The notes below the pieces were generated by a model, which did no database searches, was not told where the DNA came from, and saw nothing but the letters and a program-made list of their open reading frames with translations. This document shows positions 1 through 64,000 of a DNA stretch of 64,000 nt, piece after piece. The translations under genes were made by a program, and so were the position numbers. Origin of the DNA: Spirochaetia bacterium (GTDB lineage Bacteria > Spirochaetota > Spirochaetia > SZUA-6 > Bin103); NCBI GenBank assembly GCA_965208575.1, contig CBDBOV010000004.1, forward strand, positions 992,001 to 1,056,000. The letters run 5' to 3'. Every line of letters starts with the position of its first letter. The first letter of the stretch is position 1.

Positions 1-725
1 ATCGTCTTGTGCAGGTCGCGCTGCAGGCGAACCAGCTCATCCTGCATGTCGCGCCGGATCAGCGGATCGAGCGCGCTGAACGGTTCGTCCATCAGCAGGA
101 TCTCGGGATCGGTGCACAACGCCCGCGCCAGGCCGACGCGCTGCTGCATGCCGCCCGACAACTGGCTCGGACGCATCTGCTCGTAGCCCTTCAACCCGAC
201 CACGTCGATCCACCGCCGGGCGCGTTCCCAGCGCTCCTCCTTGGCGACCCCCTGCACGCTCAGCCCGTAGGCCACGTTGCGGAGGACGTTGCGATGCGGC
301 AGCAGGCCGAAGCGCTGAAACACCATGCTCATCCTGGTCCGGCGCAGCGCCTTGACATCGGCCGCCGCCATCTCGACCACGTCGACGCCGCCGATCAGCA
401 CCTGCCCCGCCGTGGGCTCGATGAGCCGGTTCACGCAGCGTACGAAGGTGGACTTGCCGCTGCCCGACAGGCCCATCACGACGAACGTCTCCGCACCCCT
501 GATGTGCAGGTTCACGTCATGCAGGCCGACCGTGTGGCCGGTGTCGGCGAGAATCTCGTCCTTGCCGTCGCCGGCCTGCACCCGCGCCAGCACTTCCGCC
601 GGCCGCGGACCGAATATCTTGTACAGATCCCGGACTTCTATGTCGTCGGCCGGGGAATCGTCCCTGGTTGCGGCCTGCACCGCATCGCCGTCCGGGTCGC
701 TGCCGTTGACGCTCTCGGTACTCAT
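1..725 (-). CDS. proV: Glycine betaine/proline-type ABC transporter ATP-binding subunit (runs off the window start)
   Basis: Reverse strand reads MSTESV...LYKIFG...MGLSGSGKST (Walker A)...LSGGMQQRVGLARAL (ABC signature); lies downstream of the permease and binding-protein genes. Confidence 0.88.
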   Translation of the reverse strand, partial: MSTESVNGSDPDGDAVQAATRDDSPADDIEVRDLYKIFGPRPAEVLARVQAGDGKDEILADTGHTVGLHDVNLHIRGAETFVVMGLSGSGKSTFVRCVNRLIEPTAGQVLIGGVDVVEMAAADVKALRRTRMSMVFQRFGLLPHRNVLRNVAYGLSVQGVAKEERWERARRWIDVVGLKGYEQMRPSQLSGGMQQRVGLARALCTDPEILLMDEPFSALDPLIRRDMQDELVRLQRDLHKT

Positions 726-746
726 CACTGCCTCCCCGCGGCCGCC

Positions 747-1658
747 TCAGGCACGCACCGTCTTGGTCGGGTCGAGCCGGACGCCGAACGCGGCGGTGAT
801 GCGATCGAAGATGATCGCCAATGCCAGAATGGCGAGTCCCGCCTCCAGGCCCATCCCCACGTCGGCGTTGTTCAATCCGCGCAACACCTGCCGGCCGAGG
901 CCGCGCGCCCCGATCATCGAGGCGATCACCACCATCGCCAGCGCCATCATGATCGTCTGGTTGACCCCGGCCATGATGTTCGGCATCGCCAGCGGGATGC
1001 GTACGCCCCACAGAATCTGCCGTCCGGTGGCGCCGAATGCGTCGGCCGCTTCCACGGTAGCACTGTCCACCAGGCGGATGCCGAGGTCGGTCAGGCGCAC
1101 GATCGGCGGCACGGCGTACACGAAGATGGCGAAGATCGCCGCCACGTTGCCGAGACCGAAGAAGAAGATGAACGGGATCAGGTACACGAACGGTGGCACG
1201 GTCTGCATCGCGTCGAGAATCGGGTTGACCACCGAGCGCACGTACCGGTTGGTGCCCATCAGAATGCCGACCGGGACGCCGGCCGCCACCGTAATGGAGG
1301 TGGCGATGAACAGGATCGCCAGCGTGCGCATGGTCTCCTCCCACAGGTCCATCATGCCGATGAACACCAGGGCCGCGGCCAGGGCAAGCGCCAGCGTGCG
1401 GTTGCGCGACGCGCGCCACGCAATCAGGCAGATGATCGCTATCACCAGCCACCAGGGCAGCCGCACCAGGGTCGTCTCCACCTGGCGCAGAATTATCAGC
1501 ATCAGGCTGTTCAGGGTGTCGAACGCGGAGCCGAAGTTCTGCACCAGAAACTTCAGGGCATCGTTGGTCCACTCGCGGAGCGGGATCTGGCACCCCTCCG
1601 GGAATGCCGTCAGAACCCGGCCGAAGCTACCCGCACATTCCTGCAACCAGCTCTTCAT
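747..1658 (-). CDS. proW: Glycine betaine/proline ABC transporter permease
   Basis: ILDAMQTVPPFVYLIP, EAADAFGAT (EAA motif), NQTIMMALAMVVIASMIGA. Confidence 0.9.
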   Translation of the reverse strand: MKSWLQECAGSFGRVLTAFPEGCQIPLREWTNDALKFLVQNFGSAFDTLNSLMLIILRQVETTLVRLPWWLVIAIICLIAWRASRNRTLALALAAALVFIGMMDLWEETMRTLAILFIATSITVAAGVPVGILMGTNRYVRSVVNPILDAMQTVPPFVYLIPFIFFFGLGNVAAIFAIFVYAVPPIVRLTDLGIRLVDSATVEAADAFGATGRQILWGVRIPLAMPNIMAGVNQTIMMALAMVVIASMIGARGLGRQVLRGLNNADVGMGLEAGLAILALAIIFDRITAAFGVRLDPTKTVRA

Positions 1659-1781
1659 GAATCGCGGTCCCTCGTCCGTGGGATCGGGGACGATAGCGGT
1701 CCGAACGGTGCGGGGGCACCGCTACCGGTACCCCCGCGTCTGCGCTCGCCGGGCGACATGACAGCGCCCGCGCGCGCCGGC

Positions 1782-2852
1782 TTAACCGTCGAGTGCCGCC
1801 TGGACGCGGCTGGCCACCTCGTCGGATACCCAGGCGGTCCACACGGTCTCGTTGCGCAGAAACTCGCGCGCGACGTCGGCCCACTCCGCATCCATCTCGC
1901 TCTGCTTCGCCAGGTACGCACTGACCATCATCTGGTCGACCTCGTACGCGCGCAGCATCTCGACCATCTCCTCCGAAGCGGCGTCGGCAAACGGCTTGCT
2001 TACGGCGACGTTGACGATCGACGGGGGAAACGCGCAGCCGCGGTCTCCATCCCAGCACTCCTGCGTCCACTCCGGTTCCTCAAGTGGGATCATCACGTAC
2101 GTGCCCAGCAGCGAAGTGGGACCCCAGTAGTAGCCGAGCCACGCTTCGCCCTTCTCGTAGGCGGCCGCGATCGACGCATCCAGTGCCGGCGCCGCACCGG
2201 GGCGGAAGTTGGTGAAGTGCCCCTCGAGGCCGTACGCGGCCATCTTCTGGTTGTTGGTCAGTTCGCACTGCCAGCCGATGATGCAGTTGTAGTAGCGGCC
2301 CATGTCGGGCTGCTCGGGATCCTGGAACAACTGAGCGTACTTCGGCAGATCGGACACCGACTTCAGGTCCGGCGCCATCGGCGCGATGCCGCGTTCGGCG
2401 TCGCCCTCGATCACGTAGCGCGGCACCAGGAACGACATCTCGGCGGCCTTCATGTTCAGGCCCAGGTCGAGCACGTCACCGCTGGCCGCGGACTCGTGGT
2501 AAATCTCCGGAGCGGTGTTGAACCAGATCTCCATGTTGATGTCGATGTCGCCGCGCACCAGGCCCTGCACCATCGGGATGGTCGATCCAGGAATGTCCGT
2601 GTAGGAGCATCCGAAACCGTTCTGCAGAATCTGCCCGGCGATGTGGTTGTGCAACTGCGCACTAGCCCAGTCCAGCCCGGCGAACACGAGATCACGCGAG
2701 ATGCCGTTACAGGCATCGCCCTCCTCCTGGGCCGCCTCGGCAACCGCGAACGGAGCGGCCAGCGCCAACGCCAGGGCGCCGACCAGGAACCGAATCGATT
2801 TCTTTGCCAACAAAGAACCGGAGCCGTCTATCGACTCTTTGTGAATACACAT
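1782..2852 (-). CDS. proX: Glycine betaine ABC transporter substrate-binding protein
   Basis: Signal peptide; DWASAQ, CIIGWQC and YYWGPT motifs typical of OpuAC/ProX; operon context. Confidence 0.85.
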   Translation of the reverse strand: MCIHKESIDGSGSLLAKKSIRFLVGALALALAAPFAVAEAAQEEGDACNGISRDLVFAGLDWASAQLHNHIAGQILQNGFGCSYTDIPGSTIPMVQGLVRGDIDINMEIWFNTAPEIYHESAASGDVLDLGLNMKAAEMSFLVPRYVIEGDAERGIAPMAPDLKSVSDLPKYAQLFQDPEQPDMGRYYNCIIGWQCELTNNQKMAAYGLEGHFTNFRPGAAPALDASIAAAYEKGEAWLGYYWGPTSLLGTYVMIPLEEPEWTQECWDGDRGCAFPPSIVNVAVSKPFADAASEEMVEMLRAYEVDQMMVSAYLAKQSEMDAEWADVAREFLRNETVWTAWVSDEVASRVQAALDG

Positions 2853-2876
2853 AGGTGATGAAGACTAGCACGGCGG

Positions 2877-4826
2877 ATGGCGCCTGTCAACGACGTGCGC
2901 CCGGCAGCCGATAAACGTTACGTGAGCAGTGCCGCGGACATGCCCTCGCCGGAGGCGGCCGGACGCGACCTGACCGCCCGGCGCCTGGTTCTGTTCGTGT
3001 CGTTTCTCGTGCTCTGCATGGCGGCGCTGATATTCCGCTACACCACGTTCATGATCGTCGACGGCCATCCGTCCGGCGATCCGGTGGTGCGCCTCCCGGA
3101 CGTGGAGCGCGGTCCGATCCTGGACCGCAACGGGCGCGTGCTCGCGATCACCATCGAACGCGACTCGGTCACCGCCTGGGCGCCGACGGTGACCGACCCG
3201 TCCGGGTCGGCGGCGCTGCTCGCCGACATCCTGGACCTGAACGCGCACGAGGTGCGGCGCCTGTTCGACAGCGACGGCTTCGTGTACGTCAAGCGCCACA
3301 TTGCGCCCGACCGGTCGGCCGCCATCCGGGCGGCGCGCGAGCGCGGCGAACTGCGCGGCATCGGCCTGCAGGCGGAACAGGCGCGCTTCTACCCCGAGGG
3401 GAAGCTGGCCGCCCACGTACTGGGCTTCGTCGGGGTGGACAACGTGGGGCTGGAGGGCATCGAGAACACGTTCAACCACGTGCTCGCGCCCGATACCATC
3501 GCCCCTGGGGGCACCGAGGTGTTCGGTAACCAGGTGTTCCTCACCCTGGACGTCAACGTCCAGCACGGCATGGAGCAACTCGCCGCGGACGCCCGCGCCG
3601 AGCACGACGCCGATGCCGTGTACATCGTGGTGGCGGCGGCCGATTCCGGCGAGATTCTCGCCTACGCCGCGCAGCCCTCGTTCGATCCGAATGCCTACGC
3701 GGAGGTGCCGAAGGAACGGTGGCGCAATGCGATCGCCACCATGCCCTACGAACCGGGCTCGGTGTTCAAGATATTCACCATGGCCAGCCTGCTGCAGAGC
3801 GGGGCCATCACCCCCTCCATGACGTTTCCCAGTCCCGGCTACTACCGGCGCAGGCTACCGGGCGGCGGCACCATCCGTATCGGCGACCTCGGCGTGTACG
3901 GCGACCTGGATGCCGAGAACATCCTGCGCTATTCGAGCAACGCGGGTACCGCACATGCATCGGACCGGATCGATGCCGACACATTTCACCACATGCTGCG
4001 CACGTTCGGCTTCGGAGCGTCCACCGGGTCGCCGTTCCCGGGCGAGAGCCCGGGGATCCTGCGCGACCCCGCCGAGTGGTCGTTGCGCACCAAGCCTACC
4101 CTCGCCATCGGACAGGAGATCTCGGTGACCGCGCTGCAGGTGATGCAGGGCGCCTCCGCGTTTGCCAACGGCGGCGTCATGCTGCGGCCGCTCCTGGTGC
4201 GCGAGGTGGTCGCCGCCGACGGTACGGTGGTCAAGCCGTTCGCCCCCGATCCGGTGCGCCGGGTGGTCGACCCGGAGGTCGCGGGACGGGTGCTCGCCAT
4301 GATGGAGACGGTTGCTACCAAGGGCACCGGCCGCCTGGCCCAGCTCAAGGGCTATCGCATCGCCACCAAGACCGGCACCGCGCAGGTATTCGACCCCGTA
4401 TCCGGCGCCTACTCGGATGAGCACCTGATCGCGTCGATCCTCGGCATCCTGCCCGCCGGCGACCCGCGCTTCCTCGCCTACGTCGTCATTCAGCATCCGA
4501 AGGGGGCGCAGCGCTACGGCGGCCTGATCGCCGCGCCGCTGCTGAAAAAGGTAGCCGGCTTTCTCACCACCTATTACCGCATGCCACCGGACGACGCGGA
4601 TCCGCTGCCGCATCCCGCGCACATCGTGGTGTCCGCCGCCCCGCACCTCGCCGTCAGCGATGCGATTCCCGACCTCGCCGGACTGCCGCTGCGCCGTCTG
4701 CTGCCGCTGTTCGAGCGATCCGACGTGAAGGTCGCGCTGCACGGCTCCGGTTACGTGACCCGCCAGGATCCCGCGCCCGGGTCGCCGCTCACCGCCGGCT
4801 CCACCCTGCACGTCTGGCTGCGCTGA
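2877..4826 (+). CDS. Class B penicillin-binding protein (FtsI/PBP2-like) with a C-terminal PASTA domain
   Basis: N-terminal TM, ERGPILDRNG, RFYPEG, EPGSVFK (SxxK), SSN, KTGTAQ; C-terminal IPDLAGL...QDPAPG. Confidence 0.92.
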   Translation: MAPVNDVRPAADKRYVSSAADMPSPEAAGRDLTARRLVLFVSFLVLCMAALIFRYTTFMIVDGHPSGDPVVRLPDVERGPILDRNGRVLAITIERDSVTAWAPTVTDPSGSAALLADILDLNAHEVRRLFDSDGFVYVKRHIAPDRSAAIRAARERGELRGIGLQAEQARFYPEGKLAAHVLGFVGVDNVGLEGIENTFNHVLAPDTIAPGGTEVFGNQVFLTLDVNVQHGMEQLAADARAEHDADAVYIVVAAADSGEILAYAAQPSFDPNAYAEVPKERWRNAIATMPYEPGSVFKIFTMASLLQSGAITPSMTFPSPGYYRRRLPGGGTIRIGDLGVYGDLDAENILRYSSNAGTAHASDRIDADTFHHMLRTFGFGASTGSPFPGESPGILRDPAEWSLRTKPTLAIGQEISVTALQVMQGASAFANGGVMLRPLLVREVVAADGTVVKPFAPDPVRRVVDPEVAGRVLAMMETVATKGTGRLAQLKGYRIATKTGTAQVFDPVSGAYSDEHLIASILGILPAGDPRFLAYVVIQHPKGAQRYGGLIAAPLLKKVAGFLTTYYRMPPDDADPLPHPAHIVVSAAPHLAVSDAIPDLAGLPLRRLLPLFERSDVKVALHGSGYVTRQDPAPGSPLTAGSTLHVWLR

Positions 4827-4887
4827 CCGAGCGCTGACCGTCCGCTCCTTGTGTTTCCGCCGTCCAATGGCTAACTTTGCGCCTGCG

Positions 4888-6399
4888 ATGAGCAAGGCAG
4901 CAGCCCGAACCGCCATATCCCCGACTCGCGCCCAGAACTACCCCGAGTGGTATCAGCAGGTGGTGCGGGCCGCCGACCTGGCCGAGCTGTCTCCGGTACG
5001 CGGCTGCATGGTAATCAAGCCGTGGGGCTACGCGCTGTGGGAGAACATGCAGCGTGCGCTCGACGGCATGTTCAAGGCCACCGGCCACAGCAACGCCTAC
5101 TTCCCGCTGTTCATTCCGTTGCGCTACCTGGAGCGCGAGGCGGAACACGTGGAGGGGTTCGCCAAGGAGTGCGCGGTGGTCACTCACCACCGGCTGGAGC
5201 CGGGTGCGGATGGCAGGCTGGTGCCGGCCGGCAAGCTGGACGAGCCGTACGTGGTGCGTCCCACCAGCGAAACCATCATTGGCGAGATGTACTCCAAGTG
5301 GGTGCAGTCCTACCGGGACCTGCCGATCCTGATCAACCAGTGGGCCAACGTGGTGCGCTGGGAGTTGCGCCCGCGCCTGTTCCTGCGCACCGCGGAGTTC
5401 CTGTGGCAGGAGGGCCACACCGTGCACGCCACCGCCGAGGAGGCGCACGAAGAGACGCTGCGCATGCTCGGGGTGTACGCGGACTTTGCGGAAAACCACA
5501 TGGCGATGCCGGTGCTGCGCGGCGAAAAGAGCGCCGGCGAGCGCTTTCCCGGCGCCGAGAATACCTACACCATCGAGGCGATGATGCAGGACCGCAAGGC
5601 GCTGCAGGCCGGCACCTCGCACTTCCTCGGACAGAACTTCGCGCGCGCCTGCAATATCACGTTCAGTGACCGGGACGGCGCGATCGCCCATGCCTGGACC
5701 ACCTCCTGGGGCGTGTCGACGCGCCTGGTGGGCGGGCTGATCATGACGCACGGCGACGACGACGGCGTGCTGCTGCCGCCGCGCCTCGCCCCGCAGCACG
5801 CGGTAATCCTGCCCATCTACAAGGACGACGCGCAGCGCACCGCGGTGCTCCAATTCTGCCGCGGCCTGGAACGGCGGCTGCGCGACACGCGCTACGCCCA
5901 CGAGCCGTTGCGCGTCACCGTCGACGACCGCGACCTGCGCGGCGGCGAAAAGAACTGGCACCATATCAAGCGCGGCGTGCCGCTGCGCATCGAGGTGGGG
6001 CCGCGCGACCTCGCCGCCGGCACCGTTTCGGTGGCCCGCCGCGACCGCCCGCCGCGCGAGCGCGCCGCGGTCGCCCACGAGCAACTGGCCGCCGCGGCGC
6101 CGGCGCTGCTGGCGGAGATGCAGGACGGACTGCTGCGGCGCGCGCGGCGCTTCCTGAACGACCACACCCGCCGGGTGTCGGGGCTGGCGGAGCTGGAGGA
6201 GTACTTCCGCGACGACGCGTCGGCCGGATTCGCGATCGCCCCGTTGTCCGCCGCCGCCGAGCAGGATCCCGCCTGCCGGGAGCTGTTCGGCAGGCTCAAG
6301 CTGAGCCTGCGCTGCATCCCGGACGCCGCCGACACCGGCCCCTGCATCTTTACGGGCGACGGCGGCGCGCCCGTCGCGGTGATCGCGCGCGCCTACTGA
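4888..6399 (+). CDS. proS: Proline--tRNA ligase, archaeal/eukaryotic type
   Basis: WYQQVV, RPTSET, QWANVVRWE, FLRTAEFLWQEGHT, QAGTSHFLGQNF, C-terminal ARAY; start could alternatively be 4867. Confidence 0.96.
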   Translation: MSKAAARTAISPTRAQNYPEWYQQVVRAADLAELSPVRGCMVIKPWGYALWENMQRALDGMFKATGHSNAYFPLFIPLRYLEREAEHVEGFAKECAVVTHHRLEPGADGRLVPAGKLDEPYVVRPTSETIIGEMYSKWVQSYRDLPILINQWANVVRWELRPRLFLRTAEFLWQEGHTVHATAEEAHEETLRMLGVYADFAENHMAMPVLRGEKSAGERFPGAENTYTIEAMMQDRKALQAGTSHFLGQNFARACNITFSDRDGAIAHAWTTSWGVSTRLVGGLIMTHGDDDGVLLPPRLAPQHAVILPIYKDDAQRTAVLQFCRGLERRLRDTRYAHEPLRVTVDDRDLRGGEKNWHHIKRGVPLRIEVGPRDLAAGTVSVARRDRPPRERAAVAHEQLAAAAPALLAEMQDGLLRRARRFLNDHTRRVSGLAELEEYFRDDASAGFAIAPLSAAAEQDPACRELFGRLKLSLRCIPDAADTGPCIFTGDGGAPVAVIARAY

Positions 6400-6427
6400 A
6401 GCTACCGGCCGCCCGCAGTGCGCAGTA

Positions 6428-6469
6428 CCGCGGCGCCATCGGCCGGCGCCCTGGTCGATGGCGCCGCGG
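6428..6469. terminator. GC-rich hairpin after proS (possible terminator or processing stem)
   Basis: Perfect 14-bp inverted repeat ccgcggcgccatcg / cgatggcgccgcgg; no U-tract. Confidence 0.4.
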
Positions 6470-6488
6470 CCGCGGTATGCTTGCAGAC

Positions 6489-6695
6489 ATGCCGATCAAC
6501 ATAACCGTCATCGCCATTCTGATCGTGGTGGCGGCGCTGCTCGCCTACATGCTGGCAGTGCTCGGCCAGCCGCTGCTCAAGCTGACGCGTGCCGGCGGCG
6601 CGCTGGCCGCCGGCCGCGGCGTGCTGCTCGGCGTGCTCCTGGTGGCCGAGCTGGCCGTGGTCATCGCACTCACCGTGGTGGTGGCGCGGCTGTAG
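6489..6695 (+). CDS. Small two-TM membrane protein
   Basis: Two hydrophobic helices, GC-type codon usage, TATGCT -10 box 7 nt upstream of the ATG. Confidence 0.6.
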   Translation: MPINITVIAILIVVAALLAYMLAVLGQPLLKLTRAGGALAAGRGVLLGVLLVAELAVVIALTVVVARL

Positions 6696-6761
6696 CGCCA
6701 CGTCCGGCCCGGCGACTGCCACGCAGGCCCAGGGGTTCGCGGCCCTGCCCGTCCACCGAGG

Positions 6762-7934
6762 TCAGCGCTGCGGATTGGTGATCCGGTAGAGCGCGCCGTC
6801 GGATTCGTCGGTCAGCACCCAGAGGGCGCCGTCCGGCCCCTGGCGAACGTCGCGCACACGCTCCGCCAGCCGGTCCAGGAGCACCTCCTGCTCGACCGCC
6901 TCGTCGCCGCGCAGCACGACCCGGCGCAGGTGGCGGCCCACCAGGGCGCCCACGAACAGGTCGCCGCGCCAGTTCGGAAACTCGTCGCCGGTGTAGAACG
7001 CCATCCCGGAGGGGGCGATTGACGGCGTCCAGTGCAGCAGCGGCGGTTCCATGCCGGGCGCCTCGGTACCGATCCCGATGCTCGGGCCCGCGTACTCGCG
7101 GCCGAAGGTCACCACCGGCCAGCCGTAGTTGGCGCCGCCGCGCAGGATGTTGATCTCGTCGCCGCCGCGCGGGCCGTGCTCGTGCACCCAGGTGGCGCCG
7201 GTGTCGGGGTGAATCGCCAGCCCCTGAATGTTGCGGTGGCCCCAGGTGAACACCTCCGGCGCGGCACCGGGGATCGCGAGGGCAACGGCGCGCGGCGACG
7301 GGCTGCCGTCCGGCCGGATGCGCAGCACCGATCCGGCGTGGTCGGCGGGATCCTGCGCCCGGTTGCGCTGGCCGCGGTCGCCGAGCCCGACCACCAGGTC
7401 GCCGTCGGCCAGAAACGCCAGCCGCGAGCCGAAGTGGCGGCCGCCGCGAGACGCCCGGTTCATGGCGAAGATGCGCCGCACCTCCAGCAGCCGGTCTCCT
7501 TCCAGCCGGGCGCGCGCCACCGCGGTGCGCAGACCGCCGTCGGCCCGCTCCGCGTAGGAGAAGTAGATCAACCGGTTGGCGGCGAAACCGGGATCGAGAA
7601 TCACGTCGAGCAGGCCGCCCTGCCCGGCCGCGGCAACCTCCGGGAGCCCGGTCACAATCGTGCGCGCGCCGTCCGCGTCGATGCGCAGCAGGCGCCCCGG
7701 GCGTTCGGTAATCAGCAGCCCGCCACCGGGCAAGAACGCCACCGCCCACGGGTGCGCGAGCCGGGTCACCACCGCCTCCACCGCGTACCCGTGTTCGCGC
7801 GACTGGTAGGTTTCCGTCTGCGCCTGCACCGCCGGTGTGCAGCCCAGCAGCATCACCAGCGACACTACCGCGGCAACCGGTGCCGCGCACCATCGACTCG
7901 TGCCACGGCGCGCACTCTGCTTACGGATTTGCAT
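6762..7934 (-). CDS. PQQ-dependent glucose/sorbosone (aldose sugar) dehydrogenase
   Basis: LAHPWAVAFLP, GQGGLLDV, HFGSRL, GHRNIQG, EHGPRGGDEIN, NYGWP, SIAPSG, RVRDVRQGPDG. Confidence 0.92.
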   Translation of the reverse strand: MQIRKQSARRGTSRWCAAPVAAVVSLVMLLGCTPAVQAQTETYQSREHGYAVEAVVTRLAHPWAVAFLPGGGLLITERPGRLLRIDADGARTIVTGLPEVAAAGQGGLLDVILDPGFAANRLIYFSYAERADGGLRTAVARARLEGDRLLEVRRIFAMNRASRGGRHFGSRLAFLADGDLVVGLGDRGQRNRAQDPADHAGSVLRIRPDGSPSPRAVALAIPGAAPEVFTWGHRNIQGLAIHPDTGATWVHEHGPRGGDEINILRGGANYGWPVVTFGREYAGPSIGIGTEAPGMEPPLLHWTPSIAPSGMAFYTGDEFPNWRGDLFVGALVGRHLRRVVLRGDEAVEQEVLLDRLAERVRDVRQGPDGALWVLTDESDGALYRITNPQR

Positions 7935-7981
7935 ACCCGGTCATTGATACCGCGCCGCGACCCGCCTTGTCATGCGATCGC

Positions 7982-8017
7982 CGTGGTCATCGTGGTCATC
8001 GTGGTCATCGTTGTCGT
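7982..8017. repeat. 9-bp tandem repeat (cgtggtcat x3 plus one degenerate copy)
   Basis: Seen directly in the divergent intergenic region. Confidence 0.75.
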
Positions 8018-8146
8018 GCGAGCGCGGTGGCCGTGCCGGCGTGCCGCACGCAGGCGAGCGCCTCGGCGCCCGGCCACACGACGGGCGGCTTGCGCAGTTG
8101 GCGTGCGCCGGCGGGTGCGGTAGCATCGCCGCCATGAGTGACTGCC

Positions 8147-8659
8147 ATGAGTGAAGGTGCGGCCCGCAGCGCCGCCGATGCGATTCGCTTCATAGCCGGG
8201 GAGTTCACCCTCAACCGGCGCCTCGCCGAGCGCGCCGTGGCTCAGATGCCGCCGGAGGAGTTGGGCTGGCTGCCCGACGAGCACTCCAACAGCGTCGCCA
8301 TGCTGATGAAGCACGTCGGCGGCAACCTGCGCTCCCGGTTCACGGACTTCCTGACCACCGACGGCGAGAAGCCTGGCCGTGACCGCGACGCCGAATTCCG
8401 CAACGACGTGGTGGACCATGACACCGTGCTCGCGCTGTGGACCGCCGGCTGGGAGTGCGTCGAGGCAACCCTCGCCACGCTCAGCCCGGCCGAGCTGAAC
8501 CGCGAGATCACGATCCGCGGCGAGCCGCACACCGCCCTGCAGGCGTTGCTGCGAGCGATGGCCCATGCCGCCTACCACTGCGGTCAGATCGTGGCACTGG
8601 CACGCATGCGCAGCGCGCACTGGAGCACACTGACCCTGCCCAGAACCAGCCCGCCGTGA
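8147..8659 (+). CDS. DinB/DUF1572-family protein
   Basis: NSVAMLMKHVGGNLRSRFTDFLTTDGEKPGRDRDAEF, HAAYHCGQIV. Confidence 0.88.
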   Translation: MSEGAARSAADAIRFIAGEFTLNRRLAERAVAQMPPEELGWLPDEHSNSVAMLMKHVGGNLRSRFTDFLTTDGEKPGRDRDAEFRNDVVDHDTVLALWTAGWECVEATLATLSPAELNREITIRGEPHTALQALLRAMAHAAYHCGQIVALARMRSAHWSTLTLPRTSPP

Positions 8660-8696
8660 CGCTGACCCACGCCGCAACGGCGCAACTACGCCGCAA

Positions 8697-9458
8697 CTAC
8701 ACCGCGACGGCACGCACCCGCAAACGCACGTAGTCGACCGTCCAGGCGGCGGCGGCATCGCGCAGCCGCGGCGCCGCCGCCGCCGACACCTCGGCCGTGA
8801 TCTCGTTCCAGGCAGGGCGGTCGAGATCGGCCCGCCACGCGACCGCGAACAGTTCCAGCCACTCGGCGAGCGTCCCCGGGATCGGCGTCGGGCGTTCGAA
8901 CAGTCTGGCGGAGGTCACCGCGAACCCGCCGCGCTCCAGCAGGGCGCAGTACGACTGGGCGCTCGGAAAGTACCAGGGGTCGCGCGCCGCCGGATCCAGT
9001 CCGCGGCGCCGGCAGGCGGCGCGCAGCGCGCGGTGCACGGTGGCGATGTTGCCGGCGCCGCCGAGTTCGGCCACGAAACAACCGCCGGCGCGCAGCAGGC
9101 GACGCGCCCCGGCAATCACCGGCGCCGGCTCCAGAATCCAGTGCAGCACCGCGTTGGAGAACACGCCGTCGAAGCTGCCCGCCGCCAGCCCCGTCTCCGC
9201 AAGGCGGCGGGCGTCCGCCACCCGCGCGGCCACGCCGCGCCGCCGCGCCGCCGCCACGAACGCCTCGCTGCGGTCCACGCCGATCACCCGGCAGCCGCGC
9301 GCGGCCAACTCCATCGTGAGTGCGCCGTCGCCGCAGCCAAGGTCGAGGATCCGGTCGCCGCGGACCGGATCGAGCAGATCGATCAGGCCGCGCCCGAGTT
9401 CCGGTACGTAGGAGGCACAGCGCCGATACCGCGCCGGTTGCCAGCACTGGTTCGCCAC
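8697..9458 (-). CDS. Class I SAM-dependent methyltransferase (trans-aconitate methyltransferase-like)
   Basis: RILDLGCGDG, FDGVFSNAVLHWI, DYVRLRV; GTG start inferred. Confidence 0.88.
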   Translation of the reverse strand: MANQCWQPARYRRCASYVPELGRGLIDLLDPVRGDRILDLGCGDGALTMELAARGCRVIGVDRSEAFVAAARRRGVAARVADARRLAETGLAAGSFDGVFSNAVLHWILEPAPVIAGARRLLRAGGCFVAELGGAGNIATVHRALRAACRRRGLDPAARDPWYFPSAQSYCALLERGGFAVTSARLFERPTPIPGTLAEWLELFAVAWRADLDRPAWNEITAEVSAAAAPRLRDAAAAWTVDYVRLRVRAVAV

Positions 9459-9529
9459 GCATCCGATAGTATCTCGCGGCGCCGCGGGGATGGTATACGG
9501 CGGCGAGTGTTGATAGGGTGCCACGTGAC

Positions 9530-10657
9530 ATGCACGCTTCAATCGCCGTCCTCGAAGGCGACGGCATTGGCCCGGAGATCGTCGCCGAGGCCGTGAAGGT
9601 ACTGGATGCGGTTGCCCACCGATTCGGCCATCGGTTCGACTATCGGCGCACCCCGTTCGGCGCCGGCGCCTGGTTCGCCCACGGCGCCGCGTTTCCCGCC
9701 GAGTCGAAGGCGGTGTGCGACGACGCCGACGCCATTCTGAAGGGCCCGGCCGGCGTGGCGCTCGCGGACATGCGCGCCATACCGGTAGATCAGCGTCCCG
9801 AGCTGGCGATCCTGGAGTTGCGCCAACGCTACAACACCTTTGCCAACTTCCGCCCGGTTGTGCTGCCGCGCAGCCTTGCCCGGTTGTCGCCGCTGCGCGC
9901 CGAGGTGGTCGGCGACGGCATCGACATCCTGATGATCCGCGAGCTGGTGGGCGGCATCTACTTTGGCGAGAAGGTCGAGGGCGAACACACCGCAGGAAGC
10001 TACGCCAGCGACGACTGCCACTACACGCGCGTCCAGATCGAGCAGGTCTCGGAAGTCGCATTCGCCGAGGCCGCGGCGCGCGACTGCCACCTCACCGTGG
10101 TGCACAAGTCCAACATCCTGGCTACCTCGCGACTGTGGGAAGAGGTGGTGGAGGAGTTGGCGCCGCGCTTCCCGGCGGTGGACTACTCGTCGATCCTGGT
10201 GGACAACGCGGCCTTCCAACTGGCGGTGAACCCGGCCCAGTTCAACGGCGTGATGCTGCTCGACAACATGCAGGGCGACATTCTCAGCGACCAGGCGGGC
10301 GGCATCGTCGGCTCGCTCGGAATGATGTGCAGCGCCAGTGCGGGCCCCGAGAAGAGCTACTACGAAGCGGTCCATGGATCGGCGCCCGACATCGCCGGGC
10401 GCGGCGTCGCCAATCCGTTCTCGCTGATCGGCAGCGCCGCGCTGCTGCTGGACAAGAGTTTCGGCCTCGGGGCCGAGGCGAGGGCAGTCTGGAGTGCGCT
10501 GTGGGAAGCATTGGAGAGCGGCCGGGTAACGGTGGATCTTGCCTCCGCCGGGAGTCCGGAGGCGCTCTCCACCGCCGAGTTCGGCGACGTGGTGGCGGCC
10601 GGCGTGCTCGCCGGCGGCCGTCCGGACGAGGCAGACGGGGCGGAGCGCGACCGATGA
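9530..10657 (+). CDS. leuB: 3-isopropylmalate dehydrogenase
   Basis: GDGIGPEI, FANFRP, RELVGGIYFG, HKSNIL, NMQGDILSD, EAVHGSAPDIAG. Confidence 0.9.
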   Translation: MHASIAVLEGDGIGPEIVAEAVKVLDAVAHRFGHRFDYRRTPFGAGAWFAHGAAFPAESKAVCDDADAILKGPAGVALADMRAIPVDQRPELAILELRQRYNTFANFRPVVLPRSLARLSPLRAEVVGDGIDILMIRELVGGIYFGEKVEGEHTAGSYASDDCHYTRVQIEQVSEVAFAEAAARDCHLTVVHKSNILATSRLWEEVVEELAPRFPAVDYSSILVDNAAFQLAVNPAQFNGVMLLDNMQGDILSDQAGGIVGSLGMMCSASAGPEKSYYEAVHGSAPDIAGRGVANPFSLIGSAALLLDKSFGLGAEARAVWSALWEALESGRVTVDLASAGSPEALSTAEFGDVVAAGVLAGGRPDEADGAERDR

Positions 10658-11391
10658 CCGACCACGCACCCGCGGTAGAGGCCGGCCGGAGTGATCCGGC
10701 GGTGCGCATGAGCGGGCCGGTCATCGTTCCCGAGCACGGCCTTGCCGGGCCGGGGGCAGACGGCAACCACGCAGACGCAGACGCACCCGCCGCTCCCTCC
10801 CGCCTGCCGCCGCGGTTCCGCGGGCGCGTGTCGCGGGTGCTGATTCCGGCGCAGGCGCTGCAGCGGCGCATCACCGAAATGGCGCGCGAGTTGGCCAGCC
10901 ATCATCCGCCCGACGGCGAACTGGTCATAACCCCGGTGCTCAACGGTGCGTTCATGTTCGCCGCCGACCTCGCCCGCGCCCTCGGCGCCGTCAGCACGCT
11001 CGACGTGCGCTTCGAATTCGCCAAGACCAGCACCTACGGCGAATCGCTCGGCGCCGGCGGCGACCAGCGCCGCGTGCAGATCGACCTGCAACCTGCCGAC
11101 GTGGTGGGCCGCTCCATGCTGCTCGTGGATGACATCCTGGATCACGGCTTTACGCTGTGCGCGTTACGCGACCGGATGGCAGCTTGGGGGGTGCGCAACG
11201 TGCAGGTGTGCGTCCTGCTGGACAAGCAACTCGGCCACCCGTCGCCGGCAACGCTGGCGCAGCGAGCCAAGGCCGCACCGGACCTGATCGGGTTCCGCAT
11301 CCCGGACGTGTGGGTGGCCGGCTACGGCCTCGACGCCGGCGGCGCGCTGCGCCAGCTGCCGAGCATCGTTGCCGTCGATCCCGACTGCTGA
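10654..11391 (+). CDS. hpt: Hypoxanthine/purine phosphoribosyltransferase with a low-complexity N-terminal extension
   Basis: VLNGAFMFAADL, LLVDDILDHGFTL (PRPP motif), WVAGYGLD; ATGA overlap with leuB. Confidence 0.85.
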   Translation: MTDHAPAVEAGRSDPAVRMSGPVIVPEHGLAGPGADGNHADADAPAAPSRLPPRFRGRVSRVLIPAQALQRRITEMARELASHHPPDGELVITPVLNGAFMFAADLARALGAVSTLDVRFEFAKTSTYGESLGAGGDQRRVQIDLQPADVVGRSMLLVDDILDHGFTLCALRDRMAAWGVRNVQVCVLLDKQLGHPSPATLAQRAKAAPDLIGFRIPDVWVAGYGLDAGGALRQLPSIVAVDPDC

Positions 11392-11492
11392 CGCCGCCGA
11401 CGAACGCGCACACGCAGGGGCCGGCGGCCGCGGCGACCGGCTTTCCGTTGCCTAGACGCGCGGCAAGAGACTACCGTAAGGGCAACACCATC

Positions 11493-14400
11493 ATGTCACG
11501 AACTCCCTCGATAACACTCACCCCCGGCGCCGAGTTGCACGGCTTCGTGCTGCAGGGGGCCACCGAGGTGCCGGAGGTTCGCTCCGTCGCCTACCTGCTC
11601 GAACATCCGGGCAGCGGCGCCCGGTTGCTGCACCTGCACAGCGACGATCCCGAGAACCTGTTCTCGGTCACCTTTCCGACCCCCTCCTCCGACGACACGG
11701 GCGTGCCGCATATCCTCGAGCACTGTGTGTTGGCCGGCTCGCGCCGTTTCCCGGTGCGCGAACCGTTCTTCGAGATGATCAAGATGAGCATGGCCACCTT
11801 CATCAACGCGATGACCGGCGAGGACGCCACCTACTACCCGGTGGCCAGCAACGTGCCCAAGGACCTGTTCAACCTGGCCGAAGTGTACTTCGACGCCGTC
11901 TTTCACCCGCTGCTGAGCGAGCAGACCTTCCGCCGCGAGGGCCACCACCTGGCACCGGCGCCGGCCGACGACCGCGGCACCGGCAACGGCAACGGCACCC
12001 GCAACGGCAACGGCACCGGTAGCGGCGGCGCGGGCGGCGGCAACCGGCTGGCGATCAGCGGCATCGTGTACAACGAGATGAAGGGCGCCTTCTCCGATCC
12101 CGACGCCAGCCTGGCGCGGCTGCTCAACCACGGCCTGCTGCCGGACACCATTTACGCGCACGAGAGCGGCGGCACACCGGACGCGATCCCGGACCTCAGC
12201 TACGACGCGTTCCGCCGCTTCCATGCCAACTACTACCACCCGAGCAACGCCTACTTCTTCGCGTACGGCGACGTCGCCACCGCCGACTACTGCGCCTTCC
12301 TGGACCGGCGGCTCGCGGGCTTCGCACGGCGCACGGTGGCATGGCCCGCCGGCGTCTCCGGCGACCGCTTCGACCCGGTCCGCCAAGGCCGCTGGGCTGC
12401 CCCGCGCGCGCTGCGCGAGCGCTACCCGATCGGAGCCAACGAGCCGGACGCGGAGCGCACCTACCTGGTCAACGCCTGGCTCACCGGCGATGCGCTCGAC
12501 CCGGAGGATGCCGCGCTGATGCACGTTCTGTCGCTGATTCTCGCCGGCAACGAGGCGGCGCCGCTGCGCAAGGCGGTGGTGGCATCGCGGCTCGGCGCCG
12601 ACCTGACCTACTCGGGGAGTTCGTCGGTGGGGCGCGAGGCAACCTTCGTGATCGGCATCCGCGGCAGCGAGGGCGATCGCGCCGGCCGGTTCGCCGACCT
12701 GGTCGACACCACCCTGCGCGACATCGCCGCCGGCGGCATCAGCGCGGAGATGGTGGAAACGGCGTTCCGGCAGGCGGCGTTCGAATACCTGGAAGTGCAG
12801 CCGATGTTCCCCCTGCACACCCTGTTCCGGGTGGTGGGAAGCTGGATCTACGGCGCCGACCCGCTGCGCTTCCTGCGCCTCGGCACCCACCTGGCCACCT
12901 GCCGGGAACGCTGGCAGCGCGAACCGGACCTGTTTTCCCGGCTGCTGCGCGAACGGCTGGTCGACAACCCGCACCGCCTGAACGTGGTGATGAGCCCCGA
13001 TCGCGCGCTGCAGGGCGAGCTCGACGAGCGCCTGCTCACCCGTGTACAGCGCATCGAGAGCACCATGACGGAGGATGAGGTCGCGGCCGCCGGGGCGGCC
13101 GCGGCGGAGCTGGAGCAGCTCAACAGCACTCCCAACACCGCGGCGCAACTGGCGAGCCTGCCGCAACTCCAGGTTGCGGACCTGCCGGCCTCACTGCAGC
13201 ACGTCGACACCGAAGTGCGCGACGTGGCCGGCGTTACCCTGCTGCGCAATGACCTGTTTGCCAACGGCGTCAACTATCTGGTGGTCGACTTCGACCTGAC
13301 CGGCCTGCCGGCGGAGCTGTGGCCCTATCTGCCGCGCTACCTCGAGGCGACCGAGAAACTGGGCGTCGCCGGGGCCGATTACGAGGCGATCGCGCGTCGC
13401 AAGGCAGCCGCCACCGGCGGTGTGCGCGCGTCGCTGTCGCTCTCTCACCACGGCGTGCACGCCGAGCGCACGTTGCGCGCGGTACGGTTCAGCCTGAAGG
13501 CGCTCGACGACCAGATCGAAGAGGCCCTGTCGCTGCTCGGCAGCCTGGTGTTCGGCGTCGATCCGCGCGATGATGGGCGACTGCGCGAGGTTCTGATTCA
13601 GGAGCGCATGCACTACCGCACCGGCCTGGTGCGCGGCGGCGCCCGCACCGCCGGCCTGCACGCCGGGCGCGGTCTCGACCTGGCCGGACACCTGGCGGAA
13701 ATCGCTCACGGCCTGCCGCAGCTTGCCCTGTGCGAGGAGCTGGCCGCGGACTTCGACGCGCACCGCGACCGACTGATGGAGCGCATCGAGCGGATCCGCG
13801 ACTTCCTGCTGGTGCGCGACCGGCTCACGGTGAGTCACACCGGCACCGAGCGCGGCGCCGGCCTGGTAGCGGCGGCGCTGGCCGACTGGAGCGGCCGGAT
13901 GCGCGCGCAGCCGGTCACCGACGCCGACCTCGGCTTCACGCCGTTTGCAACGCCGCCGCGCGAGGGGCTGGCGGCGCAGATGGACGTGGCCTACTGCGCG
14001 CAGGTGTTCGGCGCGCCGCACATCTCGCAGGCGGACGCGGTTCCGCTGCAGGTGGGGGCGCACATCGTGAACCTCGACTGGATCCTTCCCGAAATCCGCT
14101 TCAAGGGCAACGCGTACGGCGCCTGGTTCCGGTACGACGCGGTCGGCGGGTCCGCCGCGTTCGGCTCCTACCGCGACCCGCACATCGTGCGCACGCTCGA
14201 CGTATTCGCACGCTCGCGCGAGTACGTCGATGCGGCGGCGTGGAGCGAGGAGGAGATCGGGCGCGCGATCATCGCCGTCGCCAAGCGCGGCTTCACCCCG
14301 CTGCGGCCGCGGCCCGCTACCGGGCTCGCCCTGCAGCGCCACCTGGCGGGCATCACGCCGGAGATGCGTGAGGCGCGCCACGAAGAGCTCAAGAGCGTCT

Positions 14401-14561
14401 CTCCGGGAGCGGTCAAGGCCGCCCTGCAGCGGTTGCTGGCCGGCGGCCTGGCGCACGCACCGGTGTGCGTCGTATCGAGCCGCGCGATGCTGGAGCAGGC
14501 CAATCGCGAACTGACCGGCAATCCCCTGGAAGTGAGCGAAATCCTGCACGGCCCTTCATAG
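11493..14561 (+). CDS. M16C insulinase-family peptidase (presequence protease PreP-like)
   Basis: GVPHILEHCVLAGS (HxxEH), FINAMT, YFDAVFHP, GIVYNEMKG, YYHPSN, SYRDP. Confidence 0.93.
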   Translation: MSRTPSITLTPGAELHGFVLQGATEVPEVRSVAYLLEHPGSGARLLHLHSDDPENLFSVTFPTPSSDDTGVPHILEHCVLAGSRRFPVREPFFEMIKMSMATFINAMTGEDATYYPVASNVPKDLFNLAEVYFDAVFHPLLSEQTFRREGHHLAPAPADDRGTGNGNGTRNGNGTGSGGAGGGNRLAISGIVYNEMKGAFSDPDASLARLLNHGLLPDTIYAHESGGTPDAIPDLSYDAFRRFHANYYHPSNAYFFAYGDVATADYCAFLDRRLAGFARRTVAWPAGVSGDRFDPVRQGRWAAPRALRERYPIGANEPDAERTYLVNAWLTGDALDPEDAALMHVLSLILAGNEAAPLRKAVVASRLGADLTYSGSSSVGREATFVIGIRGSEGDRAGRFADLVDTTLRDIAAGGISAEMVETAFRQAAFEYLEVQPMFPLHTLFRVVGSWIYGADPLRFLRLGTHLATCRERWQREPDLFSRLLRERLVDNPHRLNVVMSPDRALQGELDERLLTRVQRIESTMTEDEVAAAGAAAAELEQLNSTPNTAAQLASLPQLQVADLPASLQHVDTEVRDVAGVTLLRNDLFANGVNYLVVDFDLTGLPAELWPYLPRYLEATEKLGVAGADYEAIARRKAAATGGVRASLSLSHHGVHAERTLRAVRFSLKALDDQIEEALSLLGSLVFGVDPRDDGRLREVLIQERMHYRTGLVRGGARTAGLHAGRGLDLAGHLAEIAHGLPQLALCEELAADFDAHRDRLMERIERIRDFLLVRDRLTVSHTGTERGAGLVAAALADWSGRMRAQPVTDADLGFTPFATPPREGLAAQMDVAYCAQVFGAPHISQADAVPLQVGAHIVNLDWILPEIRFKGNAYGAWFRYDAVGGSAAFGSYRDPHIVRTLDVFARSREYVDAAAWSEEEIGRAIIAVAKRGFTPLRPRPATGLALQRHLAGITPEMREARHEELKSVSPGAVKAALQRLLAGGLAHAPVCVVSSRAMLEQANRELTGNPLEVSEILHGPS

Positions 14562-14663
14562 GAGTCTGGCGGATTGCGACAGACTCCTATGCGCCAGGTG
14601 GGGATGGGCCGAAAGCGACGCCGTAAGGCGACGTTTTCGGGGCGCTAGCCGGCCGCGGCGGCC

Positions 14664-15929
14664 ATGCGTGCACGGACCGGCGGCGGCGCTCACGGGGCCG
14701 GCACCTCGCGTCGGCAGTTCCTGACCGCCGCCGGCAAGGGCGCGGTGCTGGCGCTGACCATGTTCGGCGCCGGGCCGCGGGTTGCCGCGCGCGGTCTGTT
14801 CGGGCGCGGCCTGCTGCCGAGCGCCTGGCACAGCATCGCGGATTCGCCGCTGCCGAAGCCGGGCATGATCGTACACGGCGAGTTGCCGTTCAACGGCGAG
14901 TTCCCGCCTCACCTGCTCGACGACCCGGTCACGCCGACCGCGCGCCACTTCGTGCGCAACAACGGCGGCGTGCCGGCGCGCGCGCGCAGCAAGGATCTGA
15001 GCGGCTGGGCACTGCGCGTCGACGGCGAAGTACGCCACTCCCTGGCGCTTACGCTGGACGAGCTGCTGTGCCTGCCGCAGGTCACGATGCAGGCGGTGCT
15101 GGAGTGTGCCGGCAACGGCAGGAGCCTGTTCACGCCGCCGGTGGGCGGTACGCCGTGGATCCGGGGCGCCGTAGCGTGCAGCGAGTGGACCGGGGTGCGG
15201 CTGCGCGACGTGCTGGAGTTGGCCGGGGTGCGCGACAGCGCCGTCTACGTCGCGGCATTCGGCGAGGATGCGCCGCTCGACGGCGGTGAGCCGTTCTCGC
15301 GCGGCATCCCGATCGGCAAGGCGATGGATGAGCACACGCTGATCGCGCTGGCGATGAACGGCGTACCGCTGCCGGCCGCGCACGGCTTTCCGGCACGGCT
15401 GCTGGTGCCGGGCTGGATTGGGAGCGCGATGCAGAAGTGGCTGCGCCGCCTGTGGGTGCGCGACCGCGTGCACGACTCCGCCAAGATGAGCGGCTACTCC
15501 TACCGAGTGCCGGCCCATCCGGTCGCGCCGGGCGCCACGCCGGCCGCCGAGGAGATGCGGATCGCCACCGCGTGGGTGGTCAAGTCGCTCATCACCCGGC
15601 CGCGCAGCGGACACGAGGCGGCGCAGGGCGAGACGCTGCAGGTGGGCGGCCATGCCTGGGCCGGCGATAACGAGGTGGTGCGCGTTGCGGTGTCCACCGA
15701 CTTCGGCATCACCTGGCAGGAGGCGCGCCTGGCCGCTCCCGCCAACCGCTACGCCTGGTACCACTGGCAGACCGAGGTGGCGTTCCGCAACCGCGGCTAC
15801 TACGAGATCTGGGCGCGCGCGTTCGACCACACCGGCAATGCGCAGCCGTTCCGCCAGCCCTGGAATCCGAAGGGCTACCTCGGCAACGTCGTTCACCGGG
15901 TGCCCGTGATGGTCGCTGCAGCGGCCTGA
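14664..15929 (+). CDS. Tat-exported sulfite oxidase-family molybdoenzyme (SoxC/SorA-like)
   Basis: SRRQFL Tat signal, HFVRNNG, LECAGNGR (Mo-ligating Cys), HGFPARL, WNPKGYLGN. Confidence 0.9.
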   Translation: MRARTGGGAHGAGTSRRQFLTAAGKGAVLALTMFGAGPRVAARGLFGRGLLPSAWHSIADSPLPKPGMIVHGELPFNGEFPPHLLDDPVTPTARHFVRNNGGVPARARSKDLSGWALRVDGEVRHSLALTLDELLCLPQVTMQAVLECAGNGRSLFTPPVGGTPWIRGAVACSEWTGVRLRDVLELAGVRDSAVYVAAFGEDAPLDGGEPFSRGIPIGKAMDEHTLIALAMNGVPLPAAHGFPARLLVPGWIGSAMQKWLRRLWVRDRVHDSAKMSGYSYRVPAHPVAPGATPAAEEMRIATAWVVKSLITRPRSGHEAAQGETLQVGGHAWAGDNEVVRVAVSTDFGITWQEARLAAPANRYAWYHWQTEVAFRNRGYYEIWARAFDHTGNAQPFRQPWNPKGYLGNVVHRVPVMVAAAA

Positions 15930-15990
15930 CGGCGCGCGACCGCCCGCCTGCCGCCTTGCGAGAGCGGCGGCGCGCGGGCGATAGTGACCC

Positions 15991-16782
15991 ATGGCGGACA
16001 CCAACCCCTTCTCCCTTGCCGGCCGCCGCGCCCTGGTCAGCGGCGGCAGCCGCGGCATCGGTCTCGGCGTAGCCGCGGCGCTGGCCGACGCCGGGGCCGC
16101 GGTCGCGCTGGTAAGCCGCGACCCGCAAGCGCTGGCGGCGGCGCGCGACCGCATCGTCGCGCGCGGCGGCGAGGCCGCCACCTACCCGTGCGATCTGACC
16201 GACACCGGCGGCATCGACGACCTGTACCGGCGGGTACGCGCCGACGGTCCGGTCGACATCCTGGTGAACAACGCCGGCGGTACGCGGCGCGCTCGGGCGG
16301 CCGATCTCGCCGCGGCGGACTGGCAGTTCGTGCTCGACCTCAACCTGACCGCCGTGTTCCGCCTGACGCAGGCGTTCGGCCGGGACCGGATCGCGCACGT
16401 GGGAGGTGCGGCGGCGCCGGCCGGCTCGGCCAAGGTGATCAACATCGCATCGCTGCTCAGCGAGCAGGCGCGCCCGCAGAACGCCCCCTACGCGGCCACC
16501 AAGGGCGCCATCCGCCAGCTCACCAAGGCGCTGGCGGTCGAGTGGGCGCCCTACGGTATCAACGTCAACGCCATCGGTCCGGGGTACATAAAGACCGACA
16601 TGACGCGCCCGCTGTGGGAGGACGACTCGTTCGACGCCTGGGTGCGCGACCGGGCGCCGCTCGGCACCTGGGGCACGCCGGCCGACATCGGCGCCGCGGC
16701 GGTGTTCCTGGCCTCCGCCGGCGCAAACTACATCACCGGCCAGGTGCTGTACGTGGACGGCGGATGGCTGAGTTCCCTGTAG
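15991..16782 (+). CDS. SDR oxidoreductase (gluconate 5-dehydrogenase-like)
   Basis: SGGSRGIG, DILVNNAG, YAATKG, VNAIGPG, YVDGG. Confidence 0.9.
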   Translation: MADTNPFSLAGRRALVSGGSRGIGLGVAAALADAGAAVALVSRDPQALAAARDRIVARGGEAATYPCDLTDTGGIDDLYRRVRADGPVDILVNNAGGTRRARAADLAAADWQFVLDLNLTAVFRLTQAFGRDRIAHVGGAAAPAGSAKVINIASLLSEQARPQNAPYAATKGAIRQLTKALAVEWAPYGINVNAIGPGYIKTDMTRPLWEDDSFDAWVRDRAPLGTWGTPADIGAAAVFLASAGANYITGQVLYVDGGWLSSL

Positions 16783-16904
16783 CAGCGGCGCGGCGCTCGG
16801 CGCAATAGTTGCCGGATTGGGCTGCGTTTGCGCTACATTGCGCATAGCAGTATTCCGCCGGACACCACGGCGGAGACGAAGACAGAGCGTGGAGGAAAGC
16901 GCAC

Positions 16905-18179
16905 ATGAATACCGGAATCGGCGACATGGCCGTCTACATCCCCAAGCTGATCATGCGCTTGAGCCGCCTGTTGGAACGCTACGCGTTGTCCAATCCCACC
17001 ATTCAGCGCATCCTGGATCGAGCCATCCACAAGACCGGGCAGATCTCGGTACGCTTTCCGCACTTCTGGGAGGATGCGGTCACCATGGCGGCGCAGGCCG
17101 CGATGCAGGTGCTGTCGCGCATGAACGACGGCGCCATCGCCAGCTTGCGCTACATCGCGGTGGGCACCGAGTCGGCCACCGACCTCGCGAAGCCGATCGC
17201 GGCCCACGTCGGCGGCATGCTGCGCGCCGCCGGCTTTCCCATCTCCACCTCGATCGCCACGTTTCAGACCCAGCACGCCTGCGCCGGCGGCACCTACTCG
17301 CTGCTCGGGGTGGGCGCGCTGCTGTCGCTGAGTCCGGTGAGGAGCGAGCGCGGGCTGGTGATCTGCACCGACGTGGCGCGCTACGCCCCCGGCACCAGCG
17401 CCGAGATTACCGCCGGCGCCGGCGCCGTCGCCATGGTCGCCGAACGCGGCTGCGGCCTGGTGGAGCTGGACGTGGCCAGCACCGGCTACGCCTCCCGCGA
17501 CGTGGACGACTTCTTCCGTCCGGTCGGCGCCATCACACCGCGGGTGCGCGGTTCGTACTCGATCAACTGCTACAAGGAGACGATCGAGGACGCGTTCCTG
17601 GACCACTGCCGGCGCGTCGGCATGTCCCCCGCCGAGGTGCTGCGCGAGACCGACCTGTTTGCCTTTCACGCGCCCTACCATCACCTGCCGCTGGAGTTGA
17701 TGGGCTCCCTGGTCGCCCGCTACCTCGGACTCTCCGGGCCCCGGATCAACCGCTATCTCGCCGAACGCGACTTCGACGCTTCGATCAGGCCGGCCGCCAT
17801 CGTCGGCAACCTGTACTCGGGTTCGGTGTTTCTGAGCCTCGCCTCGCTGCTCAACCGGCGCTGCCAGCGGCGCGGCGACCGCATGGTCGGCGAGCGCCTG
17901 CTGATGCTGTCGTACGGATCGGGCAACACCGCCGTGGCGCTGAGTGGCCGGGTGGCGGAGCGTGCCCCGGAGGTGATCCGCCGATGGGACATGGATTCGG
18001 CGCTGAATCACGCGCAGGAGGCGCCGTCGGACGACTACGACCGCTGGGTCGCCGGCGACGGCGAGCAGGCCGGCTTCCGCACGCCGAGTCACGCCGCGGC
18101 GAGCGGGATTCCGCGCGACTCCTTCTACCTGGAACGTATTCGCGACGACGGTTACCGCGTGTACGCGCTGCATCGGTAG
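16905..18179 (+). CDS. mvaS: Hydroxymethylglutaryl-CoA synthase (spirochete type)
   Basis: GTESATD, QHACAGG (catalytic Cys), AEITAGAGA, DVDDFFRP, FHAPY, GNLYSGS, SYGSG, DGYRVY; GGAGG RBS. Confidence 0.88.
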   Translation: MNTGIGDMAVYIPKLIMRLSRLLERYALSNPTIQRILDRAIHKTGQISVRFPHFWEDAVTMAAQAAMQVLSRMNDGAIASLRYIAVGTESATDLAKPIAAHVGGMLRAAGFPISTSIATFQTQHACAGGTYSLLGVGALLSLSPVRSERGLVICTDVARYAPGTSAEITAGAGAVAMVAERGCGLVELDVASTGYASRDVDDFFRPVGAITPRVRGSYSINCYKETIEDAFLDHCRRVGMSPAEVLRETDLFAFHAPYHHLPLELMGSLVARYLGLSGPRINRYLAERDFDASIRPAAIVGNLYSGSVFLSLASLLNRRCQRRGDRMVGERLLMLSYGSGNTAVALSGRVAERAPEVIRRWDMDSALNHAQEAPSDDYDRWVAGDGEQAGFRTPSHAAASGIPRDSFYLERIRDDGYRVYALHR

Positions 18180-18181
18180 CG

Positions 18182-19300
18182 GTGCGGGACGCCACGCTCG
18201 TTACCGATCCGCCCCGCACCGGCCCGAGCACCGGCTCGAGCCGCGCGGCGCCGGGCCCGCCGTCCTCGTTCGGAGCACAGGATCGGCAGGCGGTGGAGCG
18301 GTTCGTCAGCGAGTTCCTGGCCGGCAAGCATGCCGACGGGGCCGGCGAGGTGGCCGACCGCTTCGCCGAGTACGTGTGCCGCGGCAAGATGATGCGCGCG
18401 GCGCTGGTAGTGCTGGCATTCCGGATGGGCCGGACCGGGCCGTTGTCCACCGATGTCCTGCGCTGCGCGTCGGCGCTGGAACTGCTGCACTCCGCCATGC
18501 TGATCCACGACGACATCATCGACCGCAGCGACACCAGGCGCGGCATGCCGGCATGGCACGTGCGCTACGCGCGGCGCGCCGGATTGTGGGACGCCGCGGA
18601 GGCGGCTCACGTCGGGCGCAGCATGGCGCTGTGCGCCGGCGACGTGGGCTTTTTCTTCGCATTCGAGTTGTTGGCGCAGATCGACGCCGACCCGCACACC
18701 AAGCGCGAGTTGCTGACCGCCGTGACCCGGACCGCCGGCACCGTGGGCGTCGGCGAAATGAACGAGATGCATCTCGCCGTCGACCATCGCGGCAACGACG
18801 ACGCCATTCTCGAAGTGTACGCCCAGAAGACCGCCGGCTACTCCTGCGCGCTGCCGCTGACCGCCGGCGGGCTCCTGGGTGGACTGGCCGCCGAGACGCT
18901 GGCGGAACTGGCGGCGATCGGGCGAGCGCTCGGGGAAATCTTTCAGATCATCGACGACGAACTGGACCTGTTCGGCGACGAGCTCGAGATGGGCAAGCCG
19001 GTCGGCGCCGACGTCCGGGAGGGCCGCCACACCCTGTTCTATGCCCTGCTGAGCCGCCACCTCCCGGCGCAGGAGTGGGCCCGGATCAGCGTTCTGTTCG
19101 GCGACCGCAACCTGCGCCACGACGACCTGCTGCCGGTGCGCGAAGCGATCGACGCGGCCGGCATCCGCGACATGGTGGGCGCCCGCCTGCTGCGCACCGC
19201 GGACGCCGCCCGGCGCCGCGTGCAGACGCTGGCGGTGGCGCCGCCGCACCGCGCGTCCCTGCTCGGGATGTTCGACGCCGTGCTGGCGCGGCGCCCCTGA
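18182..19300 (+). CDS. crtE: Geranylgeranyl diphosphate synthase (polyprenyl synthetase)
   Basis: GKMMR, LIHDDIIDRSDTRRG (FARM), KTAGYS, FQIIDDELD (SARM); start uncertain. Confidence 0.85.
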   Translation: MRDATLVTDPPRTGPSTGSSRAAPGPPSSFGAQDRQAVERFVSEFLAGKHADGAGEVADRFAEYVCRGKMMRAALVVLAFRMGRTGPLSTDVLRCASALELLHSAMLIHDDIIDRSDTRRGMPAWHVRYARRAGLWDAAEAAHVGRSMALCAGDVGFFFAFELLAQIDADPHTKRELLTAVTRTAGTVGVGEMNEMHLAVDHRGNDDAILEVYAQKTAGYSCALPLTAGGLLGGLAAETLAELAAIGRALGEIFQIIDDELDLFGDELEMGKPVGADVREGRHTLFYALLSRHLPAQEWARISVLFGDRNLRHDDLLPVREAIDAAGIRDMVGARLLRTADAARRRVQTLAVAPPHRASLLGMFDAVLARRP

Positions 19301-19347
19301 CGGACGTGGCGACACGCGGGTACGAAGCCCGCGCGCCGAGCGACCGG

Positions 19348-20556
19348 ATGCGAGCGGCCGGCCGGCACGGCGCGGAGCCGACCACCGTGGACCTGGTGCT
19401 GTGCGGCGGCGGGCTGCAGAACGCGTTGGTGGCGACCGCCTTGTTCGGCGCACCGGGCATGGCACCCGGGCGCGCGCCGCCGCGCACCGCGCTGCTGGAG
19501 CGGACCACGATCGGCGGCAACCACACCTGGTGCTGCTACGAGAGCGACCTGTCTTCGGCCATGCGCCGCCAGGTGGCGCCGCTGGTCAGCCGGCGCTGGG
19601 AGGGTTACGAGGTGCGCTTCCCCGGCTACCGGCGCCGCCTGGCTACCCCCTACCTGATGATTGCCAGCGAGCACTTGCGCCGCGTGGTACGCGCCCTGCT
19701 GTCGGGCCGCCCGGACGCGCTGGTGCGGGAACACGCACCGGTGGCGCGGCTGGAAGCGAGCCGGGTGCTGCTGGAAGACGGCGGCGAGGTGGCCGGAAAC
19801 ACGGTGATCGACGCACGCGGCGCCCAACGGCACGCCGAACACTGCGGCTACCAGAAGTTCTACGGCGAAGAGGTCACCCTGGAGGCGCCGCACGGCCTGG
19901 ACCGGCCGCTGGTGATGGATGCCACGGTGCCGCAGCGGGACGGGTTCCGCTTCATGTACGTGCTGCCGCTGTCGCCGCGGCGCGCGCTGGTCGAGGACAC
20001 GAGCTTCTCCGATGGACCGGAGCTCGACGTCGAGCAGCGGCGGGCCGGCATCGCCGCGTGGATGGCGCACCACCGCTGGCGGCGGGCCGCCGTCACGCGC
20101 ACCGAGCGCGGCGTGCTGCCGATGCCGTGGCGGATGCCGGCGCCGGTGGCGCAGCCGCTGCCCGGGGTGATCCGCGGCGGCTACGGCGGCGGCTGGTTTC
20201 ACCCCGGCACCGGCTACTCGCTGCCCCAGGCAGCCGAGCTTGCCGCCCTGGTCGCGACTACCGCGATTCCCGACCTGTGCACGGCGGCGACCGCGGCCCG
20301 TCACCGCCTGCAGCGCCGCGCCCGCTTCTGCTGCATGCTCAACCGGCTGCTGTTCCAGGCCTACCCGCCGGAAGCGCGCCGCAACATATTCGAGCGCTTC
20401 TTCCGGCTCCCGGAACCGACCATTCGCCGCTTCTTCAGCATGCAACTGCAGGGCGCGGACAAGGTGCGCCTGCTCGCCGGTCGCCCGCCGCGCGGGCTGT
20501 CGCCGCGGCGCCTGCGCGCGGCGGGGGCCGGCACCGGCGGCGCCGCAACGCCGTGA
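19348..20556 (+). CDS. crtY: Lycopene beta-cyclase
   Basis: GGGLQN, GGNHTWC, GYQKFYG, PLVMDATVPQRDGFRFMYVLP, VEDT, HPGTGYSLP; start may be 19306. Confidence 0.9.
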   Translation: MRAAGRHGAEPTTVDLVLCGGGLQNALVATALFGAPGMAPGRAPPRTALLERTTIGGNHTWCCYESDLSSAMRRQVAPLVSRRWEGYEVRFPGYRRRLATPYLMIASEHLRRVVRALLSGRPDALVREHAPVARLEASRVLLEDGGEVAGNTVIDARGAQRHAEHCGYQKFYGEEVTLEAPHGLDRPLVMDATVPQRDGFRFMYVLPLSPRRALVEDTSFSDGPELDVEQRRAGIAAWMAHHRWRRAAVTRTERGVLPMPWRMPAPVAQPLPGVIRGGYGGGWFHPGTGYSLPQAAELAALVATTAIPDLCTAATAARHRLQRRARFCCMLNRLLFQAYPPEARRNIFERFFRLPEPTIRRFFSMQLQGADKVRLLAGRPPRGLSPRRLRAAGAGTGGAATP

Positions 20557-22073
20557 GCCGGGCCATGGGCCGGAGCGCGCGGGTGGCGGTGATCGGCAGC
20601 GGATTCGGCGGCCTCGCGGCGGCCATCCGCCTGCAGGCGGCGGGGCTGGCGACCACGCTGTTCGAAGCGCGCGAGCAGCCGGGCGGCAGGGCGTACGTGT
20701 GGCGGCACGGGGATTTTACGTTCGACATGGGCCCGACGGTGATCACCGATCCGACGCTGCTGGAGGAGCTGTTCGCCGTGGCCGGCGCCACCCTGAGCGA
20801 CCGGGTAGAGCTGATGGCGGTCGATCCGTTCTACCGCCTGCTGTGGCCGGACGGCGACCGCTTCGACTACTGTGCCGACGGCGGGGAGCTGTCGGCACAG
20901 ATCGCGCGCCGCAATCCCGCCGACCGTGACGGCTACCGCCGCTTCCTGGACTACTCGCGGCGCGTGTTCGCCACCGGTTACGAGGAACTGGCCGCGACCC
21001 CGTTCCTGCGCTTCTGGGACATGGTACGGGTCGCGCCACAACTCGCCGGCCTGCGCGCGGACCGTTCGGTCTATCGCACGGTGGCGCGCTTCATCGGCGA
21101 TGAGCGGATCCGCGAGGCGCTCAGTTTCCACACCCTCCTGGTGGGCGGCAACCCGTTCGAGACCAGCGCCATCTATACCCTCATTCACTATCTCGAACGC
21201 CGCTGGGGCGTGTTCTATCCGCGCGGCGGCGTCGGCGTCCTGGTGCGCGCCCTGGCGCGCCTGTTCGCCGACCTCGGCGGCCGCCTGCTGCTGGCCAGCC
21301 CCGTCGACAGCGTCGCGCTCGAGGGCGCCCGGAATCGCTCCATCCACTACCTCTCCTACACGCGCGCGGGCTCCCGGCACCGCGAGCCGTTCGACGCCGT
21401 GGTGTCCAACGCCGACGTGCACCACACCTACGCGGCGCTCTACCGCGACACCGCCGGCGCCGGGCGGCGGCGGCGCCGGCTGGAACGGGCGGTTTGGTCG
21501 ATGTCGCTGTTCGTGCTCTACTTCGGCACCGACCGCGACTATCGCGGCGAGGTGGTGCATCACTCGGTGCTGTTCGGCCCGCGCTACCGGGAGCTGCTGG
21601 CCGACATCTTTCACGGTGCGCGGCTGCCGGAGGACTTCTCGCTCTACCTGCACGCGCCGCACGTCACCGATCCTTCGATGGCGCCGCCGGGGCACGGCAC
21701 GTTCTACGTGCTCGCGCCGGTGCCGCACCTCGGCAACGCCGCCGTGCAGTGGGAGCGGATCGCCGAGCACTATGCCGACCGCATTCTCGCCGCCGTCGAG
21801 CGCGTGCTTCCCGACCTGCGCCGCCACATCGTCGTCCGGCGCTGGATCACGCCGTTCGACTTCCGCCGCCGGCTCAACGCCTACCACGGCAGCGCGTTCT
21901 CGCTGGCGCCGACCCTCACCCAGAGCGCGTGGTTCCGCCCCCCCAACCGCGACCCCCGCATCGAAGGACTGTACCTGGTCGGGGCCGGCACCCATCCGGG
22001 GGCCGGCATTCCGGGCGTGATCAACTCGGCGCGCGCCACCGCGAAACTCGTCCTGGAGGATGTCGCGCCGTGA
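20553..22073 (+). CDS. crtI: Phytoene desaturase
   Basis: VIGSGFGGLAAAIRLQA, FDMGPTVITDP, LLVGGNPF, DFSLYLHAP, QSAWFRP, YLVGAGTHPGAGIPGV; GTGA overlap. Confidence 0.95.
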   Translation: MSRAMGRSARVAVIGSGFGGLAAAIRLQAAGLATTLFEAREQPGGRAYVWRHGDFTFDMGPTVITDPTLLEELFAVAGATLSDRVELMAVDPFYRLLWPDGDRFDYCADGGELSAQIARRNPADRDGYRRFLDYSRRVFATGYEELAATPFLRFWDMVRVAPQLAGLRADRSVYRTVARFIGDERIREALSFHTLLVGGNPFETSAIYTLIHYLERRWGVFYPRGGVGVLVRALARLFADLGGRLLLASPVDSVALEGARNRSIHYLSYTRAGSRHREPFDAVVSNADVHHTYAALYRDTAGAGRRRRRLERAVWSMSLFVLYFGTDRDYRGEVVHHSVLFGPRYRELLADIFHGARLPEDFSLYLHAPHVTDPSMAPPGHGTFYVLAPVPHLGNAAVQWERIAEHYADRILAAVERVLPDLRRHIVVRRWITPFDFRRRLNAYHGSAFSLAPTLTQSAWFRPPNRDPRIEGLYLVGAGTHPGAGIPGVINSARATAKLVLEDVAP

Positions 22074-23038
22074 ACCGCCGGGACGGGCCGCTGGTGGCGG
22101 CGGAGGTGGCGGCGGAGTGCCGGCGCCGCATCGCGGCCGGCTCCAGGAGTTTCGCGCTTGCCGCGCACCTGCTGCCGCGTGACAGCCGCCATGCGGCGCT
22201 GGTGGTGTACGCCTGGTGCCGGCGGGCGGACGACGCCATCGACGGCGCCCCGCCGGCGCACCGGCCGGCGGCGCTGGCCGCGCTGCACGATGAGTTGGAG
22301 CGAGTCGCCGGCGGTTCCACCATCGGCGACCCGGTCATCGACGCCTTCGGCGCGGTGATGAGCGCCACCGGGATGCCGCGGCACTATCCGCGCGAGATGC
22401 TCGCCGGCATGCGCATGGACCTGGAGCGCACCGCGTACGAGGATCTGCCCGATCTGCTGCGCTACTGCTACCGCGTCGCCGGCACGGTCGGCCTGATGAT
22501 GTCGCACGTCCTCACGCTGCGCGACGATGCCGCACTGCAGGCGGCAGCGCAGTTGGGCGTGGCAATGCAACTCACCAACATCTGCCGCGACGTGCTGGAA
22601 GACTGGCACCTCGGGCGGGTGTACCTGCCGGTAGCCTGGCTGGCGCGGGCCGGGCTCGGCGACTTGCGCGCGCGGCCCGACGCCGCGTTCCCGAGCGCGG
22701 CGCGCGACCGGCTGCGCCCCGTGGTTGCCGACGTGCTCGCACTTGCCGGGCGGTACTATGCCGGCGCCGAGCGAGGCTTCATTGCCCTGCCGTGGCGCGC
22801 GGCGCTGTCGATTCGCGCCGCGCGCGGCATCTACGCGGCAATCGGCGACCGCGTGGCGCGCGCCGGCTGCGACGTCACCGCCGGACGCGCGGTCGTGCCG
22901 CTGGCCGGCAAGCTGGCGGCGGTGTGCGCGGCCGCCGGCGCCGCGGCGGCCGAACTGCCCGCCCGGCTGCGCGCCGCCGGCGGCGCGTTCCACGCTCCCG
23001 AACGGGTGTTCGAGTTCGCCGACCTGGAGCCGGCATGA
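22070..23038 (+). CDS. crtB: Phytoene synthase
   Basis: GSRSF, YAWCRRADDAID, YCYRVAGTVG, MQLTNICRDVLED, GRVYLP. Confidence 0.94.
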   Translation: MNRRDGPLVAAEVAAECRRRIAAGSRSFALAAHLLPRDSRHAALVVYAWCRRADDAIDGAPPAHRPAALAALHDELERVAGGSTIGDPVIDAFGAVMSATGMPRHYPREMLAGMRMDLERTAYEDLPDLLRYCYRVAGTVGLMMSHVLTLRDDAALQAAAQLGVAMQLTNICRDVLEDWHLGRVYLPVAWLARAGLGDLRARPDAAFPSAARDRLRPVVADVLALAGRYYAGAERGFIALPWRAALSIRAARGIYAAIGDRVARAGCDVTAGRAVVPLAGKLAAVCAAAGAAAAELPARLRAAGGAFHAPERVFEFADLEPA

Positions 23039-25335
23039 AGCTGAGCGGCACCGCGCTGACCGCCGGTTTCAACCGGGTGGCGCACGCCTACGACCTGCTG
23101 GTAACGCTCAATCCCGGCTACCGGCGCCACCTGCGGCTCAGCGCACGGCGCCTCGAACTGGGCCCCGGCGCGCGCATCCTCGACCTGTGCTGCGGCACCG
23201 GCCAGTCGACCCTGGCGCTGCGCGCCGCGTATCCGGACGCCGTGCTGGTCGCCCTGGACGCCGCCGACGAGATGCTGCAGGTGGCGCGCGCCCGGCCTGA
23301 GCTGGCCGGCGTGCAGTTCGTGCACGGCGACGCCATGGAGCCGCGGGCGTACGGTGTGCGCGGCTCGTTCGACGGCATCCTGATGGCATACGGCATCCGC
23401 AACGTCATCGACGCCGACGCCTGCCTGGCGGCGGTGCGCGAGCTGCTCGCCGCGCGCGCCGCGGTCTGCTTCCACGAGTACTCGGTGGCCGGCTCGGCGG
23501 TCAGCCGCACGGTGTGGCGGGCGGTGACCAACGCCATCGTGCGCCCGGCCGCCCGCGTCCTGGCCGGCGATGACCGCCTGTTCGTCCATCTGCGCGACAG
23601 CGTACTGGCATTCGACAGCCGCGCCGCCTTCGAGCGCCGCCTGTACCGCGCCGGATTCGCCGCCGTGCGCACCCTGCCCATGGGCGGCTGGCAGCGCGGC
23701 ATCGTGCACTCGTTCCTGGCCCGCCGCCCCGCGCCCGCCCCACCCGCTCCGGCGGCGCCGGCGCGCAATGGCGGCCACCAGGCTGCCGGTGCCGATACGG
23801 GCGGCCAAGGCAGCGGCGCGGCACCGGCTACGTCGGCGCACCGCCGGAGTTACGCCGCGGGTACCGGCGCGGGCGGCCACGTCACGCCGGCGCCGGCGCG
23901 CACCGCCGTGGTGATCGGCGGCGGCATCGCCGGGGTGGCGGCGGCCACCGTGCTCGCCGAGCGCGGCGTCGCCACCACCGTGCTGGAGCGGGAGCCGGCG
24001 CTCGGCGGGCGCGCGGGCGCGGCGCCTCTGCGCCTCGCCAGCGGCGAGACGGTGCAGATGGAGCGCGGCTTCCACGCCTTCTTCCGCCAGTACTACAACC
24101 TGCGCAACCTGCTGCGGCGCGTCTCGCCCGAGCTCGACATCCTGGCCCCGCTCGACGACTACCCGGTGCTCGGCCCGCACGGGCAGCGCCAGTCGCTGGC
24201 GGACATTCCCCGCACGCCGCCGTGGAACATCGTGACGCTGACCCGGCGCACCCCCGAACTGACCCTGCCCGCGCTGGCGCGCGTCGGGCTGCGCGAGGCG
24301 CTGTCGATGCTGGCATTCGACATCGACCGTACCTACCGGCGCCACGATCACCGCACCGCCGCCGAGTACCTGGACGCGCTGCGCTTCCCGCCGGCCGCCC
24401 GCCGCATGCTGTTCGACGTGTTCGCCCACTCCTTCTTCAACCCGGAGGGCGGCATGTCGGCCGCCGAGCTGTTGATGATGTTCCACTTCTACTTCACCGG
24501 GAGCCGCGAAGGCTTGATCTTCGACGTGGCGCGCGCGCCGTTCTCGACCGCCATCTGGCAGCCGCTGCAGCGCTACCTCGCCAACCTCGGCGCGCGGGTG
24601 GCCACCGGCACGGCCGCACGCGCGGTCCGGCGCGCGCAGGGCGGCTGGGAAGTCGAGACCGGCGGGGCGCAGCGCGCCTCGTTCGCCGCCGAAGCCGTGG
24701 TGCTCGCACTCGACGTGGCCGGGCTGCAGCGGCTGCTGCCGCACACCCCGTTCCGCGACGGCGCGTGGGCGGATTCGCTCGCGAGCCTGGCAACCACGCT
24801 GCCGTTCGCGGTATGGCGGCTGTGGCTGGACACCCCCACCGCGCCGGGGCGGGCGCCGTTTGCCGGCACCGCGGGCGTCCCGCTGCTGGACAACATCTCG
24901 CTGTTCCACCTGTTCGAGGACGAGAGCCGCGCCTGGGCCCGCGCCCACCACGGCTCGGTGGTGGAACTGCACGCGTACGCCGTGCCGGAGACCGCCTCCG
25001 AAGCTGACATCAGGGCCGCCCTGCTGCGCGGGCTGCATCGGCTCTACCCGGAGACGCGTCCGGCGCGCGTGGTCGACGACGCCTTCCTGCTGCGCCGCGA
25101 CTGCCCGGCATTCGGTCCCGGCTCGCACGCCCGCCGTCCCGGCGTGGCCACCCCCCATCCGGGGCTGTACCTGGCCGGAGACTACGTGCGCATCGACCAG
25201 CCCTCGGCGCTCATGGAGCGTGCGGCCGCGACCGGCATCAGCGCCGCCAACGCCATCCTGCGGCGCTGGCACCTGCCGCCCGAGCCGGTAGCGTCGGTGC
25301 GCCGCACCGGCATCCTGCCGAGATTCGCGGCATGA
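23035..25335 (+). CDS. crtU: Fusion of a CrtT-like SAM methyltransferase and a CrtU-like beta-carotene desaturase (isorenieratene synthase)
   Basis: N-terminal YDLLVTLNPGY, ILDLCCGTG, HEYSV, GWQRGIVHSFLAR; ~55-aa linker; then VIGGGIAG, RGFHAFFRQYYN, HSFF, FHFYF, VVELHAYA, LMERAAATG; one uninterrupted ORF. Confidence 0.82.
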   Translation: MKLSGTALTAGFNRVAHAYDLLVTLNPGYRRHLRLSARRLELGPGARILDLCCGTGQSTLALRAAYPDAVLVALDAADEMLQVARARPELAGVQFVHGDAMEPRAYGVRGSFDGILMAYGIRNVIDADACLAAVRELLAARAAVCFHEYSVAGSAVSRTVWRAVTNAIVRPAARVLAGDDRLFVHLRDSVLAFDSRAAFERRLYRAGFAAVRTLPMGGWQRGIVHSFLARRPAPAPPAPAAPARNGGHQAAGADTGGQGSGAAPATSAHRRSYAAGTGAGGHVTPAPARTAVVIGGGIAGVAAATVLAERGVATTVLEREPALGGRAGAAPLRLASGETVQMERGFHAFFRQYYNLRNLLRRVSPELDILAPLDDYPVLGPHGQRQSLADIPRTPPWNIVTLTRRTPELTLPALARVGLREALSMLAFDIDRTYRRHDHRTAAEYLDALRFPPAARRMLFDVFAHSFFNPEGGMSAAELLMMFHFYFTGSREGLIFDVARAPFSTAIWQPLQRYLANLGARVATGTAARAVRRAQGGWEVETGGAQRASFAAEAVVLALDVAGLQRLLPHTPFRDGAWADSLASLATTLPFAVWRLWLDTPTAPGRAPFAGTAGVPLLDNISLFHLFEDESRAWARAHHGSVVELHAYAVPETASEADIRAALLRGLHRLYPETRPARVVDDAFLLRRDCPAFGPGSHARRPGVATPHPGLYLAGDYVRIDQPSALMERAAATGISAANAILRRWHLPPEPVASVRRTGILPRFAA

Positions 25336-26273
25336 GGGGACGCCTGCTCGGACGCCGGCCCGGCTCCGCGCTGCCGGCCGCCTCCGGTCGCGCCCGGCCC
25401 GACTGGCAGCAGTCCGATCCGGGCTGGATCCGGCGCGCGGTGGAGCGTGCCGGCCGGCTGCCGTCCGGCGGCTGGCACGTGATCGACGCGGTGCGTGCCA
25501 TCGGTGAGGTGCCGTGCCGCTACCGGGTGGCGGACCGCGAGCTGGTAGTGTGGCGCGGGCGGTCGGGGCTGCTGGTGGCGCCCAACGCCTGTCCGCACCT
25601 GGGCGCGTCGCTGGCCGAAGGGCACCTGCGCGACGGCTGCCTGGTGTGTCCCTGGCACGGCCTGGTGCTGGGCGCGGACGGCCACCGCGGCTGGCGGCCG
25701 CTGCCGAGCCACGACGACGGCGTGCTGCTGTGGGTGCGCATCGCCGCCGGCGGCGAACCGCCCTCCGACCTCCCCTACCGGTGTACCCGCCCGCCTGCCG
25801 GCATCGACGCCGTCATCCGCATGGAAGCGCGCTGTGCGCCGCAGGACATCATCGCCAACCGCTTCGACCCGTGGCACGGCGTGCACTACCACCCGCACTC
25901 GTTCGGCGCTCTTTCCGTGCTGGAACAGAGCGACGACGCCATCACCGTGCGCGTGGTGTACCGCGCCACCCGGCGCATGGGCGTGGAGGTGGATGCGCGG
26001 TTTCACTGCCCGGACCCGCGCACCATCGTGATGACCATCGTCGACGGCGAGGGCGCCGGATCGGTGGTGGAGACGCACGCCACGCCGGTACGGCGGGGCG
26101 TTTGCGCGATCGTGGAGGCGACCGTGGCTACCTCGGAGCGCTTCGGCTTCCGGCTCGCGATGCGCGCCGCCGGCCTTCTGCGGCGCCGGATGCAGGCCTC
26201 CGCACGCCGCCTCTGGGCAGAGGACGCCGCCTACGCGGAACGGCGCTACGCACTGCGCACCGGGTCGCATTGA
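25332..26273 (+). CDS. crtV: Rieske-domain carotenoid-cluster protein (CrtV/DUF5914-like)
   Basis: CPHLGASL...CPWHG Rieske motif, ANRFDPWHG..HP.SF, VVETHATP, LWAEDAAYAERRY. Confidence 0.8.
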   Translation: MRGRLLGRRPGSALPAASGRARPDWQQSDPGWIRRAVERAGRLPSGGWHVIDAVRAIGEVPCRYRVADRELVVWRGRSGLLVAPNACPHLGASLAEGHLRDGCLVCPWHGLVLGADGHRGWRPLPSHDDGVLLWVRIAAGGEPPSDLPYRCTRPPAGIDAVIRMEARCAPQDIIANRFDPWHGVHYHPHSFGALSVLEQSDDAITVRVVYRATRRMGVEVDARFHCPDPRTIVMTIVDGEGAGSVVETHATPVRRGVCAIVEATVATSERFGFRLAMRAAGLLRRRMQASARRLWAEDAAYAERRYALRTGSH

Positions 26274-26300
26274 CCGGAGCCCGGCACGCGGCGCCCGCCG

Positions 26301-27302
26301 TCAGTGCGTGTGGTAGAGCAGCAGGTGGTCGCGCAGCACGTCCTGGGCGAAGTCGTTCTCCACGTCGCGCCACACCGAGTGCACGTGGTTGGCGGCGTTC
26401 TGGCAGTTGTCGAACTCGACCAGGAAGTTGCCGCCGTGGATCCGGTAGTAGTGCCCCTCGCGGCGGGCAACCGGACCGGCCCACGCCAGCCGCAGGTGGC
26501 CGACGCCGTCGCGGCGCAGGTGCTCGAGCTTGTGCCGCGCAACGTCGCTGCGCACCTGGCCCACGTACGTTTCCACCAGGGCGGTGAGCATCTGCTGCTG
26601 AGCGGCGTCGAGGCGGTCGCCCGGCAGTCCCTCTTCGCGCGGCAGCACGGCGCGCGTGCTGTTGTAGGTGAGGATGTCCCACGGCGCCTTGTCGTAGATC
26701 ACCGCCCGTGAGCGCTGGCTGCGGTCGAGGCTGTCCATCAGTTGCAACGCGAGGTCTTCGCGGCGCGCCAGAATGCGCAGCCCGCGCTTGGGGCCGTGCA
26801 GCACCTCCGCCGGGTTGGAGCCGTAGAAGAACGGCGTGGTGGAAATGACGCGTTCGCCCCAGACGCTGAAGTGCAGCGACAGGTGGTGCCCCTCGGCGCG
26901 CCACCCCCAGGGATCATCGCCGTGCGGATCGCCGAACACGGTGAAGTAGTAGCGGCCCGGGTCGCGCGCCCAGTGCACCTGGCCCGCCGCGCGCTCCTGC
27001 TCGCCCAGGATCAGTTCGTGATCGATAATCGCGCACGCCTGTTCGTAACCCTGCTCCGAAAGCGACGCCTCCAGCACGCGCCTGGCCAGCCGCTGCTGTT
27101 CCTCCGTCATCGCCAGCAGCGGCAGACCGTGCCGGTTCAGCGGCGGGTAGTACCAGAACAGGCGCTCGCCGTCGAGGTAAGGAAACGTGGCGCGGGCGCG
27201 CTGCTCCGCGTCCAGGCTCTCCAGCAGGTCGCCGCACGCCGCCGCCATCTGGCGGGCCGCTTCCGGGTGTCCGTTGGCCTGCATGGCCGCCGGCTCAGCC
27301 AC
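26301..27302 (-). CDS. DUF3500-family protein
   Basis: YYFTVFGDP, WGWRAEGHHLSL, TPFFYGSNP, YYRIHG..FLVEFDN, NHVHSVWRD..NDF. Confidence 0.85.
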   Translation of the reverse strand: MAEPAAMQANGHPEAARQMAAACGDLLESLDAEQRARATFPYLDGERLFWYYPPLNRHGLPLLAMTEEQQRLARRVLEASLSEQGYEQACAIIDHELILGEQERAAGQVHWARDPGRYYFTVFGDPHGDDPWGWRAEGHHLSLHFSVWGERVISTTPFFYGSNPAEVLHGPKRGLRILARREDLALQLMDSLDRSQRSRAVIYDKAPWDILTYNSTRAVLPREEGLPGDRLDAAQQQMLTALVETYVGQVRSDVARHKLEHLRRDGVGHLRLAWAGPVARREGHYYRIHGGNFLVEFDNCQNAANHVHSVWRDVENDFAQDVLRDHLLLYHTH

Positions 27303-27717
27303 GCGCCGGAGTGTCGTCGTCGCGGCGCCGCCGCGCGATGATCTCCGGGAACTCGTAGTAGATCAGACCGTCGTCGTGCACCTCCATGGTCACCCGCGTG
27401 CTGTCGACGAGCTGCCCGAGAAACGCCTCCGCCTCCTCGATGCTGAAGTCGAGGTCGACCACCAGGTCGGAAACGGTCAGCCGCCCGCCGAGCCGGTAGG
27501 CGAGACGAAACACCCGGTTCACCCGGCGGCCGTCCGCCGCCCGGCCTCCGGTCGCCGGCGCGTCCGGCGCGCGTGCCGGCCACGCAAACCGCTCCCGGCT
27601 CACCGGCCGATGGCGGCGGGCGTCGCGCAAGGCGGAGCGCGCCAGGTTCAGGACGAGAAAGATGAACAGGAACGGCAGAATGCCGACCACCAGTCCGAAT
27701 CCCGCAAACGGCCACAT
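27295..27717 (-). CDS. Hypothetical membrane-anchored protein with a C-terminal wHTH-like domain
   Basis: N-terminal TM; RLAYRLGGRLTVSDLVVD...DDGLIYYEFPEI; stop overlaps the DUF3500 start. Confidence 0.7.
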   Translation of the reverse strand: MWPFAGFGLVVGILPFLFIFLVLNLARSALRDARRHRPVSRERFAWPARAPDAPATGGRAADGRRVNRVFRLAYRLGGRLTVSDLVVDLDFSIEEAEAFLGQLVDSTRVTMEVHDDGLIYYEFPEIIARRRRDDDTPARG

Positions 27718-27768
27718 GCCGACCAGTGTAGCGCGCCATCACGATACCGGCAATGGACCGCAGCGCCC

Positions 27769-27933
27769 GCGACGCCCGCGTTCCTGGTGGACACCCTGTT
27801 CCAACGCCAGGTCTCGTCGGTGTCATTGGATCGGGCCGTGAGCACCGAGGCATTGCTGTCGGCATACGACGTAGATTACAGCAGTACCGAGGCGCTGCTG
27901 TTCCAGACCGGCTACCTGACCATCACCGGCGAC
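27769..27933 (+). pseudogene. Internal fragment of an AAA-ATPase / PD-(D/E)XK nuclease gene
   Basis: TPAFLVDTL...LLSAYDVD...EALLFQTGYLTI resembles the conserved middle of this family; neither terminus is present. Confidence 0.65.
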
Positions 27934-27949
27934 TGTTCGCCAGCATCCC

Positions 27950-29089
27950 CTATTGACACTTCTGGCGGCGCGTCTCGAACTCTTTTGTGCATATGAGACC
28001 CTTCAATTCGCAATCCACAATCCAGCGTTCCGACTCGCCACATAATGGAACCTCGCCGTCCCATCCTTCATTCGCTGATTCGCACCTGATACTGGTGCAT
28101 TCACCCAGAGTCGTAATCTCCGGCGTTTCCTTACCGTCGCAATTGAAATCGTATCTTCCGTCCATGTCAGGTGCGTCAAACCAATTCGTTTGGCCTGGGA
28201 AGACGGTGTCATCGAGATCCAGACAGTCTCCAGTCACGTCGGAGTATCCTGCGGTTTTCACAAAGTCAAATCGAACTTCACTACCGCCGACACCGTCGCC
28301 GTCCAGGTCCCGAAAGAACTCCTTTGTTGGCTCCTTCCCCAACTCGTCAGCAATCGATGGGATTGCGTCCGGATTGTAGTACGTGAACGGATCCCTGTAT
28401 CCGACGGCCGTGTCGGCACCATACTCCAGCGTCATCACCTTGCCGTCACGGCTCAGTGATACGAGGTCCATTTGCAGGAGGTCGGCAATGTTCACTCCGG
28501 TGTCGGCGTCGATCGAACTCCGAAAACGAAAGTCGATGGTACCATCACTTACCACGATCACTTCCGACAACAACCTCAACCTCGTTTCCGGCGACCCGTC
28601 AGAAGACCCGGCGGATGCCAAGACGCTGAGCAATTGCCTTCGGGTGTCCAAATCGAGTGACTGGATATGTTCAAGCAACCCCGCCAGGGTGACGCTTGCG
28701 ATGTACCCGTCGCGAATGGTGAGGGTGGCCTCCTCCATGTTTCCTAGCGCCGCCTCTATTCCCCCAACACTCGAGTTGGCGCGGAAGTACTTCACAGCCA
28801 ATCCAGTATAGTTGAAGGAAGCCGTGGCGTATTCCTCTTTTGTGAGCGGCAACTCACCCCAATCATCGTCGAGCACGATGGGTTGAATACTCCGGTCTAT
28901 GACAGTTCCCGCACCGTAGCCGCCTCCTAGTCCGAAAGATTCATACTCCTTGAAGGGAGACGGATCGGGATCGGGTGGCGGCGGACACGAAGCTGCCGCA
29001 AGCGTTACGAGCAACAACGGAACAAGAAGCAGCTTGGACGAATTGCCTGATGTGCCCGGCTTTCTCGTATACTCACGCGGTGGTGCCAT
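27950..29089 (-). CDS. Low-GC lipoprotein with a C-terminal Cys/Asp-rich putative metal-binding domain
   Basis: Lipobox LAAASC; RDLDGDGVG...GDCLDLDDTVFPG...DFNCDG and several C-terminal Cys; atypical codon usage. Confidence 0.72.
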   Translation of the reverse strand: MAPPREYTRKPGTSGNSSKLLLVPLLLVTLAAASCPPPPDPDPSPFKEYESFGLGGGYGAGTVIDRSIQPIVLDDDWGELPLTKEEYATASFNYTGLAVKYFRANSSVGGIEAALGNMEEATLTIRDGYIASVTLAGLLEHIQSLDLDTRRQLLSVLASAGSSDGSPETRLRLLSEVIVVSDGTIDFRFRSSIDADTGVNIADLLQMDLVSLSRDGKVMTLEYGADTAVGYRDPFTYYNPDAIPSIADELGKEPTKEFFRDLDGDGVGGSEVRFDFVKTAGYSDVTGDCLDLDDTVFPGQTNWFDAPDMDGRYDFNCDGKETPEITTLGECTSIRCESANEGWDGEVPLCGESERWIVDCELKGLICTKEFETRRQKCQ

Positions 29090-29403
29090 TGCTGTACCTC
29101 CAGTCCACGCACCGAGTGTGGTCAGAGTCGCGCGCGCAGGTCAAGAAGCAGCCTGACGGCGCGAGCTTCGTTGGCGAAGCGGCATGGGCGAGCCGGCGGC
29201 AACGGCCGGGATGTCGCGGCGGGCCAAACCGATCCACCTGGTCGGCGCAGCGTTCAGCCGCCAAACCCGCAACATCACCGCCTTCGACACCAGCGACGCC
29301 TGACGCGAGGGTGCAAGAGGCTCCACGTCGCCCGGCAGTCTCCTGATCCCGGCCCGTGAAGCGCGAGTGACCGCACGCCATTGTTCATAGCGAGGACCCA
29401 ACC

Positions 29404-30399
29404 ATGCTGCACGACGAAAACTACAAGCGTCTGTTCGCCTCCCCGCTCATGGTCCAGGATGTGCTGCGTGCCTGCCTGCCCGCCCACCGGCTGGCCGCCG
29501 CGGACTTCTCCAGCTTGGGCAAGCTCTCTGCCGAGTATGTCAGCGACGAACTGCGCACCCGCCACGGCGACACCGTCTGGCACCTGCGCCTGGGCCGACG
29601 GCGGGTGTTTCTGCTCATGCTGCTCGAGTTCCAGGCGCAGGACGATCACTGGATGGCGCTGCGCATCCTCACCTACAGCGGTCTGCTGTACCAGGAACTG
29701 GTGCGCAATCAGGCCCCGGAGGTGGCTGGCGAGCGCCTCCCGGCGGTGATGCCGGTGGTGCTCTACAACGGCACCGAGCCGTGGACCGCAGCCCGGAACA
29801 TGGGCGCCCTGATCACACCGGTGGGACCGTGGCTGGCGCCGTATCAGCCGGCCCAGCACTACTACCTGCTTGACTTGCAGCGGGTGCGGGCGGATGATCT
29901 TCCGTACCGCAACCTGCTGCGGGCGGTGGCGCGGCTGGAGCAGAGCCGGTCGCCGGAGGAAGTGGTGCGGGTGGTGCAGGCGTTGCGGCGCTGGTTGCCG
30001 AACCGGGGCGCGGAGGAGTTGCAGCGCGCGTTCGTGGATTGGGTACGTCAGATTGTCGGACGGCTGGCGCCGACGGGAGCGACGGTGCCGCCGCTACGGA
30101 CACTGGAGGAAGCGAGCATGACGTTGGTCGAACGGGTCGCCGAATGGCCCAAGCAGTGGCTCCGTGAAGGCCGTGAACAGGGCGTTGCGGAAGGCCGCGA
30201 ACAAGGTGTTGACGAGCAACGGGCACTGTTGTGCCGGATGGCGGGGGCGCGCTTCGACGCCGAAACCGCCGTTCGCCTGGCCGACCTGCTGGCGCCGATC
30301 TCCGACCCGGAACACTTGGCCGAGGTCGGCGACTGGCTGGTGCGTTGCGACACCGCAGACAGGTTTCTCGCCCGCTTCGATCCCGCATCACCAACCTGA
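29404..30399 (+). CDS. Rpn-family (YhgA-like) PD-(D/E)XK nuclease
   Basis: HDENYKRLF, RHGDTVW, LLEFQ, MALRILTY, LPAVMPVVLYNG, EGREQG repeats. Confidence 0.9.
   Translation: MLHDENYKRLFASPLMVQDVLRACLPAHRLAAADFSSLGKLSAEYVSDELRTRHGDTVWHLRLGRRRVFLLMLLEFQAQDDHWMALRILTYSGLLYQELVRNQAPEVAGERLPAVMPVVLYNGTEPWTAARNMGALITPVGPWLAPYQPAQHYYLLDLQRVRADDLPYRNLLRAVARLEQSRSPEEVVRVVQALRRWLPNRGAEELQRAFVDWVRQIVGRLAPTGATVPPLRTLEEASMTLVERVAEWPKQWLREGREQGVAEGREQGVDEQRALLCRMAGARFDAETAVRLADLLAPISDPEHLAEVGDWLVRCDTADRFLARFDPASPT
30118..30399 (+). CDS. Putative intragenic small Rpn (RpnS) antitoxin, in-frame internal start
   Basis: GGAGGA at 30105-30110 and an in-frame ATG at 30118 just before the repeat-containing C-terminal domain. 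Confidence 0.55.
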   Translation: MTLVERVAEWPKQWLREGREQGVAEGREQGVDEQRALLCRMAGARFDAETAVRLADLLAPISDPEHLAEVGDWLVRCDTADRFLARFDPASPT

Positions 30400-30670
30400 C
30401 ACTTGCAGTCCGAGCTGCCCGCGCGCAGCCGCCCGAACGGTAGTTCGGGGCACTTCTGCCTGCCATGCAGCGATAGGTGTACCTCCTCAGGTCTAGAGGT
30501 TTAGCAAGCGCTCGCGCAGGTAGGTCGATAGGTACAGAGTGTGCGCTCGGCGAACAAGATCAGATTGGTTTCTGATCTGGCCGGACTTGATGATTGCCTC
30601 GATCGCCCTCCTCGTGCTTGCGGATTCACCGTGCTTTTCGGCATATTCACTATTTGGTCACGTACCGTCC

Positions 30671-32266
30671 TCACGGGAGGTTCAGGGGTATGGACACGGC
30701 GGCTTCCGGCTCGCGGTATACGCGGTAGGTCGGGACTTCGGAGCCGTCTCGCGACATGTGCATGTGAAACAGGGCGGTGTCGGTGGCCGGGTCGTATTCG
30801 GTCACCGCGATCCTGGCTGCCGGGTCGGCCGCCTGCACGCCGCGGCGCACGCCCCAGGTGATCAGCCAGTGGCCGTTGCTCAGCACGGTGACGCCTCCCC
30901 AGTGGTCGGCGGCGCCCTGGCTCGCCGGGAGGCGGAACTCGCGGACGTAGGCGGCATGGGTGCCGGAGGAAACGTCGTACTCCACCACGCGCGTGAACCG
31001 CGGACGGTCCTTGCGCGGCCCGGAGCAGCCGATGCCGTTGTCGAACAGAATCACCCTGCCGCCGCCGGTCAGCGTCGCCTGGTGCTGGCCGCAGAACTCG
31101 TTGTCCGCGCCGTCGTCTCCGACCAGCTCGAGGTACTCGGTGCCGGCGGGTCGCGACGGCGCCGTTCCGCCGAGCTGCCACTTCACGGTGCCCGTGTTCC
31201 CGGAACGGTCGATGCGCAGCACCTGCGAGCAGGTCCAGAACGAAGCGATGATGTCGCCGCCCGAGATCTGCATGGAGTTGAGGTGCGCGTAGTCCTTGCT
31301 CGGCTCGCAATCCGACCGCGCGAAATGGTCCCACGAACTCCAGCGGAACACTTCGTTGCCGTGCGGGGTAACTTCCTGGATCACCGAGTCGAGGTAGACG
31401 CCGCGGCAGGACTGCGGGGCCGCGCACGGGTCGCGCGTCGCCGGTTGGTAGGCCACGAACAGGAAGTTCCCGTCGCGGGTGATCAGGAATTCGTGCCGGT
31501 CGGCGCGGTCGAGGTCGCCGACGACGTTCACCGTGCGTATCGCGGCGAGTTGTTCATCGAGCAAATCCACCCCGTCGCGCCGGCTGACCGAGTAGCGGAC
31601 GCGCCGGCCGTCGATCAGCGGCCCGGTGGCGTGCGGCCTGAAGTTGCGCAGGGTGGGGTCGCCCCGGCGGTGGAATCTCGGTACGCCGTTGTTGTCGACG
31701 ATCGCCAGGAAGGGTCTCTGGGTGACGAACAACAGTCCCTCCGACACGCTCGCCGACTTCTGCAGGATACGGATGCGGGGGAAGTCGGCGGGCAGGCAAT
31801 GCACGACGTAGGTGGAGCGGGCGGCGCCGCGCCGCACTTCGATGGCCACGTCGTGATCGGCGGCCACGGGCAACCGGTGGTCGAGGCGGTGCGTGGCGGC
31901 GTGGTTCCTGCCCTGGTCGCGGCGCAGCAGAGTCAGGCGGGAGGTCGCGGCGCCGGCCTGCGCCACGACCCGCAGCGCGGCGCGGTCGGCACACGGGAGG
32001 GCGTAGTGATGGATGTCGGGAGCGAACGCCGGGTACAGGGTGCCGCCGCCGCTCACCGCAAGGTGCCGGAGCACCGGCGGCTCGGCCGGGGGACCGCCCG
32101 CGGGTTGCCGGCCGTCCGTGAGCGGCTGTTCGGGCTGCGCGGGGGCGGGGCCGAGGCGGCAGGCCCCGGCGACCGCCAGCACGAGCGCCGGCAGCAGGAT
32201 GTGGAGACATCGGTGCGCGTGGGTCGGTTGCCCCGCCGAACGCCGAAGCGAGTGCCCACGCCTCAC
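30671..32266 (-). CDS. Arylsulfotransferase-family beta-propeller lipoprotein with an N-terminal beta-sandwich
   Basis: Lipobox AVAGAC; DRHEF, FRWSSWDH, DYAHLNS, GQHQA, LFDNG, RVVEY, WGGV..L.NGH.LITWG, YRVYR; start inferred. Confidence 0.82.
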   Translation of the reverse strand: MRRGHSLRRSAGQPTHAHRCLHILLPALVLAVAGACRLGPAPAQPEQPLTDGRQPAGGPPAEPPVLRHLAVSGGGTLYPAFAPDIHHYALPCADRAALRVVAQAGAATSRLTLLRRDQGRNHAATHRLDHRLPVAADHDVAIEVRRGAARSTYVVHCLPADFPRIRILQKSASVSEGLLFVTQRPFLAIVDNNGVPRFHRRGDPTLRNFRPHATGPLIDGRRVRYSVSRRDGVDLLDEQLAAIRTVNVVGDLDRADRHEFLITRDGNFLFVAYQPATRDPCAAPQSCRGVYLDSVIQEVTPHGNEVFRWSSWDHFARSDCEPSKDYAHLNSMQISGGDIIASFWTCSQVLRIDRSGNTGTVKWQLGGTAPSRPAGTEYLELVGDDGADNEFCGQHQATLTGGGRVILFDNGIGCSGPRKDRPRFTRVVEYDVSSGTHAAYVREFRLPASQGAADHWGGVTVLSNGHWLITWGVRRGVQAADPAARIAVTEYDPATDTALFHMHMSRDGSEVPTYRVYREPEAAVSIPLNLP

Positions 32267-32304
32267 CTGAGCCGGCCGACGGCTCCCTCGGAAGCAACGG
32301 TCGA

Positions 32305-33378
32305 TCAGTTGGTGTCGTCGTCCACGACCGAGACGTTCGCGGTGCCCGGATTTCCGCTCACGTAGCCGTCGCCCGGAACAATAAGACAACCAATCGTCCC
32401 ACCTATACCAGCTTGGTAAGGTGGATCGTCGTCGTTGACAGCCGTGACGGAAACAGAGCCGGTAGTACTGCCGGCGGAGATCGAGACCTCGGTCGGAGTC
32501 TTGTTCAGGGTGACGTGCACCGCACTCACGCTCAGGGTGACGGTCAGCTCGGACGTCGGCGCCGGCGAGGCGGTCACCGTGAACGTGACCGAGTCGCCCT
32601 CGTTTATGGAGGACGCGCTCGCGCTCACCGTCACGGTCACCGGCGGACCGGAAGGCGTCGTCGGCGACGGCGACCCACCGCCTGGAGTGCCGCCTCCCCC
32701 CGACGGAGTCGGGTCGTTGTCGCGGACGACGACGGTGGCCGAGCCCGCCGAACCGACCGCGTAGCCGCCGCCGGCTTCGACGGTGACCGTCACCGAGCCG
32801 TCCCGCTCGTCGGTGGCGTCGTTGTCGGTCGCCGCGGTCAGCGTGGCCGTTCCGGAGGTCGGGATGGTGACCGTCTTCCGACGGGTTCCGGTCAGGAACG
32901 AACCCGACTCCGCCCAGCTCACCGTGACGGTGAGCGCGTTCGCCGGCGGCGGCGCCGCGGTCAGGGTGAACGACACCGGGCGGCCCTCGGTCACGGCCGG
33001 CGCGGTCGCCGCGATGGTTACCACCGGCTGTTCCGGCGTCCCTGATTCCGGCGCCGCGGGTTTCGGCGTGAGGGTCGCGCCGGCCGACGCGGCGGTGGAC
33101 GCGCCCACCCGGTAACCTGCACCGGCAGCGACCGTGGCGGTGACCGTACACCCCTTCGCCTCGACCCGGGCGCCGCTTGTCGGCACCGTCAGCGAGGCCT
33201 CTCTCTTGCCGGCAGGGACGGTCACGGACCTCGGCGCCTGCGCCAGCTCGCAACCGGAGGACGTTATCTTGACGCCGACGGTCAGATCGGCCGACGGCGC
33301 AGGGGCGGCCCGCACCAGGAACACCAGCGGACTGCCCTCGGCCACCGAGGGCGTGGCAGGCGCCGAAATGGTGATCAC
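32305..33378 (-). pseudogene. Calx-beta/Ig-like repeat lipoprotein, 3' part, interrupted by IS3
   Basis: Three repeats of the type VTI.A....V.EG..V.F, with DNDATDERDG and ATVVVRDND; reading frame broken at the IS end. Confidence 0.8.
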
Positions 33379-33445
33379 TGAGCTGGTCCCGGAAAAACGG
33401 ACGGTATGGTAGAGTGTATCCAAGGCCACGAGGAGGGCCAGCAAG

Positions 33446-33730
33446 ATGGCGACGAAGAGGCGTCGGTTCACAGCGGAGTTCAAGGCGAAGGTAGTGATGG
33501 AGGCGCTGCGGGGAGACCGTACGATCCAGGCGATCGCGGCCAAGCACGAAATACATCCGAACCAGATCAGCAGTTGGAAGCGGCAGGCTCAGACCGGTCT
33601 GCGGGACCTGTTCGCCGACGGCCGGAGCCGGCGGCAGAAGGAGCACGATGAGACCATTCACGACCTGCATGCCAAGATCGGGGAGTTGACCGTGGAGCGC
33701 GATTTTTTAGCACGCGGGCTCGGGCGCTGA
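33446..33730 (+). CDS. IS3 transposase OrfA (HTH)
   Basis: RRRFTAEFKAKVVMEAL, HEIHPNQISSWK, LHAKIGELTVERDFL; T6 slippery run at 33703-33708. Confidence 0.9.
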   Translation: MATKRRRFTAEFKAKVVMEALRGDRTIQAIAAKHEIHPNQISSWKRQAQTGLRDLFADGRSRRQKEHDETIHDLHAKIGELTVERDFLARGLGR

Positions 33731-34587
33731 GCCGGGCCGAGCGACGAGAGATGATCGACCGCGAGCACGAGGGTCTGAGCATCAGCCGGCAGTGCCGCCT
33801 GATCGGGCTGAACCGGTCGACGCTGTACTACCGAGCGGTGGGCGAGAGCGCTGACACGCTCGCGTTGATGCGCCGCATCGACGAACTTTATCTGGAATGT
33901 CCGTTCTACGGCAGCCGGCAGATGATGCGCCATCTGGCACGCGAGGGAAAGCGGGTCGGTCGGCACCGGGTGCGGCGGCTGATGCGGCTGTTGGGGCTGG
34001 AGGCGATCTACCGCAAGCCACGCACCAGCGTCGCGCACCCGGACCATCGGGTGTATCCGTATCTGCTGCGAGGGCTTACGATTGAGCGCCCGAACCAGGT
34101 GTGGTGCGCGGACTTGACCTACATCCCGGTGCAGGGAGGATTTCTGTACCTGGTGGCGATCATGGACTGGGCGAGCCGGCGGGTGTTGGCCTGGCGGCTG
34201 TCCAACACGATGGACACCTCCTTCTGCCTGGAGGCGTTGGCGGACGCTCTGGAAGACTTCGGCATTCCCGAGATCTTCAACACCGATCAGGGCAGCCAGT
34301 TCACCAGCATCGCGTTCACCGGCCAGTTGGAGGCGACCGGGATACGGTGCTCGATGGACGGGCGCGGTCGTTGTCTGGATAACGTATTCATCGAACGGTT
34401 GTGGCGCTCGCTGAAGTACGAGTCGGTATACCTGCACGATTTGGAGGATGGCTTCGAGGCGCAGCGGGTGATCGACGGGTGGATGGCATTCTACAACGAG
34501 ACCCGACCACACTCGGCGCTCGGCGGGCGTACGCCCGCGGAAGCGTACCGCGACGGGGTGGCGGAACAACAGCAGGAGGTGGCGTAG
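33727..34587 (+). CDS. IS3 transposase OrfB (DDE integrase core, -1 frame)
   Basis: FYGSR, WCADLTYI, IMDWASR, FNTDQGSQFTS, DNVFIERLWRSLKYE, RPHSALG. Confidence 0.93.
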   Translation: MSRAERREMIDREHEGLSISRQCRLIGLNRSTLYYRAVGESADTLALMRRIDELYLECPFYGSRQMMRHLAREGKRVGRHRVRRLMRLLGLEAIYRKPRTSVAHPDHRVYPYLLRGLTIERPNQVWCADLTYIPVQGGFLYLVAIMDWASRRVLAWRLSNTMDTSFCLEALADALEDFGIPEIFNTDQGSQFTSIAFTGQLEATGIRCSMDGRGRCLDNVFIERLWRSLKYESVYLHDLEDGFEAQRVIDGWMAFYNETRPHSALGGRTPAEAYRDGVAEQQQEVA

Positions 34588-34817
34588 CGAACAGGAACGG
34601 CAGGCGGTTGGCATGGGGTGCAAGGGCATCCGAGGACCAACGGGAGCGCGAGCAGTGGGGACGAAGTATCCACATATCCACAGGCTCGCTCACCCCCTCC
34701 CCGGACCCCACCCCCATTACCGCCGCCTGATCATCTCGACCAGGAGGGTGGGTTGACAACGAACGAGATGCACTCTACAATATCCCATCCACTGTCCAAC
34801 CTATCGGGTCCACGTCA

Positions 34818-35003
34818 CACCACCGCGCGCGTGGGCTTTTCCGTTGTCTCGGGCGCCACTTGCGCGCACCCTGCGAGCGCCAGGACAAGGAGCAGACCGA
34901 ACCCGGCCGAGCGCTGGCCAAGCTGGCGTGCCAGACGGGACGGACAGCGATCGGTGAACGCTTTCCGCGTCACCGGGACATCCCCTCGGCGCACACGCAT
35001 CAT
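34818..35003 (-). pseudogene. 5' part (signal peptide/lipobox) of the IS3-interrupted Calx-beta lipoprotein
   Basis: GLLLVLALAGC lipobox; removing the IS and one CAC restores the in-frame RAVV-ITISAPA. Confidence 0.8.
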
Positions 35004-35183
35004 GACAGGCGGACCGAAGCTGCGCGGGCGAAGTTTGGGCCCCCGAACGCCCGGCCCATATGCCTGGCACGTCTCGCCAACGTGGACCGACGGTGCACGC
35101 CATTGCAGGTGCTCCCGGGGACGGACCTGGTGTGAACGCGGAGCGACCGGTAGTGCTGCGCTACGAGGTCGCCGAGTGGCGGG

Positions 35184-35271
<88 letters not shown>

Positions 35272-35642
35272 CAAACTACGTGCCAAAGGGTTGGACATCG
35301 GTCCTCTCACCGCGCAAGCGCGGGTCCTGGAGATTCGGGAACAACCGAACGTCGTACGCGGTATCGGACATCGGAGTACGCGAGACCAGCACGCAGAAAT
35401 TACTCGCCGTGGACGCATTTCGAGTGGCGATTCTCATTACGCGGCGCGTCTTGATCAATACATACCGCCCGTAAGACACGAAACAAACACCGATTTTATC
35501 GATCTATTCACCATTTCGTCACGATAGCTCCGCCGGTTGCCGCCGGTCGTCGCCAAAGGGCGCCGACGCGTTTACAGGTCCAGGGCCGAACAGGGAGGGG
35601 CGCGTTGCGGCGGGTGGCCGGTCGCAGGTAGGATCGCGGCAG

Positions 35643-37280
35643 ATGTACAGGGGCCCGAGGCGAAAACCCCGCTGCATTCGAGCGGCGATCCATCCCGGCT
35701 GGCCGCTCACGGTGTGGCGCCGGGTTCCAGCGCGGGCTGCGCGGTCGCTGCGAGCGGTGGACCGCGGGCGATGGCGGCTGCTTCTGGCCGTGCTCGTCAT
35801 GTGCGTGGGCGCCGGCAGCGTGGCCGGCCAGAGCGCCGCGGCAGAGGGCGGCTCGACGGCGGCGGAGTTTCGCCAGCAACTGCCGCTCGGTCCGGTCACC
35901 GGCGATGCCGGGACGCTGCGCCAGCGGATCCTGAGTGCTACCAGCTACCGGATGACCGCCGGCGACACCTACGAGTTGCAGATTCAGCTCGGCTCCGACC
36001 GGGTCAACACGTTTCCGCTGGTGCTGCAGGACGACTACGAACTCGACATCCCCTACGTCGGCACGGTCGGCGTTCGCGACCGCCTGTTCAGCGATGGGCG
36101 CCGCGAGATCGTGCGCCGCATCAAGGAACAGGTTCCGGCGCGTTTCGTCAGCTTCGTGCTCAAGCAGCCGGCCCTGTTCGACGTGTTCATCTACGGCGGC
36201 GTAGCCAACCCCGGCATCTACACGGTCACCCCGCTGTCGCGCATATCCGACCTGATCACCGTCGCCGGCGGACCACAGGCGGGCAGCAGCCTGCGCGCCG
36301 TGGAATTGACCCGCGACGGCGCCACCGGCTCGATCGACCTGACGCGTTTCTCCACCCACGGCGAACTGGACGCCAACCCGACGCTGACGCCGGCCGACCG
36401 GGTGCGCATCCCGCGCGCCGAGCGCCTGGTGTCGATCACCGGCTCGGTGGCGTTCCCCGGCGTGTTCGATCTGCTCGCCGGCGAGGGCATCGCCGACCTG
36501 GTCCGGTTCGCCGGCGGCCTGCGCGGCCGCGAGGGCGATACCCGGCTGTCGGTGCTGCGCGGGCGGCCGGTGCCGCGCGTGGTGGAACTGGCGCCGGGGG
36601 AGTGGGCCACGTTCCAGCTTCGCGACGGCGACCGGGTCGAAGCCGCTCCCGCCGCCCGCCCGGAGCGCATGGTGCTGGTGCAGGGGGCGCTGTTCGGCGC
36701 GCCCGGCGGCGACCAGCCGCGCCCGATCCCGGACCAGCCGGTGGTGATGCTGCTGCCCTACGCGAGCGGCATGACCGTGCTGCAGGTGCTCGAACAGCTC
36801 GGCGGTCCCACCCCCCTGGCGCGGGCCGAACGCAGCAGCGTGCTGCGCGCCGCCTCCGGGGCACGGGTCCCGGTGGACGTGGCCGCGCTGTGGGAGTACC
36901 GCGATCCGCTCCTCGACCTGTTCCTGGATCCCGGCGACCAGTTGCACGTGCCGTTGCAGGACCTGAACGTCTACGTGGCCGGCGAGGTGAACGTCCCGAG
37001 CGCGGTACGCTACCAGCCGTCCCTGACGATCGGCGACTACCTGCGCGCCGCCGGCGGCCTGACCGAGGACGGCGGCACCGACTTCACGGTGATCGATGCC
37101 GACCATGCGCGCAGCCGCGGCACGCTGTTCACGCAGCCGGCACCGGGGTCGACGATCATCGCCAACCGGAATGCCTGGGCCGGAACCAGGAACGTGCTCA
37201 GCGAATTGGCCATCGTCGCCGGCTTCACCGTCATCATCTGGGACCTGGTGTTCAAGGTTTACGACCGGGTCGCCCCATGA
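35643..37280 (+). CDS. SLBB-domain (Wza/polysaccharide export-like) protein
   Basis: YRMTAGDT, IPYVGTV, repeated G.V..PG.Y/F...AGG SLBB modules, C-terminal TM; start uncertain. Confidence 0.8.
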   Translation: MYRGPRRKPRCIRAAIHPGWPLTVWRRVPARAARSLRAVDRGRWRLLLAVLVMCVGAGSVAGQSAAAEGGSTAAEFRQQLPLGPVTGDAGTLRQRILSATSYRMTAGDTYELQIQLGSDRVNTFPLVLQDDYELDIPYVGTVGVRDRLFSDGRREIVRRIKEQVPARFVSFVLKQPALFDVFIYGGVANPGIYTVTPLSRISDLITVAGGPQAGSSLRAVELTRDGATGSIDLTRFSTHGELDANPTLTPADRVRIPRAERLVSITGSVAFPGVFDLLAGEGIADLVRFAGGLRGREGDTRLSVLRGRPVPRVVELAPGEWATFQLRDGDRVEAAPAARPERMVLVQGALFGAPGGDQPRPIPDQPVVMLLPYASGMTVLQVLEQLGGPTPLARAERSSVLRAASGARVPVDVAALWEYRDPLLDLFLDPGDQLHVPLQDLNVYVAGEVNVPSAVRYQPSLTIGDYLRAAGGLTEDGGTDFTVIDADHARSRGTLFTQPAPGSTIIANRNAWAGTRNVLSELAIVAGFTVIIWDLVFKVYDRVAP

Positions 37281-38449
37281 CTCCCGCGGACTGGACCTAC
37301 CTGGACTGGGCCGCCACCGCGCCGCCTGCGGCGCCGGTCGCGGACGACTTCCGGCTCGGCAATCCGTCTTCCGCGCACGCCTGCGGCCGGCGCCAGCGCG
37401 ACGCCCTGGACGCCGCCGCCGCCGCGATCGGCGCCGCCTGCGGGTGGCCGGCGGAGGAGGTGGTGGCCACCGGCGGCGCCACCGAGGCGGACCACCTGGT
37501 GCTGTACTCGCCGCTCGCCTACCTGCGCGACAGCCGGGCGGCGTTCCGGCGCGGTATCGTGCACTCCGCGGTCGAGCACGCGGCGGTGGCCGAACCAGCG
37601 CAACAGCTCGCGCGGATGGGCTTTCCGGTGCGGGTTGCGCCGGTCGGCGCCGACGGCCTGCTCGACCTGGACCGGTTCGCGTCGTGCCTCGATGACGCCA
37701 CCAGGCTGGTGGCGGTGGTCGCCGTGAACAACGAGACCGGCGCCATCCAACCGCTGGCGGCGGCGGCCGAGATCGTGCGCAGCCACGCACGCGGCATCGG
37801 ACGCCGCATCCACTTCCATACCGATGCCGTGCAGGCCCTGTGCCGCGGCCTGGAGGTGCCGGTTACCGCCGCCGACAGCGCCGCGGCGAGCGCGCACAAG
37901 CTCGGCGGCCCGGTCGGCGTGGGTGCGCTGTGGCTGCGCGGCGACAGCGCGCTGGAGTTGCTGCCGCGCGGCGGCGGCCAGCAGGCCGGGCGTCGTCCGG
38001 GCACCGAGAACGTGGCCGGGCTGCGCGCATTCGCCCGCCAGGCGACCGCCCTCGCATCGGCGGCGGGCGAGCACCGGCGGCACGCCGCGCGCCTGTGCGA
38101 GCGGTTGCTCGCCGGTGCGACGCGCCTGCGCCTGGAAGTGGTGCCGCGCGAGCGCACCGCGCACCCGGAGTGCTACTCACCCTACATCCTCTGCCTGTCG
38201 GCGCCCGGCGTACCCGCCGAGGTGCTGGTGCGCGTGCTCAGCGACGAGGGCGTCTACCTGTCGCGTGGGTCGGCATGCTCGTCGAGCGGCCAGAAGATCT
38301 CGCCGGTGCTGCAGGCGATGGGCGTGCCCGCGCCGGTCGCGGTCGGCGCGTTTCGGGTTTCGACCGGCTGGAGCACCACCGAGACCGACATCGACCGCCT
38401 GCTCGACGCCCTCGCGCGGGCGCTGCCGGCGCTGCGGGCGGTCGCGTAG
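37277..38449 (+). CDS. Cysteine desulfurase (class V aminotransferase)
   Basis: YLDWAATAP, GNPSSAH, GGATEA, EHAAV, NNETG, HTDAVQ, SAHKLGGP, GSACSS; adjacent to thiI. Confidence 0.9.
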   Translation: MTPADWTYLDWAATAPPAAPVADDFRLGNPSSAHACGRRQRDALDAAAAAIGAACGWPAEEVVATGGATEADHLVLYSPLAYLRDSRAAFRRGIVHSAVEHAAVAEPAQQLARMGFPVRVAPVGADGLLDLDRFASCLDDATRLVAVVAVNNETGAIQPLAAAAEIVRSHARGIGRRIHFHTDAVQALCRGLEVPVTAADSAAASAHKLGGPVGVGALWLRGDSALELLPRGGGQQAGRRPGTENVAGLRAFARQATALASAAGEHRRHAARLCERLLAGATRLRLEVVPRERTAHPECYSPYILCLSAPGVPAEVLVRVLSDEGVYLSRGSACSSSGQKISPVLQAMGVPAPVAVGAFRVSTGWSTTETDIDRLLDALARALPALRAVA

Positions 38450-38543
38450 TGCCGCGGACGGTCGGCCGGGCAGCGGCATCGGGGCGGTGCGGCGCCGGGC
38501 GGCGAGACTTCCGGCGCCGCACCGCCCGAAGCGGGCCGCGCCG

Positions 38544-39713
38544 GTGACCGAGTTCATCGTCAAGTACGGCGAGATCTCTCTCAAGGGAGCCAATCGTCTT
38601 GCGTTCGAACAGCGGCTGATGCGCAACATCGCGCGCCGGCTGCCGCGCAAGGCGGCGCGCGTGCGGCGTACGTGGGGCCGGGTGTTCCTGGCCGTGGAAG
38701 ACGCCCTCGCCGACGAGGCGGCGCGCGGCCTGGCCGCGACCTTCGGGGTGGTGTCCTATGCTCGGGTGGCGCGCTTCGAGAAGAGCGAGGCATCGTTCCC
38801 GCGCGCCGCCGACTTTATCGCCCGAGAGCTGGCTACCAGCGGCGGGGGGCAGCGCAGCTTCAAGGTGGAAGCGAGCCGCGAGGACAAGCGGTTCGGCCTG
38901 AACTCGTACGACATCGCCTGCCTGCTCGGCGACCTGCTGCGCGCCCGGCTCCCCGACTTCACGGTCGACGTGCGCCGGCCCGACGCGACCGTGCGCGTCG
39001 AAGTGCGCGACCACATCTACGCATACGCGGACCAGCACCGCGGTCCCGGCGGGCTGCCGGTCGGCTGCTCGGGCCGCGGCCTGCTGCTGCTGTCGGGCGG
39101 CATCGACTCGCCGGTCGCCGGCTACCTGATGGGCGGGCGCGGCCTGGCGGTGGACGCGGTGTACTTCCATGCCTACCCGTTCACCTCCGCCGAGGCGGAG
39201 CAGAAGGTGCGGCGGCTCGCCGCTGCCCTGCGCCGCTACCTGCCCAATCTCGCCCTGCACGTGGTGCCGTTCACCGACGTCCAGGTGCGCATCAAGGAGG
39301 CGGCCCGCGCCGCGGAGATCACCCTGCTGTCGCGCTGCGCCATGATGAGCATCGCCAGCGCGCTCGCCGCCCGCCACGGCCACGAGTGCCTGGTCACCGG
39401 CGAGAGCCTCGGCCAGGTGGCCAGCCAGACGGTGCCGAGCCTGCACCTCACCGGAAGCTACGCCACCCTGCCGGTACTGCGGCCGCTGATCGGCCACGCC
39501 AAGGAGGCGATCATCGCGATCGCGCAACGGATCGGCACCTTCGCGATTTCGACCCTGCCCTACCCCGACTGCTGCACGCTGTTCGCGCCGCGCCACCCGG
39601 TGATCAATCCGGTCGTGGCGGACCTGCGGCAGTCGTTCGAGCGCCTGCAGATAGAGGATGTCATGGAACGGAGCGTCGCCGGGACGGCAACACGGGACCC
39701 GATCCAGGTCTGA
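38544..39713 (+). CDS. thiI: tRNA 4-thiouridine synthase
   Basis: VKYGEISLKG.NR, THUMP domain, LLSGGIDSPVA, TGESLGQVASQT, RPLI, DCC. Confidence 0.93.
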   Translation: MTEFIVKYGEISLKGANRLAFEQRLMRNIARRLPRKAARVRRTWGRVFLAVEDALADEAARGLAATFGVVSYARVARFEKSEASFPRAADFIARELATSGGGQRSFKVEASREDKRFGLNSYDIACLLGDLLRARLPDFTVDVRRPDATVRVEVRDHIYAYADQHRGPGGLPVGCSGRGLLLLSGGIDSPVAGYLMGGRGLAVDAVYFHAYPFTSAEAEQKVRRLAAALRRYLPNLALHVVPFTDVQVRIKEAARAAEITLLSRCAMMSIASALAARHGHECLVTGESLGQVASQTVPSLHLTGSYATLPVLRPLIGHAKEAIIAIAQRIGTFAISTLPYPDCCTLFAPRHPVINPVVADLRQSFERLQIEDVMERSVAGTATRDPIQV

Positions 39714-39747
39714 CCGACGCGCCGGACGCAGCCGCCGGGCGGCCGGT

Positions 39748-40092
39748 TCAGGTCGCCGCCGCGGTCTTGGCGGGCTGGTCGGACTTGTTGGGTTTGTCGC
39801 CCCCCGAAGAGGAGGAAGAGGAGTCGGACCCGCTCCCTGTTTCGCTCTTGGGCGCCTTGTCCTTGTCCTTCTTGCCGTCGGTGTCCTTGGCGGACTCCTT
39901 CTTGCCGCGGCTGCCGTTCTTGGAGTCGGTGACGTAGAAGCCGGAGCCCTTGAAGATGATGCCGGTGCCGCCGCCGATCAGCCGGCGCACCGGCTCACCG
40001 CAAATCATGCATTCGGTCAGGGGTTCGGCGGTTATCGACTGCAGGCATTCGAACCGGTGTCCGTCCGAGCACTCATAGTCGTAGGTGGGCAT
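39748..40092 (-). CDS. FmdB-family zinc-ribbon regulatory protein
   Basis: MPTYDYEC..GHRFE, C..CG, GIIFKGSGFYVTD, K/S-rich tail. Confidence 0.9.
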   Translation of the reverse strand: MPTYDYECSDGHRFECLQSITAEPLTECMICGEPVRRLIGGGTGIIFKGSGFYVTDSKNGSRGKKESAKDTDGKKDKDKAPKSETGSGSDSSSSSSGGDKPNKSDQPAKTAAAT

Positions 40093-40249
40093 TGCACGGT
40101 CTCCAGGTAGGTTCGGATGAGGTCTCCAACTTTGTGGCCCTACTATACTTCCGGCGGACCGCCGAAAGCAACGCGCCAGGCACGCCCAGCACGCCGGCCA
40201 CGCCACCGCCGCCGCCGTGCGCAGCGCACGGCAGGAGCGCGCCCGCCGG

Positions 40250-41065
40250 TCACGGCTCGCGGATGCACACGCCGCGGGCGGCGAGCGCGCGCTTGATCTC
40301 CCGCACCGTGTAGGTGCCGAAGTGCACCATCGACGCCACCAGCGCGGCGTCGGCGTGCGCGTTCTCCAGCACCTCGTACAGGTGATCGGGGGTGCCGGCG
40401 CCGCCGGAGGCGACCACCGGAATGGTCAGCGCGTCTGCGAGCAGGCGCGTCACCGCCATCTCGTAGCCCGCCTGCACGCCATCGGTGTCGATCGCGTTGA
40501 GCACTACCTCGCCGGCGCCAAGCCGCTGCGCGCGCTGCGCCCACTCCAATGCGTCGAGCCCGGTAGCGCGGCGCATGCCGTCGATCATCACGCGGTAACC
40601 GCTCGGCATGGCGGCGTCCTTCTTGGCATCGAGGCCGAGCACGATGCACTGCGTTCCGAACGCCGCCGCCCCCTCGCTGATGATGCGCGGATTGCGTACC
40701 GCCTGCGAGTTCACCGACACCTTCTCGGCGCCGGCGAGCAGCACCGCCCGCATGTCCGCCACCGACCCGATGCCGCCGCCCACGGCAAACGGAATGAAGA
40801 TCTGTTCCGCCACCCGGCGCACCACGTCGAGCATGATCCCGCGCCGCTCGGCGGACGCGGTGATGTCGTAGAACACCAGTTCGTCGACGCCGTCACGGTA
40901 GTACTGCTGCGCCATGGCAACCGGGTCGCCCACCACCTTGTTGTCGAGAAAGCGCACCCCCTTGGTGGTCTTGCCGTCGCGCACGTCCAGGCACACGATT
41001 ACCCGCTTCGCCAGCCCGTCGCGGGCGCCGCCGGTCGCGTCCGCCGCGCTCGTCGCGCCAGTCAC
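40250..41065 (-). CDS. hisF: Imidazole glycerol phosphate synthase, cyclase subunit
   Basis: [42 protein letters not shown]. Confidence 0.95.
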
Positions 41066-41066
41066 G

Positions 41067-41690
41067 TCAGGGATTCCAGGACAGAAAATTGTCCAGCAGC
41101 CGCAGTCCCCAGTGTCCCGACTTCTCGGCGTGGAACTGGGTAGCGACGATGTTGCCGGCGGCGACGATGGCGGTGAATTCCCGCCCGTACCAGGTTGCTC
41201 CGACGGTGGCCTCGCGGGCGGCCGGCATGACGCTGAAGGAGTGCACGAAGTAGAAACGGGCGCCGTCCGCGATGCCCGCCACCACCGGGTGGGCGCGGCG
41301 CTGCCGCACCACGTTCCAGCCCATGTGCGGCACCTTGCGACCGGGCGCCGGGAGCAGCCGCGTCACCCGGCCCGGTAGCAGGCCCAGACATTCGGTCGGT
41401 CCTTCCTCGGAGGAGTCGAACACCACCTGGCAGCCGACGCAGATTCCCAGCATCGGCCGGCCGGCCCGGTGTACTTCGCGCAGCGCCTCATCCAGCCCGC
41501 GGCTGCGCAACACCGCCATCGCCGCATCGGCGCCGCCGACGCCCGGGAATATCACCCGCCGTGCGCGGCGCACGCGTTCCGGATCGCCGCTGGTCACCGC
41601 GCCGGCGCCGAGGTGGGACACCGCGAGTTCCACGCTGCGCAGGTTTCCCGCCTCGTAGTCGACGATCAACAGTTCGTCACTGCTCTGCAT
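41067..41690 (-). CDS. hisH: Imidazole glycerol phosphate synthase, glutaminase subunit
   Basis: [39 protein letters not shown]. Confidence 0.95.
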
Positions 41691-42642
41691 CGCCGCCTCC
41701 TGCCTCCTCGTCGCCGAGCATCGCTCCCAACAGCCGCACCATGACCGGACGCGGAATCCGCAAGCCGCGGAAGTCGATGGTGCCCTGTTCCGTGGCCGAC
41801 ACCTCGACCCCGCGCAGCCGCGCCGCGGAGAGCAGGTCGAACTGCCGCAGGAGGGTCACCACCAGCAACCGGGTCAGGGCCACGAACGGCTCCGAGTCGT
41901 CGGCTTCCACCGCGAGCCCCCCCACCAGCGCCACCTCGTCGCCGGCGCTCTCCGGCACGCGCCCGGCCAGCCAGGCCGCCCGCGTGGGCACGCGCGCAGC
42001 CGCCGGGCCGATCGAGGGATCGTACTGTTCGGCCAGGGCGACGGTGTCGGTCAGGTAGGCGAACAGGTGTTCCCCCCTGCGATCGGACGCCGCCGGGTGA
42101 ATCTCCAACGGCGCTCCTTCCAGCGCAATGCGAATCATCTCCCGCACCTCCGGGTCGGAAGGGTCGGCCACGTCGACCAGGTACGGATCGACCCAGAACA
42201 TGAAGATCAGGTCCGGGAACACCAGGATGCCGAACCCGGTAATCGGGTTGCTCCAGTAGTGGCGTACGCCGCTGTCATCCACGGTCTGAAAGGCGAAATC
42301 GCTCAGGTGCAGTTGCCAGCCCATCAGTTGTGCGGGATAGCGGCCCGCGGGCACCAGCGCCAGCGTCGCCCCCCGCTCGTCCGGGCGCAGGGCCAGGACC
42401 AGGCGATCGGTGGAGGCGGACAACGTCTCCGCGTCGGTTTCCACTCCCCGCGGCAACAGCGCGTTCACGTCGAATTGCGCAAACAGGTCGTCGAGCAGCG
42501 GATGGCGCACGGTAACCACGAGCTGTGCATCGGCCGGGGCCGGCCCCACCGCATCGTGCGCCGGGCGCGCCGCCGGCCCGGAGGCGCAGCCGACCGCCAG
42601 CAGGGTGAGCGCCGCGGCGCAGAACTTGCGCCCCCGGCGCAC
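41677..42642 (-). CDS. Hypothetical lipoprotein
   Basis: Lipobox LLAVGC; coding-like codon bias; stop overlaps the hisH start. Confidence 0.7.
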   Translation of the reverse strand: MRRGRKFCAAALTLLAVGCASGPAARPAHDAVGPAPADAQLVVTVRHPLLDDLFAQFDVNALLPRGVETDAETLSASTDRLVLALRPDERGATLALVPAGRYPAQLMGWQLHLSDFAFQTVDDSGVRHYWSNPITGFGILVFPDLIFMFWVDPYLVDVADPSDPEVREMIRIALEGAPLEIHPAASDRRGEHLFAYLTDTVALAEQYDPSIGPAAARVPTRAAWLAGRVPESAGDEVALVGGLAVEADDSEPFVALTRLLVVTLLRQFDLLSAARLRGVEVSATEQGTIDFRGLRIPRPVMVRLLGAMLGDEEAGGGDAEQ

Positions 42643-42948
42643 CGGCCGGATCCGGGAGCGGCGCGCCGCCGGGACTGCCGCGCCGCGCGGTGCGTACGCG
42701 CCCCGCCACGTGCGGACGGCGCGCCTGAGCGCAGCGCCGAGCAGCCCCTGCCGGGCCCGCGTGCGCCGCCGGGCACGCGCTTCGCCACGGTCGATCCTGG
42801 TGCGAGAAGCAGTGATGCGGATTGACTGATTACGAATGATGGCCGTAAAGTACCGCTACTTGCCGCGCGTTGGAAGCGTCCGTTGGAAGCGTACGCCGCC
42901 ATGAGTGGCCCCGAGGAGGCGCTGCCGCGCCGATTCATTTCTCCACCT

Positions 42949-44133
42949 ATGAGCCCTACTTTGAGATCCAACTCGCCGGTTTCGCAGCCGTGGCAGCATC
43001 CGAATTCGGTCGGCCTGGTGGAGCCGCACGACTTCCGGTTCGCCGAACCGCCCGACCGGATGACGCTGGAGAGCGGGCGGACCCTCGGCCCCGTCAACCT
43101 GCGTTACGAGACGTACGGCGAATTGAACGCCGCCCGCGACAACGCGGTGCTGGTGTTCCACGCCACGTCGGCCAGCCACCACGCGGCCGGCTACCACGCG
43201 CCCGACGACCGCCGCCCCGGCTGGTGGGATCCGATGATCGGCCCCGGCAAGGCGTTCGATACCGACCGGTACCACGTGGTGTGCTCCAACTTCATCGGCG
43301 GCTGTCACGGCAGCACCGGGCCGGCGTCGCTCGATCCCGCAACCGGCAAGCCGTACGGGCTGCAGTTCCCGGTCATCACCATCGGCGACATGGTCACCGC
43401 GCAGCGGGAACTGGTGCGCCACCTCGGCCTGGAGCAGATCTACTGCGTCGCCGGCGGTTCGATGGGCGGCATGCAGGCGCTGGAGTGGGCGGTACGCTTT
43501 CCGGAGATGGTGCAGTCGGCGATCATTCTCGCTTCCACCGCCACCATTTCCGCCCAGGGCATCGCCTTCCACGCCATCGGACGCAACGCGATCACCACCG
43601 ATCCGAGCTGGCACGCCGGCGACTACTACGGGCGCGACCATCCCCGGCGCGGCCTGGCCACGGCGCGCATGGTAGGCCACCTCACCTATCTGTCCGACGA
43701 ATCGCTCGGCAAGCGCTTCGGCCGCAAGCTGCAGGAACGGGACCAGTTCGAATACGGCTTCTCGCACGAGTTCGAGGTGGAAAGCTATCTCGACTACAAG
43801 GGGCGCCAGTTCGCCGACCAGTTCGATGCCAACGCCTACCTGTACATCACCAAGGCGATGGACTACTACGACCTGAACGGTCGCCCCGGCGGGCTTGCCG
43901 CCGCCTTCGGCCCAAGCCGCGCCAAGTTCCTGCTGGTCTCGTTCACCTCCGACTGGCTGTATCCGTCGCGCCAGTCGAAGGCGATCGTCAGCGCCCTCAC
44001 CAAGGCCGGCAACGACGTCTCCTACGTCGAAATCGACAGCCCGCACGGCCACGACTCGTTCCTGATAGAAACCGAGCGCCAGACGCGCATCATCGATTCG
44101 TTCCTGGCCGGCGTGAGGCAGCGCCCGCAATGA
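42949..44133 (+). CDS. metX: Homoserine O-acetyltransferase
   Basis: YETYGELN, GWWDPMIGPG, GGSMGGMQ nucleophile elbow, FDANAYL, SDWLYP, HGHDSFL; start uncertain (42883-42949). Confidence 0.93.
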   Translation: MSPTLRSNSPVSQPWQHPNSVGLVEPHDFRFAEPPDRMTLESGRTLGPVNLRYETYGELNAARDNAVLVFHATSASHHAAGYHAPDDRRPGWWDPMIGPGKAFDTDRYHVVCSNFIGGCHGSTGPASLDPATGKPYGLQFPVITIGDMVTAQRELVRHLGLEQIYCVAGGSMGGMQALEWAVRFPEMVQSAIILASTATISAQGIAFHAIGRNAITTDPSWHAGDYYGRDHPRRGLATARMVGHLTYLSDESLGKRFGRKLQERDQFEYGFSHEFEVESYLDYKGRQFADQFDANAYLYITKAMDYYDLNGRPGGLAAAFGPSRAKFLLVSFTSDWLYPSRQSKAIVSALTKAGNDVSYVEIDSPHGHDSFLIETERQTRIIDSFLAGVRQRPQ

Positions 44134-44840
44134 GCACCCCGCGGTCGGCGCGGCCAGCCAGGCGGGACCAGTCGGCACAGCCAGCCCAGCCGGGCAAATC
44201 GGGCCTGCCGGGCAAGTCAGTGCTGCAGGGCAAGTCAGTGCTGCCGCACATCGACTACGACGAGATCGTCAAGCTGGTGCCGCACGGCAGCAACGTCCTG
44301 GACCTGGGTTGCGGCGACGGCGAGCTGCTGCACCGCCTGATCGCCGCCAAGCAGGTGCGCGGGCGCGGCGTCGACATCGAGGAGTCGATGATCATCGAGA
44401 GCATCTCGCGCGGCATCTCGGTGTTCCAGGGCGACCTGGACGAGGGGCTGCGCGACTACGCAACCGGCAGCTACGAGTACGTCATCCTCAATCAGACGCT
44501 GCAGGCGACGCACCGCCCGCTGCTGGTCCTGGAGGAGATGCTGCGCGTCGGCCGGCACGCCATCGTGTCGTTCCCGAACTTCGGATACTTTCGCGTGCGC
44601 CTGCAATTCCTGTTCAGCGGGAGGATGCCGGTCACGCGCGACCTGCCGTACATGTGGTACAATACCCCCAACATCCACCTGTGTACGCGCAAGGACTTCC
44701 TCGACTACTGCACCGACAAGGGCGTTGCCATTCTCAAGGAGATCGCGATATCGAAGCGCGGCACCATCAGCCCGCTGTTCGCCAACTGGCGCGCCACCGA
44801 GGTGTTGTTCGTGCTGTCCGGCACCGGGGCGCGAAGCTGA
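44130..44840 (+). CDS. metW: Methionine biosynthesis protein MetW
   Basis: VLDLGCGDG, LNQTLQ, SFPNFG, GRMP, WYNTPNIH; coupled to metX. Confidence 0.92.
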   Translation: MSTPRSARPARRDQSAQPAQPGKSGLPGKSVLQGKSVLPHIDYDEIVKLVPHGSNVLDLGCGDGELLHRLIAAKQVRGRGVDIEESMIIESISRGISVFQGDLDEGLRDYATGSYEYVILNQTLQATHRPLLVLEEMLRVGRHAIVSFPNFGYFRVRLQFLFSGRMPVTRDLPYMWYNTPNIHLCTRKDFLDYCTDKGVAILKEIAISKRGTISPLFANWRATEVLFVLSGTGARS

Positions 44841-44863
44841 ACGGACTGAACGGCCCGCACGCT

Positions 44864-44893
44864 TTGACCCGCCGGCGCGCCTCTTGCTATACT
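44864..44893 (+). promoter_or_regulatory. Sigma70-type promoter of the infC operon
   Basis: TTGACC-18 bp-TATACT with an extended -10 TG. Confidence 0.6.
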
Positions 44894-45000
44894 GACTCCG
44901 GTCGGGGGAGCCGCGCAGGCGGTCCACCGGCGCAGATAAGATGAGCAATCCGGCGCGGACGAGTACCCCGCAGAGTACCGGCGCGTCCTGAGGAGGTCGA

Positions 45001-45603
45001 TTGGCCGAACGCAGACTGAGAATAAACGACATGATTCGCGTTCCGGAAGTGCGGCTCATCAGCGAAGATGGGCGGCAGGCGGGCGTGATCGCGACCGAGC
45101 AGGCCATGGAGTTGGCGCGCAACGAGGGCTTGGACCTGGTAGAGGTGTCCCCGATGGCGCGGCCGCCGGTATGCAAGATACTCGACTACGGCAAGTACAA
45201 GTTCGAACAGGAGAAGCGAATCAAGGAGTCGAAGCGCAAGCAGAAGCTTGGCAAGCTCAAGGAGATTCGCATGCAGCCCAAGATCGAGAAGCACGACCTG
45301 CAGTTCAAGGCCCGGCAGGTGCGGCAATTCCTTGAAGAGGGCAACAAGGTGAAGGTCACGATCCGGTTTCGCGGGCGTGAACTCGCCCATACCGAAATCG
45401 GGCGTGGGGTGCTTGGCCGGATCCTCGATATCCTGGCGGACTTTGCCGTACTGGAGCGCCGGCCGCAGATGGAAGGCCGGTTCATGTCGATGTTTCTCAG
45501 CCCCGGCGCAGCCGCCAAGGCGGTAGCCCGGGCAGCCGCCAACGCGGCTCCCGTGCCTCAGCCAAGAAGAGAGACGAACCGTGCCAAAAATCAAAACGCG
45601 TAA
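45001..45603 (+). CDS. infC: Translation initiation factor IF-3 (TTG start)
   Basis: [39 protein letters not shown]; GAGGAGG RBS. Confidence 0.96.
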
Positions 45604-45781
45604 GAGCGCCGCGAAACGGTATTCGATCACCGGCAGCGGCAAGGTCAAGTACAAGAAGCAGGGACTGCGGCATATCCTCACCAAGAAGGGCCGCAAGCGG
45701 AAGAGGAAGCTGCGCCAGGCCGCGATCATCAGTCCCGCGGAAGCCCGGCGTGCGAAGCAACTGGTCCCGTACGCTCGGTGA
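45581..45781 (+). CDS. rpmI: 50S ribosomal protein L35
   Basis: [21 protein letters not shown]...HILTKK. Confidence 0.96.
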
Positions 45782-45872
45782 GCGTATTGTTGACGGACGC
45801 CGTCGACCGCGGTTCGCGGAAGCGCGGATTCGTGCCGTCCTGAACACACTACAGCAGGAAGAGAGGTAGTCC

Positions 45873-46253
45873 ATGCCGAGAGCCGGGAGCGGGCGTCGTC
45901 ATGCCCGCCGGCGCAAGATCCTCAAGTCAGCCAAGGGCTACTGGGGGCGCCGAAGCAAGTTGTTCCGACCCGCCAAGGACGCGGTGGCGAAGGCACTCGT
46001 CTACTCCTACCGCGACCGGCGGCGGCGCAAGAGAGAGTTCCGCACGTTGTGGATCGCGCGGATTTCGGCAGCGTGCCGGGAGCGGGGCACGCGCTACTCC
46101 GAGTTCATGCATGGTCTGACGCTCGCTCAGGTGAACCTGGACCGCAAGGCGCTGTCCAACCTGGCGATTCAGGATCCGGATGCGTTCGCCGAGTTGGTGC
46201 AGGTCGCCCGGGGCGCGATTCAGGGCCGTCAGGAGACGGCGAGCACGACATGA
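45873..46253 (+). CDS. rplT: 50S ribosomal protein L20
   Basis: KILKSAKGYWG, YRDRRRRKREFRTLWIARI, LDRKALSNLA. Confidence 0.97.
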   Translation: MPRAGSGRRHARRRKILKSAKGYWGRRSKLFRPAKDAVAKALVYSYRDRRRRKREFRTLWIARISAACRERGTRYSEFMHGLTLAQVNLDRKALSNLAIQDPDAFAELVQVARGAIQGRQETASTT

Positions 46254-46720
46254 GCACGGTCGAACAGATTCACCACCTGGAGAGCCGGGTAGACCGGCTC
46301 CTGGCCATGCTGCGCGAGCTGCGGTCCGACAACGACTCGCTGCGCGGCGAGCTGGCGGCCACCGAGGAGCGCGCGGCCGAACTGGACCGCCGGTTGGCCG
46401 AGTCCGATACGGCTCGGCAGGAGGCAGACCGCAGAGGCGACGAGTTGCAGCAGCGGCTGAACGCCCTGCTCGCCGAGCAGGAGGAGATCGAGGCCACCAT
46501 CAACCGCACGCTCGCCCAACTCGGCAATCTGGAGATCGGCGCCGCCGGCGAACCGGATGGCGATGCCGGCTCCGAGGCGGAATCGGAAGCGGAACCAGCC
46601 GAGGACGATGCCGAACCGGCGCCCATGCACGACGGAGATCCCGCTGCCGATGAACCGGGCGCGGACGAACCGGAGGCCGATGCCAACAAGAGAGAGGGCG
46701 ACGATCTCGACATTTTCTGA
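46250..46720 (+). CDS. ZapB-like coiled-coil cell division protein with an acidic tail
   Basis: Coiled-coil heptads, EQEEIEATI, terminal LDIF; located between rplT and zapA. Confidence 0.7.
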   Translation: MSTVEQIHHLESRVDRLLAMLRELRSDNDSLRGELAATEERAAELDRRLAESDTARQEADRRGDELQQRLNALLAEQEEIEATINRTLAQLGNLEIGAAGEPDGDAGSEAESEAEPAEDDAEPAPMHDGDPAADEPGADEPEADANKREGDDLDIF

Positions 46721-46740
46721 GTAGCGTTGAGCTAGAGGCG

Positions 46741-47136
46741 ATGGCGGAGCATCTTACCCACGTGGAGCTGTTAGGGACCTCGTTCACTATCCGAAGCGAG
46801 GAGGATCCCGCCTATCTCAACGAGGTAATGACCTACTACCGTGAGCGGCTCGAAGCCACCGCCGCCCTGGTCTCCTGGAGCGACCCGCTCAAGGTGTCCA
46901 TTGTCGCCGCGCTCAACGTGGTCGACGAACTGTTCAAGGAGCGCATGATCAACGGAACGGCGACCGAGGAGGCGCGCAAGACCGGCGAGGTAGCCTCGCG
47001 GCTGATCGGGCAGATCGACCGGGCGCTGAATCCGCCGCAAGACGCGGCCGCACCCGCCCCCGTGCCACCCGTGGCAGGCGGCACTCCGGAGCCCGCTCCG
47101 CGGTCGGACCCGCCCGGCTCCACCGGCCCACCGTAG
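46741..47136 (+). CDS. zapA: Cell division protein ZapA
   Basis: VELLGTSFTI..EEDPAYL, DPLKVSIVAALNVVDELFK. Confidence 0.82.
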   Translation: MAEHLTHVELLGTSFTIRSEEDPAYLNEVMTYYRERLEATAALVSWSDPLKVSIVAALNVVDELFKERMINGTATEEARKTGEVASRLIGQIDRALNPPQDAAAPAPVPPVAGGTPEPAPRSDPPGSTGPP

Positions 47137-47235
47137 CTGCCACACCCGTCCAGGCGGCGCGCGAGTCGCAGCCGGGCCGTGGCAACCACAGCCGGGCTGT
47201 GGCAAGCACAGACGACGAGTAGTATCTTCTCACTC

Positions 47236-48384
47236 ATGGCAGAGAGTGACGCGTCGCATCCGCTCGCGCGCATCGCGTACATTTCGCTCCCGGAAGACTT
47301 CAACTATGAGTTCGCGGAGTTCCGGGTAGACCCGGCGGTCGCGCTGCCAATCGAGCTGGAACCCCACGTCACGTCGGTGAGCCCGGAGGACGTTACCTGG
47401 GACGCCACCATCGCCGCCATGCTCAAGGTCCTGGCCTACCATCCGCACCATGACGATGCTGCCTACTTCCGCCGCTTCATCCGCGCCGCCAAGCCGACCG
47501 TTGCCGCGGAGCTGACCGAGGCGGGCATCATCAAGGCGCACAACGGCGACTTCGCAATTGCCGAGGAACTGTTCCTGGCGCTGACCGGGCTGAATCCCGA
47601 CGACACCAGCGCCGGCCTCAACCTCGCTTTCGCATACGAGCAGCACGCGCAAGCCGTCGAGCGGACGGTCACCGAGGAGGCGGCGGAGAATGCCGACACC
47701 GCGGACGGATTGCGCCGCAGCGCGGAGCGCGCCTACTTTCGGGTGCTGGACCTCGATCCGCTGCATGCCGATACCCACATCAACCTGGCCCACTTCTACC
47801 TGGGCCAACGCCGCTACGCCGATGCGCGCCCGCATCTCGAAGTGTACGTCCGGCACGGCAAGGACGACGAGCAACGCGCCGACGCACAACGGATCCTGCG
47901 CCAGATGTCCAGTGACGGGCTGGCGGACGACAGCTTCCGGGCTGCCTACGAACTGATACGCGACGGCTCCGAGGCGGAGGGGCTGCGCAAGATCGAGCGG
48001 TTTCTCGACCTCCACCCGGATGTCTGGCAGGCGCACTTCCTGCGTGGCTGGGGCCTGCGGCGCAGCGGCGCGTTCGCGGAAGCCAAGCTTGCATTCGAGA
48101 CCGTCCTGGCGCAGGGTCGGGAGGCGGATGCCGCGGGCCTGGCGGACACCCACAACGAGCTGGCGATCTGCAACCTCGAGCTGCGCTGCTACGACGATGC
48201 GGAACGCAACCTGCGCTCGGCATTGCAACTCGACCCCGAGAACACCAAGATCATCTCCAACATGGGGATCCTCGCAATGAAACAGGGCCGCCTTGACGAC
48301 GCCCGCCGTTACTTCGCCACCATCCGCGAGTTGGATCCCAACGACCCGCTGGCGCCCAGGTATCTGCACCAGCTCGGAGCGTAG
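47236..48384 (+). CDS. Tetratricopeptide repeat protein
   Basis: Several TPR-like helices (HINLAHFYL, HFLRGWGLR, HNELAICNL, ISNMGILA). Confidence 0.85.
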   Translation: MAESDASHPLARIAYISLPEDFNYEFAEFRVDPAVALPIELEPHVTSVSPEDVTWDATIAAMLKVLAYHPHHDDAAYFRRFIRAAKPTVAAELTEAGIIKAHNGDFAIAEELFLALTGLNPDDTSAGLNLAFAYEQHAQAVERTVTEEAAENADTADGLRRSAERAYFRVLDLDPLHADTHINLAHFYLGQRRYADARPHLEVYVRHGKDDEQRADAQRILRQMSSDGLADDSFRAAYELIRDGSEAEGLRKIERFLDLHPDVWQAHFLRGWGLRRSGAFAEAKLAFETVLAQGREADAAGLADTHNELAICNLELRCYDDAERNLRSALQLDPENTKIISNMGILAMKQGRLDDARRYFATIRELDPNDPLAPRYLHQLGA

Positions 48385-48390
48385 CGACCC

Positions 48391-49455
48391 GTGGTGATCG
48401 AGACCGCCCGGCAGCTCCTGGCAGCCGCACTGGCGGCGGGCCATTTCGAGGTGATGTGGTGGGGCGGCGCGGCAATCGCCGCTCTCCTCGTGGGACTGGT
48501 TGCCGGCGGCACGAGCGGCAGCACGCAGCGGCACCGGCCGGCGCGGCACGCGGCACGCGCGGCGGGCCTCACCCGCGCGGAAGCGCGGGTGTTGCATCAC
48601 CTCGCGCGCGCCGGCCACCTCCGCCAGGAGAGCGAGCTGTTCCGCGACCGCGCCCTGCTCGACGGCGTCCTGCAGCGCGGGACCGCTGCTCTGCGCGGCG
48701 CCGGTTCGGCGGACCGCGCCCGCTACCGCCACCGGCTGGCCGTGCTGCTGTCCATCAAGGCGCGGGTGGCTGCCGGCGGCGCCGCCTCGATCCGCTCGCT
48801 GTCTCCGTTCCAGGAAGGCGCGCGCATCACGCTCGCGCGGGCCACGATGCCGAGCATCGAAACCAGTCTGATCGCCGGCGTCGGCGACGAACTCGCGTGC
48901 GCCGTGCCGCAGGACCAGGCCGCACCGGCGCCGCTGCGTGCCGGCATGCAGATCATGGTCCGGCCGGCGTCGCCCGCCGGCGGCGAGGCCGGTGTCGTCG
49001 CCACCGTGCTCGGCCACGCCTGGGTGGCCGGCCGGCGCGCCCTGCTGGTCACGCGCCGCACCACGCCGGCCGCAACCGCTCGTCCGCGCGGCGGCAGGCG
49101 GCGCTGCGAGATTACCCCGCTGACGGTCGAACCTCCGCTTCCCGCGGGGCCGCGCGCGACACCACGCGGGCCGCGCGATGCGACGGTGGCGGGCACGCTG
49201 GTGTCGCTCGATGCCCAGTGGGCCGGGGTCCGCTCGGTGGCGCCGGTGGCCGCCGGCCGCCTGGTGAGACTGGTGCTTCAACTCGGCAAGGCGGTGAGGC
49301 TTCCGCTGTACGGCAAGGTGGTGCAGTCGCCGCGCCGCGGCACCGCGGGTGTGATGCTGGTGCACCTGACCGGCCTGTCGCGCAGCCGCATCGGCGACCT
49401 GTACCGCTTCGTCGACGAGTGCTGGTCCGCCGCCGGCGCCAGGCCCGGCCGCTGA
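48391..49455 (+). CDS. Hypothetical membrane-anchored protein, possibly with a degenerate PilZ domain
   Basis: N-terminal TM; C-terminal beta-rich GTLVSL...GKVV..P..HLTGLS; fills the operon gap. Confidence 0.55.
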   Translation: MVIETARQLLAAALAAGHFEVMWWGGAAIAALLVGLVAGGTSGSTQRHRPARHAARAAGLTRAEARVLHHLARAGHLRQESELFRDRALLDGVLQRGTAALRGAGSADRARYRHRLAVLLSIKARVAAGGAASIRSLSPFQEGARITLARATMPSIETSLIAGVGDELACAVPQDQAAPAPLRAGMQIMVRPASPAGGEAGVVATVLGHAWVAGRRALLVTRRTTPAATARPRGGRRRCEITPLTVEPPLPAGPRATPRGPRDATVAGTLVSLDAQWAGVRSVAPVAAGRLVRLVLQLGKAVRLPLYGKVVQSPRRGTAGVMLVHLTGLSRSRIGDLYRFVDECWSAAGARPGR

Positions 49456-49458
49456 CCC

Positions 49459-49932
49459 ATGGATCGCACGACCTGCACGGTGTGCACCACCGAGCAGCAC
49501 ACCATGGCGGCCGGCGAGGCGCTCGCCGCTCGCCTGCGCGACCGCCTCGCCGCCCGGCGCGGAGCCGTGATTGCGCTGCACGGCGACCTCGGCGCAGGCA
49601 AGACCACCTTCGCCAAGGGCGTCGCGCGCGGGCTCGGCATCCACGAGGCGGTCACCAGCCCGACCTACCAACTGGTGCTGGAGTATGAATCTCCGCACGA
49701 CGCGCCGCTGCCCCTGACCCTGTACCACATCGACCTGTACCGCATCGACGCGGCCGTGCAGCTCGCATCGCTGGCCCTGGACGACTTCATCCATGGCTCG
49801 GGGGTGACGCTCGTCGAGTGGCCGGAGCGAGCCGGCGACACTCTGCCGGACGATACCATTCGCGTGCGCATCGATATCGAGGACGACATGCGCCGCCGCA
49901 TCGAGATTACCGAATCGGGGCCGCCGCCATGA
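49459..49932 (+). CDS. tsaE: tRNA t6A biosynthesis ATPase
   Basis: LHGDLGAGKTTF, VTSPTY, HIDLYRI, VEWPE. Confidence 0.94.
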   Translation: MDRTTCTVCTTEQHTMAAGEALAARLRDRLAARRGAVIALHGDLGAGKTTFAKGVARGLGIHEAVTSPTYQLVLEYESPHDAPLPLTLYHIDLYRIDAAVQLASLALDDFIHGSGVTLVEWPERAGDTLPDDTIRVRIDIEDDMRRRIEITESGPPP

Positions 49933-50750
49933 CCGTGATCGCGTTCGATACCACCACCGAAACGCTGGCCGTGGCGGCCGCACGCGGCGACGACTGGGTC
50001 GCGCACTCCTGCCACAGCGGACTGAAGCACGCCACCCTGCTCGCTCCGCTCATCGAACAGGTTACCGGCGAGTTGGGCGTGCGCGTGGCGGAGGTCGACC
50101 TGGTGGCGGTCGGCATCGGCCCCGGGTCGTTCACCGGGGTGCGCATCGGCGTGGCCACCGCGAAGGGCATCGCGGCCGCGGGCCGTGCGCGGCTGGCCGG
50201 CATCTGCGGACTGGATGCCATGGCCTGGGACCAACGCCACGCCGGCGGCCTGGTAGTACCGCTGATCGATGCCCGCAAGCGCCGCTTCTACGCCGCCTGC
50301 TACCGCGACGGCCGCCGTGCCGGCCCCTACCTGGACCAGGCGCCGGCAGCGCTCGCGGAAACGGTGCGCGCCACCGCGGCGGACGGCGAACCGGTCCTGC
50401 TCACCGGCCCGGCGGCCGGCCAGTTCGCGGCGGCCCTGCAGCCGCCTCAGGCGGAGCGTGAACGTGCTGAACCGCTCCCGGGTGACCGGCCCGGCACGCG
50501 GCGCCGTGCGCGCAACCCGGCGGCGCATTCCAGCGAACAGTCTGCCCGCACCGCGGCCGCCGCCGCGGCGGCCGCCAACGCTCGCTCGCCCGGCGCTGGC
50601 TGGCGCATCGACCGCCGCCACGCCCAGGTTCCGGTACTCGCCATGCTGGAGTTGGCCGAACGCAACCTGGTCGACGCTCCCGCGGATCTGAATCCGCTGT
50701 ACCTGCGCCGCAGCGAGGCGGAGCTGGGCATCACCGGCCCGGCTCGGTGA
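49929..50750 (+). CDS. tsaB: tRNA t6A biosynthesis protein TsaB
   Basis: IAFDTTT, GIGPGSFTGVRIG, IDARKRRFY, PLYLRRSEAE. Confidence 0.92.
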   Translation: MTVIAFDTTTETLAVAAARGDDWVAHSCHSGLKHATLLAPLIEQVTGELGVRVAEVDLVAVGIGPGSFTGVRIGVATAKGIAAAGRARLAGICGLDAMAWDQRHAGGLVVPLIDARKRRFYAACYRDGRRAGPYLDQAPAALAETVRATAADGEPVLLTGPAAGQFAAALQPPQAERERAEPLPGDRPGTRRRARNPAAHSSEQSARTAAAAAAAANARSPGAGWRIDRRHAQVPVLAMLELAERNLVDAPADLNPLYLRRSEAELGITGPAR

Positions 50751-50768
50751 ACCCGCGGGCGCCGCGCG

Positions 50769-52208
50769 CTACTCGGCGGCGCCGGCGAGACCGTCGAGCA
50801 GGCGCGCCACCTGGCCGCGCGACACCATGAATTCGGCCACCCCCTCGCGCACGACGGCGTAGAACTGCCGGTCATAGGGCACCAGCGCCACCGACTGCCG
50901 CTCGTCCGGCGTGTTCATGAGGTACGTGATGCGCACCTCCGGCTGCGCCGCCAACACCGCCGCCTGATCTTCGCGCGGCAACGCCGCATCGCCGAGCAAG
51001 CCGATAATGAGCTGGTACAGCTCGCGAAACGGCTTGTCCTCCATCGGCGCGCCGTCGATCGTGAAGCGCTCCACCAGGTCGTCACCCGAGCCGGTTCGTT
51101 CGATGGTGAGCCGGTAGCTGCCGCCGGGGTGGTCGATCTCGACGGCGTCCACCGACTCGATGTTCAGGATCAGCACGAACTTGTCCACCAGCGCAAAGGG
51201 ATCCAGGTCGAGCACGCCGGCGCGCGACCGCTGCATCGCATACACCGTGCTGCGTCCCTGCACCTGGAAGAACACCTCCCCGTCGCGCTCGTCACCGAAC
51301 AGCAGTGCCAGTTCGGCGCCCTCGGTGTCGCGCGCCAGCAGCTCGTAACGCGGCGGCGCCAGTCCGTAGTCGGCGGCGGCTCCCGCGTCGTCGCTCACGA
51401 TGCGGTCGATGCGCGGTGTCCCGAGCGCCGCCTGCACCTTGGCGAACTCCTCGCTGTCGATGGCGCGCGGAAATGCGTACGGCTGAATGATCGCCAGCCG
51501 GGTCAGCAGGTGGGCGAAGCGGGTGTCGAGCGGGTTGGTTTCCACGATCTCCAGGGTCTCGACTCCGGGACCCTGCAGGCGCAGGTAGCTGAACGCCTCG
51601 CCGTTGACCGTGGGCAACTCGTCGCCGCGCATGTCGGAGGCCGTGTAGTAGTAGTGGTTGCCGTGGTTGGTCCACACCGCGTACACGACGCGCTCACCCG
51701 GCACCCCCAGGTACCAAGTGTTGCCCGCCGGCGTGCGGTCGCCGAGGTGCGCCTCGATGGTGCTGCCGTCGTCGAGCGTGGCAACCGCCACCACGGCGGG
51801 CGGATCGAGCCCGTACTGCGTCAGGTCGGCGGCGTCCTCTTCGATCACCCGCTCCGCGTACAGGCTGCCGAAGCTGTACAGAATGTCCTTGATCCGCGAT
51901 TCCTTGATCGGGATGTCGCCGTTCATCCCGTCGATCTGCCAGCCCGACTCGGTCCGCCGCATGTTGAACGGCTGCTCGCGGCCCGGCCCGGCCAGCGAGA
52001 CGGCGGTGATGCGTTCGATGTCGACGCGCGATATTTCCGGCTTGCCCGGCGTCGGTTCCGCCTCCGGGACCTGCGGCGGGCGGTTGCGCACCACGGTCAG
52101 GGTCACCACCAGCGCGGCGACCCCCACCACCATGGCGGCGAGGATCGCCAGCCGCCGCAGCCCGCCGCGGCCGGCGTCCCGCGAGTGCTCCTTCGTCGCC
52201 TCGCTCAT
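50769..52208 (-). CDS. DUF4340-domain membrane-anchored protein
   Basis: N-terminal TM, two YGL.PP...L..GD repeats; follows the GldG-like gene. Confidence 0.78.
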   Translation of the reverse strand: MSEATKEHSRDAGRGGLRRLAILAAMVVGVAALVVTLTVVRNRPPQVPEAEPTPGKPEISRVDIERITAVSLAGPGREQPFNMRRTESGWQIDGMNGDIPIKESRIKDILYSFGSLYAERVIEEDAADLTQYGLDPPAVVAVATLDDGSTIEAHLGDRTPAGNTWYLGVPGERVVYAVWTNHGNHYYYTASDMRGDELPTVNGEAFSYLRLQGPGVETLEIVETNPLDTRFAHLLTRLAIIQPYAFPRAIDSEEFAKVQAALGTPRIDRIVSDDAGAAADYGLAPPRYELLARDTEGAELALLFGDERDGEVFFQVQGRSTVYAMQRSRAGVLDLDPFALVDKFVLILNIESVDAVEIDHPGGSYRLTIERTGSGDDLVERFTIDGAPMEDKPFRELYQLIIGLLGDAALPREDQAAVLAAQPEVRITYLMNTPDERQSVALVPYDRQFYAVVREGVAEFMVSRGQVARLLDGLAGAAE

Positions 52209-52302
52209 GCGCGCTGCTCTGGTCCGAACAAGCCGGCTGGTGGGCGATGCTCGGGCATAGGTTTCATCGTCTTCCCTGTCACGGAGTGACCGTACAGACT
52301 CT

Positions 52303-53736
52303 CTACAGGTGGCGCCGCCGCAGCCACACCGCCAGCCCGGCGCCGAGCACGCCGAGCGGCATCAGCAGCACGGCCACGCCGGAGATGATCAACTGCGCCA
52401 ACCGCGTCATGCGCAGCGGGAACGTGCGCAGCGACTTGGCGCGAATGGAGATCGACTCCTCGCGGCTGCGCGCCCAGCTCAGGCTGTTGAGCAGCATGTC
52501 GTAGTTGGCCTGGTAGGGCTGCCGCAGAAACAGCGCCGACGAGAACACCACCACGCGCGACTTCATGTAGCCGTCGAGGTCGTTGTCGGTAATCGCCACG
52601 GCGATCGCGAACGGCCCGTTCGGCTCGCCCTCCTGCTGCTCGACCGACTGGATCTGGAAATCGGTGCGCAGGAACGATCCCTCCGAGGTGTTCAGGAACG
52701 GTTCCACCGTCAAGGTGCGCCGCTTGGTCTCCAGTTCCTCGATCGGCCCCGCCGCCGGCATCACGATGAACAGCCGCTCCGAGCGCATCGGGGACACGAT
52801 CTCGTGGGAGGTCATCTCCGGCACCAGGAACACCTGGCTGTCCGGCGTATGGCGTCCCGACTCCTCGACGATGATGCCGTTCACCATCCGCACCCCGAAC
52901 CCGGCGAGCAGCTCGTCCAGGTTGGGCAACCCGGCGCGCCGCGCCGCCTGCAGCACGAACACCACGCGCCCGCCGTCGCGCATCCAGGCGTCGAGCCGGT
53001 CCGCCTCCACCACGGTCAGGTCCTGCTCCGGCGCCACCACCAGCAGCACGTCGACATCCTCGGGGATGGTGTCGCGCGACACCAGGTCGAGCGTGTCCAC
53101 CTCGTAGTTGTCGTTCTCCAGCAGGTCGCGCACGTTCAGGCCCGGCATGCCGAGCTGGAACATCGACTGCTCGCCGTGCCCCTCCAGCAGGTAGACGGAC
53201 GGCAGATCGCCGGTGGTCACGTACAGCAGCGCCGCGGTCAGCTCCTGCTCCAGCGACAGCGAGGTGGCCTGCCGGGTCTGCATGTTGACGTTGAAAATGT
53301 CGAACTGGCTGATCATCCGGAACCGGTCGCCGCCGTCGACGATCAGCCCGCCGGGGCGCACCTGTCCCTCTTCCTCGTACTTGGCCGCCAGGCCGGGGTT
53401 GCGCTCCGGATCGAGGGTGGCCAGTTTGACGTGGCCGCTGCGCTTCGCGTAGCGGTCGAGCACCGAGTCGATCAGCGGGTTTTCGCGCCCGGTGGTGCCG
53501 ATCTGGTACACGGTGACGTCGGCCTGCAGGTTGTCCAGGACCTGGAAGGTCTGGTCGGACAGCGAGAACAGCCGATTCTGGGTCAGGTCGGCCTCCACGC
53601 CGAACTGGTCCACCAGCAGGTTGACCAGCACCAGGACCGCCACCATGCCGAGCGAGGTGAGCAGCGCGTAGCCGCCGTAGCGCACCTGCTTGCTCTCGCG
53701 CAGGCGGCGCATCTGCGCGGAAAGGATATCACTCAT
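52303..53736 (-). CDS. GldG-like ABC-type auxiliary component
   Basis: DLTQNRLFSLSDQT, EQELTAAL, YLLEGHGE, NSLSW, C-terminal TM plus WLRRR. Confidence 0.85.
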   Translation of the reverse strand: MSDILSAQMRRLRESKQVRYGGYALLTSLGMVAVLVLVNLLVDQFGVEADLTQNRLFSLSDQTFQVLDNLQADVTVYQIGTTGRENPLIDSVLDRYAKRSGHVKLATLDPERNPGLAAKYEEEGQVRPGGLIVDGGDRFRMISQFDIFNVNMQTRQATSLSLEQELTAALLYVTTGDLPSVYLLEGHGEQSMFQLGMPGLNVRDLLENDNYEVDTLDLVSRDTIPEDVDVLLVVAPEQDLTVVEADRLDAWMRDGGRVVFVLQAARRAGLPNLDELLAGFGVRMVNGIIVEESGRHTPDSQVFLVPEMTSHEIVSPMRSERLFIVMPAAGPIEELETKRRTLTVEPFLNTSEGSFLRTDFQIQSVEQQEGEPNGPFAIAVAITDNDLDGYMKSRVVVFSSALFLRQPYQANYDMLLNSLSWARSREESISIRAKSLRTFPLRMTRLAQLIISGVAVLLMPLGVLGAGLAVWLRRRHL

Positions 53737-53737
53737 G

Positions 53738-54601
53738 TCAGGTCCACCTGTTGCGTTCGATCACGCGCACGGTGAGGAATACCAGCACGGTCGAGAAGGA
53801 CACGTAATAGACGATCGGGCTGAGCGCCAGGACGCCGCCCATGAAGCGCTGGAACCTGCTGGTGAGCGAGAACCACGCCAGGAAGTCGATGATGAAGGTC
53901 TCGTAGAAGCCCTCCACCGAGAACGCGGCCACCACGATCAACGCCGCCAGGAGCAGCAGCGTGGCGGCGGAGATCACCAGGTTGCGCGTTGCGAGGTACA
54001 CCCACAGCACCACCAGGGCGCCGAGGCAGGAGGCGAACACGATGCCCGGCACGGTGCCGGCCGGCACGCCGTTCTGCACGAAGTCGATGATCCACATCAA
54101 CAGCAGGGCGGCGAAGGTGGACACCGCCGAGATCACCTGGTTGTCGGTGAGCGACGACATCAGCATGCCGACGGCGATGAACGTGCAGCCGAGCAGGAAG
54201 AAACCGACGTAGCCGCCCAGGATCTCCCAGCCGGGCAGGCGCCCGAAGAAGCTCATGGTGATCGGGTACAGCACGGTCACCAGCAGCGTGAACAGAAACA
54301 CCGCCACCGCCGCGAGGTACTTGCCGAGCACGATGCCGGTCACGCTCACCGGCACGGTGAGCAGGAGCTGGTCGGTGCGCTGCCGCTTCTCGTCCGCGAA
54401 CAGGCGCATGGTGAGAATCGGCACGATCACCAGGAACACGAAGATGATCGAGCTCAGCACGCCCTGGAACTGCGGGTTGGAACGCAGCACGTTGTCGGTG
54501 GCGAAGAAGAAGCCGGCCAGCAGCAGGAAGAACCCCATGAAGATGTAGCCGATCGGCGAAAAGTAGTAGGAGCGCAACTCGCGCAGGAACACCGCGATCA
54601 T
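53738..54601 (-). CDS. GldF-like ABC-2 permease
   Basis: RELRSYYFSPIGY, PILTMRLFADEKRQRTDQLLLT, SSLTDNQVISA. Confidence 0.88.
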   Translation of the reverse strand: MIAVFLRELRSYYFSPIGYIFMGFFLLLAGFFFATDNVLRSNPQFQGVLSSIIFVFLVIVPILTMRLFADEKRQRTDQLLLTVPVSVTGIVLGKYLAAVAVFLFTLLVTVLYPITMSFFGRLPGWEILGGYVGFFLLGCTFIAVGMLMSSLTDNQVISAVSTFAALLLMWIIDFVQNGVPAGTVPGIVFASCLGALVVLWVYLATRNLVISAATLLLLAALIVVAAFSVEGFYETFIIDFLAWFSLTSRFQRFMGGVLALSPIVYYVSFSTVLVFLTVRVIERNRWT

Positions 54602-55695
54602 CAGGCGTCCCCTTCGCCGGCGCCGGCCTGCCCGGGGGCCGCCGCTTCGTGCGCCGCTTCGGAAGCCGCCGGCGGCGGTGTGCCGTCGGAGGTGCCGCCC
54701 GCGTCCGACGACCCCGCCGCTGCGGAAGCGGCCGCGGGCGTGCCCGGTGCCTCGCCGGCGGCGTCCTCGGTGGTGAGTTGCAGGAAGATCTCCTCGAGCG
54801 TGTAGTCCATCGCCGTCATCAGGTAGATCGGCAGGTCCGCCCTGCTCAGGGCGTGGAAGATGGCGCGCCGCGGGTCGGCGCCGGCGGCGGTCTCCACGTG
54901 CAGGTCGACCGTGCCCGGCTCCACCGTGCCCTGCGCGCTGACCTCGTTCACCCCCGCCACGCCGGCCAGCGCGGCCAGCGCCGCCTCCTCGCTACCCGCC
55001 ACGCGCAACCGGAACTCGCTGCTGTCGTGCAGGCGCTTGCCCAGGTTCTCGGTGGTGTCGGAGGCGACCAGCTTGCCGCGGTTGATGATGATCACCCGGT
55101 CGCACACCGCGCTCACCTCGGGCAGGATGTGCGAGGAAAGGATGATGGTGTGCTCGTGGCCGAGTTCGCGGATCAGGTTGCGGATCTCGATGATCTGGTG
55201 CGGGTCGAGGCCGATGGTGGGCTCGTCCAGAATCAGCACGCGGGGACTGCCGACCAGCGCCTGCGCCAGGCCGACGCGCTGGCGATAGCCCTTGGAAAGG
55301 TTCTTGATCAGCCGGTCGCGCACGTGGGCGATGCCGGCCAGCTCCAGGATGCGCTCCTGCTGCGCCGCGGCGGTGCTGCGGTCCGCCTTCTTGAGCCGCG
55401 CCACGAAGCGCAGGTACTCGCGCACCGTCATGTCGAGATACAGCGGCGGCAACTCCGGCAGGTAGCCGACGCGCCGCTTCACCTGGTCGGGATCCTCGAG
55501 CACGTCGAAGCCGTCCACCGTCACCGTGCCGGCGGTGGCCGACAGGTAGCCGGTGATGATGTTCATGGTGGTCGACTTGCCGGCGCCGTTCGGGCCGAGG
55601 AACCCGACCACCTCGCCGTCGTCCACCCGAAAGCTGATGTCGTCGACGGCGAGATGCTGGCCGTAGCGCTTGGAAACGCCTTCAACCGTTATCAC
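54601..55695 (-). CDS. GldA-like ABC transporter ATP-binding protein
   Basis: GPNGAGKST, LSKGYRQRVG, ILDEPT, SSHIL, LEEIFLQLT. Confidence 0.92.
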   Translation of the reverse strand: MITVEGVSKRYGQHLAVDDISFRVDDGEVVGFLGPNGAGKSTTMNIITGYLSATAGTVTVDGFDVLEDPDQVKRRVGYLPELPPLYLDMTVREYLRFVARLKKADRSTAAAQQERILELAGIAHVRDRLIKNLSKGYRQRVGLAQALVGSPRVLILDEPTIGLDPHQIIEIRNLIRELGHEHTIILSSHILPEVSAVCDRVIIINRGKLVASDTTENLGKRLHDSSEFRLRVAGSEEAALAALAGVAGVNEVSAQGTVEPGTVDLHVETAAGADPRRAIFHALSRADLPIYLMTAMDYTLEEIFLQLTTEDAAGEAPGTPAAASAAAGSSDAGGTSDGTPPPAASEAAHEAAAPGQAGAGEGDA

Positions 55696-55962
55696 GTTTA
55701 TGTGCCTCCGCGCCGGTCACGCCGCCGTTCTGGGCCGTTGCGGGATGACGGCGGCGGCACGCAGCCAAGACCAACGCGCGCGGTCGATGCCCGCACAGGC
55801 GACAGGGAAACCGGGCTATTGCTTGGTATGCCCACAAGCTACTGAAACCGCCCCACGGAGTAAAGACGACCGCTCGTCGCACCACGTCGCACCAGGCTCA
55901 CCATCTACGCCGCACGGCCTCCCGCCCGATGACGCACGAAGCCGGCGGCGACCAACTCGCCC

Positions 55963-55997
55963 TTGACATGAGAACTTCATGCTTTCATGGTTATTTC
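55963..55997 (+). promoter_or_regulatory. Promoter/operator of the TA operon
   Basis: TTGACA -35 box overlapped by CATGA/TCATG inverted and TTCATG direct repeats. Confidence 0.55.
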
Positions 55998-56270
55998 ATG
56001 TCCACGATGATCCAAATCCGCAACGTTCCCGCACCTGTGCATCGGCGCCTCAAGGCGCGCGCCGCGATAGAGGGGGTCTCGATGTCACAGTACGTGCTGG
56101 CGGCCATCGAGCGGGCGCTGGAGCGTCCGAGCCGGCGAGAACTGCTCGCCGCGATACGCCGAGAGCCGGCCGCGACCCTGGATCCGTCTCCGGCGGACGT
56201 ACTTCGCGCGGAGCGCGCAGCGCGCGGCGAACAACTCGAAGCGGCGCCTCGGCGCGACCTGGACCGGTAG
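55998..56270 (+). CDS. vapB: FitA/VapB-like ribbon-helix-helix antitoxin
   Basis: IQIRNVP..VHRRLKARAA..G.SMSQY; upstream of a PIN toxin. Confidence 0.82.
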   Translation: MSTMIQIRNVPAPVHRRLKARAAIEGVSMSQYVLAAIERALERPSRRELLAAIRREPAATLDPSPADVLRAERAARGEQLEAAPRRDLDR

Positions 56271-56273
56271 ACC

Positions 56274-56666
56274 TTGTTCGTCCTGGATGCTTCGGGCGCA
56301 GTCGAACTGGTACTGAATACCGCCGCCGGCAAGCGCATAGCCAGTCGGCTGGACGATCCCGCCCAGATCGTCCACGCGCCTCACCTCATCGATGTCGAGA
56401 TCGCTCACGTACTCCGCCGCTACACCCTGCACGGAGTGCTGAATGCCGCTCGCTGCGAGCGGGCGCTCAGCCACTGGCGCGAACTCGACGTCGAGCGCCA
56501 CTCCCATGACCTGTTCCTCGATCGCATGTGGCAGCTCCGCCACAACGTGAGCGCCTGCGACGCCGCCTACGTTGCCTTGACCGAAGTGCTGTCGACCGTT
56601 CTCGTAACCGGCGACGGCCGCCTCCAGCGGGTCCCCGGACTGGCGATTCGCATCGAACTCGCTTGA
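56274..56666 (+). CDS. vapC: VapC PIN-domain toxin
   Basis: VLDAS, APHLIDVEI, SACDAAYVAL, LVTGD. Confidence 0.88.
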   Translation: MFVLDASGAVELVLNTAAGKRIASRLDDPAQIVHAPHLIDVEIAHVLRRYTLHGVLNAARCERALSHWRELDVERHSHDLFLDRMWQLRHNVSACDAAYVALTEVLSTVLVTGDGRLQRVPGLAIRIELA

Positions 56667-56735
56667 CTCCGCCCGCGTCGTAAGCGGCGGCGCGTACCGG
56701 GGCCGACGGGACCGTCCGGTGTATAATTTGCCGGG

Positions 56736-57548
56736 ATGAGTCCGCTATCACCGGTCCGGGCGTTTCGGCTGTTGCTCGACCCGAAGCGTCCCGGAGCGCG
56801 CAACATGGCCGTGGACGAGGCGCTGCTGCGTTGCATGACGCCGGACGGCGCACCGGTGCTGCGGCTGTACGGGTTCGCGCCGGCGTGCGTGTCGCTGGGC
56901 CGGTTTCAGGCGGCGGGCGACTTGGCCGGTGACGCCATGCGAATACGCGACGGCGTCGACATGGTGCGCCGGCCGACCGGCGGGCGGGCGGTTCTGCATG
57001 ACGACGAGGTCACCTACGCGGTGGTGCTTGGGCGTCGCCACCTGCAGCCGTTCACCAAGCGTGCGGCGTACCGGGCGTCGGCGGCGCTGCTGCTGCGCCT
57101 GCTGAGCGCGCTCGGCGTGCGCGGTTCGGTGCACCCCGGCGACACCGCGGCACCTGCGGCGGACGCGGATCCTGACTGCTACCGCGCCACCGGTGAGTAC
57201 GAAATCACCGCTGACGCCAAGAAGCTGGTGGGCAGCGCCCAGATCACCACTCGCGACGCCGCGCTGCAGCACGGCTCGATCCCACTGTCCACCTCCTACG
57301 CGCGCATCGCCCGCTACCTCCGGGGAAGGGGTTCCGCGCGCGACGAAAGGACTGTCCCACGCGCCACCTCGGTGGCCGCCGAGAGCGGCCGCCGCTGGTG
57401 CTACGACGATGCACTGCACGAGTTGGCGGCGGCCGCTCGTGGGGATCTTGATGCGGAGATTTCGGCGCTGTCGGAAGCGGAAGTGAGGCTGGCGGGGGAA
57501 CTGGAGGAGAACCGGTATGCCCGCCGGCATTGGACATACGCCCGATGA
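56736..57548 (+). CDS. Lipoate-protein ligase A / octanoyltransferase family
   Basis: NMAVDEALL, SLGRFQ, VRRPTGGRAVLH, KLVGSAQ, LQHGSI. Confidence 0.9.
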   Translation: MSPLSPVRAFRLLLDPKRPGARNMAVDEALLRCMTPDGAPVLRLYGFAPACVSLGRFQAAGDLAGDAMRIRDGVDMVRRPTGGRAVLHDDEVTYAVVLGRRHLQPFTKRAAYRASAALLLRLLSALGVRGSVHPGDTAAPAADADPDCYRATGEYEITADAKKLVGSAQITTRDAALQHGSIPLSTSYARIARYLRGRGSARDERTVPRATSVAAESGRRWCYDDALHELAAAARGDLDAEISALSEAEVRLAGELEENRYARRHWTYAR

Positions 57549-59407
57549 TCGTGCGACCTACCGTAGCGCCGCGCAGCAAGAGCAACCGCCGGGACTCTGA
57601 CTCGACGCTGGTGCTATCGATCGGTCTCGTCATGGCTACGCTCGCGTTGGCGAGTGCCGCCCTCGCAGTAGGGGAAGAGAGCGTCGCGGCGGAACACGAG
57701 GCCGCGGCCGCCCCAGGCGCCGCCACGGGCGAGCCAGCCGGCACCGCGGCCTCCGGCGCGGCGCCCAAGATGTTCTGGGAGGCGCTGGACAGCGCGCAGG
57801 CGATGCGCGCGTTCGCGGCCGGGCTCAGCGATGATGAGTTGCTGGGACAAGCGTTCATGCTCGGCTATCCGGGTGCGGCCCCCACGCCGTTTCTGCGCGG
57901 CTGGATCGAGGGGCAGAGCCTCGGCGGCGTCAAGATCTTTCCGCGCAACGTGGCCAGCTTGCAGCAACTCGCCGCGGACATCGACGAGCTGCAAGGGGCG
58001 GCGCAACGGCAGCCGCGCCGGATCCCGCTGCTGATCGCGACCGACCTGGAGGGCGGCTGGATCGATCACGTCAAGCACGAGATCTCGAAGACGCCGGGCA
58101 ACCTCGCCATCGGCGCGGCCGGCATGGCCGACGACGCCTACCGCACCGGGCGCTACCTCGGCCTGGAACTGGCCGCCCTGGGCATCAACATGAACTTCGC
58201 CCCCACGGTGGACGTCTACTCCAACCCGGATGCGTCGGTGATCGGGCCGCGCGCGTTCAGCTCCGACCCGGTGCAGACCGGCCTGCTGGCGGTGGCGTAC
58301 TTCCGTGGCCTGCAGAGCGCCGGCATCATCGCCACCGCCAAGCATTACCCCGGCCACGGCGCCGCCGACCGCGATTCGCACCTGGTGCTGCCGCGCGTCG
58401 CCGCCGACCGCGAGCAGTTGTGGGACCGCGAGCTGGTGCCCTACCGGTTCCTGGTCCGCGAGGGGGTGCCGGCCATCATGAGCGGCCACCTGGCGTTCCC
58501 GGCGATCGCCGACGAGCGGGTTCCCGCGTCCCTCTCGCCGGTGTTCATGAGCGAGTTGCTGCGCGAACGCCTGGGCTTCGACGGCGTCGTGGTCACCGAC
58601 GACCTGGAGATGACCGGGGCGGTGCAACACGCCGGGTCGCCGGCGCAAGCGGTGGTTGCCGCCATCGAAGCCGGCAATGACCTGGCACTGGTGTCGCACA
58701 CGCCGGCGTGGCAGGAACAGGCTTGGGAGGCGGCCCGGCGGCGCATGAAGGAGGACGAGCAGTTCCGCAGCCGGGTGGCGGAGGCCGCGTTGCGGGTACT
58801 GGAGGCGAAGCGCGCAGCGGTGACCGCGACTCCGCCGCTGCCGGTCACCTCGGCCGCGTCGGTTGCCGGCTCGTTGGCCCACCTGGTGCCGGCGCCCGGT
58901 GCGGCGGAGTTCTTCTTCTCGTCGGCGGCGCGCGCGGTCACCGTGGTGCGGGACGCCGGGCTGCCGCTGCCCGAGGCGCGCGGGCGCACCCTGCTCGCCG
59001 GCCAGCACCGCGCCTTCCTCGACGCCGGCCGCCGGCGCTACCCCGACGCGGAAGTGGCGAATTTCCCGTGGAGCCCGTTCTACTACGCCCGCGAGCCGCA
59101 CCTGAGCGCGATTCCCGCCGCCGCCCGCGGTTACGACACGATCATATTCGAGCTGGCCAACTTCAACAGCCTGGAGATCCTCGCCGCCATGGAGCCGCTC
59201 GCCGAGCGCATCGTCGTGCTGTCGGCGCTTACCCCCGTGTACCTGCGCGAGGTCCCGTGGGTGCACACCGCGGTCGCGGTATACGGCAACAGCGCCGCCT
59301 CGTTCGACGCCGGCTTCGCGGTGTTGGCCGGCGACTACCCGGCCTCCGGCCGGTGGCCGCTCGACTTCGGCGCCGCCGCGGCGGCCGCGGCGGCCGCAGC
59401 ACCGTGA
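57545..59407 (+). CDS. nagZ: GH3 beta-N-acetylhexosaminidase
   Basis: ATDLEGG, NFAPTVD, RAFSSDP, KHYPGHG...DSH, LRERLGFDGVVVTDDLEM. Confidence 0.85.
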   Translation: MIVRPTVAPRSKSNRRDSDSTLVLSIGLVMATLALASAALAVGEESVAAEHEAAAAPGAATGEPAGTAASGAAPKMFWEALDSAQAMRAFAAGLSDDELLGQAFMLGYPGAAPTPFLRGWIEGQSLGGVKIFPRNVASLQQLAADIDELQGAAQRQPRRIPLLIATDLEGGWIDHVKHEISKTPGNLAIGAAGMADDAYRTGRYLGLELAALGINMNFAPTVDVYSNPDASVIGPRAFSSDPVQTGLLAVAYFRGLQSAGIIATAKHYPGHGAADRDSHLVLPRVAADREQLWDRELVPYRFLVREGVPAIMSGHLAFPAIADERVPASLSPVFMSELLRERLGFDGVVVTDDLEMTGAVQHAGSPAQAVVAAIEAGNDLALVSHTPAWQEQAWEAARRRMKEDEQFRSRVAEAALRVLEAKRAAVTATPPLPVTSAASVAGSLAHLVPAPGAAEFFFSSAARAVTVVRDAGLPLPEARGRTLLAGQHRAFLDAGRRRYPDAEVANFPWSPFYYAREPHLSAIPAAARGYDTIIFELANFNSLEILAAMEPLAERIVVLSALTPVYLREVPWVHTAVAVYGNSAASFDAGFAVLAGDYPASGRWPLDFGAAAAAAAAAAP

Positions 59408-60261
59408 GCCGCTGGCGCTTCGCGGCGGCCGCGGACCTGGCACCGGTGGCGAGCGCCGTGTGCGAACGGGAGTGGGCGTACGTACCGTTCAGCGCCCGCC
59501 TCGCCGAGTCCACGCCGAGCGCCCGCTGGCCGTGGCCAACGTGGAGCGTGCTGGTTGGCGGGCACCCTCCGTCCGGCTCCGGACCCTCCCCGGCGCTGCT
59601 GGTGACGCGCTCCGGCCTGGTGCTGCCGGCGCTTGGCGGCGACCTGCCGCTGCCGCGTGCCCTGCGTCCGCTGGTCCAGCGCGCATGCGGCCGGCTGCAC
59701 TCCGCCATGGGTCTCCGTACCGAGGTAGCCCGCGTCCAGGAACTGCTCGGGCGCGGCTACGCGGTGGTCGACTACCTGCTGATGACCGTGGACGCCGCCT
59801 CCTGCCGCGCCGCCGCCGCGCCGCCGGAACTGCGCCTGCAGCGCGCGCGCACGCGCGACGCGAAGCGGCTGTTCGACCTGCAGCGCGCCTACGAACTGGA
59901 AGAGGTGCTGCTCGACGGCTCCCGGTTCAACGCCGACCAGTGCCTGCGGCTGCTGCGCCGCGGCCTGCAGCGCGAGCTGGTCTACTTCGGCACCGTGCGC
60001 GGGCACCCGGTCACCAAGGCGGGCACCAACGCGCGTGGCTTCGCGGTCGACCAGATCGGCGGCGTGTTCACCGACGAGGGGCGGCGCAGGCGCGGCTACG
60101 GCGCCGCGGTCATGACGGTCCTGCTGCGCACCCTGTTCGCCGCCGGCAAGTCGGCCACCCTGTTCGTGAAGCCGGACAACCGGGCCGCCATCCGCCTCTA
60201 CGAGGATCTCGGCTTCGTCACCCGCGACCAATACCGCATCTGCTACTACCGCGCCTACTAG
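59404..60261 (+). CDS. GNAT-family acetyltransferase
   Basis: QIGGVFT...RRRGYG, LFVKPDNRAAIRLYEDLGF. Confidence 0.85.
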   Translation: MSRWRFAAAADLAPVASAVCEREWAYVPFSARLAESTPSARWPWPTWSVLVGGHPPSGSGPSPALLVTRSGLVLPALGGDLPLPRALRPLVQRACGRLHSAMGLRTEVARVQELLGRGYAVVDYLLMTVDAASCRAAAAPPELRLQRARTRDAKRLFDLQRAYELEEVLLDGSRFNADQCLRLLRRGLQRELVYFGTVRGHPVTKAGTNARGFAVDQIGGVFTDEGRRRRGYGAAVMTVLLRTLFAAGKSATLFVKPDNRAAIRLYEDLGFVTRDQYRICYYRAY

Positions 60262-60290
60262 CAGCGTGTCGGAGTCCGCGCGCCCCCTAT

Positions 60291-60346
60291 TGCCTCACGT
60301 AAAAATCTAACCTTACGGTGAGCGTGCCTCACGTAAGAATCTAACC
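60291..60346. repeat. Two 22-bp direct repeats tgcctcacgtaa(a/g)aatctaacc (putative transposase-binding sites)
   Basis: 60291-60312 and 60325-60346, one mismatch. Confidence 0.8.
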
Positions 60347-60583
60347 GAAAGGGAGGCGGAGAACGAGGGGGGAGCGCGAGGGGGGAGACTCATAAATTGT
60401 GGATAAGTGGATAGGCTGCTGGGCGACCGGCCGGGTTGATTCAAGCACACCAACGCGACCGGGGGCGTATCTGGTTGGTCGGCGCGGATGAGGAGGCGTC
60501 AACGGCAGGGAGGTGGTCGGTGCCGTGTCGTGTCGCTGACCGAAGAGGGGGCGGACGGGTCTGGAGGCGACTTCGGTGCTGGT

Positions 60584-60715
60584 GACACGGGGATGTCCAG
60601 ACACCACCTCGTGTCGCGGAGAGGCCTTACAGCGCGGCTGAGGCGACATTTCTTGACGCCGACCGTCTGGCTCACGGATATACGGGCGTCAGAGACGCTC
60701 AGAAGTCATTTGCCG
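60584..60715. repeat. Diverged ~130-bp direct repeat, copy 1
   Basis: gacacgggg..tccagacaccacctcgtgtcg..ggccttacagcgcggctgaggcgac...cgtcaga...gtcatttgccg matches 62556-62690. Confidence 0.8.
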
Positions 60716-60974
60716 AGCCGGGTGATGCCGCCCACGCCGCGAGCGGCGCGCAGGTTGCTGCGGAGCGCACGGAGCGAGGCGCCCCGGACAACTGCACCGA
60801 GGTGCGTTGCCCGGGGCAGGGTCATGACAATTCCCCACCGCCGGGACGGGGTAGGCGACGAGGTTGCGACACCGGAGCCGTCGGGATCGAACGGGGCGGA
60901 GGAGATGCTGTACCCCGCTGACGGACGGAGGGCGTAGCCCGACCGGAGTCAGCCGGCGCGGTGCCGTGGAGGCC

Positions 60975-62530
60975 ACCGTGGACGACGCCGAGATGGCGGA
61001 CCAGGCAGCCAAGCTGCTCGCTTCCGGGATGAGCGGCTCAGCCTGCGCTCGCGAACTCGGCATCCCGGTGAGCACCTTCAACGAGAACCGCCGCGCCGGC
61101 GTCATCACAGATCCCACCCGGGAGCCCGCCGCCAGCGCCGAGGTTGCGCCGGCGGCCACCACCACTGATCACCCGGTCAGCACCGCCGCCGCGGTCAGCG
61201 ACCCGGCGGTCGCCACTGAGCGCGCCAGCCGCGACGCCCGCGACAAGCACGCGCCCATGGGCCGCGCGGCGCGCGACGTGGAACGCCGCACGCTCGCCAG
61301 AGCCGGCCTGCTGACCGAGGCCACACCAGCGTTCGTCGAGCCCGCCCACGCGGTCGCTGGCGGCGGCGTGCTGGCCGCACTGGCGATGCTGCTGCGCGAG
61401 GGCCTGCTCACCGCCGCCAACCGCCTGTTCCGCCTGCCGGCCGGATTCTACGGCCTGACCACCATCCTCCTGTTCGTCGCCTGCATGACCCTGGCCCGGG
61501 TGCGCAACCCCGAGAGCCTGCGCTACCAGGCACCCGGCGAGTGGGGCGCCATCCTCGGCCTCGACCGCTGTCCGGAGACCAAGACGCTGCGCCGCAAGAT
61601 CAGGCTGCTGGCCAGCGCCGAGCACACCGTGCGCGATTGGCAATCGGTACTGGCGCGTACCTGGGCCAGCGAGCACGACGACGACTGGACGACGCTGGCC
61701 GTGGATGGCCACGTGAAGGTGTACACCGGGCGCAACGGGCGGTTGCCGAAACACTTCGTCGCACGCCAGAAGCTGTGTCTGCCGGCGTCGGTGAGCTACT
61801 GGATCAACGCCCTCGGCGGCGCACCGCTGCTGTGCCTGCACAAGGCGCTGGACCCGAAGCCGGTGAATGCGATCAAGCACGACGTGGTGCCGCAGTTGCA
61901 GCACCTGGGGGTGGTGACCGAAGCGGCCCCCGACCTGACCGGAGCACCGGCCGGTACCCCGCAGCTGACCCTGGTGTTCGACCGCGAGGGCTGGAGCCCG
62001 GACCTGTTCAAGCGCCTGGCCCGGCGTGGCATCGCCTGCATCACCTGGCACAAGAACTTCAACGGCGCGGACTGGCTGCCGGAAGACTTCCACACCTTCG
62101 AGGTACCGATCCATGGTCCCGCCGGCACCAGCACGACTGCGGTTGATCTGGCCGAGCAGCCGATCATGCTGCGCAACGGGCTGGTGGTGCGCCAGATCCG
62201 GCGGCGTCTGGCCAACGGTCGTCAGGTGGCGGTGATCACCACGCACCCGCAGATGCCGTTGGCGCAGGTCGCCGGCGCCATGTTCTCGCGCTGGTCGCAG
62301 GAGAACTTCTTCAAGTACCTGCGCGAGCAGTTCAACCTTGACGCGCTGCCGAGCCATGACCTTGCGCCGCCGGAGCCCGACGCACGGGTCGTGAACCGGT
62401 GCGCCGGGCCCTGGAAAAGAGCATCAGGCGGGTACGCAGCCGGCTGGCAGCGGTCCGCAATCGCCTCGCCGAGGCACTGCAGGGACGGCACCGGGACTCC
62501 GCCACCCGGCTTACGGTCGCGGATAAAGTT
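60975..62530 (+). pseudogene. Decayed DDE transposase (truncated, frameshifted near 62395)
   Basis: HTH, DGHVKVY, VFDREGWS, MFSRWSQENFFKY; ...VVN then continues as VRRALEK in another frame and stops early. Confidence 0.75.
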
Positions 62531-62555
62531 GCACTGAATTGCATGGTTATGCATA

Positions 62556-62690
62556 GACACGGGGGTATCCAGACACCACCTCGTGTCGTGGAGGGGCCTT
62601 ACAGCGCGGCTGAGGCGACGTTTTCTCATCGCTGACCGCCCATTCTCCGATTATCGACCGTCAGACCCGCCTGAGAGGGTCATTTTGCCG
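62556..62690. repeat. Diverged ~130-bp direct repeat, copy 2 (overlaps the transposase stop)
   Basis: Near-identical 65-bp core shared with 60584-60647. Confidence 0.8.
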
Positions 62691-63954
62691 TGCGACCGCT
62701 GCCACCACGCTCCTCGCTCGGTGTTTGCACCGTGCTTGGTGCGGCCTTGGCGGTCTTGCTGACGTTCAGCTGCAGCAGATCCTCGGTCAACCTGGTCAGC
62801 TCGCGCTTGAGGGCGACCGGATTCAACGTCGCGTACTGCTGCTTGAGGCGGTTCTTCACCTTCTCGCTCACCGACTCGGAGGCCAGCATGCGGTGATACG
62901 GCGTCTGCGGGTCGTCATAGATGCGGCGCACCTTGCTGCCGGTGCGGGTTTTCTTCACCAGCTTCACCGAGGGATAGAAGAAGTTCACCAGCAGGCACAG
63001 CGGGCGGTATATCGCGTTGAGGGCAGCCAGTTCCCGGTCGGTGTCGTAACGCAGGTGGCCGACCGCCCGTCGCACCACGTGGCCATTCTTCTGCTCGACG
63101 TAGCAGGTGTCGTTCTTGCGATGCGGGCGACCCCGAGTGAACGTGATGCCGTGCGCTTCGCAATAGCGCAGCAAATGATGATTGATGAACTCGCTGCCGT
63201 TGTCGGTGTCGATCCCCCGCATCACGATCGGCAGGCTCTGCCGGGCAGCGTCGATCGCCTCGTGGGTCCAGCGCTGCGCCTTGTTCTGCACGCCGTACAG
63301 GTCGACCCAGCCGGTGTCAACGTCGGTGATGGTGAGCGTGTGGCAGAAGTCGCCTGACGCGTTGCCGCCTTCATGGCCCACCAAGTCGATCTCGAAGAAG
63401 CCCGGCTCCTGCTCGTCCCAGTCAGCGAAGGTTCGGATCGCGATCTGATCCTTCAGGAGGGTGCCCGGCTTGGTGTGCGTGCGACCCTTCAGGCGCAGCC
63501 GTGCGCGCTCCTGCTGCAGCAGCCGGTCGATGGTCGCGGCGCTGATGGTCTGCAGCTTGCCGCGCACCGCTGCGGTCAGCTCGATCTCGCCGAACGACTC
63601 CAGCGTCGGCAGCATGGTGCGCAGCACGACCACCAGGCGCTTGCCGCACATGCAGTCGAACACGTACCAGATCAGCTTCAGAGCGACCAGCACCTCCTGG
63701 TCGTAGCGCCGCGGTCGCACGCGGCGCTGGGCAGGCCGCGGACGCCCGACCACCAGCTTCACCAGTGTGCCGTCGACTCGCACCATGCGGGTCCGTCCCC
63801 ACCAGGTCAACAGATGGATCGCGTACTTGCGCTGGTACCCGGTCGACTCGACGAACTCGTCGAGTATGCGCCCCTTCTCCTTCTTGCCCGCCCGACGATA
63901 CCGCTGCGCGTGCTGCTCGGTGAGCTCTCGCCTTGAACTCATCTTCAACCCCAT
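62680..63954 (-). CDS. rve/integrase-core DDE transposase (IS481-related/ISNCY-like)
   Basis: RYRRAGKKEKGRILDEF, ISAATIDRLL, PGFFEIDLVGH, TDVDTGW, DTDNGSEF, KNDTCYVEQKN; GGAGG RBS. Confidence 0.9.
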   Translation of the reverse strand: MGLKMSSRRELTEQHAQRYRRAGKKEKGRILDEFVESTGYQRKYAIHLLTWWGRTRMVRVDGTLVKLVVGRPRPAQRRVRPRRYDQEVLVALKLIWYVFDCMCGKRLVVVLRTMLPTLESFGEIELTAAVRGKLQTISAATIDRLLQQERARLRLKGRTHTKPGTLLKDQIAIRTFADWDEQEPGFFEIDLVGHEGGNASGDFCHTLTITDVDTGWVDLYGVQNKAQRWTHEAIDAARQSLPIVMRGIDTDNGSEFINHHLLRYCEAHGITFTRGRPHRKNDTCYVEQKNGHVVRRAVGHLRYDTDRELAALNAIYRPLCLLVNFFYPSVKLVKKTRTGSKVRRIYDDPQTPYHRMLASESVSEKVKNRLKQQYATLNPVALKRELTRLTEDLLQLNVSKTAKAAPSTVQTPSEERGGSGRTAK

Positions 63955-64000
63955 CTCCTCCGGAACCTCCTCACGTCCCTCGGAGAGGCTCCAACCGGAC

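Follow-up and report, generated by a model that had tools for sequence, protein, structure and literature searches.

The window that we analysed, namely, the whole 64,000-nucleotide stretch of DNA from a Spirochaetia bacterium, contains seven plus-strand genes between positions 16905 and 26273, as called from a GC3 frame plot together with the translations. Preceded by a conserved upstream block, these genes probably make up a single operon for the synthesis of an isorenieratene-type aromatic (aryl) carotenoid in a sponge-associated member of the Spirochaetota. The features of the locus are the following:

16806..16896, + strand: conserved block (~16806-16860) and GGAGG ribosome-binding site (16892-16896), ahead of mvaS
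16905-18179, + strand: mvaS, 424 aa, first gene of the operon
18182-19300, + strand: polyprenyl synthase gene 'crtE', whose start may instead be GTG 18293
19306-20556, + strand: crtY, starting at GTG 19306 or ATG 19348
20553-22073, + strand: crtI, GTGA overlap with crtY
22070-23038, + strand: crtB, GTGA overlap with crtI
23035-25335, + strand: crtT::crtU fusion, 766 aa, ATGA overlap with crtB
25332-26273, + strand: crtV, 313 aa, ATGA overlap with crtT::crtU

The four overlaps of 4 nt can be read directly (GTGA at 20553 and 22070, ATGA at 23035 and 25332), and abutment is certain for the last five genes. At the first two junctions it is probable, since the starts of crtE and crtY are ambiguous; in the case of crtE, GTG 18182 lies 2 nt past mvaS and GTG 18293 leaves a 113-nt gap, and likeness to relatives begins only at residue 33. 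Thus, of the seven co-oriented, abutting genes described in the original prediction, the common orientation and the four overlaps stand, and abutment at the first two junctions is lowered to probable. Three spirochaete-labelled loci (L005, L006, and L007) have all eight genes, counting an upstream SDR gene, in identical order, and a fourth (L013) has all of them except crtE. The seven genes are most likely one operon, the co-transcription of which we infer. Transposase-like genes are found 3-8 kb downstream of the cluster.

Alignment of the intergenic region ahead of mvaS from the window, L005 and L006 revealed two invariant segments, TAGTTGCCGG..TTGG and GCGCTACATTGCG, as well as conservation of the GGAGG before the mvaS ATG; the block at 16806-16896 is likely to be the promoter or operator region of the operon. 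Scans of positions 15800-27500 returned no sigma-70 promoter-like site and one terminator-like site, inside mvaS, both counts being at or below shuffled expectation and hence uninformative. A search for short repeats upstream of mvaS yielded chance-sized matches only.

The gene identities originally proposed, from mvaS to crtV, were borne out by Pfam and NCBIfam, and were further compared with a Streptomyces cluster, namely, the canonical crtY-T-U / crtV-B-I-E locus on a plasmid of S. anulatus (L071). First, the operon mvaS has both HMG_CoA_synt_N and HMG_CoA_synt_C, and among solved structures it is closest to the HMG-CoA synthase 5hwo (E 6e-41), with which its GTE, QHAC and H-x-P motifs align; these we take to be the catalytic Glu/Cys/His motifs of HMG-CoA synthase. 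Its TIGR01835 score, 236.5 bits, lies below the equivalog cut-off of 360.35, a shortfall that looks typical of the lineage since the other mvaS of the host falls short too (249.2 bits). Second, 'crtE' matches polyprenyl_synt (E 8e-48) and reaches the cut-off of no NCBIfam equivalog model; it is 34% identical to S. anulatus CrtE, and its product is probably a geranylgeranyl diphosphate (GGPP) synthase. Third, crtY scores 300.8 bits against TIGR01789 (cut-off 215.2) and is 40% identical over 368 aa to the gammaproteobacterial CrtY of Thiodictyon, matching the Streptomyces cyclase over 107 aa only, which supports a predicted lycopene beta-cyclase of the CrtY (proteobacterial) type. Fourth, a TIGR02734 (crtI_fam) score of 636.4 bits (cut-off 238.1) supports crtI as a putative phytoene desaturase. 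Fifth, assignment of crtB as a phytoene synthase is supported by SQS_PSY (E 4e-67) and by its top NCBIfam models, which are 15-cis-phytoene synthases, all of them scoring under their equivalog cut-offs.

The frame of the crtT::crtU fusion is open throughout, without internal stop. Its product joins a UbiE-like SAM methyltransferase (residues 1 to ~232) and a CrtU-type FAD desaturase (~289-766) through a low-complexity Pro/Ala/Gly linker (~233-288), with Pfam matches to Ubie_methyltran (12-212), Amino_oxidase (298-742, E 1.5e-36) and NAD_binding_8. The fusion, which is common to the window, L005, L006, L007 and L013, is confined to the host genus; both domains are carried by 49 of the 119 other protein clusters listed. 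In S. anulatus, crtT and crtU are adjacent but separate genes. The T part is 48% identical to this crtT, and the U part is 46% identical, over 465 aa, to the gene in crtU position, a stand-in by synteny for the characterised CrtU of S. griseus, Brevibacterium linens and Chlorobaculum, this being a level of identity that fixes neither substrate nor ring type (phi versus chi).

Enzymes of the CrtU class convert beta-rings into 2,3,6-trimethylphenyl rings. The U domain shows the PDS/amine-oxidase-type FAD fold and an N-terminal dinucleotide-binding motif, G295, G296, G297 and G300 are invariant in 26 U-domain sequences, and crtY, crtI and crtB, which would supply its substrate, lie in the same operon. 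In the CrtU tree it groups with the S. anulatus gene and with copies from Acidimicrobiia, with the CruE-type enzymes of Thiodictyon and Calothrix, which contain a Rieske domain, set apart outside this group by a long branch (support 100). Homologues at 55-84% identity bear the automatic JGI names 'isorenieratene synthase' and 'carotenoid phi-/chi-ring synthase'. The best NCBIfam model for the domain is HpnE, at 166 bits against a cut-off of 283; an HpnE/squalene function was rejected given this score, the presence of crtI and crtY in the cluster, and the fact that its single SQS_PSY gene scores best as phytoene synthase. The best solved relative of the U domain is the plant phytoene desaturase 5mog, which fits the kinship between CrtU and CrtP/CrtQ described in the relevant passages of PMC2889829.

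Could the operon make a bicyclic but non-aromatic product, that is, beta-carotene or a hydroxylated or methylated derivative, with the CrtU-like domain acting as some other desaturase or only together with a partner? CrtU function is read here from the above identity and from gene context, NCBIfam holds no CrtU-specific curated model, and, in the passages concerned of PMC13505331, a Streptomyces crt cluster predicted to make isorenieratene was quantified by a beta-carotene read-out; yet the Streptomyces isorenieratene cluster shares the conserved T-U-V trio, the alignment of 26 U-domain sequences has 116 invariant positions, and the beta-cyclase is strictly co-located, even in the seven loci of genus g2, which have Y-T-U-V only and in which crtY adjoins T-U-V. 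We therefore regard a non-aromatic product as unlikely and favour an aromatic one, which may be a compound other than isorenieratene.

The last gene, crtV, encodes a protein with the Pfam architecture Rieske plus DUF5914 (E 7e-71), the same as in Streptomyces CrtV, to which it is 50% identical. It carries the Rieske CxH...CxxH motif and a D-x2-H-x4-H motif with a downstream carboxylate, and 30 homologues all share C87, H89, C106, H109, D179, H182, H187 and D298; by analogy, H182, H187 and D298 are presumably the ligands of the mononuclear iron. An AlphaFold2 model of CrtV (pLDDT 92.4) was compared by Foldseek with solved structures, giving whole-length matches to KshA, dicamba monooxygenase, GxtA/SxtT and a guaiacol O-demethylase. 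The matches to 2zyl, 3gb4, 7qwt and 6wnd have a probability of 1.00 and E values from 1e-13 to 1e-11 over 270-370 aligned columns, with TM values of 0.47-0.64, mostly 0.5-0.64. The model thus identifies CrtV (DUF5914) as a putative small Rieske non-heme-iron monooxygenase. Homologues of CrtV carry the annotation "methylesterase" elsewhere, and we found no mention of DUF5914 in the literature searched. Prediction of a complex between the CrtU domain and CrtV gave a score of 0.00, which counts neither for nor against binding.

The same overall chemistry, from beta-ring to aromatic ring, is carried out by cyanobacterial CruE/CruH, which make synechoxanthin, and by the purple-sulfur CrtU, which are chi-ring synthases. 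These enzymes are distant homologues of the window CrtU (29-40% identity in segments), and in both systems a Rieske cluster goes with the desaturase; in the Thiodictyon and Calothrix enzymes, however, the Rieske domain is inserted within the desaturase, whereas in the window CrtV is a separate, complete oxygenase. CruH, described as a hydroxylase/oxidase in the part of PMC7395447 that deals with it, offers a possible functional analogy for CrtV, and the cyanobacterial pathway, as described in that part, has no SAM methyltransferase. Taken together, the T::U fusions, the U::V fusions found in P0081 and P0110 and the Rieske insert of CruE-type enzymes tie T, U and V into what appears to be one functional module.

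The enzymatic steps and their product, all of them predicted, would run as follows. The mvaS paralogue would feed HMG-CoA into the mevalonate pathway of the host and the polyprenyl synthase would make GGPP, from which CrtB would form phytoene, CrtI lycopene, and CrtY beta-carotene. The CrtU domain would then aromatise the beta-rings by desaturation and a methyl shift, and the CrtT domain and CrtV, as parts of the same conserved module, would probably assist this step or further modify the aromatic end group.

Isorenieratene clusters of Streptomyces are organised as crtEIBV / crtYTU, as in S. griseus and in S. coelicolor (SCO0185-0191). The window resembles them in having the same seven enzyme families, with the accessory pair crtT and crtV beside crtU, in a host that is also non-phototrophic. 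The differences are as follows. First, two opposed units with separate crtT and crtU contrast with a single co-oriented operon in which these genes are fused. Second, CrtI, CrtB and CrtE of the window are only 33%, 38% and 34% identical to their Streptomyces counterparts, and its cyclase, of the TIGR01789 type, is barely alignable to the Streptomyces one. Third, the window operon is led by mvaS, in a spirochaete that uses the mevalonate route. In the orthology of its cyclase and early genes, and in its layout, the window thus departs from the Streptomyces type.

The nearest relatives of the operon are instead clusters from uncultured Gemmatimonadota, Latescibacterota, Krumholzibacteriota, Acidobacteriota and Myxococcota, in which every gene is 42-67% identical to that of the window. 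Y, I, B, T/U and V occur together in 19 of the 47 non-spirochaete loci (L016-L062), with the gene set and order Y..I-B-T-U-V of the window in, for example, L019, L024 and L037. By gene, the identities are 63-67% for CrtI (Gemmatimonadota and Latescibacterota copies), ~50% for CrtB, 55-61% for T/U, 54-64% for V, and 42-48% for Y. Unlike the window, these clusters have T and U as separate genes, lack mvaS, and have a dissimilar polyprenyl synthase placed between crtY and crtI, as in L019 (crtY-polyprenyl synthase-crtI-crtB-crtT-crtU-crtV); when the window 'crtE' was compared by tblastn with the polyprenyl synthase of the Gemmatimonadota cluster, no match was obtained at 1e-10. For Myxococcota, CrtU has been reported in the portion of PMC10576062 that touches on it, by KEGG orthology only.

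In each tree, the copies from spirochaetes group into a single clade (support of 100 for U, 99 for V, 100 for Y, and 100 for I). Of 23 other genomes of the host family, many of which consist of a single contig, 22 have CrtV, versus none of 17 genomes from seven other families of the order. From these two observations we infer one acquisition, by horizontal transfer, of the Y-I-B-T-U-V block in the ancestor of the host family. As drawn, the CrtU and CrtI trees place the spirochaete clade among the other uncultured phyla, and their deep forks, including those that bear on the direction of transfer and on the donor, are weakly supported.

These data also bear on the original prediction that the operon is a mosaic, put together in the spirochaete itself from a proteobacterial or myxobacterial crtY/crtI and an actinobacterial crtT/U/V. 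The reading has a basis in the uneven likeness to Streptomyces, namely, 46-50% for T/U/V against the much lower values for CrtI and CrtB and the barely alignable CrtY, and in the gammaproteobacterial affinity of CrtY, which meets the CrtY equivalog model; but at least 19 loci from other phyla have this combination of genes in a single cluster and resemble the window, gene for gene, more than the Streptomyces locus does, the spirochaete clade has the same neighbours in the CrtU and CrtI trees, and its CrtU is not sister to the Actinomycetota. Assembly within the spirochaete is thus quite improbable. The actinobacterial look of T/U/V is real as far as the identities to Streptomyces go (48/46/50%), but the cluster copies of the other phyla are closer; crtY, for its part, is indeed of the TIGR01789 type. 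If the composite was ever assembled, this predates its arrival in the spirochaetes. What remains of the mosaic is a different one: the true mosaic is the joining of a native, duplicated mvaS and a polyprenyl synthase to an acquired Y-I-B-T-U-V block, which came as a unit.

In the evolutionary scenario that we favour, a Y-I-B-T-U-V unit like those that uncultured Myxococcota, Gemmatimonadota and related phyla carry today would have passed horizontally to the ancestor of the host family; in the host genus, the block would then have been joined to the duplicated native mvaS and the polyprenyl synthase, and crtT and crtU would have fused. The native side of this scenario is visible in the host genome, where a second mvaS (at C6) adjoins fni, encoding type-2 IPP isomerase, and is 50.6% identical to the operon copy. 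Both copies match the same HMG-CoA synthase entries of the PDB, with scores of 144 bits (operon copy) and 158 bits (copy beside fni). A foreign origin of the operon mvaS was considered and rejected, as the PDB scores give no sign of it and the tree shows duplication; judging from this tree, the gene is a native spirochaete paralogue, apparently duplicated within the host genus. The host genome also has an operon with the genes for HMG-CoA reductase and diphosphomevalonate decarboxylase and two kinase-like genes. A search for Dxr, which was successful in 9 of 14 control genomes, did not find it in this genome (95% complete). Synthesis of isoprenoids by the mevalonate route is therefore supported, and the proposed connection of the operon to a host mevalonate supply holds.

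That the host is a spirochaete, as first suggested, was confirmed with RpoB, whose matches at 65% identity or more are all spirochaete-labelled except for two odd bins, against 44-61% best-segment identity for non-spirochaetes. Among the markers originally named for placement, ProRS proved uninformative, with one spirochaete match at 78% and matches from Planctomycetota, Verrucomicrobiota and others at 51-72%, and infC-rpmI-rplT lies on the contig of the operon. FlaA (PF04620) was not found in the host genome, which is uninformative given that the control search found it in 0 of 14 genomes.

It is very hard to believe that the operon comes from a mis-binned or chimeric contig of another sponge symbiont, such as a member of the Myxococcota or Gemmatimonadota, as the higher G+C content of the cluster (72-76% versus 67% for the genome), the transposase-like genes downstream and an estimated contamination of 5.75% might suggest, because the 1.39-Mb contig also bears the mevalonate operon and infC-rpmI-rplT, the flanking SDR and mvaS have syntenic counterparts at 90-92% identity in the spirochaete-labelled L005 and L006, whose records, of 5.0 and 7.0 Mb, bear the title chromosome 1, CrtV recurs across the host family, often in single-contig genomes, and mvaS is of native spirochaete descent.

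The suspected association with sponges was upheld by near-identical DNA in four 'sponge metagenome' runs from four studies, the contigs of which cover all 30 operon bins, with the longest pieces ~93-98% identical to the window. Apparent 'joints' in the placement of this DNA on the window have G+C-rich sides of 20-24 nt and were taken as spurious.

Fossil aromatic carotenoids are used as markers of photic-zone sulfur bacteria, and heterotrophic spirochaetes, together with several other uncultured phyla, all of which have CrtU-type clusters, add to the possible sources of such pigments. With regard to living sponges, the aryl carotenoids isorenieratene, renieratene, renierapurpurin and more than 20 others are given as characteristic pigments, assumed to be made by symbionts, in the pertinent passages of PMC3093257, and cyanobacterial symbionts were hypothesised as their source in those of a 2020 study (PMC7395447). 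The present operon, complete and compact, belongs to a non-cyanobacterial lineage that is associated with sponges, which makes the host family a candidate source of these pigments. A bolder proposal, which we hold only tentatively and with more doubt than confidence, is that the whole family of sponge spirochaetes makes aryl carotenoids and may be a major source of sponge aryl pigments, which have been without a known producer since the 1950s; in it, CrtT/U/V would be an obligatory three-enzyme module, in which the CrtV Rieske monooxygenase and the UbiE/CouO-like CrtT would oxidise and methylate the aromatic end group, leading to products beyond isorenieratene.

We found no link between spirochaetes and isorenieratene in the literature searched, where the tables of biosynthetic gene clusters that supplement PMC11656744 and the CrtU tree of PMC9342728 (S2 Fig) may list similar clusters or homologues. 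The word 'isorenieratene' occurs 0 times in the main text of PMC11656744, whose passages on terpene clusters are without aromatic-carotenoid assignment or gene-level analysis. These passages do report families of terpene biosynthetic gene clusters in sponge-associated spirochaete MAGs, and mention an orange carotenoid-like pigment in Salinispira pacifica.

Our overall reading, which we regard as rather likely, is that a sponge-associated family of spirochaetes acquired a candidate aryl-carotenoid operon as a block, and that the genus of the window (g1) refitted it by adding a duplicate of its native mvaS and a polyprenyl synthase and by fusing CrtT to CrtU. In the literature searched we found no assignment of aryl-carotenoid genes to spirochaetes; terpene clusters in sponge spirochaetes are already in print (PMC11656744), as are CrtU orthologues in Myxococcota (PMC10576062) and homologues of CrtU in a candidate phylum of non-phototrophs (PMC9342728). 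A codon-position G+C plot showed unbroken coding frames on the forward strand from window position 16905 to 26273, and the genes, called from translations together with Pfam and NCBIfam scans, are as follows.

16905-18179, + strand, mvaS, two HMG-CoA synthase domains present
18182-19300, + strand, polyprenyl synthase ('crtE'), polyprenyl_synt, E 8e-48
19306-20556, + strand, crtY, TIGR01789, 300.8 bits against a cut-off of 215.2
20553-22073, + strand, crtI, TIGR02734, 636 bits
22070-23038, + strand, crtB, SQS_PSY, E 4e-67
23035-25335, + strand, methyltransferase::FAD amine-oxidase fusion (crtT::crtU), 766 aa, UbiE-like methyltransferase at residues 12-212 and oxidase at 298-742
25332-26273, + strand, crtV, Rieske + DUF5914, E 7e-71

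These analyses bore out the seven genes and four overlaps of the original prediction, the latter being GTGA at 20553 and 22070 and ATGA at 23035 and 25332. Two starts are ambiguous, namely, those of crtE (18182 or 18293) and crtY (19306 or 19348). The 122-nt spacer 5' of mvaS contains a block kept in two related species, with GGAGG ahead of the ATG.

The host genome (6.5 Mb in six contigs, 67% G+C, completeness 95.2%, contamination 5.75%) is that of a spirochaete relying on mevalonate, as the following results show. First, all matches of its RpoB at 65-81% identity are labelled as spirochaetes (Spirochaetia MAGs, Treponema, Sediminispirochaeta, Sphaerochaeta and Rectinemataceae), save two oddly labelled bins at 66%, whereas best-segment identities to other phyla are 44-61%. 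Second, each of the eleven loci that match the T::U fusion protein best carries a Spirochaetia or Spirochaetaceae label. Third, the genome encodes a mevalonate operon, with a class II HMG-CoA reductase, a diphosphomevalonate decarboxylase and two GHMP-kinase-like genes, and a second mvaS adjoining a type-2 IPP isomerase gene; Dxr was not found in it by a search that was positive in 9 of 14 control genomes. Both the spirochaete host and the mevalonate supply, as predicted from the window, were thus confirmed. The search for the spirochaete flagellar sheath protein FlaA (PF04620), without a match in the host genome, was also blank in all 14 control genomes and is uninformative. The window also encodes infC-rpmI-rplT and proS. 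The latter (4867-6399) belongs to the archaeal/eukaryote-like family I type, scoring 458.8 bits with TIGR00408, and its nearest matches are one spirochaete MAG (78%) and otherwise Planctomycetota, Verrucomicrobiota and Myxococcota (58-72%). As a guide to taxonomy it is poor, and it may have been transferred.

Near-identical DNA was found in public runs labelled 'sponge metagenome'. We compared four such runs from four different studies, omitting the best-matching run as the possible source sample, and all 30 operon bins were covered in each, the longest pieces measuring 3321 nt (65 differences) and 2575 nt (100 differences). Therefore, the organism or very close relatives live in sponges, an association that had first been raised only as a possibility.

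The seven-gene, two-unit arrangement of the Streptomyces isorenieratene cluster (PMC13505331; PMC8539372) is found on a Streptomyces anulatus plasmid, where crtY-crtT-crtU opposes crtV-crtB-crtI-crtE. Identity of the window's proteins to this cluster is 48% for CrtT, 46% for CrtU and 50% for CrtV, but 33% for CrtI, 38% for CrtB and 34% for CrtE; the cyclase can hardly be aligned to that of S. anulatus, whereas a gammaproteobacterial CrtY matches it at 40% identity. Functionally, the operon groups with the Streptomyces-type isorenieratene cluster, although orthology fails for the cyclase and the early genes. Taken alone, these uneven identities give the impression of a mosaic, which the original prediction had read as a pathway assembled from proteobacterial or myxobacterial and actinobacterial parts. 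The unevenness stands, but the composite already exists elsewhere. With the T::U fusion protein as query, 62 loci were retrieved, the 11 best, from spirochaetes, being followed by loci of Gemmatimonadota, Latescibacterota, Krumholzibacteriota, Acidobacteriota, Myxococcota and Acidimicrobiia MAGs. Nineteen of the 47 non-spirochaete loci hold crtY, crtI, crtB, crtT/U and crtV together in preserved order, at identities to the window of 42-48% (Y), 59-67% (I), 43-55% (B), 54-61% (T/U) and 54-64% (V). One fully annotated Gemmatimonadota locus reads crtY-polyprenyl synthase-crtI-crtB-crtT-crtU-crtV.

Quick maximum-likelihood trees, gene by gene, placed the spirochaete copies in a single clade each for CrtU (support 100), CrtV (99), CrtY (100) and CrtI (100). 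For CrtU and CrtI, the clade lies among rows of Myxococcota and the Gemmatimonadota group; in the CrtU tree the Streptomyces and Acidimicrobiia copies are basal, and the far outgroup consists of the Thiodictyon and Calothrix enzymes that contain a Rieske domain. The shared order in other phyla and the single spirochaete clades indicate that the composite Y-I-B-T-U-V cluster is an old unit common to many lineages, which the spirochaetes received once; support at the deep forks is too weak to single out a donor. The operon is best classed with the uncharacterised Y-E-I-B-T-U-V clusters found in uncultured phyla.

Within the order, a search of 40 relatives found CrtV in 22 of the 23 other genomes of the host family (9/10 in g1 and 13/13 in g2, the other genus) and in none of 17 genomes from seven other families. 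At the operon's place g2 loci carry crtY-T-U-V only; a different crtI-crtB pair, 29-35% identical to the window's and also present in other families of the order, is located elsewhere. In g1 the foreign-type crtI-crtB sits in the operon, and no second copy was found beyond it. The operon-type mvaS occurs in all ten other g1 genomes (in seven within ~8 kb of crtV on the same contig) but in no g2 genome. A tree of 31 mvaS sequences set those of the host family apart from those of other families (96) and made the operon-linked clade (100) sister to the g1 copy beside fni (SH-aLRT 92), which shows the operon's leading mvaS to be a duplicate of the native gene and not an import. In a relative from another family (G036:C34:9944-17439), a polyprenyl synthase, two crtI-like genes and a crtB-like gene have an mvaS within 8 kb; this locus and G038:C2:466145-472382 look like a native carotenoid locus, with crtI-like, crtB-like and polyprenyl synthase genes beside mvaS. 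Such linkage in other families makes the association of mvaS with pigment genes an old habit of the order. In six g1 genomes the operon-type polyprenyl synthase adjoins mvaS. Its closest matches in the genomes searched, at 31-42% identity, are from other families of the order, and the synthase encoded within the Gemmatimonadota cluster is dissimilar to it. As for the T::U fusion, it is found in the window and four spirochaete-labelled loci (L005, L006, L007 and L013), T and U being separate in 43 other loci and only one of the two being matched in 12. Both domains are present in 49 of the 119 other protein clusters listed, each 72-94% identical to the window.

CrtV is tabulated as a 'putative methylesterase' in S. 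coelicolor (SCO0188; PMC8539372), and no mention of DUF5914 was found in the literature searched. Its Rieske ligands C87, H89, C106 and H109, as well as D179, H182, H187 and D298, are invariant in 30 homologues, and its confident AlphaFold2 model (pLDDT 92.4, pTM 0.90) can be matched from end to end with KshA, dicamba monooxygenase, SxtT/GxtA (saxitoxin hydroxylases) and a guaiacol O-demethylase. Thus, residues and model together predict that CrtV/DUF5914 (window 25332-26273; 9438-10454 in the S. anulatus locus) is a compact Rieske non-heme-iron monooxygenase, and the Pfam family could be given a new name. The best solved relative of the CrtU domain is plant phytoene desaturase, and those of the CrtT domain are the aromatic C-methyltransferases CouO and NovO, a weak match covering the SAM-binding core only. 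Natural U::V fusions occur in two metagenomic proteins (P0081, 914 aa; P0110, 846 aa), and in the CrtU/CruE-type enzymes of Thiodictyon and Calothrix (L072 2708-4612; L073 2621-4573), which are distant chi-ring synthases, a Rieske domain is inserted midway in the amine-oxidase (desaturase) domain, at residues ~329-403. A [2Fe-2S] centre therefore recurs with the CrtU desaturase family in three different architectures, and these fusions and insertions, with the T::U fusions of g1, indicate that T, U and V belong together. In E. coli, CrtU of Brevibacterium or Streptomyces turns beta-carotene into isorenieratene on its own; on that basis T and V would be dispensable for aromatisation as such. 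The Rieske centre may supply electron flow to the desaturase; or else, on the model of cyanobacterial CruH (PMC7395447), the aromatic end group may be a substrate for oxidation by CrtV and methylation by CrtT.

The operon has 72-76% G+C (window 20000-26000) against 67% in each of the six contigs, which fits a foreign origin with incomplete amelioration. Upstream lie a SorA-like molybdopterin sulfite dehydrogenase gene and an SDR gene (14664-16782), the latter conserved in L005 and L006 with synteny and 90-92% identity. On the downstream side a DUF3500 gene (26301-27302) converges on the operon and ends 28 nt past crtV. None of the three has an evident tie to carotenoid synthesis. Mobile elements are abundant from 28000 to 63954, starting with a stretch of 61% G+C directly 3' of the operon (28000-30400) that carries a YhgA-like transposase gene (29404-30399), followed by an rve integrase (33751-34587), a Transposase_29 gene (60966-62537) and an rve-domain gene (62680-63954).
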